From assembly GCA_965197475.1 (NCBI GenBank), contig CBDANF010000003.1, positions 2,112,001 through 2,176,000 of the forward strand: 64,000 bases of DNA, written 5' to 3'. Positions 1-64,000 of the stretch are shown here, one piece after another. The notes beneath the pieces were generated by a model. That model was not told the DNA's origin and searched no databases. It saw only the letters and a program-made list of their open reading frames with translations. The stretch is from Candidatus Poribacteria bacterium. Its GTDB lineage: Bacteria > Poribacteria > WGA-4E > WGA-3G. The position numbers were made by a program, and so were the translations under genes. Position 1 is the stretch's first letter; the number at the start of each line of letters is the position of its first letter.

Positions 1-358
1 TTCGGAGTGCTTCCCAACTATACTGCTGCGGAATATAAAAACGGACAATTGGGTCGTCGCGATCCGTTTTAAGTGCGTCTTCATGGTCTGCTGCAATAAT
101 CTCTCGTGCGACCGCTTCATCACCGAATACCTCAACATGTTTTGCAAACTCATCATCAAACACATCGGAGAGTCGTTTATAAAAGATTAGCGGTAAGATG
201 AAATCTTTGAATTTTGGTGCATCGGTTGCGCCGCGTATCACACAAGCAGCATCCCATAGCCAAGTTTCAAGTGTGGATATATCTAAATGTTCCTCGTTTT
301 CAGATTCCAAGGGGAGTGTGGTTTGGGTGTTGTCGGTTGGGGTTTTCTTTTTCGGCAA
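1..358 (-). CDS. hsdM: Type I restriction-modification methyltransferase subunit M, N-terminal part (continues beyond window start)
   Basis: Manual translation from TTG at 358: LPKKKTPTDN...LETWLWDAACVIRGATDAPKFKDFILPLIFYKRLSDVFDDE...FYIPQQYSWEALR. This matches the HsdM N-terminal signature (LWxAAxxLRG, FKDFILPLIFYKRLSD). Not in the ORF track because it is truncated. Confidence 0.85.
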   Translation of the reverse strand, partial: MPKKKTPTDNTQTTLPLESENEEHLDISTLETWLWDAACVIRGATDAPKFKDFILPLIFYKRLSDVFDDEFAKHVEVFGDEAVAREIIAADHEDALKTDRDDPIVRFYIPQQYSWEALR

Positions 359-449
359 GGGACATGCTCCTTCGGTTTTTGTGCTATAACTTTTCTGTAG
401 ATGAAATTATAACATCTTTTCTACAAAAAAGCAATTCCAACAATTTCTC

Positions 450-478
450 TTGCAAACAAAACCTAAATTGCGTATACT
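450..478 (+). promoter_or_regulatory. Putative sigma70 promoter of pcrA
   Basis: TTGCAA (450-455), 17-nt spacer, TATACT (473-478), about 40 nt upstream of the pcrA start. Confidence 0.5.
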
Positions 479-517
479 TTATACAATGCTATCAACCCAC
501 ATCAGCGGAGATATTTC

Positions 518-2674
518 TTGAAGGATAATCTATTAAGTAACTTAAACAGTGTTCAACGAGAGGCTGTCCAACACACCGAAGGACCGCTCCTTATCCTATC
601 CGGTGCGGGGAGCGGCAAAACGCGCGTGATTACCCATCGCGTCGCATATCTCATTAAACACCACCGTGTTTCTCCCTTCCGCATTCTCGCTGTAACGTTT
701 ACCAATAAGGCAGCGAACGAAATGAAAGAACGTTTGGATGGACTCGTTGGGGAGGGAATGAATAAAAACCTGTGGGTTGCCACCTTCCACGCGACCTGCG
801 CGCGAATCCTACGCCGAGATATTGAGCAATTAGATGGCTTTACCCGTAGTTTTACAATATACGATAAAAGTGAGCAACTTACAGTTGTAAAAGATATTCT
901 CAGGCAGCACGGATTAGATGACAAACAGTATAATCCACGGACCATTCACGATCTGGTCTGTAAAGCAAAAAACAATTTCATAAAACCATCTACTTATGCG
1001 AACACAGCTGACGGTTTCTATGAAAAGATTGTTGCAAAAATATACCCCATGTATCAGGACACGCTTCGCAAAAACAACGCTTTGGATTTCGATGATCTGC
1101 TCAACTTTACAGTAGAACTTTTTAAAAAATATCCAGATGTTCTTGAATACTATCAAGAAAGGTTTGAACATGTGCTTGTAGATGAGTATCAGGACACAAA
1201 CCACTGCCAATATGAATTGGTGCGTTTTTTGGCTGGTGAAAAACAGAATGTGTGTGTCGTTGGGGACGATGACCAATCGATCTACAGTTTTCGAGGGGCA
1301 GACATCCATAACATACTCAATTTTGAAAACGATTATCCAAATACTTGTGTCCTCCGTTTAGAGCAGAATTACCGTTCAACCCAAAATATCTTAGAAGCAG
1401 CATGGAGCGTTGTTCAAAACAACAAAGGACGTAAAGAGAAAAAACTTTGGACAAAAAATGATGAGGGAGAACTTCTCACCTGCTATGAAGCGATTGATGA
1501 ACGGGACGAGGCAGGTTTCGTGGGTACAAAGATAGAGGATTGGCATGCAGAAGGGGTTGATTATAAGGATTTTGCGATCTTTTATCGGACGAATGCACAA
1601 TCCCGTATCTTTGAGGAAGCACTTCGTTCTGCGAATATACCCTATCAGATTGTTGGTGGGTTGGGTTTTTACGACCGGATGGAAATAAAGGATTTGATCG
1701 CTTATCTCCGCGTCATGTGCAATCCGCGCGACTCAATGAGTGTCAGACGTATTATTAACGTCCCAAGTCGAGGTATTGGTGCAACATCACTTGAGCGACT
1801 CATGAATTTTGCGGATAATCAAGAAATTCCACTTTTTGAAGCTGTCCAACGCGTTGACGAAATCGAAACGATTAACAGCGGCATCAAAGGAAAAATCCGC
1901 CGCTTTGCTAAAATATTTGATGAGTTTGACGGAGATGACCTACCCGCTGATGCGCTTGGGCATGTTTTAGAAACGACAGGTTATCTTGAAAACTTTAAAG
2001 GGCAACGTTCAATAGAGGCACAGAATCGGGTTGAAAATATTGAGGAACTGCGGAACGCTGTTTACGAATATGAAATGATCGCTGAGGAGCCGACACTTTC
2101 GGATTATTTAGAAAATGTTGCGCTCATAGCCGATATTGACACGATGCAAACAGATGATGATACAGATGAAACAAATATCGTGACACTGATGACTTTGCAC
2201 AGCGCAAAAGGGTTAGAATTTCCTTTCGTTTTCATCGTCGGTATGGAGGAAGGATTTCTACCACATAAAAATTCCATGAATTCAGAACCGGAATTAGAAG
2301 AGGAACGTAGGGTCTGTTATGTTGGAATCACGCGTGCGATGGAGCAGCTTTTTCTCGTGCATGCACAATCGCGTAGAACTTGGAGTGGTGCTGAGTATAG
2401 AGTCCCATCCCGTTTCATTGAGGAAATTTCGCCACACCTTATTAAGCAAGTTGATCGATACAATTCTGCGTTTTCTCAACCAGAAATCAGTTACGTTGAA
2501 GAGGAGCAGGTAGACTTTTACAAGGTTGATCAGATTGTACATCACCCGAGTTTTGGACGAGGAAAGGTAACCAAACTCAGTGGTTCCGGCTTGAATACTT
2601 ATGTGACAGTTCGGTTCGACCGTGCTGGCTCTAAGAAATTTGCTGCTGCGTTGGCACCGCTGCAAACAGTTTAA
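518..2674 (+). CDS. pcrA: ATP-dependent DNA helicase PcrA/UvrD
   Basis: GAGSGKT, VDEYQDTN, VGDDDQSIYSFRG, LEQNYRS, TLHSAKGLEF and EERRVCYVGITRA motifs; C-terminal Tudor-like HPSFGRG. Confidence 0.95.
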   Translation: MKDNLLSNLNSVQREAVQHTEGPLLILSGAGSGKTRVITHRVAYLIKHHRVSPFRILAVTFTNKAANEMKERLDGLVGEGMNKNLWVATFHATCARILRRDIEQLDGFTRSFTIYDKSEQLTVVKDILRQHGLDDKQYNPRTIHDLVCKAKNNFIKPSTYANTADGFYEKIVAKIYPMYQDTLRKNNALDFDDLLNFTVELFKKYPDVLEYYQERFEHVLVDEYQDTNHCQYELVRFLAGEKQNVCVVGDDDQSIYSFRGADIHNILNFENDYPNTCVLRLEQNYRSTQNILEAAWSVVQNNKGRKEKKLWTKNDEGELLTCYEAIDERDEAGFVGTKIEDWHAEGVDYKDFAIFYRTNAQSRIFEEALRSANIPYQIVGGLGFYDRMEIKDLIAYLRVMCNPRDSMSVRRIINVPSRGIGATSLERLMNFADNQEIPLFEAVQRVDEIETINSGIKGKIRRFAKIFDEFDGDDLPADALGHVLETTGYLENFKGQRSIEAQNRVENIEELRNAVYEYEMIAEEPTLSDYLENVALIADIDTMQTDDDTDETNIVTLMTLHSAKGLEFPFVFIVGMEEGFLPHKNSMNSEPELEEERRVCYVGITRAMEQLFLVHAQSRRTWSGAEYRVPSRFIEEISPHLIKQVDRYNSAFSQPEISYVEEEQVDFYKVDQIVHHPSFGRGKVTKLSGSGLNTYVTVRFDRAGSKKFAAALAPLQTV

Positions 2675-2736
2675 CATTCTTTTTCGGAACGTTTTGTAAA
2701 TCCAAGTGTAAATTAAAAGAAAGGATTCCAAATTAC

Positions 2737-3033
2737 ATGGCAACTATCACCACCGATGGCATCCGACACGTTGCAAACTTAGCACGTCTCGAATTTAATG
2801 AGGAAGAGACACAACATTTCACTGAACAACTTACCAGAATCTTGGACTATATCGGAAAGTTGAATGAATTGGATACGGATGACGTTCCACCGACATCACA
2901 TATCCATCCGCTTCACAATATAACTAAGGCAGATGTCGTCAAAACCTCGTTACCGCGCGATGCGGTTCTTGCGAACGCACCTGAGCCAGAAGAAGGGTAT
3001 TTCGGTGTGCCCAGAGTAATTGATACTGATTAA
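2737..3033 (+). CDS. gatC: Asp/Glu-tRNA amidotransferase subunit C
   Basis: HVANLARL...LANAP...YFGVPRV; directly upstream of gatA. Confidence 0.95.
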   Translation: MATITTDGIRHVANLARLEFNEEETQHFTEQLTRILDYIGKLNELDTDDVPPTSHIHPLHNITKADVVKTSLPRDAVLANAPEPEEGYFGVPRVIDTD

Positions 3034-3046
3034 GGAGCAGAATTGA

Positions 3047-4525
3047 ATGTCGCTTTACCAATTGACAGCACACGAACTACACGATAAACTCAAGGCACGT
3101 GAAATCACTGCTGTAGAATTGACCGAATCCGTTTATAAGCGAATTGAGTCGGTAGAACCACACGTCAAAGGTTACTTGACGTTAACCAAAGAGATTGCGT
3201 TGGCGCAAGCGAACGCTGCAGACATAGGATTTCAAAATGGCGATGAGATGCCGCCCCTTGCTGGCATTCCTATTGCTATTAAAGATGTGATATGCACCAA
3301 AGATGTTCGGACAACCTGTGCTTCAAAAATCCTGAGCAACTTTGTGCCACCTTACGATGCAACTGTCATGACAAAACTGCATCAACAAGGTGTTGTGATG
3401 GTAGGCAAAACGAACATGGACGAATTTGCGATGGGGTCATCTACCGAAAATTCTGCATATCAGATTACACACAATCCGTGGGATCTGGAAACGATTCCCG
3501 GTGGGTCAAGTGGCGGTTCAGCAGCGGTTGTGTCCGCGGACACAGCAATTTGTTCGTTAGGGTCAGATACAGGAGGCTCTATTCGTCAGCCTGCAGCACT
3601 CTGCGGCGTTGTCGGTATGAAACCGACTTATGGTCGTATTTCCCGCTACGGACTAATAGCGTTCGCCTCTTCGCTTGACCAGATCGGTCCGTTTACCAAA
3701 GACGTGACAGATTGTGCGCTGATTCTCAACGCCCTCTGTGGAAATGACGAAATGGATTCGACTTCCGTTGATGTTCCTGTTCCAGATTTCACACAGAGTC
3801 TCATCAATGATGTCCAAAGTTTGAGAATAGGCGTACCAAAGGAGTATTTCACAGAAGGTTTAGATACAGAAGTGGCGGATCAAGTGTATGCCGCTATCGC
3901 AGCGTTGGAAAAACAGGGTGCGTCCGTACAAGAGATTTCTCTACCGCATACCGAGTATGCCATCGCTACGTATTATATAATAGCACCAGCTGAAGCGAGC
4001 GCGAACCTTGCGAGATATGATGGTGTCCGTTACGGCTACCGGACTGAAGAACCCGCAGACCTGATTAATATGTATAAAAAAACACGTAGCGAAGGTTTCG
4101 GGCAAGAGGTAAAACGCCGTATTATGCTTGGTACTTTTGCACTAAGTGCAGGATACCAAGATGCCTATTACCGCAAGGCACAGAAGGCGAGGACGCTTAT
4201 TAAGTCAGATTTTGATGCTGCATTTGAGAAGGTTGATGTAATTGCAACGCCGACCTCGCCGACACCTGCATTTAAAATCGGTGAACGAACTGCGGATCCG
4301 TTGCAGATGTACCTGTGCGATGTAATGACAACACCTGCGAGTCATGCGGGGTTACCGGGTATTTCTGTTCCATGCGGTTTTGTAAAAAATGGCTTACCTG
4401 TAGGTTTGCAGCTTCTAACAGCCCCCTTTGCAGAGGAAACTCTTTTACGCGTTGCCTATACCTTTGAGCAAAACACTGATCACCATTTACAAAAGCCTGA
4501 AATATTGAACGCTAAAGGAAAATAA
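3047..4525 (+). CDS. gatA: Asp/Glu-tRNA amidotransferase subunit A
   Basis: Amidase signature [41 protein letters not shown]. Confidence 0.97.
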
Positions 4526-5013
4526 TGAAGATAATAACTGCCCCTTTAGGTGGACTCATCGGTGCGATATTAGGCGGTATCCTCTGGGCAAAATATATTC
4601 AGTGGACAGGCAACACGGCTGGCTTCGTTGCTATTGGTATCGGAGCATTGACGGGGATAGGGATGCTTCTAACCAGTACCCGCGCCATTGATCCAAATGT
4701 AAAAAAGCATTGGGTGATGGTTTCAATCGCTGCAGCACTTTTCTCTGTTATTGGCATCTTTATTGGCAAAGACCTTGACGTTCAGTGGAATGCGGTCACA
4801 CAAATTACTGAACAACTTATGCAAGAGCGAAACCTATCCATAGAGCAAGCTACACCCATTGCCAAAAACTTATTTGGTGGATTCTCAAAATGGGAGCTTA
4901 TGCAAGAGCGTATGGACTGGTTTGATTGGGTCTATGGTGCCATCGCTGTCTTTGTCGCTATTTACATCACATTGACCCCATGGTTACGAAACTTTTTTAC
5001 CAAATTTGATTAA
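4525..5013 (+). CDS. Hypothetical membrane protein (about 4 TM helices)
   Basis: Gly-rich hydrophobic segments; start overlaps the gatA stop (TAATG). Confidence 0.75.
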   Translation: MKIITAPLGGLIGAILGGILWAKYIQWTGNTAGFVAIGIGALTGIGMLLTSTRAIDPNVKKHWVMVSIAAALFSVIGIFIGKDLDVQWNAVTQITEQLMQERNLSIEQATPIAKNLFGGFSKWELMQERMDWFDWVYGAIAVFVAIYITLTPWLRNFFTKFD

Positions 5014-5068
5014 AATTAGGTCAAATTTGTCTCTGCTATACCTGCTATACATTAAAATGGAGTTAAAA

Positions 5069-6484
5069 ATGAAAAAAAATTGTATTTGCATCATGGTTTT
5101 TACTATTCTCATATCGGTTTTCCTACCATTAACTTGGAATTCAGCTCAAGACAAGGATGCAAATGATGATAAACTATTAGAAAATATCGCGCTCTTTTCT
5201 GAAATATTGGCTTATATTAACCAAGAACACCTTGATAATCCGGATGAGAAGGAACTGATGGAGGGTGCAATAAAAGGTATGCTCCGCACTTTGGACCCAT
5301 ACAGCCAATTCATTCCCGACCAGATTGCATTTAGCACACAAAACCGAGGGAATTATGGCGGACTCGGCATGATGGTTGGAATCCGTGATGATGTGATTAC
5401 CGTCATTACACCTTTTGAAGGTAATCCTGCTGCGCTTGCCGGTGTCCAAAGCGGCGATATTATCAGTCAGATTGATGGAGAATCAACAGCAGTCATGACC
5501 TTAGACGACGCGGTTGACCTATTGCGAGGTGAACCCGGTACCTCAGTCTCAATTACCATTATTCGACCAAAGGAAGCTCGTCCGATAGAGCTTACAATCA
5601 CGCGGGAAGTGATTCGAACCCCAAGCGTCAAAAAAGAAATTATCGGTGATAATATCGGATATATCAAAATTAATAGTTTCCTTGAAACTACAGCTAAAGA
5701 CGTTGATACAGCTTTTGAAGAATTCAATCAGCACAACATCAACGGTATCATCCTTGATCTGCGCTTAAATCCTGGCGGACTTCTCGGCTCCGCTGTTGAG
5801 ATTGCAAGTGATTTTCTGGAACCCGGCCAACTCGTTGTTTATAGTCAAGGGCTTGAAGCTGAAGATCGTGAAGACTTCCTCGCGAAAGGTCAAGTAAGGG
5901 AAAAACTACCATTGATTGTCTTGGTTGACGGTGGCAGTGCAAGTGCTTCTGAAATTGTTGCTGGTGCGATAAAAGACCACGGTAGGGGCCTTGTCATGGG
6001 CAGTAAAACCTTCGGAAAAGCATCAGTACAAAAGGTTTTTCGACTTAGCAATTCAAAAGCTGCAGTAAAATTGACGGTCGCTCGCTACTATACACCAAAC
6101 GGTATTGATATTGACAAAATCGGTATCATTCCCGATGTTGAAACATCCGGATTTAGCCGTTCTGAACAGCAGATGCAGTTCAAACTCCGCGATAACGCAA
6201 AACTTAAATCGTTTGTTGAAGAAAACGGTGATGACGTTTTAGAAAAACTCGCAGCAGCTGAGCACGCATCCCGTGATGACCGTCAAGCAGCAACACTCTT
6301 ACGAACTTTTAGACGGTTGACTGACGCACTCACCGAGGAACAAATTATCCTCAGCGATATTGGAATTAAGTATGCTATTGCCCAAATTACAGAGAACATT
6401 AGGGATGAACTTGAACATGACCCACAAGTTGGCGCTGCGGCTGAACAACTGAAAGTGATTAAGCTGTTAAATGGGCAGAACTAA
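5069..6484 (+). CDS. ctpA: Carboxyl-terminal processing protease, S41 family with PDZ domain
   Basis: LDPYS, PDZ GLGM, LDLRLNPGG, catalytic SASASE and TFGKASVQ. ATG 5069 follows GGAG and gives a signal peptide (ORF track starts at 5006). Confidence 0.92.
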   Translation: MKKNCICIMVFTILISVFLPLTWNSAQDKDANDDKLLENIALFSEILAYINQEHLDNPDEKELMEGAIKGMLRTLDPYSQFIPDQIAFSTQNRGNYGGLGMMVGIRDDVITVITPFEGNPAALAGVQSGDIISQIDGESTAVMTLDDAVDLLRGEPGTSVSITIIRPKEARPIELTITREVIRTPSVKKEIIGDNIGYIKINSFLETTAKDVDTAFEEFNQHNINGIILDLRLNPGGLLGSAVEIASDFLEPGQLVVYSQGLEAEDREDFLAKGQVREKLPLIVLVDGGSASASEIVAGAIKDHGRGLVMGSKTFGKASVQKVFRLSNSKAAVKLTVARYYTPNGIDIDKIGIIPDVETSGFSRSEQQMQFKLRDNAKLKSFVEENGDDVLEKLAAAEHASRDDRQAATLLRTFRRLTDALTEEQIILSDIGIKYAIAQITENIRDELEHDPQVGAAAEQLKVIKLLNGQN

Positions 6485-6597
6485 TCAGATTACCTGATTG
6501 ATGAAATGGTTATTTCTGCAGAAACGAATCTGATAAATGGGCGAATTTAGGTAGATAGACCTGACCACCGTCCTATAAGCAGGAAGATAGGAACTTG

Positions 6598-8055
6598 ATG
6601 AACCTACAAATGCCGATCCGAAATTACATCAACAACACATGGCAAGAATCTGCGGCAGCCGAACTGCTTGATGTTACCAATCCTGCCACCGGTGAGGTGC
6701 TGACTCAGGTTCCACTTTCACCTTCAGAAGAGGTTGTTCAAGCTGCAACAGCCGCAGTGAGTGCATTTGACGAATGGCGACGTACCCCGCCTGTGCAACG
6801 TGTGCAATACCTTTTCAAATTGAAGAATCTCCTTGAGGAAAACCTTGACGATATTGCGCAGACCATTACAATGGAGTGCGGAAAAACGGTTGCAGAAGCG
6901 AAAGGCGAAATGCACCGTGCCATCGAAAACGTTGAAGTCGCGTGCGGCATCCCTATGCTCATGCAAGGCACTAATTTAGAGGACATCGCTACCGGTATTG
7001 ACGAATTTATGATCCGTCAACCTGTGGGAGTCTGTGCAGTTATCGCACCATTCAATTTCCCTGGAATGATAACTTTCTGGTTTCTGCCGTATGCCATTGC
7101 TTGCGGAAATACCTACATCGTTAAACCTTCTGAAAAGGTGCCGCTTACCATGCAAAAGATATTTGGACTGCTGGAACAGACAGGTCTGCCTCAAGGTGTC
7201 GTCAATCTTGTGAACGGTGGACAGGAAACTGTGAATGCCATCTTGGAGCATCCCGAAATCCGCGCTATTAGTTTTGTCGGGTCAACAGCAACTGCGAAAG
7301 CAATCTATGCCAAAGCCGCAGCAAATGGGAAACGGGTTCAGTGCCAAGGCGGTGCCAAAAATCCATTGATTGTTTTACCAGATGCTGATCCGCAGTTTAC
7401 TGTCAATGCTACCGCTGATAGTGCCTTCGGATGTGCTGGACAGCGGTGCCTCGCTGCATCCCTTGCCTTTGCTGTTGGCGGCGCACGTAACTGGTTTCCT
7501 AAAGCTATCAGTGACACAGCTACGGATAGGATTGTCGGAAACGGATTGGAAAAAGATGTGCAGATGGGACCTGTGATCACACCTGAAAGCCGGAAACGTA
7601 TTGAGGATGTGATTCAGACAGGCATAGATGATGGCGCGCGAATTCTCGTTGATGGTCGATATCCGAACATCCGTGGCGGTGAAAACGGCAACTTTATACG
7701 TCCAACTGTTCTCGGTAATATTGACCCGCAAGGAGAGATTGCAAAAACCGAAATCTTCGGACCCGTTTTAGGACTCATCCATGTTGAAACGATAGACGAT
7801 GCGATCACACTCATCAACAGCGGTAGTTATGGTAATATGGCGTGTCTATTTACAAGCAGTGGTGCGTCTGCGCGCAAGTTTCGCTATGAGGCGCAAATAG
7901 GCAACATCGGCATTAACATAGGTGTTGCCGCACCGATGGCATTTTTCCCGTTTAGCGGTTGGAAAGATAGTTTTTTTGGTGATTTGCACGGGCAGAGTTG
8001 GGATGCCGTTGATTTCTTCACGCAGAAAAAAGTTGTTGCAGAGAGATGGAATTAA
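6598..8055 (+). CDS. mmsA: CoA-acylating methylmalonate/malonate-semialdehyde dehydrogenase
   Basis: [43 protein letters not shown]. Confidence 0.92.
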
Positions 8056-8125
8056 TACTACATGTGTATCCTAATTTTTCAACCTCTTAGCGTTAAAAAT
8101 CCTAACAAAAATTAAAGGATACAAA

Positions 8126-9917
8126 ATGAATATGACGAATTTTATTCGCACTGGAAATTATAATATAGGAACAATAATTACAGCAAGTGAAGTAGATTAT
8201 CCAGATACAATAGACAATTTAGAGAAATCTTTATGTACTTTCAATTATAAAGTTATTTTGGGATTCCTTGCTTACATAAATCGTCTTCTTCAACTTCGTG
8301 AAAATTTCTTTGATACTGAAAACCTTCTTCGTAATGCATTCTGCTCACCTATTTTGTTGAATGAAATTGATATAAGGAAGGTAACTGGGTCCTGCATTTT
8401 CAATAGAGAATCAACTCTCCGTTTGCTTACTGAAAGTTCACTACATTGTGTGCTTAATTCTGAGAATAATGCTAACATAGTCGATTTAAAAAATGCATTA
8501 GCAAGATGTTTTTTGATTGCGAATGAGTTTATCATGGATAAGGATGTTACTCCGCAACAGAGTTTAGTAGATGATTCAGAAGAGGACCAGGATGAACTCA
8601 AAAAAGATTTGATGATTTGGGGAATTCAAAGTTTGGAAAATAAGATTGACACTTTTCCTTCGCGTAGCTCAGGTGAAATTATAGTTAGATCTTATGAGTT
8701 GTTGTCTTTACTTGAAGAGACAAACTCAAAAATTGATGTCAATAATGTATTTAAACATTCAACAGGATTGACACTAAAAGAATATTTTCATTTAATTTTG
8801 ATTTTAGTAGGAACATACATATTTCGTGAACCTGACGCAATTTTAAAAGGGGAGGGTTTATTTATTGATCCTAAATCACATTCAAATTTAGCTCCTCTGT
8901 ATGAAAAATTGCTTCCACATGTTTGTATTTCTATAGATGATATTACTGATGAAATTATAAAAACAAACATTAAGGGAAACGAGTTCCGCTTATGGCGGAG
9001 TTTTCCCTTGTAAAAGTAAGTGAGAATAGAATTGTTTGTGTTGATATTGCATTTCTTATGGAAAAAGTTCAAACTGGCATTTATGGGTTGTCCTGAAGCA
9101 ACTTAATAAAATTAATAGGCAAAAGGGAAATGATTTTTTATCTTTATGGGGAAATGTATTTGAAAAGTATGCTTCATCAATTATTGAGCGTGGAATTGAT
9201 TCGCATACTCCTACCGTAGAAAAGTGTACTATTAGTCTGACGTACGTGGGTAGAGGAGACACACAGTGTACTGATGTTATGGTTTACGGTGAGGAAACTC
9301 TCATTTTATTGGAATGCAAAGCGACCATCTTATCTGCTGATGCTAAGTTTAGCGGTGATTTTTGCAAATTGCACAGAGAACTCAAAGAAAAAGTTATTGA
9401 AGGTAAGGAATCTAACAAACCAAAAGGTATAAAGCAACTGTGTAATGCGATCCTATCTCTACTTCAGACAGACGAAACCAAAAGGCAAAGCATTGAAGGA
9501 ATAGATATTTCCAAAGTGAAAAGGGTTTACCCAGTTTTAGTCTTTTTTGATCGCGCATTTTCTGCTCCGCTCATGAATTGGTTTTTAAACTCAGAATTTG
9601 AAAGTATGCTTGAGTACCATGACCTTCTGAAGAACGTACAAATTATGGAACTTACGGTTTTAACTGTAGATAACTTAGAACAATTAGAACCATGTTTGCA
9701 TGACTTACCGTTCCATGTCCATTTAGATAATTGGTTAGAACTTTTTAAACAGGACTGTCGACTTGGATTCAAAGCTTATACATATTCATTGCATGAAACG
9801 GAACCTCGTGAAAACCTGTTAATGAAACAAAGATTTGAAGAAATAGTGACTGAGTACTTTGAGTATTTATCTTCACAAGGTATTAACATTAATTCTAATA
9901 CAACTAGTTCACATTAA
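8126..9917 (+). pseudogene. Frameshifted protein (about 597 aa if repaired) with a C-terminal PD-(D/E)XK nuclease-like domain
   Basis: ORFs 8126-9013 and 9246-9917 join through two single-base frameshifts (~9007, ~9084): ...RSFP/LVKVSENRIVCVDIAFLMEKVQTGIY/WVVLKQL...WGNVFEKY...TDVMVYGEETLILLECKA. Region is AT-rich. Confidence 0.7.
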
Positions 9918-10007
9918 ATTCGTTATTTGTAGTGGAATTTGCTGCTACGTCATGAAAATTGTATTAGGAAAACGTAATTTCCCATAATAATATAATTAGA
10001 CAAAAAT

Positions 10008-10036
10008 TTGACTCGTCTAATTAAATATACTATACT
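10008..10036 (+). promoter_or_regulatory. Putative sigma70 promoter giving a leaderless methyltransferase mRNA
   Basis: TTGACT (10008-13), 17-nt spacer, TATACT (10031-36); ATG 7 nt downstream with no Shine-Dalgarno. Confidence 0.5.
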
Positions 10037-10043
10037 TTTGCCA

Positions 10044-11024
10044 ATGAATAATTTTAGTTTCATTGACCTCTTTGCTGGAATCGGTGGAATTCGTATTCCA
10101 TTTGAAAAATTGGGTGGAACGTGTGTATTTAGTTCCGAGTGGGATAAACATGCGCAACAAACTTACAAACGTAATTTTGGTGAAACCCCTGCTGGTGACA
10201 TTACCAAAATTGACGAAGTCGATATCCCGGACCACGATGTTTTACTGGCCGGTTTTCCCTGCCAACCTTTTAGTATTATTGGGGATAAACAGGGTTTTGA
10301 AGACACACGCGGCACGTTGTTTTTTGACATCGCTCGAATTTTGAACCAGAAACAACCGAGGGCGTTTCTCCTTGAAAATGTCAAGCAGCTGCTCACCCAT
10401 GATAATGGACGAACCTGTGCTATTATACAGGAACAACTTTCGTTGCTTGGTTATACTACTTATCATGCAGTGTTGAATGCTTTGGACTTTGGATTGCCAC
10501 AGAAACGGGAACGGATTTTTATTGTCGGCTTTCGAAAACCGATTGCGTTTTATTTCCCAAAAGGGACTGGCATGTACACACCTCTGTCAGAGATTCTTGA
10601 ACCTGATGAAGATATTGATCCTAGTTTGTTTGCATCAGCGAGAATCTGTGAATCGAGACGTGAGAAGTGCAAGAGGGAACCGTTTTACCCTTCAATTTGG
10701 CATGAAAACAAGGGTGGTAACATTTCTGTGTTACCTTATTCGTGTGCGTTAAGGGCGGGAGCTTCCTATAATTATCTTTTAGTCAACGGTGTTCGACGTC
10801 CTTCTCCGAGAGAACTCCTGCGACTACAAGGCTTTCCTGAAGATTTTGAAATTGTAGGGAATACTACACAATTTAGGAAACAAATTGGAAATAGTGTAGC
10901 TATTCCTGTAGTTGATGCCATCGCGCAAAAAATGTTGGAAGCATTACATGAACATAAATCTGCAATTTTATACGGAGAACAATTATCTCTATTAGAAAAT
11001 AGTAGTAATATACACAATGAATAA
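10044..11024 (+). CDS. DNA (cytosine-5) methyltransferase of a HaeII-like type II RM system
   Basis: FIDLFAGIGG (I), GFPCQPFS (IV), LENV (VI), PQKRERIFIVG (VIII), RELLRLQGFP, QIGNSV. ATG at 10044 (ORF track starts at 10008). Confidence 0.95.
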   Translation: MNNFSFIDLFAGIGGIRIPFEKLGGTCVFSSEWDKHAQQTYKRNFGETPAGDITKIDEVDIPDHDVLLAGFPCQPFSIIGDKQGFEDTRGTLFFDIARILNQKQPRAFLLENVKQLLTHDNGRTCAIIQEQLSLLGYTTYHAVLNALDFGLPQKRERIFIVGFRKPIAFYFPKGTGMYTPLSEILEPDEDIDPSLFASARICESRREKCKREPFYPSIWHENKGGNISVLPYSCALRAGASYNYLLVNGVRRPSPRELLRLQGFPEDFEIVGNTTQFRKQIGNSVAIPVVDAIAQKMLEALHEHKSAILYGEQLSLLENSSNIHNE

Positions 11025-12078
11025 CAAAACTGCTAAAAAGCAGCTTGATACCATTATTAATAGAGCTAGGGTTCATTTTTACAAACCCATACAAATTGCA
11101 GAAATACTTCAGAGAGATAGGACAGAAGGTGATATTGATCTACATAATTTGGATACCTATCGAACACCCTCAAAAAAATGGCGAGATGAGATTTCACTTA
11201 GGTTTGTTGGAAATATCTCTACTTCAAGTTCAAGATTTCAAGACAATCTTTTTGAATCCAATGCCACACCACCAGAAGTTTTGGTGCAATTAGGAAAATT
11301 AAATAGAGACAGTAATGGAGCAGTTGAAGCTTATATTTATAATGCTTTAAAAAACCGATTATCTCAAATGTTTGCAGGATTATCTTATGTCTTAAAGTCC
11401 GGTCGAAAATCTTTTGTCCTAAGTAAGTTTATTGAGCAATTTACGCGAAATCCTGGACTTTCCCGCAGTATTGATAAGATATATGAGATAGTGGTTTATG
11501 CATTGTTTTCAACACTGCTGGAAGTATTAGAAGTTAATATCGGAGTAAAAATCAACAACATCAATAATACGATTCTTAAAGAGTTTTCTGATTTCGCTCA
11601 GAAGGTTCTAGGACTGTCTGAAGAGATACCAGAGATATATCAAACAGCTAAGGTTTTTCGGGTAGGTGTAACAAACGCTGCTGACAGAGGTCTTGATATG
11701 TGGGCAAACTTTGGTGTTGCTATACAGATAAAACACATCTCCTTAACGCATACGGTAATCGAAAACATAAGTAATGAAATTACTGCTGATCGTATAATAA
11801 TTGTCTGCAAGGAATCCGAAAAAGATGTACTTGTGTCTGTCCTTAAACAGTTTGGGAGTGCAAGTCGAATTCAGAGTGTGATAACTTTGGATGAGCTTGA
11901 TGCATGGTATGAAAAAGCCTTACGGGGACAATCATCTGATTTAATCGGTGATAAGATATTACAGAAACTTGCCGACGAAATAAAGATTGAATTTCCTTCA
12001 ACTACTTCAGAATTTGTCGATTTTTTCAATGAACGGGGATATGACAAACTTTCCGATGTTGACTTTTGGCATGCTTAA
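11017..12078 (+). CDS. HaeII-family type II restriction endonuclease
   Basis: AKKQLDTIINRARVHFYKPIQIAEIL, SSSRFQDNLF and RVGVTNAADRGLDMWANFGVAIQIKH are typical of the HaeII family; overlaps the C5-MTase stop. Confidence 0.88.
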   Translation: MNNKTAKKQLDTIINRARVHFYKPIQIAEILQRDRTEGDIDLHNLDTYRTPSKKWRDEISLRFVGNISTSSSRFQDNLFESNATPPEVLVQLGKLNRDSNGAVEAYIYNALKNRLSQMFAGLSYVLKSGRKSFVLSKFIEQFTRNPGLSRSIDKIYEIVVYALFSTLLEVLEVNIGVKINNINNTILKEFSDFAQKVLGLSEEIPEIYQTAKVFRVGVTNAADRGLDMWANFGVAIQIKHISLTHTVIENISNEITADRIIIVCKESEKDVLVSVLKQFGSASRIQSVITLDELDAWYEKALRGQSSDLIGDKILQKLADEIKIEFPSTTSEFVDFFNERGYDKLSDVDFWHA

Positions 12079-12102
12079 ATTCACAACAGTACGGTCCTCA
12101 TT

Positions 12103-13071
12103 ATGAAATATAAATCAAGCACATCGCTCCTTATCTCATTTGCTTTACATCTCATTGTTGGCATAATCGGATTCTTTTACTGGTTTAGCGTTGTACCAAG
12201 CCACAATGCAGACAGCATTGATGCAATCTTCACTGATGTGGAACCGCCGAAAACCAAACGGATAACACCTCCAAAACGTCCCCAAATCCGTAAACAAACC
12301 ACACAGAGTACGAATCAGCCACAGATGAAGATATTAACGAGCAACCAACCCGCGACACAACGTGGTGTTGTTTCAGCCGCCGAACCAACCGAATTTCAAC
12401 CCTTTGAAAAAGTCAATTTAAGTGACGGCGTAGCACCCGGTCCGGCTTCTATAGAATTCAAAGGCGCGCCACGTATACAGAGAGGCGTAGAAACACCTGT
12501 CAAGAAACAGCCAAAAACGCCAAGTCGTTTTAAAAGTCGGTTGGTAAAATTCATTGAGGCACAAGAGGGACCACAGCGCATTGTTTACTGTGTTGACCTG
12601 TCGAACAGCATGCAGAACTGGCAAGAACGGAAACTGAAAAAGATCGTGGACATCTTGCGGGATTCGCTGACCTTCCTTGAACCGCATGATAGTTTTAACA
12701 TCATGGCATTTAGCACCGAGTTAGTTGTCTATCAGGACAAATTTGTTCCTGTAACTGAAGCGGCAGTGGATGCTTCGTCAGCGTATTTAGCGGACATAAA
12801 ATCGCACATCCATACAAAAGGCACCGACCACGACATGTTTTCTGCGTTGACAGAAATAGCAAAAACATCTCCCACGATCGTTGTTCTCTTTAGCGATGGA
12901 ATCCCCACGAGTATTTCTGCACCAGACCTTACGTTAGTAGGTGAACATGCAAAAGGGAACGGAAAGATTTTCGCGATAGGCATCGGCATGGCACCAAATT
13001 TCCCGGGTGCAGTGATGCTGAAGCAGCTAAGTATTGTCAGTAAGGGTGATTTTTGGCTCGTTGATAGATAA
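12103..13071 (+). CDS. Membrane-anchored VWA-domain protein
   Basis: N-terminal TM (ISFALHLIVG), Pro/Lys-rich linker, MIDAS DLSNS, SFNIMAFS, LFSDG. Confidence 0.85.
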   Translation: MKYKSSTSLLISFALHLIVGIIGFFYWFSVVPSHNADSIDAIFTDVEPPKTKRITPPKRPQIRKQTTQSTNQPQMKILTSNQPATQRGVVSAAEPTEFQPFEKVNLSDGVAPGPASIEFKGAPRIQRGVETPVKKQPKTPSRFKSRLVKFIEAQEGPQRIVYCVDLSNSMQNWQERKLKKIVDILRDSLTFLEPHDSFNIMAFSTELVVYQDKFVPVTEAAVDASSAYLADIKSHIHTKGTDHDMFSALTEIAKTSPTIVVLFSDGIPTSISAPDLTLVGEHAKGNGKIFAIGIGMAPNFPGAVMLKQLSIVSKGDFWLVDR

Positions 13072-13109
13072 ATATCAGATTAAAACGCCCATACAAGAAG
13101 GAAAACCGC

Positions 13110-14933
13110 ATGCAGCACTCAGAATTTAAACGTGCTGAAGATATTGCTAAAGGGTTGTTTCCACATCAAGTAGAAGGTATTGCGTTTTTGCTGGGCCGTC
13201 GTCGCGCACTCCTTGCCGATGATATGGGGTTGGGAAAAACACGTCAGTCCGTCATTGCAATGGTTGAAGCAGAACCGGTTGGTCCCTATTTGGTTATCTG
13301 TCCTGCTTCTATAAAACGAAACTGGGCACGTGAAATTGAAATCGTGCTTCCAAATGCAGAACCTGCCATCGCTGGTCCCAAACCACTGCCTCCCACAGAT
13401 TTCCAAGACTGGGTTATAATCAACTATGAAATCCTCGGTAAAAACTTGGATAAACTACTTGAATTTGATTGGAAAGGTGTCGTTTTTGACGAAGCACATT
13501 ACCTGAAAAATTACCAGAGTCAACGCAGCCAAAACGGTGCCAAACTTGTACAATCCATTAAGAATGATCCAGTAGTCCATGCCCTAACAGGTACCCCGAT
13601 GACAAGCCGACCTCGTGATCTTTTCCCAATTCTGCAATTGGTTGATCATGCGCTGGGAAAGAGTTTTCTCAGTTTTGCGAAACGTTATTGTGATGCATAT
13701 CAAGGAGATTTCGGGTTAGTCGCAGATGGTGCAAGCAATATTGAAGAGTTAACCGTGCAACTACACGGTATCATGCTACGCCGCACAAAGGATGAGGTTT
13801 TAGACCTACCACCGAAGGTGCGAACATGGATGGACGTTGAACTGCACCCTTATGCGATCCAGCACTATAATCGATTAGTACAAGAATTCCTATCTAAATT
13901 TGAGACACCAGAAGCTATTGGTGGATTACCGGAATCTCTGGAACTATCATCAGAATCCCGCGAAGAATTAGATGAATCGATAGACACTACTGATTTAGGA
14001 AGTGGAATGGGTAGGATAACCCAAGTGCGTCGAGCAATTGCATTTGTCAAATGCCGTCACACTATTAAATTCGTGGAAAATGCGTTGGAACAAGGTGAAA
14101 AAGTAATTATCTTCACATCCTTCCTCAATACGATGCAGCGTTTCCGAAAGCATTTTAAGGGCAGAGCGGTGTATGTTTCAGGTGCTGTTCCAACACATGA
14201 GAGGCAGGATCGGGTTGATCGATTTCAAAACGATGACGACATCAAACTATTCATCGCCAACATGCACATCGCAGGGGTAGGCATAAATCTTACCGCAGCT
14301 CGGCAGGTCGTCTTCAACGACTTAGATTGGGTGCCAGCAAACCATTGGCAAGCAGAGGATCGCGCCTATCGCATTGGTCAAACAGGGACTGTAAATGTCA
14401 CCTATATGGTCGCTAACGGAACGATCGATACGTTCGTCAAAACAGTATTGGAAACAAAGGCAGCATTGATGGATTCGATCATTGAAGGATCAATACTATT
14501 CCCGGGCGGAGAGGCAGCACTTCAGTTGGATGTCCTCAGCGAACTCAAGCGGATGATGAATGCACTGTCTGTCCAAACGACTGAACTTAAGGAATCAAAA
14601 ATCCATGATGTACTTCAGAAAGCAGGCGATGCGTATCTTGAAGAGAACGCATCACATCTCCAAGAAGCAACCCGAAAGCAGCTCCGTCCATATTCCGAAG
14701 AACCCATCCGTATTTTACCACAAGTCCTCTCCGGTCCTCAGCGAACCGTTTATCATGCCGAAAGTTCATCAAAAAAGGGAAAGTTTTACACGTTGGAGGT
14801 AGTCGGTGCGGATATAACCTGTGATTGCCCTGGGTTCACGTATCGCGGCAGTTGCCGACATGTCCGTCCCCTAAAATCTGCCATCGTCGCAGACAAGCCA
14901 TTGCCAAAAGGGTATAAGGAAGTCACATTGTAG
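13110..14933 (+). CDS. SNF2-family helicase (SMARCAL1/ZRANB3-like) with C-terminal SWIM zinc finger
   Basis: ADDMGLGKT, DEAH, LTGTP, GINLTAA, QAEDRAYRIGQ; C-terminal CDCPGFTYRGSCRH. Confidence 0.9.
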   Translation: MQHSEFKRAEDIAKGLFPHQVEGIAFLLGRRRALLADDMGLGKTRQSVIAMVEAEPVGPYLVICPASIKRNWAREIEIVLPNAEPAIAGPKPLPPTDFQDWVIINYEILGKNLDKLLEFDWKGVVFDEAHYLKNYQSQRSQNGAKLVQSIKNDPVVHALTGTPMTSRPRDLFPILQLVDHALGKSFLSFAKRYCDAYQGDFGLVADGASNIEELTVQLHGIMLRRTKDEVLDLPPKVRTWMDVELHPYAIQHYNRLVQEFLSKFETPEAIGGLPESLELSSESREELDESIDTTDLGSGMGRITQVRRAIAFVKCRHTIKFVENALEQGEKVIIFTSFLNTMQRFRKHFKGRAVYVSGAVPTHERQDRVDRFQNDDDIKLFIANMHIAGVGINLTAARQVVFNDLDWVPANHWQAEDRAYRIGQTGTVNVTYMVANGTIDTFVKTVLETKAALMDSIIEGSILFPGGEAALQLDVLSELKRMMNALSVQTTELKESKIHDVLQKAGDAYLEENASHLQEATRKQLRPYSEEPIRILPQVLSGPQRTVYHAESSSKKGKFYTLEVVGADITCDCPGFTYRGSCRHVRPLKSAIVADKPLPKGYKEVTL

Positions 14934-14944
14934 GCACCGAATAC

Positions 14945-15414
14945 TATACACGTATTGACGGTTGAAAAGGACACGGTTGGATACAAACACGCACGCTTAC
15001 TGCCAGCACCGCCCTCACAGACTATTTGGCATGCCCGGGGCTTGCACAAGTGTATCAATACTGATGTGAACGCACGCATACCCGCACAGGAAAACAACAC
15101 ATTGGATACAATATGGGATAACAAGTTTGCCACCAGAAGACGGCTCCGCAGCACGACTTTTGACACTATGGCGTGGACATTGGGCAATAGAGAACTTGGC
15201 GCATTGCACAAAGGATATGCTATTTGGTGAGGATGCTTCGCAAGTGCGGTGTGGTAGTATTCCACAAGTAATGTGTGCATTACGAAATGCGGTGATCAGT
15301 CTTTCGCGCACATCTGGATACACTGAAATAGCATATTCACTCCGATATTTTGCCGCACATCCAGAACAAGCACTCAAACTCATTGGAATAAATATTGACA
15401 ATTGAATGCCTCTG
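14945..15414 (+). mobile_element. ISAs1-family transposase remnant (3' part with right IR)
   Basis: VEKGHG-like segment and RGHWAIEN..H..KDMLFGEDASQVR...LRNAVISL; internal stop and frameshifts; right IR 15397-15414. Confidence 0.85.
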
Positions 15415-15432
15415 GATGAATCATAGATTCCT

Positions 15433-15462
15433 TTGACATCACGACATATTTCGTGGTATATT
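15433..15462 (+). promoter_or_regulatory. Putative sigma70 promoter of recJ-rel
   Basis: TTGACA (15433-38), 18-nt spacer, TG-extended TATATT (15457-62). Confidence 0.5.
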
Positions 15463-15591
15463 ATTTATGATAGATTAACAATTAACGATTCACCGTCCAT
15501 CGGCGCGCTTACCAGTAGGTGTCTACTTATTTTCATATTTCACCATAAAAGATGGCATCCTACGAACAAATGACACGGATTTTCGCATTCG

Positions 15592-18207
15592 TTGCTGCAA
15601 AATGCACACATAAGAGAGTTGGATTTAATGAAACTGCATCCTTCCAAAATATGGCAATACCAAAACCCTGATATTGATATAAGTCTTACGCTTGCGGCAG
15701 GACTCGGTATTACACCTTTGGTCGCGCGCCTTCTTGTCAATCGTGGAATTAAGACAGTCGAGGAAGGGAAAACCTATCTCCACCCAACGTATGCTGACCT
15801 ACACTCTCCGTTTGATATGGCAGATATGGGAAAAGCAGTTGAACGAATTCGACAAGCAATAAAGAAAGGCGAACAGATATACATTTATGGTGATTATGAC
15901 GCGGATGGTACAACAGCAACCGCGCTTTTAGTAAACGCATTTCGCTTTATCGATTTTCCGGTAAAATACTATATTCCACATCGATACCTTGAAGGCTACG
16001 GTCTCAATAAAGCTGCAGTTGGAGATATTCATAAAAATGGTTGCTCATTAATGATTACCGTTGATTGCGGTATCACTTCAGTTGACGAGATTAAACTTGC
16101 AAATGAACTCGGTATGGATGTGATTCTCACCGATCACCATCAACCGCCTGAAAATGATCCGCCCCCAGCTTACGCTATCATTTCACCGAAAGTGCCCGGA
16201 AATGAATACCCCTACACAGATTTAGCAGGTGTCGGATTAGCCTTCAAACTTGCACAAGGGTTGATAGACGATGAACCATTTCTCACTTCACTGCTTGATC
16301 TCGTTGTGTTAGGAACAGTTGTAGATATCGCACCGCTCACAGGCGAAAACCGAACGTTAAGCCGACTCGGGTTGGCAGAAATCAATAAGCAGCAACGTAT
16401 CGGTATTCAGAAACTGTGTGGGATCGCGAGTCTTAAAGACAAGCCGCTTGTTGGTCGATCTCTCTCATTCGGTTTGGGACCTCGACTAAATGCAGCCGGA
16501 CGACTGGATACAGCAAAAAAAGTAGTGGAACTGTTGACAACCGAGTCAAGTGAAATCGCAGCGCAGCGCGCAAACGAATTAGATACCTGCAATCAAAACC
16601 GAAAAAATATCGAAAATGAGATCCAGGAAAGTGCTGTCGCGCTTCTTAACAAAGATGAAAATCTTGAACAGACGAAAGGATTAGTCGTTGCGAGTGACGC
16701 ATGGAACAAACAGGCACAAGGTGTCGTTGGTATTGTCGCATCGCGGTTACTTGAACAGTATTACCGTCCTATTTTTGTTCTTGCCATAGATGGTGATGAA
16801 GCAACTGGATCAGGGCGTTGTATTGATGGGATGAATCTCGCTGATAGTTTGAATAGCTGCGCCAAATTGCTTATTAGACACGGAGGACACAAAGCCGCAG
16901 CAGGGCTCACACTGAAAACTGCGAATATCCCTAAATTTAAGAAAGCATTCAACGAATTTGCATGCGAAAATCTCTCTGACACTGATTTGATCCCTAAACT
17001 CGCTCTGGATTTTGAAACAGATCTCTCGTCTCTAACGTTAGAAACCTTAGAACAGTTTGAAATATTGGAACCGTTTGGCGCAGAGAATTCCACACCACGT
17101 TTTGTAAGTAAGGGTTTGTCAATTAAAGGGCAACCCTCCCTGATGGGAAAAGAGAAGCAACACATCTCAATGTTTATTGGGGACGAGTCAACTCAAAAAA
17201 GAACAATCGGTTGGCGGAAAGCCCAACACGTAACGACACTTAGAAGACCCGACATTGCATTAGATATCGCATTTTCGCCAGAGATCAATGATTTCAACAA
17301 TACTCGTTCTGTCCAACTCATCCTTGAAGAGTTTCATATTCAGACAGCAGAACGTGCGCCGAACCTAACGATATTTCCACCAACTGACACTCCTTCGCTT
17401 GGAAGAGTCGTGGACCAGCGCAACAAAAATAAAAAGGATTGCCTTTTGTCTTTGCTAAACAAGGATGCACCGTGTATAATATATGTATTGAACACTGAGA
17501 AGATGAACCTGTTGTTGACAAGCGTTATTCCCGAAAAAGCATCAATAATTGGCACACATGATGAGACAACCACGGAGGCAGCAGAAATTGAACTGTTAGA
17601 AAAAATTAGAAATGGTGAACTCAATGGAGTTGTTTCCTCCGCCAGGTTTTCGTCAGCTTCCTTGGAAGCCGTTCCTGTTGTAGAACATATCGTCTTCTGT
17701 CATTTGACTGCACAACCCGGAGATTTTTTCATGCGGTGTAAACCTGCAGCAAATGCCCAAAATACGACATTCCTTCATCTACTTTACAATACAGAATCAG
17801 ATGTGGGGTTGCTGCAGGAGTGGTTAGATAGCACATATCCTGACAGGAAGTCGCTCAGTGTGCTTTACCGAAAATTGCAAGAAACAGCCAGCACAGATTT
17901 TATCAGTTCGGAAACACTTACAGATACGCTTGAGGGCACTTCAAAGCAGGCGGTCGAAACCGGGTTAACTATTTTTGAAGAATTAGCGTTACTTGAAAGA
18001 AATACGGAGTCTGGACAACAGTATGTTAGACTTTTGCCAAACCGTAAAAGTAATTTGGACAGGTCAAAAACCTATCTAAAATGTCAATGGTTAAAGCAGA
18101 AAAGCCAAGAGTTTCTGAAATTCCAACTTCAGGAAAACACCCCACAAATTTGGGAGCGCATAAAAGATGAGTGTGGAATCCCTAATTCAAAAAATTCAGA
18201 GACATAA
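15592..18207 (+). CDS. recJ: Single-stranded DNA exonuclease RecJ with long C-terminal extension
   Basis: GDYDADG, ITVDCG, TDHH, GPRLNAAGRL, GSGR, GGHKAAAG; true start probably ATG 15628. Confidence 0.93.
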   Translation: MLQNAHIRELDLMKLHPSKIWQYQNPDIDISLTLAAGLGITPLVARLLVNRGIKTVEEGKTYLHPTYADLHSPFDMADMGKAVERIRQAIKKGEQIYIYGDYDADGTTATALLVNAFRFIDFPVKYYIPHRYLEGYGLNKAAVGDIHKNGCSLMITVDCGITSVDEIKLANELGMDVILTDHHQPPENDPPPAYAIISPKVPGNEYPYTDLAGVGLAFKLAQGLIDDEPFLTSLLDLVVLGTVVDIAPLTGENRTLSRLGLAEINKQQRIGIQKLCGIASLKDKPLVGRSLSFGLGPRLNAAGRLDTAKKVVELLTTESSEIAAQRANELDTCNQNRKNIENEIQESAVALLNKDENLEQTKGLVVASDAWNKQAQGVVGIVASRLLEQYYRPIFVLAIDGDEATGSGRCIDGMNLADSLNSCAKLLIRHGGHKAAAGLTLKTANIPKFKKAFNEFACENLSDTDLIPKLALDFETDLSSLTLETLEQFEILEPFGAENSTPRFVSKGLSIKGQPSLMGKEKQHISMFIGDESTQKRTIGWRKAQHVTTLRRPDIALDIAFSPEINDFNNTRSVQLILEEFHIQTAERAPNLTIFPPTDTPSLGRVVDQRNKNKKDCLLSLLNKDAPCIIYVLNTEKMNLLLTSVIPEKASIIGTHDETTTEAAEIELLEKIRNGELNGVVSSARFSSASLEAVPVVEHIVFCHLTAQPGDFFMRCKPAANAQNTTFLHLLYNTESDVGLLQEWLDSTYPDRKSLSVLYRKLQETASTDFISSETLTDTLEGTSKQAVETGLTIFEELALLERNTESGQQYVRLLPNRKSNLDRSKTYLKCQWLKQKSQEFLKFQLQENTPQIWERIKDECGIPNSKNSET

Positions 18208-20299
18208 TCCTGAAGCAGAAACCGATTTTGATTTTCTCAAAACGTGTTACGGTTTTTCCGAGAACGCGCATAAAAAGCAGCTGCGAAAATCCGGCGAACC
18301 GTATTTCATGCATTGTGTGAGAACTGCCGAGATACTCGCGCAATTGCGATTGGACATGGACACAATCTGTGCGGGTTTAATGCACGATGTGTTAGAAGAT
18401 ACCGGTATCACACGTGGTGAGATGGAAAAGCGGTTTGGAAAAAATATCGCGCACTTGGTTGAAGGCGTAACAAAAATCGGTCGGTATAAATTTAGCGGGG
18501 GCCACCGCAAGCGACAAGCTGAAACATATAGGAAATTATTATTAGCTACCGCAGAAGATATGCGCGTCATCCTGATTAAACTGGCTGACAGACTCCACAA
18601 TATGGAAACTCTGGAGCATTTATCCGCTGAACAACAGCAACGGATTTCTAAAGAAACACTTGAAATTTACGCACCTATTGCACATCGACTCGGCATTTGG
18701 TCGATCATGGGTCGCCTTGAAGACCTCTCCCTCAAATATCTCCTCCCTGAAACATATAGAGAAATCGCTGACCTCCTCAATGAAAAGCTGGATGAACGGC
18801 AAGCATACTGTAAAAAAATGGAAGCCATTATTCATGGTGAACTAAAGAAACACGGCATCTCAGCAAACGTGAGGGGACGAACGAAACATATTTATAGTAT
18901 CTACCAGAAGATGAATCAGAAGGGAACTCCGTTTAAAGATATTTGTGATTTAGTGGGGCTTCGCGTGATTGTTGATGACGATTGGAATTGCTACAGCGCA
19001 CTTGGCGTGCTGCATCTGAGATGGAACTATCTCCCCGATCGGGTCCAAGATTGGATCGGTCAACCGAAGAAAAATGGGTATCAATCCTTACATACTACCA
19101 TTTTAGATGACGGAAAACCGATTGAGATACAGATTCGGAGTAAGGAGATGCATCAAATTGCTGAAAACGGGATCGCTGCACACTGGAGCTATAAGGAAGG
19201 GGTGCCAACAACGAAGGAAGCACTCTCCATCTTTGCTAATTACAAAGAGATGCTTGATGACATACAAGATACGCAAGATGTGCCGGATCGATTTATTGAG
19301 TCCATGAAACTGGAACTCTTCCAAGATGAGGTCTACGTCTTCACACCGAAAGGTGACATACACGCGCTGCCGGTAGGTTCCTCAGCAATTGATTTTGCCT
19401 ACAAAATTCACACCGACATCGGACACACATGTTGTGGTGCAGAAGTGAATAACGTGTTGACACAGATACGCGAACCCCTTCAAAACGGTGATAGGATTCT
19501 CATCCTAACCGACCCCAAAAGTACCCCAAGCCGGGCCTGGTTACGCATGGTAAAAACTACCAATGCCCGAACCAAAATACGCCACTGGTTCCGTGAAAAA
19601 GACCGATCAGATGCGATTGAATTAGGCAAGACATTTCTCAAAGCGGAACTTCAAGTTTCATACCTGAATGCAAACGATTATCTGAAATCCCCTAAACTAC
19701 TTGAGATTGCTCAACAACTCGGACTTAAGAGTGTCGAGGAACTTTGTATTCGGATCGGCAATGGAAGTGAATCTGCCACACAAATAGTCAATCAATTGAA
19801 ACCAGAAAAGCCAGAAGTAACGGCAGAAACACAATCAATACAACGTGTAGAACCCACTATCCAACTTGAAAACGGCATAGACTTAGGGATGGTGCGTGTT
19901 ATGAAATGTTGTCACCCGATTCCTGGGGACGACACCGTGGGTTACATCACGCGCGGGCGTGGTGTCTCTGTTCATAGGACTGGGTGCGCCCGGTTACTTG
20001 ATGAACCTGAACGGTTCGTCGCGGTCAATTGGCAACCGGTAGATGGGACAAACTATCCAGCGCAAATTTTTATTGAATGCCACGACAAACCTGGGATGTT
20101 AGGCGAAATTACAACTGCAATCGCCAAATTCCAAGTCAACATTCGAGAAGGAAACTTTAAAGCCTCCACCATTACCAGAATTGATGATATCGCTGCAGAT
20201 TCTTTTACGCTGGATGTAACCGGGGTAGAACAGTTGAAAGAGGTGATGGATGCGGTTAAACGTTTGAAAGGCGTAGAAAGCGTCATCCGAAAAATGTAA
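18167..20299 (+). CDS. relA: Bifunctional (p)ppGpp synthetase/hydrolase Rel (HD-SYNTH-TGS-ACT)
   Basis: RKSGEPY, HDVLEDT, KLADRLHNM, GYQSLHT, EIQIR, FTPKG, DFAYKIHT, CCHPIPGD, ACT DKPGML. Confidence 0.95.
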   Translation: MSVESLIQKIQRHNPEAETDFDFLKTCYGFSENAHKKQLRKSGEPYFMHCVRTAEILAQLRLDMDTICAGLMHDVLEDTGITRGEMEKRFGKNIAHLVEGVTKIGRYKFSGGHRKRQAETYRKLLLATAEDMRVILIKLADRLHNMETLEHLSAEQQQRISKETLEIYAPIAHRLGIWSIMGRLEDLSLKYLLPETYREIADLLNEKLDERQAYCKKMEAIIHGELKKHGISANVRGRTKHIYSIYQKMNQKGTPFKDICDLVGLRVIVDDDWNCYSALGVLHLRWNYLPDRVQDWIGQPKKNGYQSLHTTILDDGKPIEIQIRSKEMHQIAENGIAAHWSYKEGVPTTKEALSIFANYKEMLDDIQDTQDVPDRFIESMKLELFQDEVYVFTPKGDIHALPVGSSAIDFAYKIHTDIGHTCCGAEVNNVLTQIREPLQNGDRILILTDPKSTPSRAWLRMVKTTNARTKIRHWFREKDRSDAIELGKTFLKAELQVSYLNANDYLKSPKLLEIAQQLGLKSVEELCIRIGNGSESATQIVNQLKPEKPEVTAETQSIQRVEPTIQLENGIDLGMVRVMKCCHPIPGDDTVGYITRGRGVSVHRTGCARLLDEPERFVAVNWQPVDGTNYPAQIFIECHDKPGMLGEITTAIAKFQVNIREGNFKASTITRIDDIAADSFTLDVTGVEQLKEVMDAVKRLKGVESVIRKM

Positions 20300-20304
20300 G
20301 GTCT

Positions 20305-20517
20305 TTACAAATCCGTTGACATACGGGAGATAACTTTAGTAACTTTGCCGCTCCGAATGCAGGACGTGCAGACTCGAATTCGCCTTGGTCCGTCTTCAGT
20401 CATAGTTCTAACACGTTGGAGGTTTGGAAGCCAACGACGTTTGGTGTGTCGGTCCGATACACTGATTTGATTACCTGTTCTTGGTCTTTTTCCACATAGG
20501 GTACATACTCTGGACAA
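20305..20517 (-). CDS. rpmB: 50S ribosomal protein L28 (zinc-binding C+ form)
   Basis: SRVCTLCGK...TKRRWLPNLQ...VCTSCIRSG; TTG at 20517 follows GGAGGT. Confidence 0.95.
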   Translation of the reverse strand: MSRVCTLCGKRPRTGNQISVSDRHTKRRWLPNLQRVRTMTEDGPRRIRVCTSCIRSGKVTKVISRMSTDL

Positions 20518-20577
20518 TTTAAACACCTCCTTCTCTTTTGAATTTTAGTGTAAACTTAACATTTAAAGAATACCATA

Positions 20578-21378
20578 TTGGATAAGCAAATGCAAATTTT
20601 TCTTTCTAAAAATCGTTTATTCCTTTCTCTACTTATTCTAACGGTCTTTTTTGCTTGTGGGACCGAGGAAAAAGAAACTCCAAAACTACCTGTTCAACCA
20701 GAACCAATTCTATACGGTACTGTGTCCGGAACTGTTACCGATGCAATGACAAACAACCCAATCCCTGGTGCTGTCGTAAAGTTATTTGGATTAGAGGTCC
20801 AAACTGAAGTTGACGGAATTTTCGTGTTTCACGGGATCCCTTATTTAGAGGAACAAACGATAACGGTTAACGATCCCGACTATCAAACATATTCACACGT
20901 TTTCACGATCAACCAAGCACGCAAGGATGTAGATGTTGCTTTAACACCTCTCAAAGACCCTACGGACGAATTAAACGCTTTTCTTGAAAGTTTTTCGGAA
21001 CTGCTTGAGTCATTAGACCCAGAAAACCTTCCAGCAATTCAGGCGCGCTTTTCAGAATCTTATGTCGCTTCCGACGACCCTATCACGAATTTGGGTATCT
21101 TCTCAGGTGTAGTTCCTTCAAATTATGAAGGTGTAATCCCAACCTGCACAAACTTGTTCGACAAATATTCTTGGTTAGAATTCGTGTTTAAAAACAGAGA
21201 GATGGATATAATCCATGCGAGAAAAGCATCAATTGGACTATTGATAGACGTAGACTCTGAAAATGCGGAAGACGGAAATCTCAGCCACCTTGAGGCAAAG
21301 TGTGTTTTTGAGTTTCGTCGTGAAGATACTGATTGGAAAATTGTCTACTGGCAGCTTTTGAGTTTAGACGTTCGCTAG
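20578..21378 (+). CDS. Lipoprotein with carboxypeptidase-regulatory-like domain and NTF2-like C-terminus
   Basis: Lipobox FFAC; GTVSGTVTDA...PIPGAVV; C-terminal FEFRRE..WKI. Confidence 0.7.
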   Translation: MDKQMQIFLSKNRLFLSLLILTVFFACGTEEKETPKLPVQPEPILYGTVSGTVTDAMTNNPIPGAVVKLFGLEVQTEVDGIFVFHGIPYLEEQTITVNDPDYQTYSHVFTINQARKDVDVALTPLKDPTDELNAFLESFSELLESLDPENLPAIQARFSESYVASDDPITNLGIFSGVVPSNYEGVIPTCTNLFDKYSWLEFVFKNREMDIIHARKASIGLLIDVDSENAEDGNLSHLEAKCVFEFRREDTDWKIVYWQLLSLDVR

Positions 21379-22221
21379 TAACAGGTTTGCTAATGCAGCA
21401 AATTCGGTAATATCTAACGTTTCAGCACGCCGTTGCGGTGCGATGTCTAATTCGGCAAATGCAGCACTTAGCGTTTCTGCCGATGCAAATCGACGCAACG
21501 AGTTTTTGAGCATTTTTCGCCTTCCCCGAAACGCCTCCCTAACAACCCTAAAAAAGTACTCTTCGTCGTTCACTACGACTCTCGGTGCATCGCGCATTGT
21601 CAGTTTCAACAGTGCTGAGTCCACTTGTGGCGCAGGGAAAAAATTATCTGGTGAGAGTATTCCAATCAACGCAGTATCAACGTGATAGGAAATACCAATA
21701 GTCAATGCGCCGTAGTCTTTCCCGCCGGGTGGGGCGACAATCCGTTCAGCGACCTCCCGCTGCATCATTAAAACACAACTGCTGAGCTGGTTTGCGTGTT
21801 CCAGAAGTTTCCATAAAACCGGTGCAGTTATACCGTACGGGAGATTCGCTATAACCTTCGGACGTGTATTCGGAGGAAAAAGCGATGAAAACTCTAATTC
21901 AAGAATATCGGCGTGAACTATTTGTATATCCGCATCAGTTTTAAATTGGGATTCTAATTCTTTATATAAGATCGGATCAACTTCAATGGCTATGACGGTT
22001 TTTGCTTGTGCTGCCAACGCCGCTGTAAGGCATCCGAGTCCAGCACCGATTTCAATGACCACATCGGTATTTGTCACTTCGCCAGCTTCAATGATAATTG
22101 ATAAAACATCGGGGTTGATGAGGAAGTGCTGTCCTAATTGTTTTTTGGGGTGTACGCGGTGCATCTTGAGAAATGCGCGTGCTTGCTGCTGAAGTGTGAT
22201 CGGTTCAAGATTTGTCTTCAT
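21364..22221 (-). CDS. rsmA: 16S rRNA m6,2A dimethyltransferase
   Basis: KKQLGQHFL, EIGAGLG, ANLPY, QREVAERI, FFPAPQVDS, RAETL. Confidence 0.96.
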   Translation of the reverse strand: MKTNLEPITLQQQARAFLKMHRVHPKKQLGQHFLINPDVLSIIIEAGEVTNTDVVIEIGAGLGCLTAALAAQAKTVIAIEVDPILYKELESQFKTDADIQIVHADILELEFSSLFPPNTRPKVIANLPYGITAPVLWKLLEHANQLSSCVLMMQREVAERIVAPPGGKDYGALTIGISYHVDTALIGILSPDNFFPAPQVDSALLKLTMRDAPRVVVNDEEYFFRVVREAFRGRRKMLKNSLRRFASAETLSAAFAELDIAPQRRAETLDITEFAALANLLLANV

Positions 22222-22370
22222 TACAATACTTTGAAATGTCTATTAAACTCGTGATTTTGAAGGAAGTCATATTGAGTAAAACATAAAGATGTGGTAAAAT
22301 AGGGAAAGAAAAGGGGATCTTTACGCCCCTTTCTACCTCATATATCCATTCACATTATGAAAGATGTTAT

Positions 22371-23100
22371 TATGACAGACAAGACTCAAAAGCCCAAAAA
22401 TACAAATGTATTCCGAAGCAGGTTTCCCGTAAAGATTTCAATCGTTATATCTTACCACATTTAGCGAAACGAGTCAAAGGCCCGAAACCGAAACTCTCCT
22501 TGGACAAGATATTCAACTATATCCTCTATGTTTTACATACGGGTATTCAATGGGATCAACTCCGAACCCGGCATCCTGAACTCCATTGGTCTAATATCTA
22601 TAAATGGCATAATCGGTGGTCAAAAGATGGCTCGTATCAGAAACTTTTTGAGGCATCAGTGATACACCTGCTTGACACCGACCAACAGCCCGATAACCAT
22701 CAAACCTGTCAACCAACATGGGACAAAGATTTTGCCCGAAACATTCACCGATCTTATCGCCTTTGCTAATCGTATTGGAATGGACCTCAATGCTTCCGTT
22801 CTAACACTGGATTCCGGTTTTGATTCCAAAAAGAATCATAAGATTATCAAACAACACGGCTGCTCCCAGTGATATCCGAACCGGCGGAATGCCAAAGAAC
22901 CTATTGTAATTGCCCGTCCGTTCCGGTGGTTTAACAAAGAAATGGACAAAGACCGATATAAAGTGGAGCGAACCTTGGGTTGGCAAGAGACTTATCGGAA
23001 ACTTGCCCTTAGTTATGATAAACTCAAAGAAACACGCTTAGGTTTTCGTAATTTAGCATATTCAATGATAAACTTTCGGAGAACTTTCAACGATGCTTAG
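22371..23100 (+). mobile_element. IS5-family transposase pseudogene (frameshifts, internal deletion)
   Basis: Fragments FNYILYVLHTGIQW...IYKWHNRWSKDG (DUF4096-like), LTLDSGFDS and RYKVERTLGW...RKLALSYD in different frames. Confidence 0.8.
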
Positions 23101-23151
23101 CTCTTACTCGCTATGAGTTCTACATGTAATTCGGTGCCGCATGAAAAGGCG

Positions 23152-23310
23152 TTATTGGAAAAACGAGGGATCCCACAGAAGTACTGTACCATCCCAACTT
23201 CCGCTTGCAAGTGTACTACCGTCGGCACTGAATACAACACTCCTAATTCCTTGTGCATGTCCTGTAAATGTTGTTTTTGGCTTACCGGTAGCAACATCTC
23301 ATAAATACAC
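23152..23310 (-). pseudogene. Isolated C-terminal WD40 repeat fragment
   Basis: Manual translation VYL*DVATGKPKTTFTGHAQGIRSVVFSADGSTLASGSWDGTVLLWDPSFFQ*, with TGA where Trp is expected. Confidence 0.8.
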
Positions 23311-23432
23311 ATTTTCTTTTCTTAAAGGTTTTGCCAAGTATGTTATCATCTTTACAATAGATGCCATATAATGCGGTTAAGAGGGGTACCGATAGTTCAG
23401 ACATCATTAGTTAGGCAATACCCTCCTTGGGT

Positions 23433-24557
23433 TTATCCCTCTTCAATTGCTTCAACATTAGCACGGGGCAATGTAGCTTTTTCACCATCTCCAAATTCAA
23501 CTTGTAGCACCCGCACCTCTGCTTCAGTTTCCAATTTTTGTAGTTTAATCGGTAATTCAGTCACGCGTCCCAATTTTCCGAAATGCGGTTCACGAATAAT
23601 TCGGACAGGACTGCCGATCTCTAATAATCCCACAGTTGCGTCAGCATCTGTGTCTTTACCTTCTGAAACAAAAGGAATAACAATCTCAGGACGTACAACC
23701 CCAGCGCGAATCTGCGTAGCACCGTTGATAGAGGTTTTCATTCCTTCACGCGCTTTTAGTAGTGCAAAAGTCCGTTCAGCCATCGCGATGCTTCCAAAAC
23801 CTTCGGTGATGACAAGTGTGATACCAAGTTTTTCAGAACCGGTAATTGCCACGCCAAGTTCATAACCGAGAAGTTGCCGTAGGTCCGCGTCATCAATACC
23901 ACCCGCGATGATACCACTTACACCAAGTTCAACAGATTTCTGAATCACATCGGTTGTAATCAACGAACCTCCGACGATTATACTGCCGCTGTGTTCTGGT
24001 AATATCTGTTCTGCTGACAACGTATCACTCGGTGAATTGGCCACGACGACTAAGTCTCCTAATGTTTCGCCGCCAACCCCAAAGATACCTTGGATATAAG
24101 TACCATAAGTTTCCACAGTGACACCTTCGTTAGGGACAGTTTCTGTTACCGTGCCATCTGTGTATGCTTTGACTTCAACAGGGATAGGTGGTTCGCGAAG
24201 GATTACTTGCCCCGTGACATCGGATATGGACTCAATCGTGCCATCAATCGGAGAAAGTACCTGTGATTTGAAAAGACCGAAAAGTCCTTTTGTTGTGGCG
24301 ATAATTTCGTCTTTTGAGATGGCTTCACCTACGGGTTTGAGCATGTATTCTTCAACTTCGTTCGGTTGAACACTGAGTAAATTAGCAACGTTTAGTAGTT
24401 GAACGTTGCCGGGCAGATCTGCTTTTGCAACAACGTCTTCTGCTTTAACTGCTGCACCGGCTTCAACAAGCACCTCGCCTTCAAGCGGTAGCCTGCGTTT
24501 TTTTTTAATTGTCATCCTCTCCGTGACTTTAAGTCCGGGGGTATATGCATGCGCCAT
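23433..24557 (-). CDS. Conserved hypothetical protein with barrel-sandwich-hybrid-like repeats and KOW-like C-terminus
   Basis: LVEAGAAVKAEDVVA, LSPIDGTIESIS, IQGIFGVGGE, ITEGFG, GSPVRIIREPHFGKLG; clean 374-aa ORF with SD. Confidence 0.75.
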   Translation of the reverse strand: MAHAYTPGLKVTERMTIKKKRRLPLEGEVLVEAGAAVKAEDVVAKADLPGNVQLLNVANLLSVQPNEVEEYMLKPVGEAISKDEIIATTKGLFGLFKSQVLSPIDGTIESISDVTGQVILREPPIPVEVKAYTDGTVTETVPNEGVTVETYGTYIQGIFGVGGETLGDLVVVANSPSDTLSAEQILPEHSGSIIVGGSLITTDVIQKSVELGVSGIIAGGIDDADLRQLLGYELGVAITGSEKLGITLVITEGFGSIAMAERTFALLKAREGMKTSINGATQIRAGVVRPEIVIPFVSEGKDTDADATVGLLEIGSPVRIIREPHFGKLGRVTELPIKLQKLETEAEVRVLQVEFGDGEKATLPRANVEAIEEG

Positions 24558-24650
24558 TAATTGCCTCTATTTCAAGATGTATTATAGTTCTTCTATTATC
24601 AATAAGTTTATGGTAAAATGGAATAAAAAATTTGTTTAGGTGAAATAACA

Positions 24651-25494
24651 ATGTCAACCCAAAGGGTCGCTTACAAAACTGATAAAAATATGCCAACCCC
24701 AGCGCAACTTGCCGAAATGGGACGCGAACTCCAATTTTACCCAAGCATTACCCAAAATCCAACTGTGCTTATCCCACAGCAAGTGGCTGATTTCAACAGC
24801 GTCGGATATATCAAAAGCATTCCAATTTTCAATGGAGTTGAGATCAGTGAACACCGCCAATACTTTGATGCATTGTTAGCGAACGTGCTGTCGGCAGGTG
24901 GGAGTAGTTACTCAATTATCTCCGCCCACATGAAATATGGAAAAGTCTATGACATCCTCACACATCCAAAGATTGTAGCATGTGTGAAAGACCTACTTGG
25001 TAAGGATGTAATCGGTTGGGGTGCGCACTACTTATGCAAAATGCCGCACGATCCGAAAACCGCCGGTTGGCATCAAGATGCTAGCTACTGGCCCCTCACA
25101 CCTTCTAAAACCGTTACCGTTTGGCTCGCGATTGACGATGCAACCGTTGAAAACGGTGCCATGCGTTTTATCGCAGGTTCACATCACAAAGGGTATTTGA
25201 CATCTCAACACAGTAGACCGGAAGACAACAGTGTGTTGGGTCAAATCGTTGAAAATGCCGAGCAGTACGGCGAACCCGTTAACGTTGAACTGAAAGCAGG
25301 TGAAATTTCCATCCATACCGACCTACTTTTGCACGGGTCAAACGCCAATCCTTCACCTAAGCGACGATGCGGGCTCACGCTACTGCACCACTGATGTCCA
25401 AGCATCCTTTCGCTGGGATAGAGAAGGTGTCGTCGTAAGTGGTAATGATAGCAGCGGTCTCTGGGGCAACCCACCACGTCCGACTACCGATTAA
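24651..25494 (+). pseudogene. Phytanoyl-CoA dioxygenase (PhyH) family Fe/2OG oxygenase, frameshifted near the 3' end
   Basis: WHQDASYW, VWLAIDDA..ENGAM, LLHGS..N.S..RRCGLT; continues in another frame from ~25378 (RYCTTDV...PRPTTD*). Confidence 0.85.
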
Positions 25495-25542
25495 TCCCAC
25501 AGATGTGTAAATGCACGCGACTGGGTATTTTCTTTTATTAAA

Positions 25543-25571
25543 ATTATACCACATTTCGGGAAAGTAGTCAA
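25543..25571 (-). promoter_or_regulatory. Orphan near-consensus sigma70 promoter facing antisense into phyH
   Basis: Minus strand TTGACT, 17-nt spacer, TG-extended TATAAT. Confidence 0.5.
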
Positions 25572-25619
25572 ATGTAGTGAACTTTCGGATAGCAATCTTG
25601 AGAGTGTTGTTTCCTTCTT

Positions 25620-25903
25620 TTATTTCACATCGCACCGTAAAAATGCTAAAGACGCTGCCATAAACAGAAGTAACACAAGTGAGGCTAACAACGTCAAGTC
25701 CAACATCGCACCTCCGAGAGTGATATTCAGCACCATCTGTTCTGAAAACTTAGGAATGCTATTAAAAGCAACCGGTTTTTGGGATAACTCTTCCTTTATA
25801 AGATAGACATGATAACTTTCGTTGTCTGCTCTGTCCTCTGATCTGATGAAATCAATAAACTGTTGTCTGTAGTGGCGCGCTTGTTGGACAAATCTTGGCT
25901 CAT
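25620..25903 (-). pseudogene. C-terminal fragment of an ABC-2-type transporter permease
   Basis: Manual translation RFVQQARHYRQQFIDFIRSED...IPKFSEQ...LDLTLLASLVLLLFMAASLAFLRCDVK*; no 5' part present. Confidence 0.7.
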
Positions 25904-26195
25904 GTAAAGAATGAGTGCTAATGAAAAAGTTTAACCCGCGTGGCCGTTGCCTTCATTATAAACAACCACACACTTTTTACATGAGCGAACAGACTTTACT
26001 AAACAGCGATAGTAGGAGACGAAGCCTTGGAAAACACACAACTTTCAAACATCTACAAAATGTGGAAAATCCTTAAATTGACACCTATGGGTTTCACGTT
26101 GTTCTACCCCAACGGATGCCATAAGCGCATTCGGCGTTGATTCCCTACGGTTTTAGTCAAACTCACGTTATAATTATGGATTTTACTTACGATAA

Positions 26196-26226
26196 TAGGC
26201 GCGCCCTAAACAAAGAGCGCGCCTAC
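26196..26226. terminator. GC-rich hairpin downstream of the EF-G paralog (terminator or GTAG-type REP)
   Basis: TAGGCGCGC-12 nt-GCGCGCCTA inverted repeat. Confidence 0.55.
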
Positions 26227-26270
26227 TGATGAACAGAACATGTGTTTACTGAAAGAGAACTTATCAGCGG

Positions 26271-28346
26271 TTACGACTCGTCCTCATCCTGCTTTGAGGC
26301 GGCAATTACTTTTTGAGCAACGTCATCAGGAACAATCTCATAACGTTCGAATTCCATGGTGAAGTTGCCTCGCGCACTCGTCATCGATTTCAGATCAATA
26401 GAATAACGGAGCATCTCTGAATGCGGCACCAGAGCTTGAATTACTTGACGTTTGCCTACCTGTTCAACACCCATCACCTGTCCCCGTCGTCCGTTCAGGT
26501 CACCGATGATACTTCCCATAAACTGTTCCGGCACAGAAATCGAGACGTTCATAATCGGTTCAAGCAAGCACGGTTCCGCCTGTTGCACGGCAGTGGCAAA
26601 TGCGAGAGAGCCAGCGATTTGGAATGCCATATCCGAAGAATCCACTTGGTGGTGTTTTCCATCGTGCAGGTTAATCTGGATATCAACTAATGGGTATCCT
26701 GCTATTGATCCTCGTTCCATTCTTTGACGGATGCCTTTTTCTACTGCCGGAATGTAGTTGCTCGGAATCGCTCCCCCTTTAATGTTGTCAACAAACTCAA
26801 ACCCTTGACCACGTTCTAACGGTGCAAGGTTAATCGTGACATCTCCGAATTGTCCTTTACCACCCGATTGCTTTTTGTGTCTCTCTTGAACATCTTGCAC
26901 GCTTTTGCGAACCGTTTCTTGATAAGCCACTTTCGGGGGGGCAAGCTGCGTTTCTACACCGAATTTCTCAACAATTCGCTGACGATTCACGTTAATGTGA
27001 AGTTCACCTAAACCGGAAACCAACAGTTGCTTCGTAACGTCGTTTCGTTCAATCTTGAAAACAGGGTCTTCCTCACCCATCCGTGTCAGAGCAGGGATAA
27101 GTTTTTCGTCATCACCTTCTCGCTTCGGACTAATGGCGTAAGAGATGACCGTGTTTGGAAACTCAATTCCAGGAAGTTTAATAGGGGCATCTCTGGCACA
27201 CAACGTATCTCCTGTCCGTGTAATGCTGAGTTTGGTCAGTGCGCCGATATCGCCAGCCACTACACCAGGCGTGTTAACGGCTTGTTTGCCGCTCATGAAT
27301 GCGGGTTTTCCAAGCCGTTCTAACTCCCCTCGCGTAGAATTGTTCACCTGTAAATCACCCATCAGGGTTCCAGAGTAGACTCGAAAGAAGCTGAGCTGCC
27401 CTGAAAACGGATCGGCAATAGTCTTGAAAACCAGAGCAGATAGAGAGGCATCCGAAGAAGGTTCACGTGTCTTCGATTCGTCTTCAACATCTTGCACTGG
27501 ACCGGCTTGTACGGGAGATGGACAACAACTAATAAGCATATCCATCAATTGCTGAACACCGATGTTTTTCAACGCGGCCCCACATAATACCGGAACAAAC
27601 TGATTCTCAAAAATACCAGTTTGCAATCCTTCCTGAATTTCCTCTTCAGAGAGTTCACCTTCGAAAAACTTCTCTATGAGTTCATCATCGCTTTCAGCGG
27701 CGACTTCAACAAGTGCTTCTCGGGATTCTTCAGCGTCACCCGCTAAGTCGTCAGGAATATCAGATTTCGCAACACGTGCGTTTCCATCGGGTTCAAGAAA
27801 TGCACCATCTTGAATCACATCCACAATACCCGTAAACTGATCCTCTTTTCCAATTGGGAGTTGAATCGGGACAGCGCGTGTCTCTAAGATCTCCGTAATA
27901 CTTGCGAGTGCGTTTTCAAAACTTGCGTTCACCTTATCCATCTTGTTGATGAAGATAATCCTTGGCAGTTCATATTTATCCGCTACCTCCCAAACCTTTT
28001 CTGTTCCGCCCTCTACTCCTGTTGTAGCATCCACGACTACGATAACCGCGTCAACAACGCGAAGAACACCGTGAAGATCACCATAAAAATCCTCTGCCCC
28101 GGGTGTATCAATAAGATTGAGTTTATGTTCTTCCCATTCCGCAATACACACTGAACAATTAAGTGAAGTTTTGCGTTCTATCTCATCAGAGGCATAGTCA
28201 GCGACCGTGTCTCCGTCATCCACAGTCCCCATTCGCTCAATGGCACCGCCGTTATAGAGCATCGCTTCAATTAGCGATGTCTTACCAGCCCCTGAATGAG
28301 CAATAATTCCGATGTTCCGAATTTCTTCTGTTCTGTATTGTCTCAT
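26271..28346 (-). CDS. fusA: Elongation factor G paralog (EF-G2/FusA2-like)
   Basis: IRNIGIIAHSGAGKT, DTPG, NKMD, GLGELH, KKQSGGKGQFG, VDSSDMAF, LLEPIM; stand-alone with non-canonical G1/switch I; ATG 28346 follows AGGAG. Confidence 0.9.
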   Translation of the reverse strand: MRQYRTEEIRNIGIIAHSGAGKTSLIEAMLYNGGAIERMGTVDDGDTVADYASDEIERKTSLNCSVCIAEWEEHKLNLIDTPGAEDFYGDLHGVLRVVDAVIVVVDATTGVEGGTEKVWEVADKYELPRIIFINKMDKVNASFENALASITEILETRAVPIQLPIGKEDQFTGIVDVIQDGAFLEPDGNARVAKSDIPDDLAGDAEESREALVEVAAESDDELIEKFFEGELSEEEIQEGLQTGIFENQFVPVLCGAALKNIGVQQLMDMLISCCPSPVQAGPVQDVEDESKTREPSSDASLSALVFKTIADPFSGQLSFFRVYSGTLMGDLQVNNSTRGELERLGKPAFMSGKQAVNTPGVVAGDIGALTKLSITRTGDTLCARDAPIKLPGIEFPNTVISYAISPKREGDDEKLIPALTRMGEEDPVFKIERNDVTKQLLVSGLGELHINVNRQRIVEKFGVETQLAPPKVAYQETVRKSVQDVQERHKKQSGGKGQFGDVTINLAPLERGQGFEFVDNIKGGAIPSNYIPAVEKGIRQRMERGSIAGYPLVDIQINLHDGKHHQVDSSDMAFQIAGSLAFATAVQQAEPCLLEPIMNVSISVPEQFMGSIIGDLNGRRGQVMGVEQVGKRQVIQALVPHSEMLRYSIDLKSMTSARGNFTMEFERYEIVPDDVAQKVIAASKQDEDES

Positions 28347-28564
28347 TTGTAGAAAGTTCTCCTTTTGTAACCACACGGAATAGGTCAAACTATGCCGTTA
28401 TTAAGATAAACTATTTTAGCATATATGACAAAAAAATTTCAACAAAAACCGTAGCAGCAAATTCGTTTGCCATCAGTAGGCTGTCTTAAAGAATTAATTT
28501 CCAAATTCTATTTATATCGGTTATAATGAATTTTAATCACGAATTTATGGAAGGTGGAGTGAAC

Positions 28565-28933
28565 ATGAAAAATCTATTCTTTGCACTCGGTTCAGGATTC
28601 AGTCTATTGGGCGTAGTGTTCGGTGCTTTTGGTGCACACGCACTTAAAGAAAAACTGTCCAAAGAGATGTTAGATATTTTTGAGGTGGCAGTTCGATATC
28701 AGATGTATCACGGGATAGGATTAATTGTAGTGGCATGGGCATTGTCGCAGTGGCAAAACTCGCTGACAACTGCGGCAGGATGGTGTTTTATTGCAGGTAT
28801 TCTAATCTTTTCGGGTAGTCTTTATATCTACAGTTTGACCAACACCTCTTGGCTCGGTGCAATCACACCGATTGGTGGATTAGCGTTCATTGCTGGATGG
28901 GGATTTTTGATAGTAGCAGTTTTTCGGAAGTGA
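28565..28933 (+). CDS. DUF423 (YgdD/TMEM256) membrane protein
   Basis: GAFGAHAL, AVRYQMYH, FSGSLY, GAITPIGG; ATG 28565 follows GGAG. Confidence 0.9.
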   Translation: MKNLFFALGSGFSLLGVVFGAFGAHALKEKLSKEMLDIFEVAVRYQMYHGIGLIVVAWALSQWQNSLTTAAGWCFIAGILIFSGSLYIYSLTNTSWLGAITPIGGLAFIAGWGFLIVAVFRK

Positions 28934-28952
28934 AATTGATTGTTTCAATAAC

Positions 28953-31001
28953 TCAATTATTTATTTGAGCAATTTTCTCCCAATCCCAAAGGAGGATTGT
29001 GCCATCTCTGCTTGCGCTGAATAAAGTTTTTCCATCTTCTGAGAACATCAAAGCGTTGACCCAATTGGTATGCCCTATGTGCGTAGACAAAAGACGAAGC
29101 GTGTGCGCGCCCCACAATTGGATTTTTCCGTTGTAATTTCCACTTACAATCGTTTTACCATCTGGCGAAAATTGCAGGGTGTTCACAGTTCCCTCAGTTT
29201 GACTGTTAGTTAGCTGCTGACCTGTCGTTACGTCCCATAAATAAATTGTCTGATAATTTTCTCCGCTTGCAAGTATTTTTCCGTTCGGTGAGAATGCTAA
29301 CGCCCTGATTGTTTGTTTATGCCCAGTAAGCGTAAAACGGGTACTGCCCATCTCCACGTCCCACAAGCGAATTACTTTGTTCCTATCATGTACGGTTGCC
29401 AGTATTTTCCCGTTTGGTGAGAATTTCAATATATATCCCTCATCTATATGACCTTCAAGGGTATATTGCGGGGAAATTGACTTGGAACTGAAGAAAAGTC
29501 TTTTCAAGAACGATCGTGACTGATTAGGAATGTTCCACACATGAATTAGCCCGATTCCCTGGTGCACAGTTGCACTTGCTAACCTTTTCCCATCTAACGA
29601 GAATACGAAATTCGGTATTTTAGACAACGGAACCTCACGCCCCTTTAAAGTCGCTCGTATACGTTTTTTGGATATATCCCACAATAACGTATATTTCGCA
29701 GTCCAATCCTTAAGAGTGAGCGTCTTGGCATCCGGTGAAATTGCTTGAGGACTTTTATTTTTGAAGTAGTATCCTGACAGATGGTGCCCTACATTAATAT
29801 CCCAGTGCAGTAGTTGACTTTTCCATGAATGCACGCTGATTAAGGCGTTTCTTTCTTCAGAAGCGGCTAACTCTGAGATTTCGCTTGTATGCCCTGGGCA
29901 TATAAATTGTTGGCGACCCGTGATTGTATCCCACGCTCGAATTGTACCGTCGTCGCTGCCAGAAAGCAGCATTTTTCCATCCGGTGAAAATGCTAACGTG
30001 GAAACATCGTCTTTATGTCCTTTGAGCGTTAAAGTGGGCAGATATTGACCTATTTTTCCCCGTAACCCTTGTTGTTTCGCGGTTGCATTCCACAAGCGTA
30101 TACTTCCACCATAACCTCCGCTCGCAAGTAATTTACCATTCGGTGCAAAGGATAATGCATAGAAACCATCAGGTGCTTTGAAGGTTGCGTGAGATGTTGC
30201 GGTATCCATATTCCACAACTTGATTGTCCGGGATTCATCACCACTTGCAAGCGTCTTACCATCCGGTGAAAACGCCAAAGCCTTTATCCACCGTGTATGT
30301 CCTGTTAGAGTGAACAAATGGTTCCCAGTTGTCGCATTCCATACATGGATCGGAGAGATGTGTCGTGGTTCTGACACTGCAATTGCAAGAAAACGCCTAT
30401 CTTGTGAAAGTGCAATTACGAATCTATGTGCTTTAAAGTCGAAATCTATATTTGTAATAGGCAGCGGTGCTGCCTCATCACCGAGGTTCCAAACGTGAAT
30501 TTTTTTATGCCGCCTGCTTACACTAATCAGTTTTACACCATCCTCAGAGAAGATAACTGGTGTTGAGAGTTTGATTTTTTCATTTACGAGAATAGAGCGG
30601 AGTTCGCCGGTGGTTGCATTCCATCGCGGTACCCCTCCCGTAGAATTGGCACCAACAAGAAAACGACCGTCTTTAGAAAAAGCAACTCCTTTTATGTCCT
30701 GCCTATCCCCTTTGAACAAGGAGATTTCTTTTCCAGTTTGGGCATCATACATCCAGACACCAATAGTGGTTGCCACTGCAAACCGAGTGCCATCCGGTGA
30801 AAACTTTATGTCATTTATACTGCCTTTGCCTAAACGCGCTTTGGCACCTTCAGGCAATTCCCATTGGGTATACTCAACATCGGATGACTGTGGTATCAAT
30901 TCTGTTGAATCCCGATTCGTTACCCAACGAACGAACACCATCAACGCAATAGTGCCGAAAACCGCTGTTAGTATCACAAAGAAGACACGTGAGATTTTCA
31001 T
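28953..31001 (-). CDS. Membrane-anchored WD40-repeat protein (probably two propellers)
   Basis: N-terminal TM, YTQWELPEGAKARLGKG, many GH...LAFSPDGKxLASG...LWD repeats; start probably ATG 31001. Confidence 0.92.
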   Translation of the reverse strand: MKISRVFFVILTAVFGTIALMVFVRWVTNRDSTELIPQSSDVEYTQWELPEGAKARLGKGSINDIKFSPDGTRFAVATTIGVWMYDAQTGKEISLFKGDRQDIKGVAFSKDGRFLVGANSTGGVPRWNATTGELRSILVNEKIKLSTPVIFSEDGVKLISVSRRHKKIHVWNLGDEAAPLPITNIDFDFKAHRFVIALSQDRRFLAIAVSEPRHISPIHVWNATTGNHLFTLTGHTRWIKALAFSPDGKTLASGDESRTIKLWNMDTATSHATFKAPDGFYALSFAPNGKLLASGGYGGSIRLWNATAKQQGLRGKIGQYLPTLTLKGHKDDVSTLAFSPDGKMLLSGSDDGTIRAWDTITGRQQFICPGHTSEISELAASEERNALISVHSWKSQLLHWDINVGHHLSGYYFKNKSPQAISPDAKTLTLKDWTAKYTLLWDISKKRIRATLKGREVPLSKIPNFVFSLDGKRLASATVHQGIGLIHVWNIPNQSRSFLKRLFFSSKSISPQYTLEGHIDEGYILKFSPNGKILATVHDRNKVIRLWDVEMGSTRFTLTGHKQTIRALAFSPNGKILASGENYQTIYLWDVTTGQQLTNSQTEGTVNTLQFSPDGKTIVSGNYNGKIQLWGAHTLRLLSTHIGHTNWVNALMFSEDGKTLFSASRDGTILLWDWEKIAQINN

Positions 31002-31044
31002 AGGTATTAAATTCCCTTTAGCATAATGTATACGAAAATAGTAA

Positions 31045-33111
31045 TTACTTATTTCCAAACCTCAATTTTTCCCAATCCCAGAGGAGGATTGTGCCATCCC
31101 TGCTCGCGCTGACTAATGTTTTTCCATCCGCGCCAAAGACCAAAGCATTAATCCAACTGGTATGTCCGTTGTGTGTAGACAACAGACGAAGTGTGCGTGC
31201 GTCCAACAATTGGATTTTACCGTTGTAAGTTCCACTTACGAGCGTTTTGCCATCTGGTGAAAATCGCAGAATGTTTGCTGTTTCCACATTTTGATTTTCG
31301 GTTAGCTGCTGACCTGTCGCTACGTCCCATAAATTGAATGTCTTATAATTTCCCCCACTAACGAGTGTTTTTCCGTCCGGTGAGAATGCTAACGCTCTGA
31401 TTGTATGTTTATGTTCAGTAGTAAGGGTAAATAAATTGCTACCTGTCTCCACTTCCCACAAACATATTATTTTGTCACTGCCTCCGCTCGCGAGTATTTT
31501 ACCATTTGGCGAGAATGCTAATTCTCCAATTGAAGCTGTGTGTCCCTCAAGTGTGTACCGTGGCTGAATCGTCTTTGATCTGGAAAAAAGACTCTTCAAA
31601 AACGATTGCGGCTGATTCGTAATGTCCCACACATGGACTACTCCAATTTGTTTATTATCCAGCGTAGTACTCGCCAACTTTTTTCCATCAAAAGAGAATG
31701 CGAATATGAAATTCAGCGCGATTGATGGATACCTGTGCCCTTCTAAGATGACTTGATCACGATTCTTGGAAATATTCCATAATTTTATCTTATTTTTCCC
31801 TTTCCAGTCCTTCATTATTAGGGTAGTAGCATCCGGTGAAATTGCCTCAGGGCTTTTCCATTTGAAGAAGGTCCCCGACAGATGGTGCCCTACATTAATA
31901 TCCCAATGCAGGAGTTGATTTTTCCATGAATGTACACTTATTAAGGTATTTCCTCCATCAGAAACGGCTAATCCAGAGATTTCGCTTGTATGTCCTGGGC
32001 ATCTGAATTGTTCCTTACCAGTGATTGTATCCCACGCTCGAATTGTACCATCGTCGCTGCCAGTGAGAAGTGTTTTTCCATCTGGTGAAAATGCTAACGC
32101 AGAAACACCGTCTTTGTGCCCCTTGAGCGTTAGAGTGGGCAAAAATCGGTTGATAGCACCCCGCCACCCTTCTTGTTTGGATTCTGCATTCCACAAACGC
32201 ACACTCCCATTACCACTTCCACTTGCAAGGAGTTTACCATTTGGTGAAAAGGTTAATGCAGAAAAACTAACTGATGCTTTGTAGGTTGCGTGAGATGTTG
32301 CAGTGTCCAGGTCCCACAAATGGATTGTTCTGTATTCATCACCACTTGCAAGCACCTTACCGTCAGGTGAAAAAGCCAAGGATTTGATCCTTCGTGTATG
32401 TCCTGTCAATGTTAGCAAACGCTTCCCAGTGTCAGTCTTCCATATATGTATCGGGTAACCGTTTTTTCCTTCATGTATTGCGGTTGCGAGAACACGTTTA
32501 TCTGGTGTGAGTGCGATAACTGGTATGAAACCGAATCCTGCTTCTAAAACAATCATCGTAATAGTCGGCGGAGCTGTGATGTTACTATTGTCCCATACAT
32601 GAACCTTCATTTGACTACCCGCGCTAACAAACTTTGTGCTGTCTGCAGAAAAGGCTACTGAGTTTATGGGCCGGATTTTTTCAGTAGTTGTGAAAGTTGA
32701 GAACAGTTCACCGGTATCTGCATTCCATCGCGATATTCCTCCTGTAAAATTTGCCCCCGTGAGCAACCTCCCGTCTGCTGAAAAAGCGATTCCTTTGACA
32801 TCTTGTCTATCCCCCTTAAACAGTGAGATTTCTGTCCCTGTGAGTGCATCATACATCCAGACACCGATAGTGGTTGCCACAGCAAACCGAGTGCCATCCG
32901 GTGAAAACTTTATGTCGTTTATGCTGCCTTTGCCTAAACGGGCTTTCGCACCTTCAGGCAATTCCCATTGGGTATACTCAACATTAGATGACTGTGGTAT
33001 CAGTTCCGTTGAATCCCGATTCTTTATCCAACGGACTAATACTGCCACAGCAATGATGGCGAACACCACCTGCAGTATTACAAAGACAATACGTGAGGCT
33101 TTCATCTTCAA
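31045..33111 (-). CDS. Membrane-anchored WD40-repeat protein, tandem paralog of 28953-31001
   Basis: Same architecture and collinear, with long near-identical blocks. Confidence 0.92.
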   Translation of the reverse strand: MKMKASRIVFVILQVVFAIIAVAVLVRWIKNRDSTELIPQSSNVEYTQWELPEGAKARLGKGSINDIKFSPDGTRFAVATTIGVWMYDALTGTEISLFKGDRQDVKGIAFSADGRLLTGANFTGGISRWNADTGELFSTFTTTEKIRPINSVAFSADSTKFVSAGSQMKVHVWDNSNITAPPTITMIVLEAGFGFIPVIALTPDKRVLATAIHEGKNGYPIHIWKTDTGKRLLTLTGHTRRIKSLAFSPDGKVLASGDEYRTIHLWDLDTATSHATYKASVSFSALTFSPNGKLLASGSGNGSVRLWNAESKQEGWRGAINRFLPTLTLKGHKDGVSALAFSPDGKTLLTGSDDGTIRAWDTITGKEQFRCPGHTSEISGLAVSDGGNTLISVHSWKNQLLHWDINVGHHLSGTFFKWKSPEAISPDATTLIMKDWKGKNKIKLWNISKNRDQVILEGHRYPSIALNFIFAFSFDGKKLASTTLDNKQIGVVHVWDITNQPQSFLKSLFSRSKTIQPRYTLEGHTASIGELAFSPNGKILASGGSDKIICLWEVETGSNLFTLTTEHKHTIRALAFSPDGKTLVSGGNYKTFNLWDVATGQQLTENQNVETANILRFSPDGKTLVSGTYNGKIQLLDARTLRLLSTHNGHTSWINALVFGADGKTLVSASRDGTILLWDWEKLRFGNK

Positions 33112-33249
33112 GTTCCTTTCACACCGTAATTTTCTAATAGTTTATCACAAAACACATTAAAATGTAATTTGTAAAAAATTGAATGGGGCAGCATTAGACC
33201 GTGCAAGGTATATTCAAATGGGAAGGATTTGGAGGAATTTGCTATTTTG

Positions 33250-35679
33250 TTACTGCTTAACAATCGTAAGGGGAAGGCTTGTTGATCTGCCTGCACCGTC
33301 AATACATGTCAATTCATGCTTTCCAGCAATAGGGGTTAAGAAAGTCGGTTCTACTGCTTGCCCCTTAAAAACAAGTTCACCGTTTAGAAACCAGAAGATC
33401 TCCTGCGTATCACCCGAAACTGAAGCAGCTAACCGAATTTTTTGATACTCTGGCGGAATGTTAGCACGGATATGATAGACAGCATCACGTGCTGGAGACA
33501 GAATAACTGGATGAGTGCCAGCAAGAGGACGTGTGCAATCAGCATTATGTGCGGGAAGCCGGGACACACCAAATCCGTTTGCATCCAACCAAGTCGCAAC
33601 CGCTGCAGGCCACACCGCAATCGTCTCTTCACGGAAATGTTTTCCGGGTCTGCACGATGAACAGAGGCGTTCGCCTGTAGTTATATCTACCTGTATGCTT
33701 TTATGTATGTGACACTCACGGACGGAAGAAACGCCTGGGATATATACATCGGATATTGAAGTTAGGCAATGAGGTGACAGTGGTAGACCTGTGAGGGCAC
33801 AAACCAGACGCGTTTTGAGGTTGACTGGTTCGGTAAACCACTGATGCGCCTTTTCTCCAGATAGTGTTGTGAAAAGAGCGAAAAGAATAGGTGCTGCGGC
33901 TTCAGAACCGCTAAGAATAGGGACTCCAGTTCCGTTGAAATTGCCGATCCATACGCCGATAGTTAGTTCTGGTGAATAACCGATACTCCACGCATCTCTG
34001 TGCCCATAGGAGGTTCCCGTTTTCCACGCCACCTTCGGCATAGTGCCAGTTACTTCAAAAGATTCAGGAAAATCGGGGCGTTTTAAGGTCGTCAACATTT
34101 CCGTGATGACCCAACTGGTCTCAGGTCGCAGTAAGCGCGATACAGATGCAGAAACAGATGCCCCACCTCTTTTCTCATTACCTGCAGCTCTGTCTACTAT
34201 TAATTGATACGGTGCAAACTCACCCATATTTGCTAAACCTGCGTAAAGATTTGTCAGTTCAAGTAGATTAACACCACATCCGCCAAGCACAAGCGAAAGT
34301 CCATATTCCACTTGATCGGAGAATGTGGAGATTCCCGCTTGTTGTAGGAGACCGTAAAGTTGACTTTCTCCCAATTTGGCATAGAGATTGACGGCGGGAA
34401 CATTAAGGGAGCGCGCTAATGCCTCTTGTGCTGTAATATATCCTGTGAATTTTCCATCGAAATTCACAGGGGAATAGCCGACATAATCAACGGGCACATC
34501 AAATAAAAGTGTTCGTGGGGTAATTATTCCTTTATCAATTGCAAGTGCATAGATAAAAGGCTTGAGCGTTGATCCGGGGGATCGTAAAGCAAGTGTGCCG
34601 TTGACTTGTCCTTCAGATGCTTTATCGAAAAAATCATGTGAGCCGACCATGGCAAGCACTTCACGGGTTTTAGTATCTATAATGACAACTGATCCTGTTG
34701 AGACACCTTGTCCTTGTAGTGGTCGCAAGTGTTCACGTAAAATACGTTCAGCAGTGTCTTGGTAGTGTTGATCAATTGTTGTGTGTATCCGCTGATTACC
34801 GACATGTTGAGATACTTGAGAAGGTTGTTCGTTGACAAGGAGGCGGGACAGATGCGGAGCCTTGAAAGGAAGCGAGTATCGTTTTTTCGGGATTGGCTCT
34901 TGTCCTGCTTCTTGCAGCTGTTGTTTAGATATTTTCCCAGCGTCTTTCATGCGTTGCAATACCTTTTTTCTTGCCTTGCGCGCACGTTCAGGAAAGCGAT
35001 CAGGACGCAATCGTTCCGGTGAATTTGGTATTGCTGCTAAAAGTGCGGCTTCTCCAAGGCTAAGCGCACTTTGCGGTTTATTAAAATAGAGACGTGCAGC
35101 TGCACCTGAACCGACAATGTTCCCGCCATAAGGTAACATATTGAAGTAAAACGTTAAAATCTCCGATTTCGTGTAGGTCAGTTCCAGTTGAAATGCTCGA
35201 AACATTTCGAAAAGTTTATTCGGCAACGTGCGATTCTTCGGTTCCATAAGCCGGGCAAGCTGCATTGTAATTGTAGAACCACCCCGTACGATTTTACCTG
35301 CTTTAAGGTTATCAAATGTTGCCCCTGCAAGTGAAACAGGGTTGATGCCCCAATGATGGTAAAACCACCGATCTTCATAAGTTAACATAGCAGTTTGGAA
35401 TCGAGGGGAGATGGCATCAAGAGAGGTTTCAGGCAATCGCCACATGTCATCGGGTGCTGTGAAAGCACGGAGCCATTCACCGTTTCTATCAAGCACTACA
35501 GTTGATGGTGGAAGTTGGAGTTTTTCCGTAGACAGTGGAAAACACCAGTTGGCGAGTGCGAAAAAGCAGAACGGAATTAGAGGTAATATAAAAATATACC
35601 ATCTTTTCCGTACGATTTTTGCAAATTTGAGATATGGGAGCGTTCGCAGATGGGAAAGACTAAGTTTCGTCAGTTTCAT
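33250..35679 (-). CDS. pbpC: Penicillin-binding protein 1C
   Basis: EDRWF, GGSTITMQLAR, SxxK (GSTLKP), SLN, KTGTS, C-terminal BiPBP domain; next to the alpha-2-macroglobulin gene; start uncertain (ORF track 35763). Confidence 0.95.
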   Translation of the reverse strand: MKLTKLSLSHLRTLPYLKFAKIVRKRWYIFILPLIPFCFFALANWCFPLSTEKLQLPPSTVVLDRNGEWLRAFTAPDDMWRLPETSLDAISPRFQTAMLTYEDRWFYHHWGINPVSLAGATFDNLKAGKIVRGGSTITMQLARLMEPKNRTLPNKLFEMFRAFQLELTYTKSEILTFYFNMLPYGGNIVGSGAAARLYFNKPQSALSLGEAALLAAIPNSPERLRPDRFPERARKARKKVLQRMKDAGKISKQQLQEAGQEPIPKKRYSLPFKAPHLSRLLVNEQPSQVSQHVGNQRIHTTIDQHYQDTAERILREHLRPLQGQGVSTGSVVIIDTKTREVLAMVGSHDFFDKASEGQVNGTLALRSPGSTLKPFIYALAIDKGIITPRTLLFDVPVDYVGYSPVNFDGKFTGYITAQEALARSLNVPAVNLYAKLGESQLYGLLQQAGISTFSDQVEYGLSLVLGGCGVNLLELTNLYAGLANMGEFAPYQLIVDRAAGNEKRGGASVSASVSRLLRPETSWVITEMLTTLKRPDFPESFEVTGTMPKVAWKTGTSYGHRDAWSIGYSPELTIGVWIGNFNGTGVPILSGSEAAAPILFALFTTLSGEKAHQWFTEPVNLKTRLVCALTGLPLSPHCLTSISDVYIPGVSSVRECHIHKSIQVDITTGERLCSSCRPGKHFREETIAVWPAAVATWLDANGFGVSRLPAHNADCTRPLAGTHPVILSPARDAVYHIRANIPPEYQKIRLAASVSGDTQEIFWFLNGELVFKGQAVEPTFLTPIAGKHELTCIDGAGRSTSLPLTIVKQ

Positions 35680-35692
35680 CGGTAGTGTTATG

Positions 35693-35732
35693 GGGAAGAG
35701 TAGAGGGAAGAGGAAAACCCTCCTACTCTTCC
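35693..35732. other. Intergenic hairpin between the macroglobulin gene and pbpC
   Basis: GGAAGAGTAGAGGG ... CCCTCCTACTCTTCC imperfect inverted repeat. Confidence 0.45.
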
Positions 35733-35784
35733 AGCTTGCCCTATGAGTTTGGGCATAGAACAATATGTATGAATCTAATTACAA

Positions 35785-35920
35785 CAGGACTTACGCAAAT
35801 TGAGTAGAAAAGGCAGAATACGCGTGTGGTATTCTGCATGATATTGGCCTTAAAAAGTCGTTATTTCGGTATTTTAACCCCCTTATCAAGGGGACTTTTG
35901 AACCTATTGCGTAAGTCCTA
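35785..35920. mobile_element. MITE copy 1 (14-bp TIR CAGGACTTACGCAA, 5-bp TSD TACAA)
   Basis: CAGGACTTACGCAA...TTGCGTAAGTCCTA, flanked by TACAA at 35780-84 and 35921-25; homologous to 42855-42977. Confidence 0.85.
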
Positions 35921-35926
35921 TACAAC

Positions 35927-38900
35927 TTACTCAATGACTTTGAGTTTACCGCTACCAGCGACAGAAGATCTCGCTGGATCATACATAGCTTCTGCGGAAA
36001 CAGGCGGTAAGGTAAAGTTTCCGCGGGTCACGGCGCGAAGTGCATAGTGGAATTTCCGTTCCCGTTGACGCGGGAAAGTACCAAAGAAGATCAACCGATC
36101 ATCGCGAATATCAACGTAATCCGGTTTGAAATTCTGCGTTTTCAACCATGGAATTCCTGCACGCGATGCTAACCTGGCATTCTCAATCTCAAAACCTGCT
36201 GGCAACATATCTACAACAACTACATTTTCAAGGTTTGATGTCAGTGCTTTTACAGTAACTTCTGCAATTACCATATCCCCATGTCGAAATTCATTATCAT
36301 AAGGCATTCCATCTTGTTTAAGATAACGTCGGCGCACCTCCAAATCCCGATCATACTCCTCAATAAAGGAATCACGCCGGATTCCGAAGGCTGACCAATA
36401 GTAATAACAACTCCCTTCGCCTTCAATAGCAATTTTCACTTGTGCGCCGTCCCAATCTGTATTCGCTAATCGAACCGAAGGCGTTGTTGAATCAAAATCA
36501 GTAAGATGCGTATCATTTAGGGTAAGTGTGCCGGTGTAGTTGCCATCCATTTTCTTCTTAAGGATTTTGCCGAGCGCGAGAAAGGCGAATGCGTTCTCTT
36601 GAGTCGTGCCCCATCGTTTTCTTTGAGACGCAGCGTCGCTAAGATAGCTCACAAGCATCGGAATTGACGGATGGTTTTCGTTGACCTCAGCGAGTACGTC
36701 AAGGATAATCGCTTGCGAACGCACAGGCGAATCGAAGTTTGTACCTGTCTGGCGGCTCCCTCCATTTTGAGATGAGATAGAAATAGGCAGCATAGAGAGT
36801 GCTGTTTCCAACTCACCACTGAGCGCAAAGGCACCCGCCAATTGAAACTGACTATAGTCCGCGAGACTACTGAGGAGGTTATTTTTAAAGTAGTGCATCA
36901 CGCCTTTTTCTGGTTGTCCTGCTGCTGCTAATACATAGCAGGCATAGACCGCACGCTCAACTTTGTGTCTATTAGATTCATTAACGGACTTTTGGTCGCT
37001 TGATATTTGTTTCGCTTGCTGTCTTAGTCCATCAAGCAATCCGTTGTAGACACGATCAGAGACTTCGTAGCCTGCTTTACGAGCTTCAACCAGAAAGTGA
37101 GAAGCATAAACACTACTCCAGTGATTGATATAACGCCCGCCCGGCCAATACGAAAAATGGTTTTGAGAGGTGAGCATACCTTCAAGTTTAGCGATACCAG
37201 ACGTAATGTAGTAATCAACGCTTTCATCCGAAACGAGTTCAGGATCAACAGTTCGCGCAACATCACTAAAATAGAGCAGTGGAAATACTCGACTTGTTGT
37301 TTGCTCAAGACAACCGTAAGGATAACGAAGTAGGTAACGAATCCCACCGGCAAACTCAATTGCAGGAAACGGAGATACAGTGAGGGTAAAGTCGGAGGAC
37401 TCTGCTATCAAATTGGAAGGCAAGACGAAATCCGCAGCATTTTCCGCGCTGACCACTCCATGCCCTGTCTCAGTTATCGGCGGCGCAGCAGACCGAAGGG
37501 GAAGTTGAACAGACATCTGTGTGCTTTCGTTATTCCCAGAAGCAGACAACGTGAAAATAGCTTTACCGATTGAATCATGAGTAAGCAGATCAAATATAAG
37601 TTGTTCCTCTCTTCCCGCTGCAATCTGGACATGCTTTCGAAGGTGATTTTCTTGAGCCTGCGGTTCTGATTCTGTAGTCCCAGGTAGGAGTCGAACATCA
37701 CCGGTCGCCTTAATTTCTACATCAAATTCTCCATCCTTTCCAGTTCCGTTGTGAACACTAACGGGGAATTGGATGCGATCACCACCTGAAAGGAAGCGTG
37801 GAAATGTCGGTGTTAATACCACCGGTTCCCGAACTTTCGTGAATTTCTCTGCGGAACCGTAGTACGCGTTGGAAAAAGCGACAGCCATTAATCGTATGGT
37901 ACCGTTAAACTGCGGAATGTGGAAACTTGCCGTGCCTCTTCCATAACGATCTGTTTTCAGAATTCCTGACCAGAGCGAGACCGGTTTCACACGCATGACG
38001 CTGGCGGTGTTGAGGCGTTTAGCACGACCACCAAGGTTCGCGGATGCATCACCACCAATGCTGGAATCGCCACGCACAATCTCAATCTCCGGTAAAATTG
38101 CGGAGTAGAGGTCATAGGCGCGTGTTTTCAGCCCACGCTGACGGTAAAAGTAACCGTGGGGATTAGGCACCCGAAAATCGGTTAACTGAAGTATCCCTTC
38201 ATCAACCGCAGCAATGGTAACATGGGAGAACGCGCTTTGTTGCCCACGCACACGGAACTTAACAGTTACATCGCTATTCGGACGAATCTCCTCAGGCGCA
38301 TCCAAATCAATGCTGAGACGATTAGGTTCAGAGTCCAATTTCAGCGGAATGATGCCAAAAGCACGCGCAGGCGCGTGTTCTTCCAACGAATCTGTTGACC
38401 GAATCAAAGTTCCGGAGAGGTATATGTTCGGTTTATAGCTGTACTTGACCGGGATCCTCAAACTCGCTGTATTGCCTTTTAAGTTAACAGTTCGGTAACT
38501 TAAAATCTTTTCCCGCTCTATTGTCAATAACAGTTTGCCGGGGAATGGTGCTTTAATCTGAAGTTTCGCAGTCTGTCCGGGTTGATACGCTGGTTTATCT
38601 AACGTCATCTCAAGCAGGCTCGGATTTTCCATGGACAAAGGAACGGATCCCCAACCGGTAGTTTCCATTTTGAGTTCCGTTTTCGCGCCGGAGGCGGTAT
38701 CTTCCAGATGTACACGATATTCGCCATACTCAGAAGGTGTAAAAGTGAATGTCCCCATCTCTGCTGCTGAAACAAATTGATGCGATTCCAAGGAAGTAAT
38801 TTGTTCATCCGACACATATTCATAACGACCTCGCGAGTTGCGGCGGAGTATAGTGTTCCAATGGACTTTATGAACAGTGAGTACTAAGTCACGTCCGGCT

Positions 38901-41371
38901 ACTGCATTTCCATTTTTGTCCACGGCAATATAGTTAAAAGAAACATTTTGATTAGGTTTAATAACCCCTGAACTTGAACGTTTGATGCCGACATAATGTG
39001 AATACGGATGAATAACAACGCGATATGAAGCCGTTACGGCTCTGCCACCAGGTTCGTTCACTGTTGCTGTTAGTACCCCATTCAACTGAGAAGGTGCTTT
39101 GACAGTGTCCGGCAGCAGGAATTTATAATGCGCTTTACCTTCAGCATCAGTCTTGGTATCTTCTAAAGTAGTCCGTTGTTTCTCAAACGGCATAGTACTC
39201 GAAAAGTGGAATGAACGCCACTTTTCCACTGGAACATACGGTACTGCTTCAAGCATGTAAGACGCTGTTACTTTTCGGTTTACAGCAGGCGGCCCGAAAA
39301 GATTAACAGCAGAAACATCCATTCCGACCTCAACGCCTAAGTCATACTCAGATTTGTCTGCCGTAACAGAGACTTTCATCCGGTCGGGCATAAACTCTTC
39401 CACCTGAAATCGTGAACGACCAATCTCCTTGTCAGCAACGCTCATCTTGGCAACATAACTTCCTGTCTGTGCGTAAGCCGGTAACGGGATTGTTATCTCA
39501 CAACCCCCGCGTCTATCCGTATTTTGACGAAATTCATTTATAACTCTACCATCTGGTGCTAAAATCTGAATGTGGGTTGGAAGCGACGGAGGTGTTGCAT
39601 TTTGCTTTCCACGGACGATTGCAGCCAGTGCTACCTTCTCACCAGGCCGATAAACCCCACGACTCGTGTAGAGAAACGCCTCATAGCCTGCTGTTAAATA
39701 AGCAGAACCGCCAACATTAAAATCTCCAGTGGAAAGTTGATGTCGGTTTAGCTGAATGAAGGATAGGTCATCCCCTTTCTCCACTGTCAGCATAAATGGG
39801 GTAAAACCCTCAGTTTTTTGATCAACTGAGGGAAACTTGACGAAGCCTTCCCAATTTGTTTTTCCAGTCAGTAGCGTTTGGTTGTTATCGCTGACTAACT
39901 TAACTGTGGCTTGTGAAACAGACTTTAAGTTGGTAAGCGAATTGACCCAAACCCATAACTCATCCCCTGCTCTTTTAGTAATGATCCCGAGGTCCGTCAA
40001 CATCACCCATTGTGTCGCACGAGCCCGATAACTCTTTGGGTCTCGAACATTAACTTTAAAAATACCGACATGTTTATCATTCAAGTACTGTCCAAGAGTA
40101 ATATACGTACGGACTTCCTCGTTCAGTTTTGAGGGAATATTAAGTGTTTCGGAATGAATTGGCTTCCCTAAATTATCTGTCCAAGCACTCCAATTTCTTA
40201 GTTTAGACACATAAACAAGGTTGTTGCCGAAGACTTTTTCTATTCGCACTTCAACATTATGTACATTTATCGTTGCCAAACCGAGATTCATATTTTGATT
40301 TCTGGTAAGAAAGAAACCATTGCCCACAAAACGGATTTGCGGAGGCACATCTGGGATTGTAAGTCGGACAGAATGTGACTTCTTTAATACGGAACCGTCG
40401 GCAGCTGTCAACCCTTCCTGAACTGTGACTTCATATTTACTACGTCGCTTGAAATCACCATGGATTTCAATCCCACCGTATCTGGTAATAATCTGAGTAT
40501 CTACCTCTGGTTTGATACGAATATACGGTTGCACCGTGTCAATTGGAATGCGGGAACTAAAACGGAGGGCAATATGAGGTTTTCCAGAGCCTTCTTGGAC
40601 ATTGGCATACGTAACACCGAGTGTGTCTCTGCCGGTTAAGGTCATTGATTTAACGTTCGCCTCTTTCAACCCGATCTGCCCACCTGTACATTTAAACCTT
40701 TTCTCAATTCGCACCTTGAGATTTTGGTCTCCGAGCAGACGCGGAATCTCTTCAGTTTCTAATTTAATCTCCCTAGCAATTCCATTTTGTGGTTGAAGCG
40801 TATAAGGTATATCAACATCCTCTTGAAGTCGGATAGACAGGTTTGCGCGTAAATCAGCAATATTGACCGGATAATTAAATGTTAACTTCCCAACAACCTT
40901 TGCGTGTGTTTTAGTGTATTTGAATTCAAGGCTTTTCTTTTGTACGCGGAAGGGTTCAGTTGAAAAAGTGAATTTTCGATCACCGGTGATGACAAACCCA
41001 AGGGGGCTCTGGTGTAATTTGGGGGAAAGTTCCACAGTATAACTTGCGGAGGGGGCTAAGGGGCTTTCTAAAAAGAAGCGGATTGTATCGCGCGCTATCC
41101 AACGGGCGACTCCCTTAACAGTGGGGGTAAATTGAATCGCACGATCCGGTAATTCAGTGTTAATCACTGAATTATCAATTATCGGTTCCGAAAACGTAAA
41201 CGTAAAATCAACCCATTGCGGAACTTTTTCGCCTTTCGGCGTAAAGGATTTAACGGTGACGCGCGGCTTTGCATCCGATATCAAACTATGGATATAGAGT
41301 GACCCGATAATCAAAATGAGCAAAGAAAGAAGGGCAACAACACCTGTTAAAAGTTTTTTTGATTCCATCAT
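35927..41371 (-). CDS. yfhM: Bacterial alpha-2-macroglobulin (YfhM-like)
   Basis: RGVYRPGE, VEEFMPDRM, AAVDEGILQLT, thioester motif YPYGCLEQ, DMLPAGFE, DIRDDR, AEAMY. Confidence 0.95.
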   Translation of the reverse strand: MMESKKLLTGVVALLSLLILIIGSLYIHSLISDAKPRVTVKSFTPKGEKVPQWVDFTFTFSEPIIDNSVINTELPDRAIQFTPTVKGVARWIARDTIRFFLESPLAPSASYTVELSPKLHQSPLGFVITGDRKFTFSTEPFRVQKKSLEFKYTKTHAKVVGKLTFNYPVNIADLRANLSIRLQEDVDIPYTLQPQNGIAREIKLETEEIPRLLGDQNLKVRIEKRFKCTGGQIGLKEANVKSMTLTGRDTLGVTYANVQEGSGKPHIALRFSSRIPIDTVQPYIRIKPEVDTQIITRYGGIEIHGDFKRRSKYEVTVQEGLTAADGSVLKKSHSVRLTIPDVPPQIRFVGNGFFLTRNQNMNLGLATINVHNVEVRIEKVFGNNLVYVSKLRNWSAWTDNLGKPIHSETLNIPSKLNEEVRTYITLGQYLNDKHVGIFKVNVRDPKSYRARATQWVMLTDLGIITKRAGDELWVWVNSLTNLKSVSQATVKLVSDNNQTLLTGKTNWEGFVKFPSVDQKTEGFTPFMLTVEKGDDLSFIQLNRHQLSTGDFNVGGSAYLTAGYEAFLYTSRGVYRPGEKVALAAIVRGKQNATPPSLPTHIQILAPDGRVINEFRQNTDRRGGCEITIPLPAYAQTGSYVAKMSVADKEIGRSRFQVEEFMPDRMKVSVTADKSEYDLGVEVGMDVSAVNLFGPPAVNRKVTASYMLEAVPYVPVEKWRSFHFSSTMPFEKQRTTLEDTKTDAEGKAHYKFLLPDTVKAPSQLNGVLTATVNEPGGRAVTASYRVVIHPYSHYVGIKRSSSGVIKPNQNVSFNYIAVDKNGNAVAGRDLVLTVHKVHWNTILRRNSRGRYEYVSDEQITSLESHQFVSAAEMGTFTFTPSEYGEYRVHLEDTASGAKTELKMETTGWGSVPLSMENPSLLEMTLDKPAYQPGQTAKLQIKAPFPGKLLLTIEREKILSYRTVNLKGNTASLRIPVKYSYKPNIYLSGTLIRSTDSLEEHAPARAFGIIPLKLDSEPNRLSIDLDAPEEIRPNSDVTVKFRVRGQQSAFSHVTIAAVDEGILQLTDFRVPNPHGYFYRQRGLKTRAYDLYSAILPEIEIVRGDSSIGGDASANLGGRAKRLNTASVMRVKPVSLWSGILKTDRYGRGTASFHIPQFNGTIRLMAVAFSNAYYGSAEKFTKVREPVVLTPTFPRFLSGGDRIQFPVSVHNGTGKDGEFDVEIKATGDVRLLPGTTESEPQAQENHLRKHVQIAAGREEQLIFDLLTHDSIGKAIFTLSASGNNESTQMSVQLPLRSAAPPITETGHGVVSAENAADFVLPSNLIAESSDFTLTVSPFPAIEFAGGIRYLLRYPYGCLEQTTSRVFPLLYFSDVARTVDPELVSDESVDYYITSGIAKLEGMLTSQNHFSYWPGGRYINHWSSVYASHFLVEARKAGYEVSDRVYNGLLDGLRQQAKQISSDQKSVNESNRHKVERAVYACYVLAAAGQPEKGVMHYFKNNLLSSLADYSQFQLAGAFALSGELETALSMLPISISSQNGGSRQTGTNFDSPVRSQAIILDVLAEVNENHPSIPMLVSYLSDAASQRKRWGTTQENAFAFLALGKILKKKMDGNYTGTLTLNDTHLTDFDSTTPSVRLANTDWDGAQVKIAIEGEGSCYYYWSAFGIRRDSFIEEYDRDLEVRRRYLKQDGMPYDNEFRHGDMVIAEVTVKALTSNLENVVVVDMLPAGFEIENARLASRAGIPWLKTQNFKPDYVDIRDDRLIFFGTFPRQRERKFHYALRAVTRGNFTLPPVSAEAMYDPARSSVAGSGKLKVIE

Positions 41372-41439
41372 AAAATGTCTCCTAAAGTTGGCATGTTATT
41401 CAAATCTCTGAAGGTCATTTTTTCATTCGTAAGGTATGT

Positions 41440-41455
41440 AGCAATTTTCGTGCCA
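41440..41455 (-). promoter_or_regulatory. Sigma54 (-24/-12) promoter of the macroglobulin-pbpC operon
   Basis: Minus strand TGGCACGAAAATTGCT, an exact match to TGGCACG-N4-TTGCW, about 70 nt upstream of the ATG. Confidence 0.75.
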
Positions 41456-41709
41456 AAATTTGCGTTTTCTAACGGTATCCCGGAATCGTTTAGGTTTTGT
41501 GTTTTGCCCTCCTCTATCTACAACACGCAACAAACCACGTGAGGACACTCAAATCAATGGGTTATAGAATGTGTATCTTGGTTCCTGACGTTATCTGATC
41601 TTCAGGTTTATCCTTATAAACAACCAAAAATAATATGTTCTGTTATTAACTTATGCTCCAAACTCAAAATGGGATCTTAAGCAAGGAACAAGGGTAAACA
41701 TTTTACCAT

Positions 41710-42801
41710 AGACATTATAATGAATTAAATAGAAGGAGTTTCATAACGCCAGGGTCTGAAGTTTAGGCGAAAATTGTGTAAACCACAACAGGTTTCCATA
41801 ACTAAATCACAAAACCCTTTCTTCCAATTCCTGAGTTTATCTTTGACAATGAACTAAATCACAAAACCCTTTCTTCCAATTCCTGAGTTTATCTTTGACA
41901 ATGCGGCATCTTTTGACACCACTAATCGCATGTTCAACGCGTATGCGTATAGACGCTATCTTTCTATTGTTTTCTTTTTCTTCATTCGTCCGTTCTCTAC
42001 CTCTCGGTTTTTTCTTCGGTTGAATGATGTTTATATCCGGGAGAACGAAACCCTGAAAACCGGTATCTTGGGACAATGTGCTACCCTGTGGCACACAATA
42101 GCCCACCATATCGGCTATGTGTTTGTCATGATATCTCCCTTCAAAGAAGGTGTCAATAGGACAACTTTGCAGGTCTCATTGATAATCAAATTATTTTTCA
42201 CTGTATGACATTTCTTTTTACCACTATAATAACCCTTTTGAGTTTGTGGGTCTTTGGGGCATCGTATCGGGCGTTCGGTGCTATCATGAAAAAAATGTTC
42301 TCCTTCTTGATTTTGAGTTGATACTTTTGATGGAGCACATATAGGGGCGGGGTCTGTTTCCCGAGATGGCAACTCTCCAAGTTCTGCTAATGCTTTGTTC
42401 AATATCGATAAAAGCAAGTGAATCCATCTATTAGCAAGAGGTTGAGACATGCCAAAGAGCGCACCGAATAGCACTTGTTTCGGTGCTTCACGAAGGTAAA
42501 TCAGTATAAATAGCAACATATCTTCAGGTGTATCAAAACGACTATTTTTATACGGTTTATATCTCCGTTTTTTGCGCGGTTTTCCTGCAAGGGTATGTGT
42601 TTGAACATACTCTAAAAAACATTTAGTAAAATAAGGTGATAGTTCAGTCCAATCTTCTAAGGTATATCCGGTGAGGGACAGGAGCGTATCAGGTTTGTCC
42701 CTTAGTTCTTGAAAACTTATCATGAGTTAGCCTCCTATTGTCCGATTGTAATAAGTATAATAGAGACTAACCAAACGGACAACTAATTAGTTATAATGTC
42801 T
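41710..42801 (-). mobile_element. IS5-family (ISL2-like, HTH + DDE_Tnp_4) element, inactivated
   Basis: IRs AGACATTATAA...TTATAATGTCT flanked by 3-bp CAT repeats; transposase pieces DSTERPIRCP..YYSGKKK.HTVKN, QDTGFQG, IRIRVEHAISGVKRCRI; frameshifted. Confidence 0.9.
41800..41903. repeat. Exact 52-bp tandem duplication in the transposase 3' end
   Basis: AACTAAATCACAAAACCCTTTCTTCCAATTCCTGAGTTTATCTTTGACAATG twice (41800-41851, 41852-41903). Confidence 0.95.
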
Positions 42802-42854
42802 CATGTGTAAAAATAAACACACTTATTTTAAAATAGCAAGGAATCCAAATACCT

Positions 42855-42977
42855 CAGGACTTACGCAAATTGGGGAGAAAAAGGAAGTATTGGACTTAAA
42901 AAGTCGTTATTTCGGTGTTTTTAACCCCCTAAATCCCCCTTATCAAGGGGATTTTTGAACCTATTGCGTAAGTCCTG
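42855..42977. mobile_element. MITE copy 2 (TIR CAGGACTTACGCAA, 5-bp TSD TACCT)
   Basis: CAGGACTTACGCAA...TTGCGTAAGTCCTG, flanked by TACCT at 42850-54 and 42978-82. Confidence 0.85.
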
Positions 42978-42980
42978 TAC

Positions 42981-44150
42981 CTAAAACCAGAATCGCGACA
43001 TCAAAATAAGCTGATTCGTCCCTTCAAGTTGTCTTAACATACTTTTGCTGCTGATATCCTCATCAGGTTTTCGGTCAGCGTTAGGCAGATTTGCCCAATA
43101 GAACAGTGAAATCGCGCCGTTTTCCATAAAATTATATTGCGCGATAAATGTCAACCGCTTACCAGCATCACCTAAAACAGTTCTGTCCGGATCAAACAAA
43201 CCGTAACGGCCTGCTACAGTTAATTGCGGAAGAACACGGTATTTTGCTCCGAAGTAGTATCCCTTAGAATCAACGGCATCGGATGCGAAAGAGGCGACCT
43301 CATCGCTATTTCCAAAGTTGAATTCTCCTTCTAAACTCAAACCGGCGTAAGAGGCAGTTACAAACGCACCGATAAGACGTTCCCACTCTTCACCGGGTTT
43401 TTCAAATATGCAGGACACTCCTGCACGAATCGGACCAAGTTGTCCGCCGAGAGTACCGAGTGCGCCCTTGGCTGTTGCATTGCCAGCGTTGAAAAACGCT
43501 GCGTTGTAGAATGCTTTTCCGAAACTACCACCGAGTTCCAGTCCAACATCTCGTTTATTTGAACCGAGGCCGTAGCCTTCCCGGACAAGGATATTATGAT
43601 CCTTCTGTTTGATGCCGAAGGGTAGCCGAAATTGTCCCACTTTGAAGTAAAGATGTTTTGGAATAGCATCTACTGTGGCGAAAGCATTAAGTGTCGTGCC
43701 AACGTTGTTGGAAAGGGTTAAGCGAACCCGTTCTGAGGCTTGCGCGTTGAACGTCACCTCAGCTTGCATCAGAAGAAATCTGTCAACAGATGAATGGCAC
43801 GAGTTACATCCAGCTACTGTGCCCTCTTCTTCGTCTACATGTGTAGTTTTGATAAAAGCTGTCTGTAGATCAAGTGAGGTTATAAGTTGTTTAACAACCT
43901 CCTTTGCTTCTTCAGTGACAGCATCCATATCGAAATCTTCAGGAAACTCAAAATAGTTCTCTTCAAAAATTTCACCGATCCGATTGCGAGGACCACCACC
44001 TGCTGGGTCAATGTGGCAGAAATTACAGTCTTTGTCTAATTCAGCCGCAAACTCTGGTCGTGCTTCAGCGAAATCTGCCCAAAAAAGAGCTAACGAGAAA
44101 TTTGTTATCAGGGCAAATACCAACAATGCACGGAAACATTTTCGCAGCAT
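42981..44150 (-). CDS. Di-haem c-type cytochrome fused to an outer-membrane beta-barrel (Cyc2-like cytochrome-porin)
   Basis: Signal peptide ending AEA, then RPEFA..CNFCH and a second CNSCH; porin O/P-like KVGQFRLPFG; amphipathic strands; C-terminal Phe (RFWF). Start probably ATG 44150 (ORF track 44198). Confidence 0.8.
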   Translation of the reverse strand: MLRKCFRALLVFALITNFSLALFWADFAEARPEFAAELDKDCNFCHIDPAGGGPRNRIGEIFEENYFEFPEDFDMDAVTEEAKEVVKQLITSLDLQTAFIKTTHVDEEEGTVAGCNSCHSSVDRFLLMQAEVTFNAQASERVRLTLSNNVGTTLNAFATVDAIPKHLYFKVGQFRLPFGIKQKDHNILVREGYGLGSNKRDVGLELGGSFGKAFYNAAFFNAGNATAKGALGTLGGQLGPIRAGVSCIFEKPGEEWERLIGAFVTASYAGLSLEGEFNFGNSDEVASFASDAVDSKGYYFGAKYRVLPQLTVAGRYGLFDPDRTVLGDAGKRLTFIAQYNFMENGAISLFYWANLPNADRKPDEDISSKSMLRQLEGTNQLILMSRFWF

Positions 44151-44293
44151 AGTCCTGTCGTGAAAAGGTTTCATAAACCTACTGTGATATATCTTCAAAA
44201 GCGTACTCCTTTTCTATTGTGTAAAATGCTAGGTTTTACTACGTTCTATCACTATGTGTCAATTTATTTATAAGTTAGGTTGCAGCGGATTAT

Positions 44294-44335
44294 TGTCTGA
44301 ACCAGGATTCACATGATTATCGGATTTACAGGATT
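44294..44335. repeat. Short degenerate ~9-bp periodic (GATT) intergenic repeat
   Basis: TGTCTGAACC-AGGATTCAC-ATGATTATC-GGATTTAC-AGGATT. Confidence 0.45.
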
Positions 44336-44419
44336 ATAGAAGTCGCTCTTACAGAAGCCCCGATGACCGATACTGAGGTGCATAGACTGATTTGAGGCAG
44401 CTATGTAGAAACTGTAAGA

Positions 44420-44806
44420 TCATAGGTTGTTACCCTTTGCAACGATCCCTTGGAAGCCTGCATTAGTCGGTCCTGTGTATCTTTCAATATTAACCCACGC
44501 CATGACGGTAACATCTTTGTCAACAGTGAGTATCTCATGATGGGAAACTTCAACCCAATCGCTGTCTCCGTTCAGCTTCACTGCCATGCCATATTTTCCA
44601 TTAACTAATTTAGGATCCCCTTTCAGTTCTCCATGGTTTTCATACTGTGAATGGTCAATCACTTTACCGTCACCATTAAGTTCATCAAAAGAGATATAAA
44701 GAACGAGTGAGTCGTCAGCTGCATTTAATCCGTAGGCAGAAGATACTACAAAGGTTAGCAACACGAAAAACGTGACAAACTTTACAAAGAGATAGTTAAT
44801 TGCCAT
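44420..44806 (-). pseudogene. Truncated secreted LamG/concanavalin A-like domain protein
   Basis: Signal peptide, LVLYISFDE, DHSQYENHG, GKYGMAVKLNG, TVMAWV; stops mid-domain after IVAKGNNL. Confidence 0.75.
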
Positions 44807-44892
44807 ACAATACCTTCTCCAAAAATAGTTGAATAAATAGGGTCGTCCTAAGGTTGTAACAACTAAACATAACTTAGAAAGGACAATCACCC

Positions 44893-45520
44893 ATGCCTGA
44901 AATTATAGCACTGTTTACTGTTTTTATACCACATTTATCCGCAACGACGACCCGGCAGTTATCCGCTCTGTCATCGCACTGCTTGCGATGACAGAGCGGA
45001 TAACAATGTTAAATATATCTCGCTGGACTGGACAAGGAGGTAGCTACCGCACCGGACAACGCTTTTTCAACACTGTTATCCCTTGGGCTACGATCTGCTG
45101 TATGTTTTTTCGCACACATCTGCTTGATCGTGAAAGTGACTATATCCTCACAAGGACAAAACAATCGTGCCAAAATCGGGCGACTTTACCTATGGTTTAT
45201 CTCGTTTCTTTTCCTCATTGTATGGAAAACGATCCCCGCTTGGTGTTTTAGCCGTGTCCTTAGTGAGCGTCAATCAGCGACGCTCCTATCCAATAGTTAT
45301 GGAGCAAATCTTGCGTGACGACTCATCATTAAATCCGGGCGTTTCAACACAGGAACAGCGCGATGACACTGAGACAGCAGCAAAACTGAAACGCGGATGT
45401 CCAAAGGAAGCCGAAACCGGAACAAGGATGATATGGTCTCACCGATACGCTGAAACAACTTCAAACGATGGTTAAGACGATGCTATTGCAGATTCGCGAC
45501 TTGATCCCACTCCATTAATA
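44893..45520 (+). mobile_element. IS4/IS701-like transposase remnant
   Basis: MPEIIALF...TTTRQLS...LLAMTERITMLNISRWTGQGGSYRTGQRFF and KSGDFTYGLSRFFSSLYGK in shifting frames. Confidence 0.7.
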
Positions 45521-45539
45521 TTTATATTTCACCAAGATA

Positions 45540-46133
45540 TCAATCAAGTTCAGTAATAACATAGTCCATATCTTCAGCTTGAGCGTGACAACTCCAACAT
45601 ATCCCGTCAGAGGCGATAACTTTAAATTCAGCATCTGACGCATTTCGAGTATATTCAATGAATTCCCAATCATTATGGTCTGGATCACTGCCAGCTACCT
45701 TCCGCATAATCGCTATGAGTCCCACGTAGTCTTTATTTGGTCGATATGCTTCTTTTACGACGATGCTTCCATCCGGATATGGGAATTGCTGCTCGCCGTC
45801 AGGTGCGATGGTCACCCGTGTTTGGTTAACGTAAACGTTCTTTGTCCCTCTGTGTGGATCACTGCCTGCAACAGGTGGAATCGGTTCGGCATTTAATTTA
45901 AGCCACTTCTCATAACCTGCTACATCTTCTGGTAGCCCTGGCAGTGCGACAGCGGGTTCTTCAGTTTCCTGGTCTGTTTCTTCTTTAGTTGTTTCCTGAA
46001 CAAGTTCGTCTAACTGTTGTTCTTCTACACAAGACGTGAACATCACGCTGGACATTAGCACAATGGCAATCCCAAGGTAGACATTCAAAAAGTGGCGGAT
46101 GTGTTTTTTGCTTCGCATTATAAATCTCCTCAT
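45540..46133 (-). CDS. Cytochrome P460-family lipoprotein
   Basis: Lipobox FTSC, VYVN, YPDGSIVVKE, IMRK, DWEFIEY, C-terminal CWSCH. Confidence 0.85.
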   Translation of the reverse strand: MRRFIMRSKKHIRHFLNVYLGIAIVLMSSVMFTSCVEEQQLDELVQETTKEETDQETEEPAVALPGLPEDVAGYEKWLKLNAEPIPPVAGSDPHRGTKNVYVNQTRVTIAPDGEQQFPYPDGSIVVKEAYRPNKDYVGLIAIMRKVAGSDPDHNDWEFIEYTRNASDAEFKVIASDGICWSCHAQAEDMDYVITELD

Positions 46134-46406
46134 TTTAACATGCCTTTAGTATATAACAAAAAGGCAATCATAGCAATAATTAATTTATACCATACGTTTC
46201 GTTTATGTTTCAAAATTGAACGCTCAGATTACGAATTGTTTTACATAACCTTGACGTAGCAGAAATTGAAAATTGGGACGGAATTCATTTTTATTTGTCA
46301 TTCCAGTTCTGTTAATGTATCATATCATAATGGAGAATAGAGATTTAAACTGAACACTTCTATATGTCTAAAAGAATAAGTTGGTTTTCGAATAAAGGAG
46401 AAATGG

Positions 46407-47402
46407 ATGCTCAGAAACCTGTTTAAAGGTGGTGATAAAAACCGCACTGAACCGGAAGCTACGGATCAAAAAGAGAATTGGTTCAATCGCCTCAAATCCA
46501 GTTTAGCGAAGACTCGTAACAGTTTTATCTCTCAACTGTCAGGATTGCTTCGGGTTGGTAGAAAAATTGACGAAGAACTGATGGAGGAGATCGAAGAGAT
46601 TTTAATCCAAGCAGACGTGGGAGTTGATACGACTCTGACGCTGATGGATAACGTGAGAGAGACTGTGAAGGAAAGAGGATTAGGCGATTCTTCTGAATTG
46701 GGAACAGTCATAAAAGAGGAAATACTGCATCTTCTGGGAGAAGATGTTCCCTTGAAGTTTGAAGGTGAACCACCTTATACGATTTTAGTTCTCGGTGTGA
46801 ACGGTGCTGGAAAAACGACAACCATCGGCAAACTCGCAAGCCGTTTTAACGCTGATGGCAACCGTGTTCTCGTTGCTGCAGGCGATACATTTCGTGCCGC
46901 GGCGGAGGACCAATTGGCGATTTGGTGCAAACGCGCGCGGGCAGAACTAATTCGCGGCGGGGAACGTGCGGAACCCGCTTCAGTAGTTTTTGATGCTATT
47001 CATGCGGCAAAAAACCGAGAAGCAGACGTTCTGATTGTGGACACAGCTGGCAGACTCCATACCAAAAAACCTTTGATGGATGAATTATCAAAAATCGGAC
47101 GTGTGATGGGACAAGCACATTTAGGCGCGCCTCACGAGGTGCTACTTGTCATTGATGGCACAGTAGGACAGAATGCACTAATGCAGGCTAAAATTTTTAA
47201 CGAGGCAGTGCCGATTTCTGGTGTAGTAGTCACGAAGCTGGACGGCACAGCGAAAGGTGGGATAGTAATAGCGGTAAAAGCCGAACTCAATGCTCCCGTC
47301 AAACTGATCGGCATCGGTGAGAAACTTGACGATTTACGGGATTTCGCGGGGGCAGATTTCGTTGAAGCACTCTTTGCATCAGATGAGACTGAAGGGACGT
47401 AA
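46407..47402 (+). CDS. ftsY: SRP receptor FtsY
   Basis: GVNGAGKTTTIGKLA, DTFRAAA, DTAGRLH, TKLDGTAKGG. Confidence 0.97.
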   Translation: MLRNLFKGGDKNRTEPEATDQKENWFNRLKSSLAKTRNSFISQLSGLLRVGRKIDEELMEEIEEILIQADVGVDTTLTLMDNVRETVKERGLGDSSELGTVIKEEILHLLGEDVPLKFEGEPPYTILVLGVNGAGKTTTIGKLASRFNADGNRVLVAAGDTFRAAAEDQLAIWCKRARAELIRGGERAEPASVVFDAIHAAKNREADVLIVDTAGRLHTKKPLMDELSKIGRVMGQAHLGAPHEVLLVIDGTVGQNALMQAKIFNEAVPISGVVVTKLDGTAKGGIVIAVKAELNAPVKLIGIGEKLDDLRDFAGADFVEALFASDETEGT

Positions 47403-47443
47403 CCCGCAACTTATGTAGTTTTTCTTGGCTGCGGGATACGTCC
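47395..47443. terminator. Hairpin between convergent ftsY and the ECF sigma gene
   Basis: GGACGTAACCCGCAAC ... GCTGCGGGATACGTCC, 14/16 complementary. Confidence 0.4.
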
Positions 47444-47526
47444 ATCAAACAAGTGGCTTATACGAACAGTCTCAAGGAAGCTAATTATTCTTAATCACGC
47501 CTATTTACAACAAGAACTTGTTCCCG

Positions 47527-48141
47527 CTAAACTTCTGCCTCTTTCAGATAAGGGCGTAGATGTTTGCGGAGATTGCGATGTGCATGGAACAAGTGGGCTT
47601 TGACCGTTCCATCCGATCTGCCGACTACAGCCGCAATATCTTTAAGGGACAATCCATCCCAGTGACGCAGGATAAAGATTTGCCGTTGCTTGGGGGGCAG
47701 TTGACGAATCGCCTTCCGAATCTGGACTCTGAGTTCCTTATTCTCAGCAGCTTTGGCGGGGGAATCTGACCGTAAATCAGGAAAATTTGCCATCGGCAAT
47801 TCATCCGATTCGTCGGATTCGTATACCATTACTTCCGAACGTGCTTTTTTTCGTAAAAAATCAATACAAAGGTTGACCGTAATTCGGTAAAGCCAACTAT
47901 AAAACTGACACTGGTTCTTGAAATTACCTAACCCTTGGTAAGCACGAATAAACGCATCTTGCGTAATATCAAGGGCATCTTCATGGTTCGGGACAAAACG
48001 TTGAACTAACCGATAAGTGCGTTTCTGATAGCGGGTAAAAAGCGTATCAAACACAGCCGTATCGCCACTCTGAAATTGCTCAATCAGTTGGGCATCATCA
48101 TTACAGGCTGGAGGGATACTTTCGGGGCTTTGGGACTGCAT
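47527..48141 (-). CDS. ECF-type RNA polymerase sigma factor
   Basis: DITQDAFIRAY, FYSWLYRITVNLCID (region 2); LPPKQRQIFILRH..GLSLKDIA...GTVKAHLFHA (region 4). Confidence 0.93.
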   Translation of the reverse strand: MQSQSPESIPPACNDDAQLIEQFQSGDTAVFDTLFTRYQKRTYRLVQRFVPNHEDALDITQDAFIRAYQGLGNFKNQCQFYSWLYRITVNLCIDFLRKKARSEVMVYESDESDELPMANFPDLRSDSPAKAAENKELRVQIRKAIRQLPPKQRQIFILRHWDGLSLKDIAAVVGRSDGTVKAHLFHAHRNLRKHLRPYLKEAEV

Positions 48142-48207
48142 GTTCTCCTCTTAAGTGTCATTGGCGGCCGGCAACTGAAACTCAGACGGCCGTTGATAGA
48201 ATAGAAG

Positions 48208-49086
48208 TCACCGATTTTTTTCTTTGTGGACGCTGCGAAACCATCGTTTATATCTGTGGCTATCTTGAAGCATTTGTTGGAGGATAAGTAATTCCTCATC
48301 ATCTTCGGCACAAGGGGCACCATCAAGTAACGCTAACAACTCCTCGTAAACTACTTTGTCTTCATCAACAAGTGCTGAGAGAAGTTTGTCAAAATTTTCT
48401 CCATGACCAAGTAGTGCGAACAACTGGTTCGTATGCCGAATTTCTTCAGAGGCGGCTTGGTTGAGGTATGCCGCAAGTTCGTGCTCATTCCGTTTCTCCG
48501 CGATTTGTGCAAGAATTAACCGGATCCCGACGAGTTTGAGTTTTACCTGTGCGAGTTCGTCAAGTTCCGTTTCAAACTTTTCTCGCAAATGGTCCTCATC
48601 ACGTGGATGTAACTGTGCATAACTTGGCCATACCGGTTTTGCCATCACCTGTTTCAACTTTTTCAAGCTCTCAATCAGGTTTTCCCGCTCTTCAGGTGAA
48701 AGTTGACCAAAGGTATGTTCCCAAAAGTCTGTAGCGTGTTGCACCCGTTCTCGGAAAAGTTGTTGTGATTGCGGCGTAAGTTGAATGCGGGCACGCCTCC
48801 GATCCTCATCACATTTACGACGGACAACCCAACCGTGCCGTTCAAGCCGACTAACTAAGCCAGAAACTGTATTGTGCGCAAGGCCTAAATGTTCACCTAA
48901 TTCACTAACATACATACCGGATTCTCGACCGTACCAATGAAGGTGCTGCAAAGCGTTGAACTGTACAATCGTCAGTCGATTGGGAACTACTTCCTGAATG
49001 AACCTGGATTTGACCGCCGCTTGGGCATGACGCATCACGCGCATGACGACATCAATTTCTTGATTGAACTCCGGATTTTGAGACAT
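48208..49086 (-). CDS. MarR-family regulator fused to a rubrerythrin/ferritin-like domain
   Basis: N-terminal LTIVQFNAL...VSELGEHLGLAHNTVSGLVSRLE..GWV.R...EDRR; C-terminal AQIAEK...AASEEIRH. Confidence 0.8.
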   Translation of the reverse strand: MSQNPEFNQEIDVVMRVMRHAQAAVKSRFIQEVVPNRLTIVQFNALQHLHWYGRESGMYVSELGEHLGLAHNTVSGLVSRLERHGWVVRRKCDEDRRRARIQLTPQSQQLFRERVQHATDFWEHTFGQLSPEERENLIESLKKLKQVMAKPVWPSYAQLHPRDEDHLREKFETELDELAQVKLKLVGIRLILAQIAEKRNEHELAAYLNQAASEEIRHTNQLFALLGHGENFDKLLSALVDEDKVVYEELLALLDGAPCAEDDEELLILQQMLQDSHRYKRWFRSVHKEKNR

Positions 49087-49119
49087 TTTCCAATACGTCC
49101 TATATGAGAGGTATATTCC

Positions 49120-49164
49120 GTCGTATACGACATAAATTATATCTCAAATTTCCGTGAATGTCAA
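49120..49164 (-). promoter_or_regulatory. Consensus sigma70 promoter plus palindromic operator for marR-sigma
   Basis: Minus strand TTGACA (49164-59), 17-nt spacer, TATAAT (49141-36); perfect palindrome GTCGTATACGAC (49120-31) over the predicted +1. Confidence 0.75.
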
Positions 49165-49208
49165 ATTAAAATGCAAAAAAGCTGGTTTTTATTAAAAATT
49201 CGCCATTT

Positions 49209-50945
49209 TTAATTGCTTCCAACCAAACGTTGTGCCTTCATCTTTCGTTTACGTTTGGATTTCGACTTCGTCTGTTTCGGTGTTGCATCGTCCTGAACAT
49301 TTTTATATTGCTGCTGATTCTGTTCTGCATCCACAATTTGTTCCTGCTGTGCTGCTTCATATTCGGCGTAGGTGCCTTCAAAAAAGCGCGTTTTCGGACC
49401 CTCTTTTGTGACATCAAAGATCAACAACTTTGTTGCCAAACTGTTCAAAAGAAAGCGGTCATGAGAGATAATGAAAAATGTCGCAGGGTAATCAGCAAGT
49501 GCCGCTTCGAGTGCTTCACGCGCTGGGATGTCCAGATGGTTTGTCGGTTCATCAAGTAGAAGGACGTTCGCATTTTCCAACAGCAGCTTCGCAAGTTGAA
49601 CGCGGTTCTGTTCACCTCCGCTCAAAATCCCAATACGTTTGAACACGTCATCTCCGGAAAAGAGAAACCTCGCTATAAAACTACGAATCTCTGTCTGCGT
49701 TTGGTGTGGACAAAGTTCCCAAATTTCGGTCAGTATATCATTATCCAAGTTGAGTCCTTCCAATTCTTGCGTATAATACCCAAGTTTAAGAGAAGAACCG
49801 ACCCAAAGATCGCCTTGTGTTGGTTGTTCCTGGCCCAAAATCATACGGAAAAGCGTTGTTTTTCCGGTACCGTTTGGGCCAATTATCCCAATTACGTCAT
49901 TACGGTACACCTCAAAATTTAAATCCGTGAATAGGACCTTGTCGCCAAACTGTTTACCAACATTTTGGCATCGTAGAATATCGTCTCCGCCACGGGCTGA
50001 AGGTGTGAAGTTGAGCTTCAACATTTGCGCATCGGGTTTCGGTTTTTCGATCTTCTCCAACCGCTCCAGTCTATTGCGTCTTCCTTGTGCCTCACGAGTT
50101 CGTTGCCCCGCTATATTGCGTTCAATGAATTCTTGTTCCTTTTCAATAAACGTTTGCTGTATTTTGAATGTCCGTTCCCTAACCAACTGCCCCATCGCTT
50201 TCATTTCACAGTACTTTGAGTAATTCCCGCGATAGATATTTATTTTTTTCGCATCCAACTCCCACACCTTGCGAACAATCTTATCCAAAAAATATCTATC
50301 GTGAGAAACAACTAGAACTGCCCCGTTGTATTCCGTATTGAGATAATTTTCCAGCCATTCAATTCCATTAATGTCAAGGTGATTCGTCGGTTCGTCAAGA
50401 AGTAATAGGTCCGGCTCTTCCAGCAGCAATTTCGCCAAAGTTCCCCGACTCTTTTGACCACCACTGAGGACGCGGATCGGTAGGTTGAAGTCCTGTTCGC
50501 TAAAACCCAAACCACCGAGCACGCGATTTATCAGATGTTCATAATCGTAACCACCGAGCCGTTCATGCTGTTCCTGAATACGTGCGTACTGCTCCAAGAG
50601 GTGTAGTGATTCTTCTGTTTCCATCTCCTCTGCAAGCATCAGCATCTTATCCTCAAGGGTGAGTCGTTTTTGAAAAACTTTGAGCATTTCCTGTCGTAAT
50701 GTACAGGCATGCTCCAACTCCGGTTCTTGGCTTAGGTATCCAATACGTCGCCCCTTCGCCAAAACAACTTCCCCTTTGAAATCGGTGAGGATTCCACACA
50801 TTATTTTTAGTAACGTTGTTTTTCCACATCCGTTACGACCAATTAACCCTATCCGGTCTCCAGGCGCGATTGCGACTGAAATATCGTCCAGAATTATGTC
50901 TGGGTCATAACGTTTTGTGACACTGTTTATTGTTACTAAAGACAT
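49209..50945 (-). CDS. ABC-F family ATPase
   Basis: Two ABC domains (GRNGCGKTT, LSGGQ, LDEPTNHLD, SHDRYFLD; GPNGTGKTT, LSGGE) and no TM segments. Confidence 0.93.
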   Translation of the reverse strand: MSLVTINSVTKRYDPDIILDDISVAIAPGDRIGLIGRNGCGKTTLLKIMCGILTDFKGEVVLAKGRRIGYLSQEPELEHACTLRQEMLKVFQKRLTLEDKMLMLAEEMETEESLHLLEQYARIQEQHERLGGYDYEHLINRVLGGLGFSEQDFNLPIRVLSGGQKSRGTLAKLLLEEPDLLLLDEPTNHLDINGIEWLENYLNTEYNGAVLVVSHDRYFLDKIVRKVWELDAKKINIYRGNYSKYCEMKAMGQLVRERTFKIQQTFIEKEQEFIERNIAGQRTREAQGRRNRLERLEKIEKPKPDAQMLKLNFTPSARGGDDILRCQNVGKQFGDKVLFTDLNFEVYRNDVIGIIGPNGTGKTTLFRMILGQEQPTQGDLWVGSSLKLGYYTQELEGLNLDNDILTEIWELCPHQTQTEIRSFIARFLFSGDDVFKRIGILSGGEQNRVQLAKLLLENANVLLLDEPTNHLDIPAREALEAALADYPATFFIISHDRFLLNSLATKLLIFDVTKEGPKTRFFEGTYAEYEAAQQEQIVDAEQNQQQYKNVQDDATPKQTKSKSKRKRKMKAQRLVGSN

Positions 50946-50996
50946 ATTTTTGTAGGTGTGAACTACTTTCCTATTGCAAGGAAGTACTTTTGTGTA

Positions 50997-51923
50997 TTAT
51001 AGACGTATTGATTGCCAATTTACGCTGCGGGTAATCATCTCCATATATGTATCTGCTTGACGTGCATCAGGATAGCGGATATTGAATTGTCTAAACCGCC
51101 AGAACGCTATCGCGAGTGCAGCATAGTGAACAAAACCATCCAAACTGTGCCATTCGGCATCCGTTAAGAGACGTAATGCGTTGTAAGCGTCTAAAAAACT
51201 TTGGACGGAGGCGGCATCCAATTGATGCTGTGCTGTATAACAACATCCAATAATTGTCATCCCAACATCAACCAGCAAAGTATCATGGCACCCTTCTTCA
51301 AAGTCAAGAATCGCTACCATCTGATCGCCATCAAAAATGGTGTTGTCTAAAAAAAGATCTCCGTGTAGAAGTCCAGTAGGAAGAGATTTATCCAATTCCG
51401 GTTTTAGCCATTCAAGTTCCGATTTTAGCCATATAAAAAACGGATGTGTGGCAAATTGTGTGTCTTTCACCTCTTCCAGAAAAGGTGTTATTTGTGCGAT
51501 TCCCATCGGAAAACGTGGAAGTCCCGCAAGTGATGGAATACAATGTAACTTTGCCAACGCTTCGCCAATCTGCGCCGACACCTTTTGCGAAGGCTGTGGT
51601 GTCCCTCCATCCAAAAACGGATAGATCATTACGCGGTCGTTTGGAGTTACGAAAAGTGCATCACCGTTTTTCTGTAAAATCGGATACACTGTCGGGTACG
51701 CATGTTGACGAAGATGTGCCAACAGTGCGATTTGCATCTGAAGTTCATGGCGACTTTTCTCATCGCATATTTTCAGGAGGAACATGCCATCCGTCGTTGT
51801 CAACTTGAAATTGCTGTTTCCAAACCCACCCGGAATTCCCTCAAATTTCAGTGGTGTGCCGATTGCGTAATGTGCCACAATGTCCGTGAGTTCGGCTGGT
51901 GAAAGGGTCGTATAACGTGCCAT
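50997..51923 (-). CDS. thrB: Homoserine kinase type II (APH-like)
   Basis: MARYTTLS, GFGNSNF, GLLHGDLFLDN, ILDFE; start probably ATG 51923. Confidence 0.8.
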   Translation of the reverse strand: MARYTTLSPAELTDIVAHYAIGTPLKFEGIPGGFGNSNFKLTTTDGMFLLKICDEKSRHELQMQIALLAHLRQHAYPTVYPILQKNGDALFVTPNDRVMIYPFLDGGTPQPSQKVSAQIGEALAKLHCIPSLAGLPRFPMGIAQITPFLEEVKDTQFATHPFFIWLKSELEWLKPELDKSLPTGLLHGDLFLDNTIFDGDQMVAILDFEEGCHDTLLVDVGMTIIGCCYTAQHQLDAASVQSFLDAYNALRLLTDAEWHSLDGFVHYAALAIAFWRFRQFNIRYPDARQADTYMEMITRSVNWQSIRL

Positions 51924-51942
51924 GTGGTGCCACTGTTTTGGT

Positions 51943-53007
51943 TCAGTGGCTTGCGAACCATTCGCTAAAGATTTCGCTGTCATTTCTTTCAAACAAACGC
52001 TGCGTTATAATCGGGGTATCATTAACACGCTGCCGGGCATATTCACAGTATTCAGCATTGATGTCATAACCGATGTAATATCTACCAAGTTTTTTACAAG
52101 CAACCGCTGTTGACCCTGACCCCATAAATGGATCAAGAACCATAGAACTCGGAGGCGTGAGGAGATGTAAAAACTCCTCTACCACTTCCACCGGATAGAT
52201 TGCTGGGTGTTTATTTCCTTTAACCGCAGCAACGGGTGTCTCAATCACATCTCGCTTGAGCTTATTGCCATGAATCCGAATGATTGTAAATCCTTTATTC
52301 TTTAATTGTAATGTGCGTCCACCCATCTGTCCGCCGAATGGAACAGCATGAATGCCACGGATTTTCATCCGAAAACTTTGTGTTTTGCCGCGTTTTACCT
52401 CTTGAATAACCTCTGCCAGTTCAATCCGGGCAACGGCTTTCTCTGCTTCAGATAGATCGGATTCATCAATAAGCTCGAAATACCGCTGCCCAATGTTAGT
52501 ACTAGTTTTCTTTTTTGAGGGCTGCTGGGCACGCGATTCTGCCAAGAAAGCTTTGGGGTCGTAGAAATAGTCATCTGATTTTGCAAAATGAAAGAATGGC
52601 TCAGTACTACTGACAAGGCGGCGGCTAAATTGGCGCGGGGTCGGATTTTTTTTGACCCATGTGATTTCATTTACGAGTCTAACTAATCCTGTATCTGTGG
52701 CTGCGAGTGCGAAACGGTATGGAACAAGAAGTAAGTTACTGTCCTGGTACTTGTCGCCTATATTGAAAACTATATTGCCATCATTCCTCACAACACGAAC
52801 ACATTCGCGGAAGAGGCAAAGTAGCGTATCAACGTACTTACTAACATTAATTTCATTTCCCATCCCGCCTCCGTAATCGCGCTGCTGAAAATAGGGAGGG
52901 GAGGTAATCACCAATTGAATGCTACAATCAGGTAACTGCCGGATAAGTTCCAGATTATCCCCGCACAGTATTTGGTCAATTGGTAAGTTATCATCAGTAT
53001 AGGACAT
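51943..53007 (-). CDS. Orphan beta-class amino-DNA methyltransferase (SPPY, probably m4C)
   Basis: ITSPPY (IV) precedes HPAIYP and DPFMGSGST (I); no adjacent endonuclease. Confidence 0.9.
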   Translation of the reverse strand: MSYTDDNLPIDQILCGDNLELIRQLPDCSIQLVITSPPYFQQRDYGGGMGNEINVSKYVDTLLCLFRECVRVVRNDGNIVFNIGDKYQDSNLLLVPYRFALAATDTGLVRLVNEITWVKKNPTPRQFSRRLVSSTEPFFHFAKSDDYFYDPKAFLAESRAQQPSKKKTSTNIGQRYFELIDESDLSEAEKAVARIELAEVIQEVKRGKTQSFRMKIRGIHAVPFGGQMGGRTLQLKNKGFTIIRIHGNKLKRDVIETPVAAVKGNKHPAIYPVEVVEEFLHLLTPPSSMVLDPFMGSGSTAVACKKLGRYYIGYDINAEYCEYARQRVNDTPIITQRLFERNDSEIFSEWFASH

Positions 53008-53094
53008 ACTTCATACTCCTTTTCTACGGTCAACAACAAGATAGTTCAGTGGCGCGTTGATTGTAAAAGTTACCATGTGATGTAACGTGAGATG

Positions 53095-53643
53095 TCACTG
53101 TTTCAGTTCAGAGGCTTGGATCAATGCTTTATATTCGGGTAGATCACGGATTTTATCAAATGCAGGTTCCGTTTTTGCGGTAGAAAGCACTGCTTTATCC
53201 ACTCGAATCGCTTCGCGTAGAGACGCAATTGATTTTTCAATATCGGCAACTTGGGTGCCATTTCCTAAAGGTTTCTCTGCCTTCAACGCATAAGCAACAG
53301 CAAGGTTATAATGTGCCTTCGCGAAATCTACATCCAGTTGTGTTGCACGTTCCCACGCACGGATAGCTTGTTCAAGATCACCCATATTCCCATATACAGC
53401 ACCCAGGTTGAAATAAGGAATTGCCCAGCCCGGTTCGTTCTGAATTGCCAATTTGAACTCGGTGACAGCTAGTGTGAAATTACTTTCCTTGGCATACGCG
53501 AGTCCCCAATTGTAATGTGATTTCGCTGCTTCATTCGGTTCAGAGGCATCCGTGCTTTGTGAATACGGAATGCTTTTCAGACCACATCCAATCAGCAATA
53601 CCGCTGAGCAGAATATAAGAATCATTCTCATTTCTCTCTCCAC
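53095..53643 (-). CDS. TPR-repeat lipoprotein
   Basis: Lipobox LIGC; TPRs HYNWGLAY, YFNLGAVY, AHYNLAVAY. Confidence 0.85.
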   Translation of the reverse strand: MEREMRMILIFCSAVLLIGCGLKSIPYSQSTDASEPNEAAKSHYNWGLAYAKESNFTLAVTEFKLAIQNEPGWAIPYFNLGAVYGNMGDLEQAIRAWERATQLDVDFAKAHYNLAVAYALKAEKPLGNGTQVADIEKSIASLREAIRVDKAVLSTAKTEPAFDKIRDLPEYKALIQASELKQ

Positions 53644-53726
53644 ATCTTTTATAACACTTTACCCGAATTTAGGTTGTCAGTCAACCGGTTTGTGCTGCTC
53701 CAGAAACGTTTAGTTTCCAACAACTG

Positions 53727-55949
53727 TTATTTAGACGGTACATTCCAAAGGAAAATAGTTCCGTCTTGTCTATAATCGTGGCCGCTTATGCTTGCGAGTG
53801 TTTTGCCATCAGGTGCAAACGCCAATGTATGGATAAAGTTTTTATGTCCATCATAGGTTGCAAGAAGGCGGCGGGTAGCAAATTCCCATAGATGAATTTT
53901 ACCGCCCGTATCCCCGCTGGCGAGAATAGTACCATCCGATGAAAATGCTAACTTGCAGACTGCATGTTGGTGTCCACTAATAGTTTCAATAAGGTTTTGG
54001 GTGGCAACATCCCACAAATGTATTTTCTTGTTTCCATTTCCAGTTGCGAGCGTTTTTCCATCAGGTGTGAATGCTAACGCATAAACATTAAAGTTGCGCA
54101 AGTGGAAACGTTCTAACAATCCACCCATTAATCCCTTAGAAATTTTAAGTGCTGCAAGTTGTTCGCCGGTGTTCATATTCCATAAATATATGCGATTTCC
54201 CATACTATAAGCAAGCATTTTGCCATTGAATGTTGATGTCATCCAATACCTATCAATCTTCGTAAAGGTATTCAGATTTTTGGCTTTGAGCGTGTCCCAT
54301 ATTTCTGTTCCATTATTTGTTTGAATAACCAGTTTTTCACTATTTGGTGCAAAAACACCTACGATGTCCCCCCTAAGTGTTGTGCCATCATTAAATGAAT
54401 CAGAAAAACCTCCGTTTAATGTGTCTGGGATGGTGTAGGCGTTTTCCTGTATTCCTGAGGTAATATCCCACACTTCAATATTGCCTCTACTCTCACTGAT
54501 AAGCGTTTTGTTGTCCTTCGCGAATGTTAATGCACGGATATAATTGTCATCTGTGTTGATCGTAATCCATTTGTTGTGTTCATTTGCATTCCAGAGTTGG
54601 ATGTTTCCCGTAATGTCACCGCTTGCGAGCACTTTTCCATCATGTGAGAACACTAACGCCGTGAGTGGTTTTGTATAGCCTGAAGTGAGAGTCAGCAGTG
54701 GTTTGTTGGTACGTGTGTGCCACACATTTACAGTGCCGTTCCCGTTTGCTGTGGCAAGGGTTGCTCCCTCTTGTGATAACACGAAACGTTCAGGGAAAGG
54801 TTTAAACTCATCTAAAACGGGACTGAGTTTTGCTATTTGACGGTGGGTGGCAATGTCCAATAGTGTATAACTATCTTTGGCAATTAGAACGAGGGTTTTT
54901 CCGTCGCCTGAAAATCTTACGGTTTTCGCATCGGGGAACGTAGCGATTTCACTGCGGGCAGGAACGTCCCATATAGCGCAACCATCATACCCTGTTATGG
55001 CGAGGATTTTTCCACCCTTTGAAAACCTTACGTCTTGGACACGGCCCCCTGGAAGTGCCGCGAGTTGTTCACCTATGTCAACATCCCATATTTCAATTGG
55101 TCCTTGGGTATTTCTGCTGCCATTTCTCAAGGGGATCCTGTAGGATATTCTACTCACAAGCGTTTTTCCGTCCGGTGCAAACTCCAATCCCTGATGCCAT
55201 TTTATAGGTTGTTTTTCAAAAAGCGTGTAGCTTTGGCTGTCGTGTCCCAGCGGATATTGGATTGGAAAAGGTATCCTATCATCCATTGTGCGTGGTGTAA
55301 GTGTTATTATTTCTCTGCCGGTTTGTCCATTTTTGATGCTGATTGTGCCATCCTTATTTCCGATAGCAAAGGTAACAACGCCTATGCGATCAACAAAGGC
55401 AGCTAATGCACGAGTCCATACTCTACCTTTGATTCTGATTTTGGAAGCCTTTGGATTGAATGTATTTAGTAATTTTCCAGTGGAGGTATCCCAAAGCGTA
55501 ACTATCCGTTGCCAATTGACTCCTACAAGCGTTTTTCCATCGGGTAAGAATTTCAGAGAAAAAAGTGTGCCTTTGGGAATAGCAAATGTCTGCAAGTTTT
55601 TACCGGTTTTAGCGTCCCAAAGCCGAACGGTTTTATCATCCGCGCTGCTGGCAAGCATCTTTCCATCCGGTGAGAATGCTACATGTCTAACGGCATCCGT
55701 ATGCCCTGAAAGGAAAGCAGTTTCGTCGCCTGTGTTGACATCATAAAGCCATACACCGATAGAGCTTGCTATTGCCAACTGATTGCCATCAGGTGATAGC
55801 TGCATATCATTTAAGATGCCTTTACCGAGACGTGCTTTAGCACCTTCAGGTAAACTGAATTGCGTATAGTCCTGGGCGAAAGAATTCAGTGGATATAGGG
55901 TAAAAAAGATAAATAGTATTAAGAAAATCGAAAATAGTTTAGTCTTCAT
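53727..55949 (-). CDS. Secreted WD40-repeat protein
   Basis: Signal peptide ending SFA, QDYTQFSLPEGAKARLGKG, multiple WD40 repeats. Confidence 0.92.
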   Translation of the reverse strand: MKTKLFSIFLILFIFFTLYPLNSFAQDYTQFSLPEGAKARLGKGILNDMQLSPDGNQLAIASSIGVWLYDVNTGDETAFLSGHTDAVRHVAFSPDGKMLASSADDKTVRLWDAKTGKNLQTFAIPKGTLFSLKFLPDGKTLVGVNWQRIVTLWDTSTGKLLNTFNPKASKIRIKGRVWTRALAAFVDRIGVVTFAIGNKDGTISIKNGQTGREIITLTPRTMDDRIPFPIQYPLGHDSQSYTLFEKQPIKWHQGLEFAPDGKTLVSRISYRIPLRNGSRNTQGPIEIWDVDIGEQLAALPGGRVQDVRFSKGGKILAITGYDGCAIWDVPARSEIATFPDAKTVRFSGDGKTLVLIAKDSYTLLDIATHRQIAKLSPVLDEFKPFPERFVLSQEGATLATANGNGTVNVWHTRTNKPLLTLTSGYTKPLTALVFSHDGKVLASGDITGNIQLWNANEHNKWITINTDDNYIRALTFAKDNKTLISESRGNIEVWDITSGIQENAYTIPDTLNGGFSDSFNDGTTLRGDIVGVFAPNSEKLVIQTNNGTEIWDTLKAKNLNTFTKIDRYWMTSTFNGKMLAYSMGNRIYLWNMNTGEQLAALKISKGLMGGLLERFHLRNFNVYALAFTPDGKTLATGNGNKKIHLWDVATQNLIETISGHQHAVCKLAFSSDGTILASGDTGGKIHLWEFATRRLLATYDGHKNFIHTLAFAPDGKTLASISGHDYRQDGTIFLWNVPSK

Positions 55950-55960
55950 TGTTCAGACAA

Positions 55961-56908
55961 TCACCTCCGCCACCAACTCTTTTTACTCTGATAAAATGCA
56001 AAGAGTTTTGAAATAGCTTTGTCATTTTTGTTGAGACGCAATACTGCCTCACACGCCGCAATCACCTTCTGTTTGTCAGAATCAGCACCAGTTTCTTGAT
56101 ACATAAAATGATAACTTTGTGCGATAGCAGTAAAATACACCGCCTGATCAATCTCTGTCGGTACTTCAGCAGGAAGTTCGGTGCTGACTGAAACTGCCTC
56201 ACTCCATGCTTCAAGCGCAGCATAGCAGATAACCTTCTGAAATAGCGGTGCCAATTGCGAATTGTCAAGCCAATACGCTTGCGTATAGCAGCTAATGGCT
56301 TCCGAATACGCGGAATTGTCAATGTGCAGTTGGGCAAGTGCAGTATAAAAAGCGTCCAACCCGCTATCGGCGATGGTGTATAGTTCAGCACCGGTGTTGA
56401 TGAGCCATTCTTTTTCTATTAGAAATTCAAGTGCGGAATTACGCTCCTCGTCTGTAATACTAATATCCGTCAGGAGATGTTTTGCAACAGCGGCGTTTGG
56501 AAAAATCTTTGTGCGGCTTTTCATTAACGGATATGCTTGCGCCGGTTTATCCATCGCCAAAAGTTTGATGCCGGTCGCAATGCGAAAGAGTGAAACAATT
56601 TGATCGCTGTTTTGGCGAGACATCTGATCGGCAATCTGTTCTCTATTTTCAGAAAAATGTTGGTTGAGATTATCAACTGCCTGTCGAATGTCGGTATTTT
56701 CAGGGTTGAGTTGGTGCGCTTGGGATAAAAACCGCTGTGCAGCGAAGAGTTCTCCCCATTCTTGATAGATGCGGCCGAGGCGAAAGTTGGCATACGCAAG
56801 CGTCTTCGAATCGCTCTTGCCTCGGATAACGTCATCATAGGCTTGGATAGCTTCGGCTATATGTTCTTGGGTTTCTAATGTTTGAGCGTGATTAAGTAAT
56901 TTTGACAT
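55961..56908 (-). CDS. TPR-repeat protein
   Basis: ANFRLGRIYQEWGE...A...LNPEN and further helical repeats. Confidence 0.75.
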   Translation of the reverse strand: MSKLLNHAQTLETQEHIAEAIQAYDDVIRGKSDSKTLAYANFRLGRIYQEWGELFAAQRFLSQAHQLNPENTDIRQAVDNLNQHFSENREQIADQMSRQNSDQIVSLFRIATGIKLLAMDKPAQAYPLMKSRTKIFPNAAVAKHLLTDISITDEERNSALEFLIEKEWLINTGAELYTIADSGLDAFYTALAQLHIDNSAYSEAISCYTQAYWLDNSQLAPLFQKVICYAALEAWSEAVSVSTELPAEVPTEIDQAVYFTAIAQSYHFMYQETGADSDKQKVIAACEAVLRLNKNDKAISKLFAFYQSKKSWWRR

Positions 56909-56920
56909 AAAGGATTTCTT

Positions 56921-57892
56921 TCATCTACCCTGTAATAACTTGAGACACATAACCTCAAGCGCAAAGACTTTGGTAACGTTTGTCCTTTTGAGCAGTTCCT
57001 TCGTTTCAAAAACGGTCTTGATGGCACGTTGAAGTCGGATTTGAGAGTAGCGTGGCACAAGTGTTTGAAGTTTTTCTAATGCGTTGGCGTGTGTAATTAA
57101 GTCTTTAGGTGCGCCTTGTTGCAGAAGAAGGAGATCGCGATACCACGTTATCAATTCGTCTAAACTGTCCTGTTTTTTCCCAAATTGTTCTGCTAATCGA
57201 AAGGCAGCTAACGGGTCAGTCTCCCCTAAGATTTCTGGCACTGTTTCACTTTCGGTAATACCTTTTTCAATAAGTGCGATTGCTTTTCCAACAACACCAC
57301 CTGACAATATAGCAGCTGCGGAAGCTGTCGCTTCATCAATAGAAAACCGTTCCATTAATGCTGCGGTTAATTGTTCAGTGGGCATTGGGTAAAACGGAAG
57401 AATCTGACAACGGGATCGAATCGTAGGCAGAATGGATTCAATGTTTTCTGTCAATAGGATGAGTGTTGATGCAGCGGGGGGCTCTTCAAGCGTTTTGAGT
57501 AGGGCATTTGCTGCAGGATTGTTCGGATCGCTCATCCTTTCGGTGTTTGCTAAAATGTAGATTTTTCGTGGTCCTTCAAGTGGCTGATAAACAATTGCTC
57601 GTTGCAGTTCACGGATTTGGTCTATCTTCATCTGTGCGCCATCAGGTCGAATTATTCGTAGGTCTGGGTGATTACCGCTTTTTATCTTACGGCAAGCACG
57701 GCATTCATCACAAGATGCCGATCCTTCCGCACGTTGTTCACATAGAATTAAATTCGCAAAGTAAAGCGCGACAGTCTCTTTGCCAACACCTTGCACGCCT
57801 GAAAAAAGGTACGCGCCAGCAATACGTTCTGATGCTACAGCGTTTTGGAGTTGTGTAATGATGTTCTGATGACCGAGTATAACGTTTTGCAT
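56921..57892 (-). CDS. holB: DNA polymerase III subunit delta-prime
   Basis: AYLFSGVQGVGK, zinc module C...CDECRAC, HPD, AANALLKTLEEPP, LPTIRSRC; follows tmk. Confidence 0.93.
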   Translation of the reverse strand: MQNVILGHQNIITQLQNAVASERIAGAYLFSGVQGVGKETVALYFANLILCEQRAEGSASCDECRACRKIKSGNHPDLRIIRPDGAQMKIDQIRELQRAIVYQPLEGPRKIYILANTERMSDPNNPAANALLKTLEEPPAASTLILLTENIESILPTIRSRCQILPFYPMPTEQLTAALMERFSIDEATASAAAILSGGVVGKAIALIEKGITESETVPEILGETDPLAAFRLAEQFGKKQDSLDELITWYRDLLLLQQGAPKDLITHANALEKLQTLVPRYSQIRLQRAIKTVFETKELLKRTNVTKVFALEVMCLKLLQGR

Positions 57893-57931
57893 TTTTTTAA
57901 TGTAGCCGACACATTTTGATGTACGGTGATC

Positions 57932-58561
57932 TCAGGGCGTTTGTGATAACTGAATTCTTTTTCTGGATTCTGTCACGAGAAGATCGTGGATAGTATCAAC
58001 GTCAAGTTGTGCATTGATGGAGATGACGCGCTGCGGTTCCGATTCTGCCACAGCTAAATACCCCTTTCTCACTTTTTCGTGTGAGGCTAAGGTTTCAAGT
58101 TCAAGGCGAGTGAGAGGTTCCTCTGAATCCCGTTTGCGTTGGAGTCCGATATCCGGCGGCAAGTCAAGAAGAAACGTAATGTCAGGTGTTAATCCTCTTG
58201 TCGCAATGTGGTTCACTTGTTCTATGAGTTGGAGGTCAATCCCTTTGCGATACCCTTGATAGGCAATAGTAGCATCGCTAAATCGGTCACAGATAACGAT
58301 CTGTCCTGCATTTAATGCGGGCAGGATACGTTCGGTGACGTGTTGTGCGCGTGCGGCGGCAATCAGCAACAATTCGGTTGATGCAGACATAGTAGAAGGG
58401 GTTAGAAAAATATCTCGGATCTGTTCCGAAAGCGGTGTGCCGCCCGGTTCGCGGGTAACAAGCACATTTTCACCGAGGGCTGCTGCTAATCGGTGTATCT
58501 GTGTTGTTTTGCCTGCGCCTTCTACGCCTTCAAGTGTGATGAAAAAGCCTTTGTGTTTCAT
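57932..58561 (-). CDS. tmk: Thymidylate kinase
   Basis: FITLEGVEGAGKTTQ, TREPGGT, CDRFSDATIAYQG, PDITFLLD. ATG 58561 lies 8 nt after a TATTAT -10 (TTGATA -35), so it is probably leaderless. Confidence 0.95.
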   Translation of the reverse strand: MKHKGFFITLEGVEGAGKTTQIHRLAAALGENVLVTREPGGTPLSEQIRDIFLTPSTMSASTELLLIAAARAQHVTERILPALNAGQIVICDRFSDATIAYQGYRKGIDLQLIEQVNHIATRGLTPDITFLLDLPPDIGLQRKRDSEEPLTRLELETLASHEKVRKGYLAVAESEPQRVISINAQLDVDTIHDLLVTESRKRIQLSQTP

Positions 58562-58617
58562 TAGTTTAAATAATACCACGTAGTAAACGGTGTATCAAGT
58601 GCAATTTTGATGAATCA

Positions 58618-59320
58618 CAGAACCATTCAATTTTCGAAATACATATTGTTGTATAGGTTATCATCATGTGTGGCCTGACTTTTCACGCCGCACATGATGG
58701 ACTTCACCTTAGAGAATAGTCTAAAATCATTTGAGGTGAAAAATGACAAAACAAAAGTCTCGTCATCTACTTGAAATGTTAGCAGAAGTTCCTGATTCTC
58801 GCAAGTCACAAGGCAAACGCCATCCGCTCCCAGCCATTTTAGGTCTCACGGTTGTCGCAATGCTGTGTGGGTGTCGCAGTTATAGTGCTGTTGAAAAAGG
58901 ACACGGTTGGATACAAACACGCACGCTTACTGCCAGCACAGTCCTTACAGATACAGATTATGTGGAATGGCCGGGACTTGCACAAGTTTATCAATACTGA
59001 TGCGAACGCACGCATACCCGCACAGAAAAACAACACATTGGATACAATATGGGATAAGAAGTTTGCCACCAGAAGACGGCTCCGCAGCACGACTTTTGAC
59101 ACTACGGCGTGGACATTGGGCAATAGAGAGCTTGGCGCATTGCTCCCGCGATATGTTGTTTGGTGAAGATGCTTCACAAGTGCGTTGTGGTAGTATTCCA
59201 CAAGTAATGTGTGCATTACGAAATGCGGTGACCAGTCTTTTGCGCACATCTGGATACACTGAAATAGCATACGCACTCCGATATTTTGCCGCACATCCAG
59301 AGCAAGCACTCAACTCATCG
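58618..59320 (+). mobile_element. ISAs1-family remnant with left IR and internally deleted transposase
   Basis: Left IR CAGAACCATTCAATTTTC; VPDSRKSQGKRHPLPAIL..AMLCG fused directly to VEKGHG; RGHWAIE...FGEDASQVR; similar to 14945-15414. Confidence 0.85.
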
Positions 59321-59367
59321 GGAGAGATACCGAAAATTGGATGGCTCTGCCACATTCCCAAACCCTC

Positions 59368-59396
59368 TTGACATTTCTCACTGATTCTGGTATTAT
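59368..59396 (+). promoter_or_regulatory. Putative sigma70 promoter
   Basis: TTGACA, 17-nt spacer, TG-extended TATTAT upstream of 59435. Confidence 0.6.
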
Positions 59397-59434
59397 ATCA
59401 ATATATTTATCAAGAATATAGATGGAAAGGAACC

Positions 59435-61384
59435 ATGCAGAAATCTTATTTTCTTTTTTCATTACTATGCCTTGTTGTGATGTTTCTACTATTCACAAGG
59501 ATTGGCTACAGTGAGCAATATGTCATCGTAGACAGGGAAAATGGCGACAGACTCACTGGTCGTTGGCTCAATTCTACAGATACACACTTTGAAATTGAAT
59601 ATAACGGACAGGTTTTAAGGTTTCCATTAGAAGGACACACGCTCAGTTTTACCTCGGAACTCGAAAATGTCCCAAACCAAACAGCGGCGAAGTATTATCG
59701 CAATGGACGTGACCTGTTAGATTTAGAAAAACCTGAATCAGCAAAACGACTATTTGAAAAAGCGTTGGAAGAATTTCCGAAATTTGTAGATGCCCATTAT
59801 CAACTCGGATTACTTTATAAAGCTGATGGAGACATTCAAAAAGCATTAGCAAGATTTCGAGCTGTCTTACTCATAGATGCAAAGAATTTCGACCTTGTAC
59901 CACTACTTCAAGAAATTGGGGACAATGCCGTTACTACTGAGGATTATGCCCAGGCAGTTAACGCCTTCCAACTAATACTTACACATTATCCCAAACATGA
60001 ATCCATTCCGAAACTTACTTACCAGACAGGATTCCTGCTCATGAAGGAATTGAAAGACCCTGAAGCAGCACTTGAATTGTTGCAAAAAGCAGTCCATCAA
60101 TTCATTAATTTCACTGAACACGAGGAGGCAGTTTACCAGATAGGGGTATTACAAGCTGAAACAGGGGAACTTGAAAATGCTTTAAATACTTTGCAACGAT
60201 TCGTTGATATCTATCGAAATAGTGATTGGGTTGATGATGCAAACTTAAAGCGGGCAATTATCTATCTACAACTCGGACAAACGAAAAATGCAGTTAACAA
60301 AGCAAAACGAGTTCAACAAAATAGCGTAGACCCCGCCATAATTGCGCAAGCAAAAGAGGTCGTTAGATCAAGTGCATGGAACATCTTCACACACGATTTA
60401 CCCGACCTCAACATTCAGGCTATTGCCGTTGATGGAACATCCCTCTGGATAGGCACACCGAAAGGAATAGCACAAATCGAAACCGGCGGTAATGTCGGAT
60501 GGCAAGCGAATGAAGCTGCCGCATGGAAAATTAATGAGTATATGCCGACAGTCCCTGATGTCCGAGCAATCGTAGTTAACGCCACTCAAGTATGGGTCGG
60601 CACACGAAATCAAGGCATCATATATTATAACAAAAAAACACATGAGGTTAAAAATTACTCGATCGCCCAAGGTTTCCCTAGTGTGTGGATTCGAGACATC
60701 AAGATGGATAACGAGGAAATTTGGTTGGCTACAGATATTGGAGTTGTTCAATGGATTCTTGACACCGGAGAACTAAACCATTATCATGGAAATGACCCGG
60801 TCCCCAACGATATTCACTCTATAGCACTTACCCCCGAGGCTGTATGGGTAGGCACATCAGGAGATGAAATCGCTGTTTTTGATCGTAAATTAAAACTTTG
60901 GATCCCTAAAAATTTCTTGGACATTGCACCGGAAACACAGATTGTCCGATTTGATGCTGTTGGTGATAAAATGCTCTTTTCCTGGTACAATGAAGAAACC
61001 AACGAAAATGGTTTCTTTCAAGCAGATTGGGATGGACAAAATGGTAATTCTAACTCAGTGTTATCGTTATCCGGAACTGATGAAAAGACAGTACTAGATG
61101 ACATCTTGATCACCGGTGTTGTTGATAAAACGATACCACAACTTCCATTGGAAGACGGAAAATCCGAATCCACACCGCTTGTGCTTTGGCTTGCTATGAG
61201 TGATTACGTTGCGATTAATTACACACGTACTCAGGAGTGGGATGGTGATATCGGATACCCAAAAATCGTATTGGAAGATTCTACTATTCAGTGCATCGCA
61301 GTTGATAATAATCGGATTTGGATTGGCACCACGAAAGGCATGCTAACGATAGACGAAGAAAAAGTCAGTAAAACAACCGAATAG
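59435..61384 (+). CDS. Secreted TPR protein with C-terminal beta-propeller (two-component-regulator-propeller-like)
   Basis: Signal peptide, TPRs (DAHYQLGLLY), repeats IQAIAVDGTSLWIGT / VWVGT / IWIGT. Confidence 0.82.
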   Translation: MQKSYFLFSLLCLVVMFLLFTRIGYSEQYVIVDRENGDRLTGRWLNSTDTHFEIEYNGQVLRFPLEGHTLSFTSELENVPNQTAAKYYRNGRDLLDLEKPESAKRLFEKALEEFPKFVDAHYQLGLLYKADGDIQKALARFRAVLLIDAKNFDLVPLLQEIGDNAVTTEDYAQAVNAFQLILTHYPKHESIPKLTYQTGFLLMKELKDPEAALELLQKAVHQFINFTEHEEAVYQIGVLQAETGELENALNTLQRFVDIYRNSDWVDDANLKRAIIYLQLGQTKNAVNKAKRVQQNSVDPAIIAQAKEVVRSSAWNIFTHDLPDLNIQAIAVDGTSLWIGTPKGIAQIETGGNVGWQANEAAAWKINEYMPTVPDVRAIVVNATQVWVGTRNQGIIYYNKKTHEVKNYSIAQGFPSVWIRDIKMDNEEIWLATDIGVVQWILDTGELNHYHGNDPVPNDIHSIALTPEAVWVGTSGDEIAVFDRKLKLWIPKNFLDIAPETQIVRFDAVGDKMLFSWYNEETNENGFFQADWDGQNGNSNSVLSLSGTDEKTVLDDILITGVVDKTIPQLPLEDGKSESTPLVLWLAMSDYVAINYTRTQEWDGDIGYPKIVLEDSTIQCIAVDNNRIWIGTTKGMLTIDEEKVSKTTE

Positions 61385-61403
61385 TATTTTGGAACAAGAC
61401 TAC

Positions 61404-61555
61404 AGTCTATCTCATAAATCGTTAAACACGGTTGGTTCCCTTCAGAGAATCCAACTTCATGTAGGGGCGGGTCTCTGTGCCCGCCCGTTGTTTCCGTTCT
61501 CAAGACATAGCGAGGCACAGAGACTTCGCCCTACAAATGATTTATGAGATACGCT
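61404..61555. repeat. TIR-bounded element containing an inverted GTAG-type REP pair (REPIN-like)
   Basis: Ends AGTCTATCTCATAAATC / GATTTATGAGATACGCT (15/17); inside, GTAGGGGCGGGTCTCTGTGCCCGCCC and GGCACAGAGACTTCGCCCTAC. Confidence 0.65.
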
Positions 61556-61575
61556 CTAAGAACAACGATTAAACC

Positions 61576-62424
61576 ATGCAACAGACATCCACAAAACATA
61601 TCATCCGTTGGGATCGGTCAAAACCGACGCATGTTAAAGACGAATTGGTTGTTGAAGAACCGCTTGAAATTCGGGTAGGACAACAGAGCTTAATCGTTGT
61701 CATGCGGACACCGGGGCATGATTTTGAACTTGCCGCGGGTTTCCTTTATACCGAAAGTCTCATAAAATCCGGAGACGACATTGAAATCATAGCATACTGC
61801 GATGAAGAGAACACCGCAACAAAAACTAACGGTCAGCACTCGCCTCTACCAATGTTCCAAAATATCGTCAACGTTCGCTTAGTTCAGGAGTTGAATCTTG
61901 AAGAACAAGCCGGATGGCAACGCAACTTCCATGCAAATGCAAGCTGCGGACTCTGCGGAAAAATGACAATTGAATCTGTCAAACACCAAATCATGCCGTT
62001 GGATTCGGTGTTCCGATTGAATCAAACAGTATTTTATGAACTCAATGATCGTTTACGCGCAGCACAATCGGTTTTTGAAAAGACAGGTGGTCTGCATGCA
62101 GCAGGACTTTTTGATGAAAATGGTGAACTCCTCATTGTCAGAGAGGACATCGGTAGACATAACGCAGTTGATAAAGTTATCGGTCAAGCATTGCTATCAG
62201 ATATGCTACCGCTTGACAGACATGTTCTGATGATAAGTGGGCGCGCCAGTTTTGAAATTGTTCAGAAAGCACTCTTTGCACGAATCCCAATAGTTGTCGC
62301 TGTTTCGGCTGCATCCACACTCGCTGTTGACTTAGCAGCGGAAGGAAATCTCACATTAATCGGTTTCATGCGGGGACAAAGTATGGCAGTCTATAGTCAC
62401 CCTGATCGGATTCTCAAGAAATAG
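61576..62424 (+). CDS. fdhD: Formate dehydrogenase accessory sulfurtransferase FdhD
   Basis: EEPLEI, MRTPG.D.ELAAGFL, SCGLCG, TGGLHAA, REDIGRHNAVDK, SGRASFE. Confidence 0.95.
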   Translation: MQQTSTKHIIRWDRSKPTHVKDELVVEEPLEIRVGQQSLIVVMRTPGHDFELAAGFLYTESLIKSGDDIEIIAYCDEENTATKTNGQHSPLPMFQNIVNVRLVQELNLEEQAGWQRNFHANASCGLCGKMTIESVKHQIMPLDSVFRLNQTVFYELNDRLRAAQSVFEKTGGLHAAGLFDENGELLIVREDIGRHNAVDKVIGQALLSDMLPLDRHVLMISGRASFEIVQKALFARIPIVVAVSAASTLAVDLAAEGNLTLIGFMRGQSMAVYSHPDRILKK

Positions 62425-62561
62425 CAGGAATATGAACTGACAATTTCATTGATGCCAACAAGTACTGCTATCCTTTTAAGACGTAGTGTCTCTATATTAG
62501 CAAACAAACTTATATAGTCTACGCGCTTGCCGTGTAGGTCAAGATAAAAGAGGAGTTTCAC

Positions 62562-62849
62562 ATGGATTTTATTTTTGATAGCATCCAAACAAGTATCAAT
62601 TTGCTTTTTCTCATCGTCGTACTCGGCACCTTAGGAATTTCATGGATTTTCGCGGATAGGTTGCGTAAACGTCATAATGCAGATTTCCCGTGGAGCAAAG
62701 CTTTAATGATTCTCGGTGTTGAAATTCTTATCTGGATAGCGTTTAACTTCTTCTTTGAAATTTTCCAAGCACATTGGGTGTTGATTTCCATAGTCGGGAT
62801 AATTGTAATTTTTATAATCCTCTCACGAAAGAAACGAAAATATGTCTGA
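62562..62849 (+). CDS. Small hypothetical membrane protein (3 TM)
   Basis: AGGAG SD, hydrophobic helices, basic C-terminus. Confidence 0.7.
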   Translation: MDFIFDSIQTSINLLFLIVVLGTLGISWIFADRLRKRHNADFPWSKALMILGVEILIWIAFNFFFEIFQAHWVLISIVGIIVIFIILSRKKRKYV

Positions 62850-62916
62850 AGACGATAAAAAGTGGGGCGCAGGTTGGTTTGTCGACTGTTCCTTCACACG
62901 TTTATAGGAGGTAACT

Positions 62917-63969
62917 ATGCCTCGGACCGGTAGAGCCGTAGTCGCTTACGGCAAAGATTTTGAGATACGCGAATACCCGGTGCCCGAACCTGATCCCAAC
63001 ACGCTCCTGCTTCGTCAAGAGTTAGCGGGTATTTGCGGCACCGACCTCCATAACTGGCAGAACGGTTTCAAAACAGAGATTCTATTGGGACATGAAAATG
63101 TCGGTATTGTTGAGGCTATTGGTGAAGACGTGAAAACCGACTATGTAGGTAAACCTATTAAAGAGGGTGACAGGGTTATCTTCGCACCGGGGACTGACTA
63201 CGGCGGTTATGGCTTTCAATGGAATCCGGATGAGGCACCCCATTTTCGCGGCGGGTTTGCTGATTATATGTACCTCACCTATCCGAATACCTGTTTCATT
63301 AAAACAGATGCTTCACCAGAGGTCGCTGTTCTTACAGAGCCTTTTACTGTCGGTGTTCACGCTGTCATGCGGGGAGAGATAAAACTCGGTGATACCGTTG
63401 TTGTGCAAGGTTCAGGTGCAATCGGCTTGGTAACACTTGCCTGTGCAAAATTGAGCGGTGCCGGAAAAATAATTATGGTCGGCGGTCCCGCCGGACGATT
63501 GGAACTGGCAAAAAGGTTCGGGGCAGATGTTACAATTGATATTGAAGAAGTTACCACTGTTGAGGAGCGAACAGAACTCGTGAAAGCGGAAACCCCACGT
63601 AATGAGGGAGCTGACGTTGTCTTTGAATGTGCTGGCTTCCTTCCTGCAACACCAGAAGGATTAGGGTATACAAGACGTAGCGGTACCTTTGTTGAAGTCG
63701 GTCACTTTGTAGATATGGGTTCAATTGACTTCAACATCAACCAATTACTGATGCGAAAGAATCTTCGCCTTGAAGCGATCTGGGGAAGCACTTACGAGCA
63801 CTTCGTTCGTGGACTACCACTCCTTGAAAAAAGCGAATTGCCCTTCGCTGACATGATTAGCCACCAGCTCCCCCTATCACAAGTCGAAGATGGATTTAAG
63901 GCACTTGATGGCGGATACCGTATCAACGGCGAAACAGCGATCAAAATTGCTGTTCGCGCTGCCGAATAA
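62917..63969 (+). CDS. Zinc-dependent medium-chain alcohol dehydrogenase
   Basis: GICGTD, LGHE, TEP, GSGAIG; lacks the four-Cys structural zinc lobe. Confidence 0.9.
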   Translation: MPRTGRAVVAYGKDFEIREYPVPEPDPNTLLLRQELAGICGTDLHNWQNGFKTEILLGHENVGIVEAIGEDVKTDYVGKPIKEGDRVIFAPGTDYGGYGFQWNPDEAPHFRGGFADYMYLTYPNTCFIKTDASPEVAVLTEPFTVGVHAVMRGEIKLGDTVVVQGSGAIGLVTLACAKLSGAGKIIMVGGPAGRLELAKRFGADVTIDIEEVTTVEERTELVKAETPRNEGADVVFECAGFLPATPEGLGYTRRSGTFVEVGHFVDMGSIDFNINQLLMRKNLRLEAIWGSTYEHFVRGLPLLEKSELPFADMISHQLPLSQVEDGFKALDGGYRINGETAIKIAVRAAE

Positions 63970-64000
63970 ATAGAACAAATACATTAACAGGAGATGCAAC

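Follow-up and report, generated by a model that had tools for sequence, protein, structure and literature searches.

No genomic marker for microbial iron oxidation is in wider use than the Cyc2-type cytochrome-porins. The Poribacteria, a dominant and uncultivated phylum of sponge symbionts, are usually described as heterotrophic. The window analyzed here, a 64 kb stretch of a Poribacteria genome, encodes a secreted protein in which two haem-attachment motifs accompany a porin-like sequence. This combination raises the question of whether a single protein could provide a two-haem electron path across the outer membrane, as the original prediction proposed. The gene and the parts of its product are listed below.

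42981..44150, minus strand: dihaem cytochrome-porin gene, 389 aa plus stop (ORF list and translation).
44061..44150, minus strand: signal peptide, residues 1-30 (by eye: basic n-region, hydrophobic core, A-x-A).
43887..44060, minus strand: N-terminal cytochrome domain, residues 31-88, reading P-x-F-A-...-CxxCH-x-x-P-x-G-G-G-x-R-N (pLDDT 71-89).
44013..44027, minus strand: haem-attachment motif 1, C42-N-F-C-H46, invariant across the whole family.
42984..43886, minus strand: modelled 16-stranded beta-barrel porin domain, residues 89-389 (AlphaFold2, Foldseek).
43782..43844, minus strand: loop L1 (residues 103-123), which links strands 1 and 2 on the predicted extracellular side (DSSP).
43794..43808, minus strand: haem-attachment motif 2, C115-N-S-C-H119, which defines the dihaem clade.

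The Sec signal, MLRKCFRALLVFALITNFSLALFWADFAEA, looks typical when judged by eye, and with cleavage predicted after AEA the mature protein begins RPEFAAELDKDCNFCH. An AAGGAG ribosome-binding site lies 7 nt 5′ of a TTG codon at 44198, so the true start may be 16 codons further upstream; this 405-aa version would do no more than lengthen the n-region of the signal peptide. The porin-like motif KVGQFRLPFG (43614..43643) and the terminal Phe (...SRFWF) to which attention had been drawn are both present. Comparison with five orthologues gave dN/dS values of 0.04-0.09, indicative of strong purifying selection, which rules out a decaying gene flanked by insertion-sequence debris. Rfam returned no match at E<=0.1 over 41000..47000, and neither promoter-like sites (15, with 12.4 expected from shuffles) nor terminator-like sites (2, with 3.8 expected) rose above shuffled sequence.

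Translation confirmed two CxxCH motifs, C42NFCH and C115NSCH, in the secreted protein. From its composition, 0.0012 such motifs would be expected per protein, and among 200,000 shuffles of the sequence 179 contained one CxxCH and none contained two, which excludes the second motif as a product of chance. Its conservation in homologues, originally set out as a test of the prediction, proved to be complete within the dihaem type. All 120 of 120 close homologues carry both motifs, as do 60 of the 61 additional proteins retrieved by a profile built from distant dihaem members, and the two Cys and the His of motif 2 are kept in 188/188 proteins of this type. The intervening positions vary among the same 188 proteins, with 12 different residues at the first and three at the second. 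The distance between the motifs is 72-78 residues, and exactly 73 in 155 of the 188. Across the 135 aligned relatives, C42, C45, H46 and G51 are invariant, as is G172, while all 185 full-length dihaem proteins share C42, C45, H46, C115, C118, H119, M128 and H185. The last two are the only invariant His or Met outside the motifs, and they are also kept in 84 (M128) and 86 (H185) of 105 monohaem relatives; a distal ligand specific to haem 2 was therefore not found among the invariant residues. This pattern of substitution and retention indicates that both CxxCH motifs are under selection.

The AlphaFold2 model (mean pLDDT 87.0, pTM 0.82) contains 16 strands as assigned by DSSP, and a Foldseek search of the PDB returned 257 matches at E<=0.001, the best at 8.2e-12. 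OmpM1, chitoporin (ChiP), OmpU, OmpT and OprP headed these matches. The resemblance to OmpM1, VhChiP, OmpU/OmpT, OprP/OprO and OmpF lies in the barrel (E 8e-12 to 1e-8, target-normalised TM 0.5-0.67) and extends to the short periplasmic turns, an L3-type loop with a P-F-G motif (LPFGIKQKDHNILV...) and a C-terminal beta-signal ending in Phe, whereas sequence identity to these 16-stranded porins is only 9-15%. On this model, the window protein joins a cytochrome c to a porin, as had been anticipated, and the porin has 16 strands. Sequence models of porins recognize the barrel less readily. Porin_4 scored 18.6 bits (E 0.0017), below its gathering threshold of 27, and Porin_O_P, proposed earlier as a search model, did not appear among the Pfam matches of the window protein and reached E<=0.01 in 2 of 18 members of the dihaem clade (Porin_4 in 7 of 18). 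When compared with solved structures, the family profile gave a weak N-terminal match to the multihaem cytochrome 6qvm (E 1.4e-4) and matched Porin O/P at E of about 0.5. Among the solved porins found by Foldseek and by the profile search of the PDB, there is neither an N-terminal cytochrome domain nor an L1 haem motif.

The model also bears on the placement of motif 2. AlphaFold2 recovered the same two first strands that had been proposed from the sequence, LITSLDLQTAFIKT (residues 89-102) and RFLLMQAEVTFNAQ (124-137), with motif 2 between them. All turns after even-numbered strands are 2-4 residues long, while loops after odd-numbered strands reach 24 residues. The uniformly short even-strand turns place L1 on the extracellular side, in support of the suggestion that motif 2 lies in the first extracellular loop. 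Because residues 110-116 of L1 were modelled at pLDDT <50, the position of haem 2 is given by topology alone.

In order to place this protein among its relatives, we consider the wider family, which comprises 371 clusters at 50% identity (E<=0.001) and is monohaem. Its full-length representatives are fusions of ~340-470 aa with one CxxCH near residue 30-60, an aromatic C-terminus and the N-terminal consensus PxFAARxGxxCxxCHVNPxGGGxRN. Among the stored full-length proteins, 219 are monohaem versus 185 with the L1 dihaem arrangement, and the dihaem state sets the latter apart from their monohaem relatives. In the monohaem relatives, L1 varies in length and contains no CxxCH. Other branches of the family have gained a second CxxCH elsewhere, before motif 1, suggesting that haem gain recurs in the family. 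The dihaem rows, together with one secondarily monohaem row (P0132), form one clade both in a FastTree analysis of 135 rows (SH-like support 97) and in a quick IQ-TREE analysis of 62 rows from which the L1 columns had been removed (SH-aLRT 90). This topology points to a single origin of the dihaem clade inside a monohaem family.

All organism names attached to the dihaem clade are Poribacteria, and its proteins diverge down to 28% identity. The names on monohaem relatives are Myxococcota-type, Persicimonas and Eisenbacteria, so that the original remark that such a protein would be unexpected in a heterotroph was overstated. In a collection of species-level genomes, 140 stretches matched the cytochrome-porin. 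Neither Pfam nor NCBIfam holds a model for the family, matches in the ESM Atlas were limited to unnamed 'porin family' or 'cytochrome c domain' clusters, and a tblastn search of plasmids with the monohaem relative P0157 gave no match.

Cyc2 proteins are monohaem cytochrome-porin fusions with demonstrated Fe(II)-oxidase activity (PMC8406198, PMC13692758). Keffer et al. (2021; PMC8406198) define them by a signal peptide, a single CXXCH preceded by AXPXFAR[Q/K][T/Y], the screen used for their tree, and followed four residues later by PXL, a length of at least 365 aa and a C-terminal 16-stranded barrel. The window protein shares with Cyc2 and Cyt572 (A. ferrooxidans Cyc2, Mariprofundus Cyc2PV-1, Ghiorsea Cyc2TAG1_1, Leptospirillum Cyt572) a signal peptide, recognized by eye, and a short N-terminal c-type domain joined to a 16-stranded porin, modelled here by AlphaFold2 with DSSP and matched by Foldseek, in one chain of ~390-450 aa. 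It also has A-x-P-x-F-A at a fixed distance before CxxCH, and an outer-membrane location is expected for both. Unlike Cyc2, it carries two CXXCH motifs (residues 42-46 and 115-119) and has a P460-type lipoprotein as a conserved partner. The upstream motif reads A-R-P-E-F-A-A-E-L, in which A, P, F and A match while R, [Q/K] and [T/Y] are replaced by A, E and L; the monohaem relatives, mostly P-R-F-A-A-R-T/Y, come nearer to the Cyc2 motif but contain one extra residue. After H46 the sequence continues I-D-P-A-G-G-G-P-R-N, with Pro at +3 and no Leu, and the P-x-G-G-G-x-R-N of this family is not among the Cyc2 motifs in the compared part of PMC8406198. No relative listed by HMMER is named Cyc2 or comes from a known iron oxidiser. 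We found no dihaem cytochrome-porin in the parts of the Cyc2 literature compared, where 'diheme' refers to Cyc1, CycA or other proteins. Papers on extracellular electron transfer in Poribacteria likewise yielded none on a cytochrome-porin gene. The two-haem cytochrome-porin is thus a variant of the Cyc2-like fused architecture that we found in no paper.

Haem chains that span the outer membrane inside a beta-barrel, with proposed electron exchange outside the cell, are also a feature of the MtrAB(C), MtoAB and PioAB systems (PMC9040806, PMC5566968). In these a separate decahaem protein passes through a larger barrel that is the product of another gene, whereas the window protein has two haem motifs, both within the chain that forms the 16-strand barrel. 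One chain, two haems and 16 strands led us to reject an MtrAB-type complex. Neither the 64 kb window nor the conserved neighbourhood described below yielded a multihaem cytochrome gene.

Upstream of the cytochrome-porin lies a gene that the original prediction did not mention.

45540..46133, minus strand: cytochrome P460/c'-beta family lipoprotein, 197 aa (Pfam PF16694, E 2.1e-13).
44199..45539, no strand: genome-specific DNA separating the partner genes, found only as short pieces in other loci (blastn).
44988..45475, plus strand: DDE_5 transposase remnants (Pfam DDE_5, E 1e-5 and 1e-4).
44420..44890, minus strand: N-terminal fragment of a LamG-like protein, inside 44199..45539.

Related loci were sought in species-representative genomes, and gene context refers to those genomes; most of the loci come from records of sponge-associated assemblies. 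Of 80 related loci, 74 have a P460-type gene upstream in the same orientation, and in 68 of the 80 it is the directly preceding ORF. An adjacent P460-type gene is missing in the other 6, one of which simply has no upstream DNA. The median gap between the partners is 48 nt in relatives, versus 1341 nt in the window, where this gap with its transposase debris makes co-transcription doubtful in this particular genome. The conserved neighbourhood further comprises FtsY, a sigma factor, a MarR regulator, an ABC-F protein and an alpha-2-macroglobulin. Cytochrome c maturation genes were not found in the 64 kb, which says little on the rest of the genome.

The partner carries a lipobox (...FTSC), an acidic linker of ~30 residues and a C-terminal CWSCH, and its sequence matches in the PDB are cytochromes c'-beta and P460. 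With these it shares the PF16694 domain, a beta-sheet fold, a CxxCH near the C-terminus and Lys at the cross-link position; it differs in its lipoprotein anchor, the acidic linker, Ala in place of the distal carboxylate and a gene beside a cytochrome-porin. The lipobox Cys, the CxxCH and K127 are kept in 29 of 29 aligned copies. K127 aligns with Phe61 of M. capsulatus c'-beta (McCP-beta), the position of the cross-linking Lys70/78/106 of P460s (Table 2 of PMC11928373), which makes it a candidate for a haem cross-link. A141, invariant in the same 29 copies, aligns with Gly82 of McCP-beta, a column occupied by Ala131 in the inactive NsP460, whereas oxidation of NH2OH by known P460s needs a distal carboxylate, Glu96/Asp102 (PMC11928373). 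His94 replaces the Phe/Arg cap residue. A complex prediction combining porin residues 31-389, three haems and the P460-like domain (58-197) returned scores of 0.00 and 0.00 against a mark of 0.32; run with no controls, it speaks neither for nor against binding. We found no paper on a cytochrome P460 in Poribacteria.

On balance, we favour the view that the window protein is a two-haem form, specific to Poribacteria, derived from the Cyc2-like fused cytochrome-porin architecture, and that it provides an electron path across the outer membrane. Two strictly conserved haem sites, against one in relatives, suggest that the path is probably built into the cytochrome-porin itself. In the mechanism we propose, the periplasmic cytochrome c maturation system would attach haem covalently to both CxxCH motifs before BAM folds the barrel. 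As published models of Cyc2 have it, haem 1 would occupy the periplasmic end of the barrel, inside it or beneath it. Haem 2, just 5 residues ahead of strand 2, would lie at the outer mouth. Electrons could then hop, in one direction or the other, along a chain made up of an outside redox partner, haem 2, haem 1 and the P460-type lipoprotein, which would be tethered in the periplasm as the redox partner there. By analogy with Cyc2, the leading candidate for the outside substrate is dissolved Fe(II) or another small reductant, which would be oxidised. A bolder version, which we regard as unlikely in its entirety, would make this the first beta-barrel outer-membrane protein with a covalent haem in an extracellular loop and a 39-kDa two-haem wire from surface to periplasm. 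Together with a lipid-anchored, Lys-cross-linked P460-type protein, it would form a three-haem, sponge-symbiont-specific route between periplasmic small-molecule redox chemistry and an outside partner, possibly in the sponge matrix.

The protein could instead be a Cyc2 iron oxidase serving lithotrophic or mixotrophic Fe(II) oxidation, with no role for the second haem beyond an adjustment of potential or rate. The order of the domains, the length of 389 aa and the 16-strand barrel agree with this (PMC13692758), as do the partial A-x-P-x-F-A match and a FeGenie call of 'cyc2 [2-3]' for a vent Poribacteria genome in a table of PMC12482716. The reading nevertheless seems improbable to us, given PEFAAEL and IDPAG in place of PXFAR[Q/K][T/Y] and PXL, the lack of a known iron oxidiser among the matches listed, a P460-type neighbour rather than the Cyc1-type carrier of A. 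ferrooxidans (PMC7029218), and a clade whose named members are all Poribacteria, with most loci sponge-associated. Somewhat less probable again is that the pair forms a periplasmic and outer-membrane module acting on nitrogen oxides, hydroxylamine or peroxide, with the P460-type haem binding a small molecule that enters through the pore while the porin haems supply or remove electrons. In dihaem peroxidases, to which the porin haems may be likened, one haem is the electron-transfer haem. Tight linkage of the two genes, the P460 fold with K127 at the cross-link position in every aligned copy, and the binding of NO and NH2OH by P460/c'-beta proteins (PMC11928373) would all fit such a module. It is weakened by the Ala at the distal carboxylate position, as in inactive NsP460, and by a conserved neighbourhood with no other nitrogen-metabolism gene, and it leaves unexplained why haems would be needed in an outer-membrane barrel.

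A third alternative holds that the second CxxCH binds no haem and serves as a disulfide or metal site in a surface loop, leaving a monohaem cytochrome-porin. The low confidence of L1 and the missing dedicated distal ligand are compatible with this, and it would, we infer, be unusual for a loop with bound haem to be carried to the cell surface while the barrel assembles. Yet the His is as invariant as both Cys (188/188) and the spacing is always C-x-x-C-H, neither of which a disulfide requires. Haem lyases act on any exposed periplasmic CxxCH, and the recurrent haem gain in this family also argues against a haemless site; we consider this alternative very unlikely. An ordinary diffusion porin, in which the haem domain acts as a plug or redox-sensitive gate with no role in electron transfer, is scarcely credible. 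The fold does match general and specific porins, and some members show weak Porin_4 and Porin_O_P matches. Gating would hardly account for two haem sites kept at such divergence alongside a haem-protein partner, and characterised proteins of the same architecture are redox enzymes (PMC8406198, PMC13692758).

If the favoured reading of a two-haem path across the outer membrane is correct, it would extend what is known of fused cytochrome-porins. Cyc2 is described as strictly monohaem with its haem buried in the pore, for which reason it is thought to be restricted to dissolved substrates (PMC9040806). A second haem on the surface side, if true, would make this protein the smallest candidate known for a haem wire that spans the whole outer membrane, and the dihaem clade would offer a natural way to test the number of haems that such a crossing requires. 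Automated 'cyc2' calls in phyla that do not oxidise iron may hide a large, uncurated sister family, that of the 371 clusters. Since the gene pair is conserved in Poribacteria, a phylum held to be heterotrophic, it suggests that an extracellular redox capacity has gone unrecognised in the sponge holobiont.

The protein with two CxxCH motifs is encoded by a single intact open reading frame:
42981..44150, minus strand: dihaem cytochrome-porin ORF, 389 codons

Its translation begins with a Sec-type signal peptide, followed by the mature N-terminal end RPEFAAELDKDCNFCH, and carries two CxxCH motifs (C42NFCH46, motif 1, and CNSCH at residues 115-119, motif 2), KVGQFRLPFG at residues 170-179 and the C-terminus ...SRFWF. 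The signal peptide, both motifs, the KVGQFRLPFG stretch and the terminal Phe named in the original prediction are all present. The pair of CxxCH is not a chance product of composition, since the composition of the protein gives an expectation of 0.0012 per protein and two motifs were found in 0 of 200,000 shuffles. Strong purifying selection acts on the gene (dN/dS 0.04-0.09 against five orthologues). Its real start may lie 16 codons further upstream, at the TTG at 44198, which AAGGAG precedes at a spacing of 7 nt. The sole Pfam match, Porin_4, is sub-threshold (18.6 bits vs a cut-off of 27), and an NCBIfam search with the protein returned nothing meaningful.

An AlphaFold2 model built on a 135-row alignment (mean pLDDT 87.0, pTM 0.82) shows three short helices between residues 32 and 84, then the anticipated porin barrel, with 16 beta-strands in residues 89 to 388. 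The modelled fold has 257 PDB matches at E<=0.001 (Foldseek), the best of which are 16-stranded porins: OmpM1, chitoporin, OmpU/OmpT, OprP and Omp32. The modelled strands 1 and 2, LITSLDLQTAFIKT and RFLLMQAEVTFNAQ, are exactly those between which motif 2 had been located, and the loop joining them (L1, 21 residues) carries it. Connections after even strands are all 2-4 residues long in the model and those after odd strands reach up to 24, while the connection after strand 5 contains a helix and a P-F-G motif and resembles porin loop L3. The C-terminal Phe of BAM substrates lies on the periplasmic side. Together with the connection lengths, this gives the predicted barrel the standard porin orientation and puts motif 2, which ends five residues short of strand 2, on the extracellular side in L1, in agreement with the original prediction; L1 itself is poorly modelled, with pLDDT <50 at residues 110-116.

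A word-indexed search with the target returned 343 proteins, the best 120 of which are 77-100% identical to it; both motifs are present in all 120 of these close relatives listed, and the five with an assigned organism all carry the name 'Candidatus Poribacteria'. Beyond this group, an exhaustive search of 50%-identity representatives yielded 371 clusters with E<=0.001, and nearly all of their listed full-length members are about 340-470 aa long, end in an aromatic residue and have a single CxxCH, located around residue 25-75. Common to the family are the N-terminal consensus PxFAARxGxxCxxCHVNPxGGGxRN (135-row alignment) and a K-x-G-x-F-x-x-P-F-G stretch that holds an invariant Gly. The single CxxCH of the relatives, the common consensus and the aromatic C-terminus mark the target, by sequence, as a member of a large family of monohaem cytochrome-porin fusions, which no Pfam or NCBIfam model covers. 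A profile built from 40 monohaem members matched 355 proteins; each of the 113 new ones has exactly one CxxCH, and the seven names among the matches, always annotated as 'hypothetical', comprise Kofleriaceae, Myxococcales, 'Deltaproteobacteria', Persicimonas caeni and Eisenbacteria.

Motif 2 occupies the same place in six representatives with 28-45% identity. A profile of these distant dihaem representatives found 107 proteins, with both motifs in 60 of the 61 new ones; the four organism names obtained were all Poribacteria, an assignment that rests on the few records carrying an organism name. Across 188 proteins of the dihaem type, both Cys and the His of motif 2 are unchanged, so that the second site is indeed conserved among homologues of this type, whereas its variable positions take 12 different residues (x1) and three (x2). 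The spacing of the motifs ranges from 72 to 78 residues and equals 73 in 155 of the 188. Outside the two motifs, the only invariant Cys, His or Met residues in 185 full-length dihaem proteins are M128 and H185. These are candidate distal ligands, which would not be specific to haem 2 because most monohaem relatives keep both (M128 in 84/105, H185 in 86/105).

In a FastTree phylogeny of 135 rows, one clade (support 97) unites the 26 dihaem rows with a single monohaem row, P0132, in which L1 is short. The same grouping falls on one side of a branch with SH-aLRT 90 when the L1 columns are removed (IQ-TREE 'quick', 62 rows). The simplest reading is one gain of the second haem site inside the monohaem family and one later loss. 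In four relatives from other branches of the family, a further CxxCH lies some 25 residues ahead of motif 1, which argues that haem number changed independently, more than once, within the family. In these four (P0147, P0194, P0241 and P0256) the addition is on the N-terminal, presumably periplasmic side, and P0218 and P0233 have C-x3-CH at that position.

Species-representative genomes were scanned for the gene neighbourhood: 184 stretches matched, 140 encode relatives and 80 loci were kept, whose record titles name Poribacteria in 77 and 'uncultured bacterium' in three. ORFs were called per locus, clustered and then read for gene order. Directly before the target gene, on the same strand, the same small protein is encoded in 68 of 80 loci, and tblastn places this partner gene upstream in 74 of 80. 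The median gap is 48 nt, counted to the longest possible target start, so true gaps are slightly larger. In the six loci where the partner is missing, either the 2.2-kb contig contains no DNA upstream of the target (L069) or the partner's place is taken by a Type ISP restriction enzyme gene (L064, L067, L074), a TnpB-type ORF (L020) or another ORF (L035). On the other side of the target, 72 of 80 loci carry a bacterial alpha-2-macroglobulin gene downstream in the same orientation (median gap 407 nt). In the window, this gene (1814 aa) and then a PBP1C-type penicillin-binding protein gene span 33250..41371; the two are the A2M-PBP1C pair known from bacteria. Genes for cytochrome c maturation were not found within the 64-kb window.

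Partner and target are 1341 nt apart in the window (44199..45539), with the following features around them:
45540..46133, minus strand: Cytochrome_P460 lipoprotein, the partner (Pfam, E 2.1e-13)
44988..45475, plus strand: DDE_5 transposase remnants, two overlapping ORFs (DDE_5 similarity), between partner and target
44958-45004: 47-nt palindrome, between partner and target
44420..44890, minus strand: LamG-like secreted protein, N-terminal fragment, between partner and target
42115..42723 and 41837..42109, both minus strand: DDE_Tnp_4 (IS5-like) transposase, two ORFs, between target and macroglobulin gene

The gap between partner and target resembles an insertion hot spot, since it holds a TnpB gene in L009 and is also enlarged in L050. 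The split DDE_Tnp_4 transposase (41837..42723) is probably a decayed insertion sequence. About 93 nt just past the target stop (42888..42980) are 83% identical to 35842..35923, just downstream of the alpha-2-macroglobulin gene, and constitute a repeated intergenic element. Elsewhere, a low-GC stretch at 8001..12100 (0.33-0.38 vs about 0.44 elsewhere) encodes a C-5 cytosine methylase and a HaeII-type restriction endonuclease, adjoined by ORFs at 8126..9013 and 9246..9917 without any Pfam match, and was probably acquired as a defence islet. Genes for three large WD40-repeat proteins (about 690-740 aa) lie at 28953..33111 and 53727..55949, close to several genes for TPR proteins; sponge symbionts typically have eukaryote-like repeat proteins of this kind.

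In every partner copy displayed, a lipobox (…FTSC, …FTAC) is followed by an acidic linker about 30 residues long, a P460 domain and CW(G/S)CH near the C-terminus. Among solved structures, cytochromes c'-beta from M. capsulatus and T. thermophilus match best, then P460s, and the AlphaFold2 model (moderate, pLDDT 67) first matches M. capsulatus P460 (E 0.012). K127, A141 and H94, invariant in 29/29 aligned copies, align by HMMER with Phe61, Gly82 and Phe32 of McCP-beta, the Lys cross-link, distal carboxylate and capping positions according to Table 2 of PMC11928373. The partner thus carries the defining Lys of P460s, whereas the distal carboxylate required by NH2OH-oxidising P460s is replaced by Ala, as in NsP460, which the same source describes as inactive. 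The combination of Lys at the cross-link position, Ala at the carboxylate position and His at the capping position is absent from the six proteins tabulated there. That target and partner serve N-oxide, hydroxylamine or peroxide chemistry would accord with the P460 Lys and sits poorly with the Ala, and we regard it as improbable.

Iron oxidation is the other function to be weighed. As defined by Keffer et al. (PMC8406198), Cyc2 has a signal peptide, a single CXXCH with AXPXFAR[Q/K][T/Y] upstream and PXL downstream, a minimum length of 365 aa and a 16-strand porin. Signal, length and barrel are common to the target, but it has two CXXCH, ARPEFAAEL and IDPAG instead. The original prediction was thus right that the protein departs from canonical Cyc2 in its haem number. 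Neither the name Cyc2 nor a known iron oxidiser occurs among the relatives listed, and a table in PMC12482716 gives automated 'cyc2 [2-3]' calls, which may or may not concern the target gene, for a hydrothermal-vent Poribacteria genome. On the three differences and the lack of a Cyc2-named relative among those listed, we file the target as a fused cytochrome-porin that may work like Cyc2, and not as an established member of Cyc2. By that analogy it could oxidise Fe(II), a sub-case that we judge separately and consider unlikely.

In the literature searched, with subscription journals mostly outside it, we found no description of a two-haem cytochrome-porin fusion or of a P460 gene in Poribacteria; as far as that literature reaches, the two-haem form of this architecture would be new. 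The domain make-up of the protein, the position and conservation of its two motifs, the single gain of motif 2 and the conserved linkage to a periplasmic haem lipoprotein lead us to propose a path for electrons towards which we lean, if cautiously. Both motifs of the target would be loaded with haem in the periplasm. Haem 1 would sit in or under the barrel, by analogy with Cyc2 models that place the haem there (PMC13692758, PMC5566968), and haem 2 at its outer mouth. Together with the haem of the partner, they may form a three-haem route between the outside of the cell and the periplasm.
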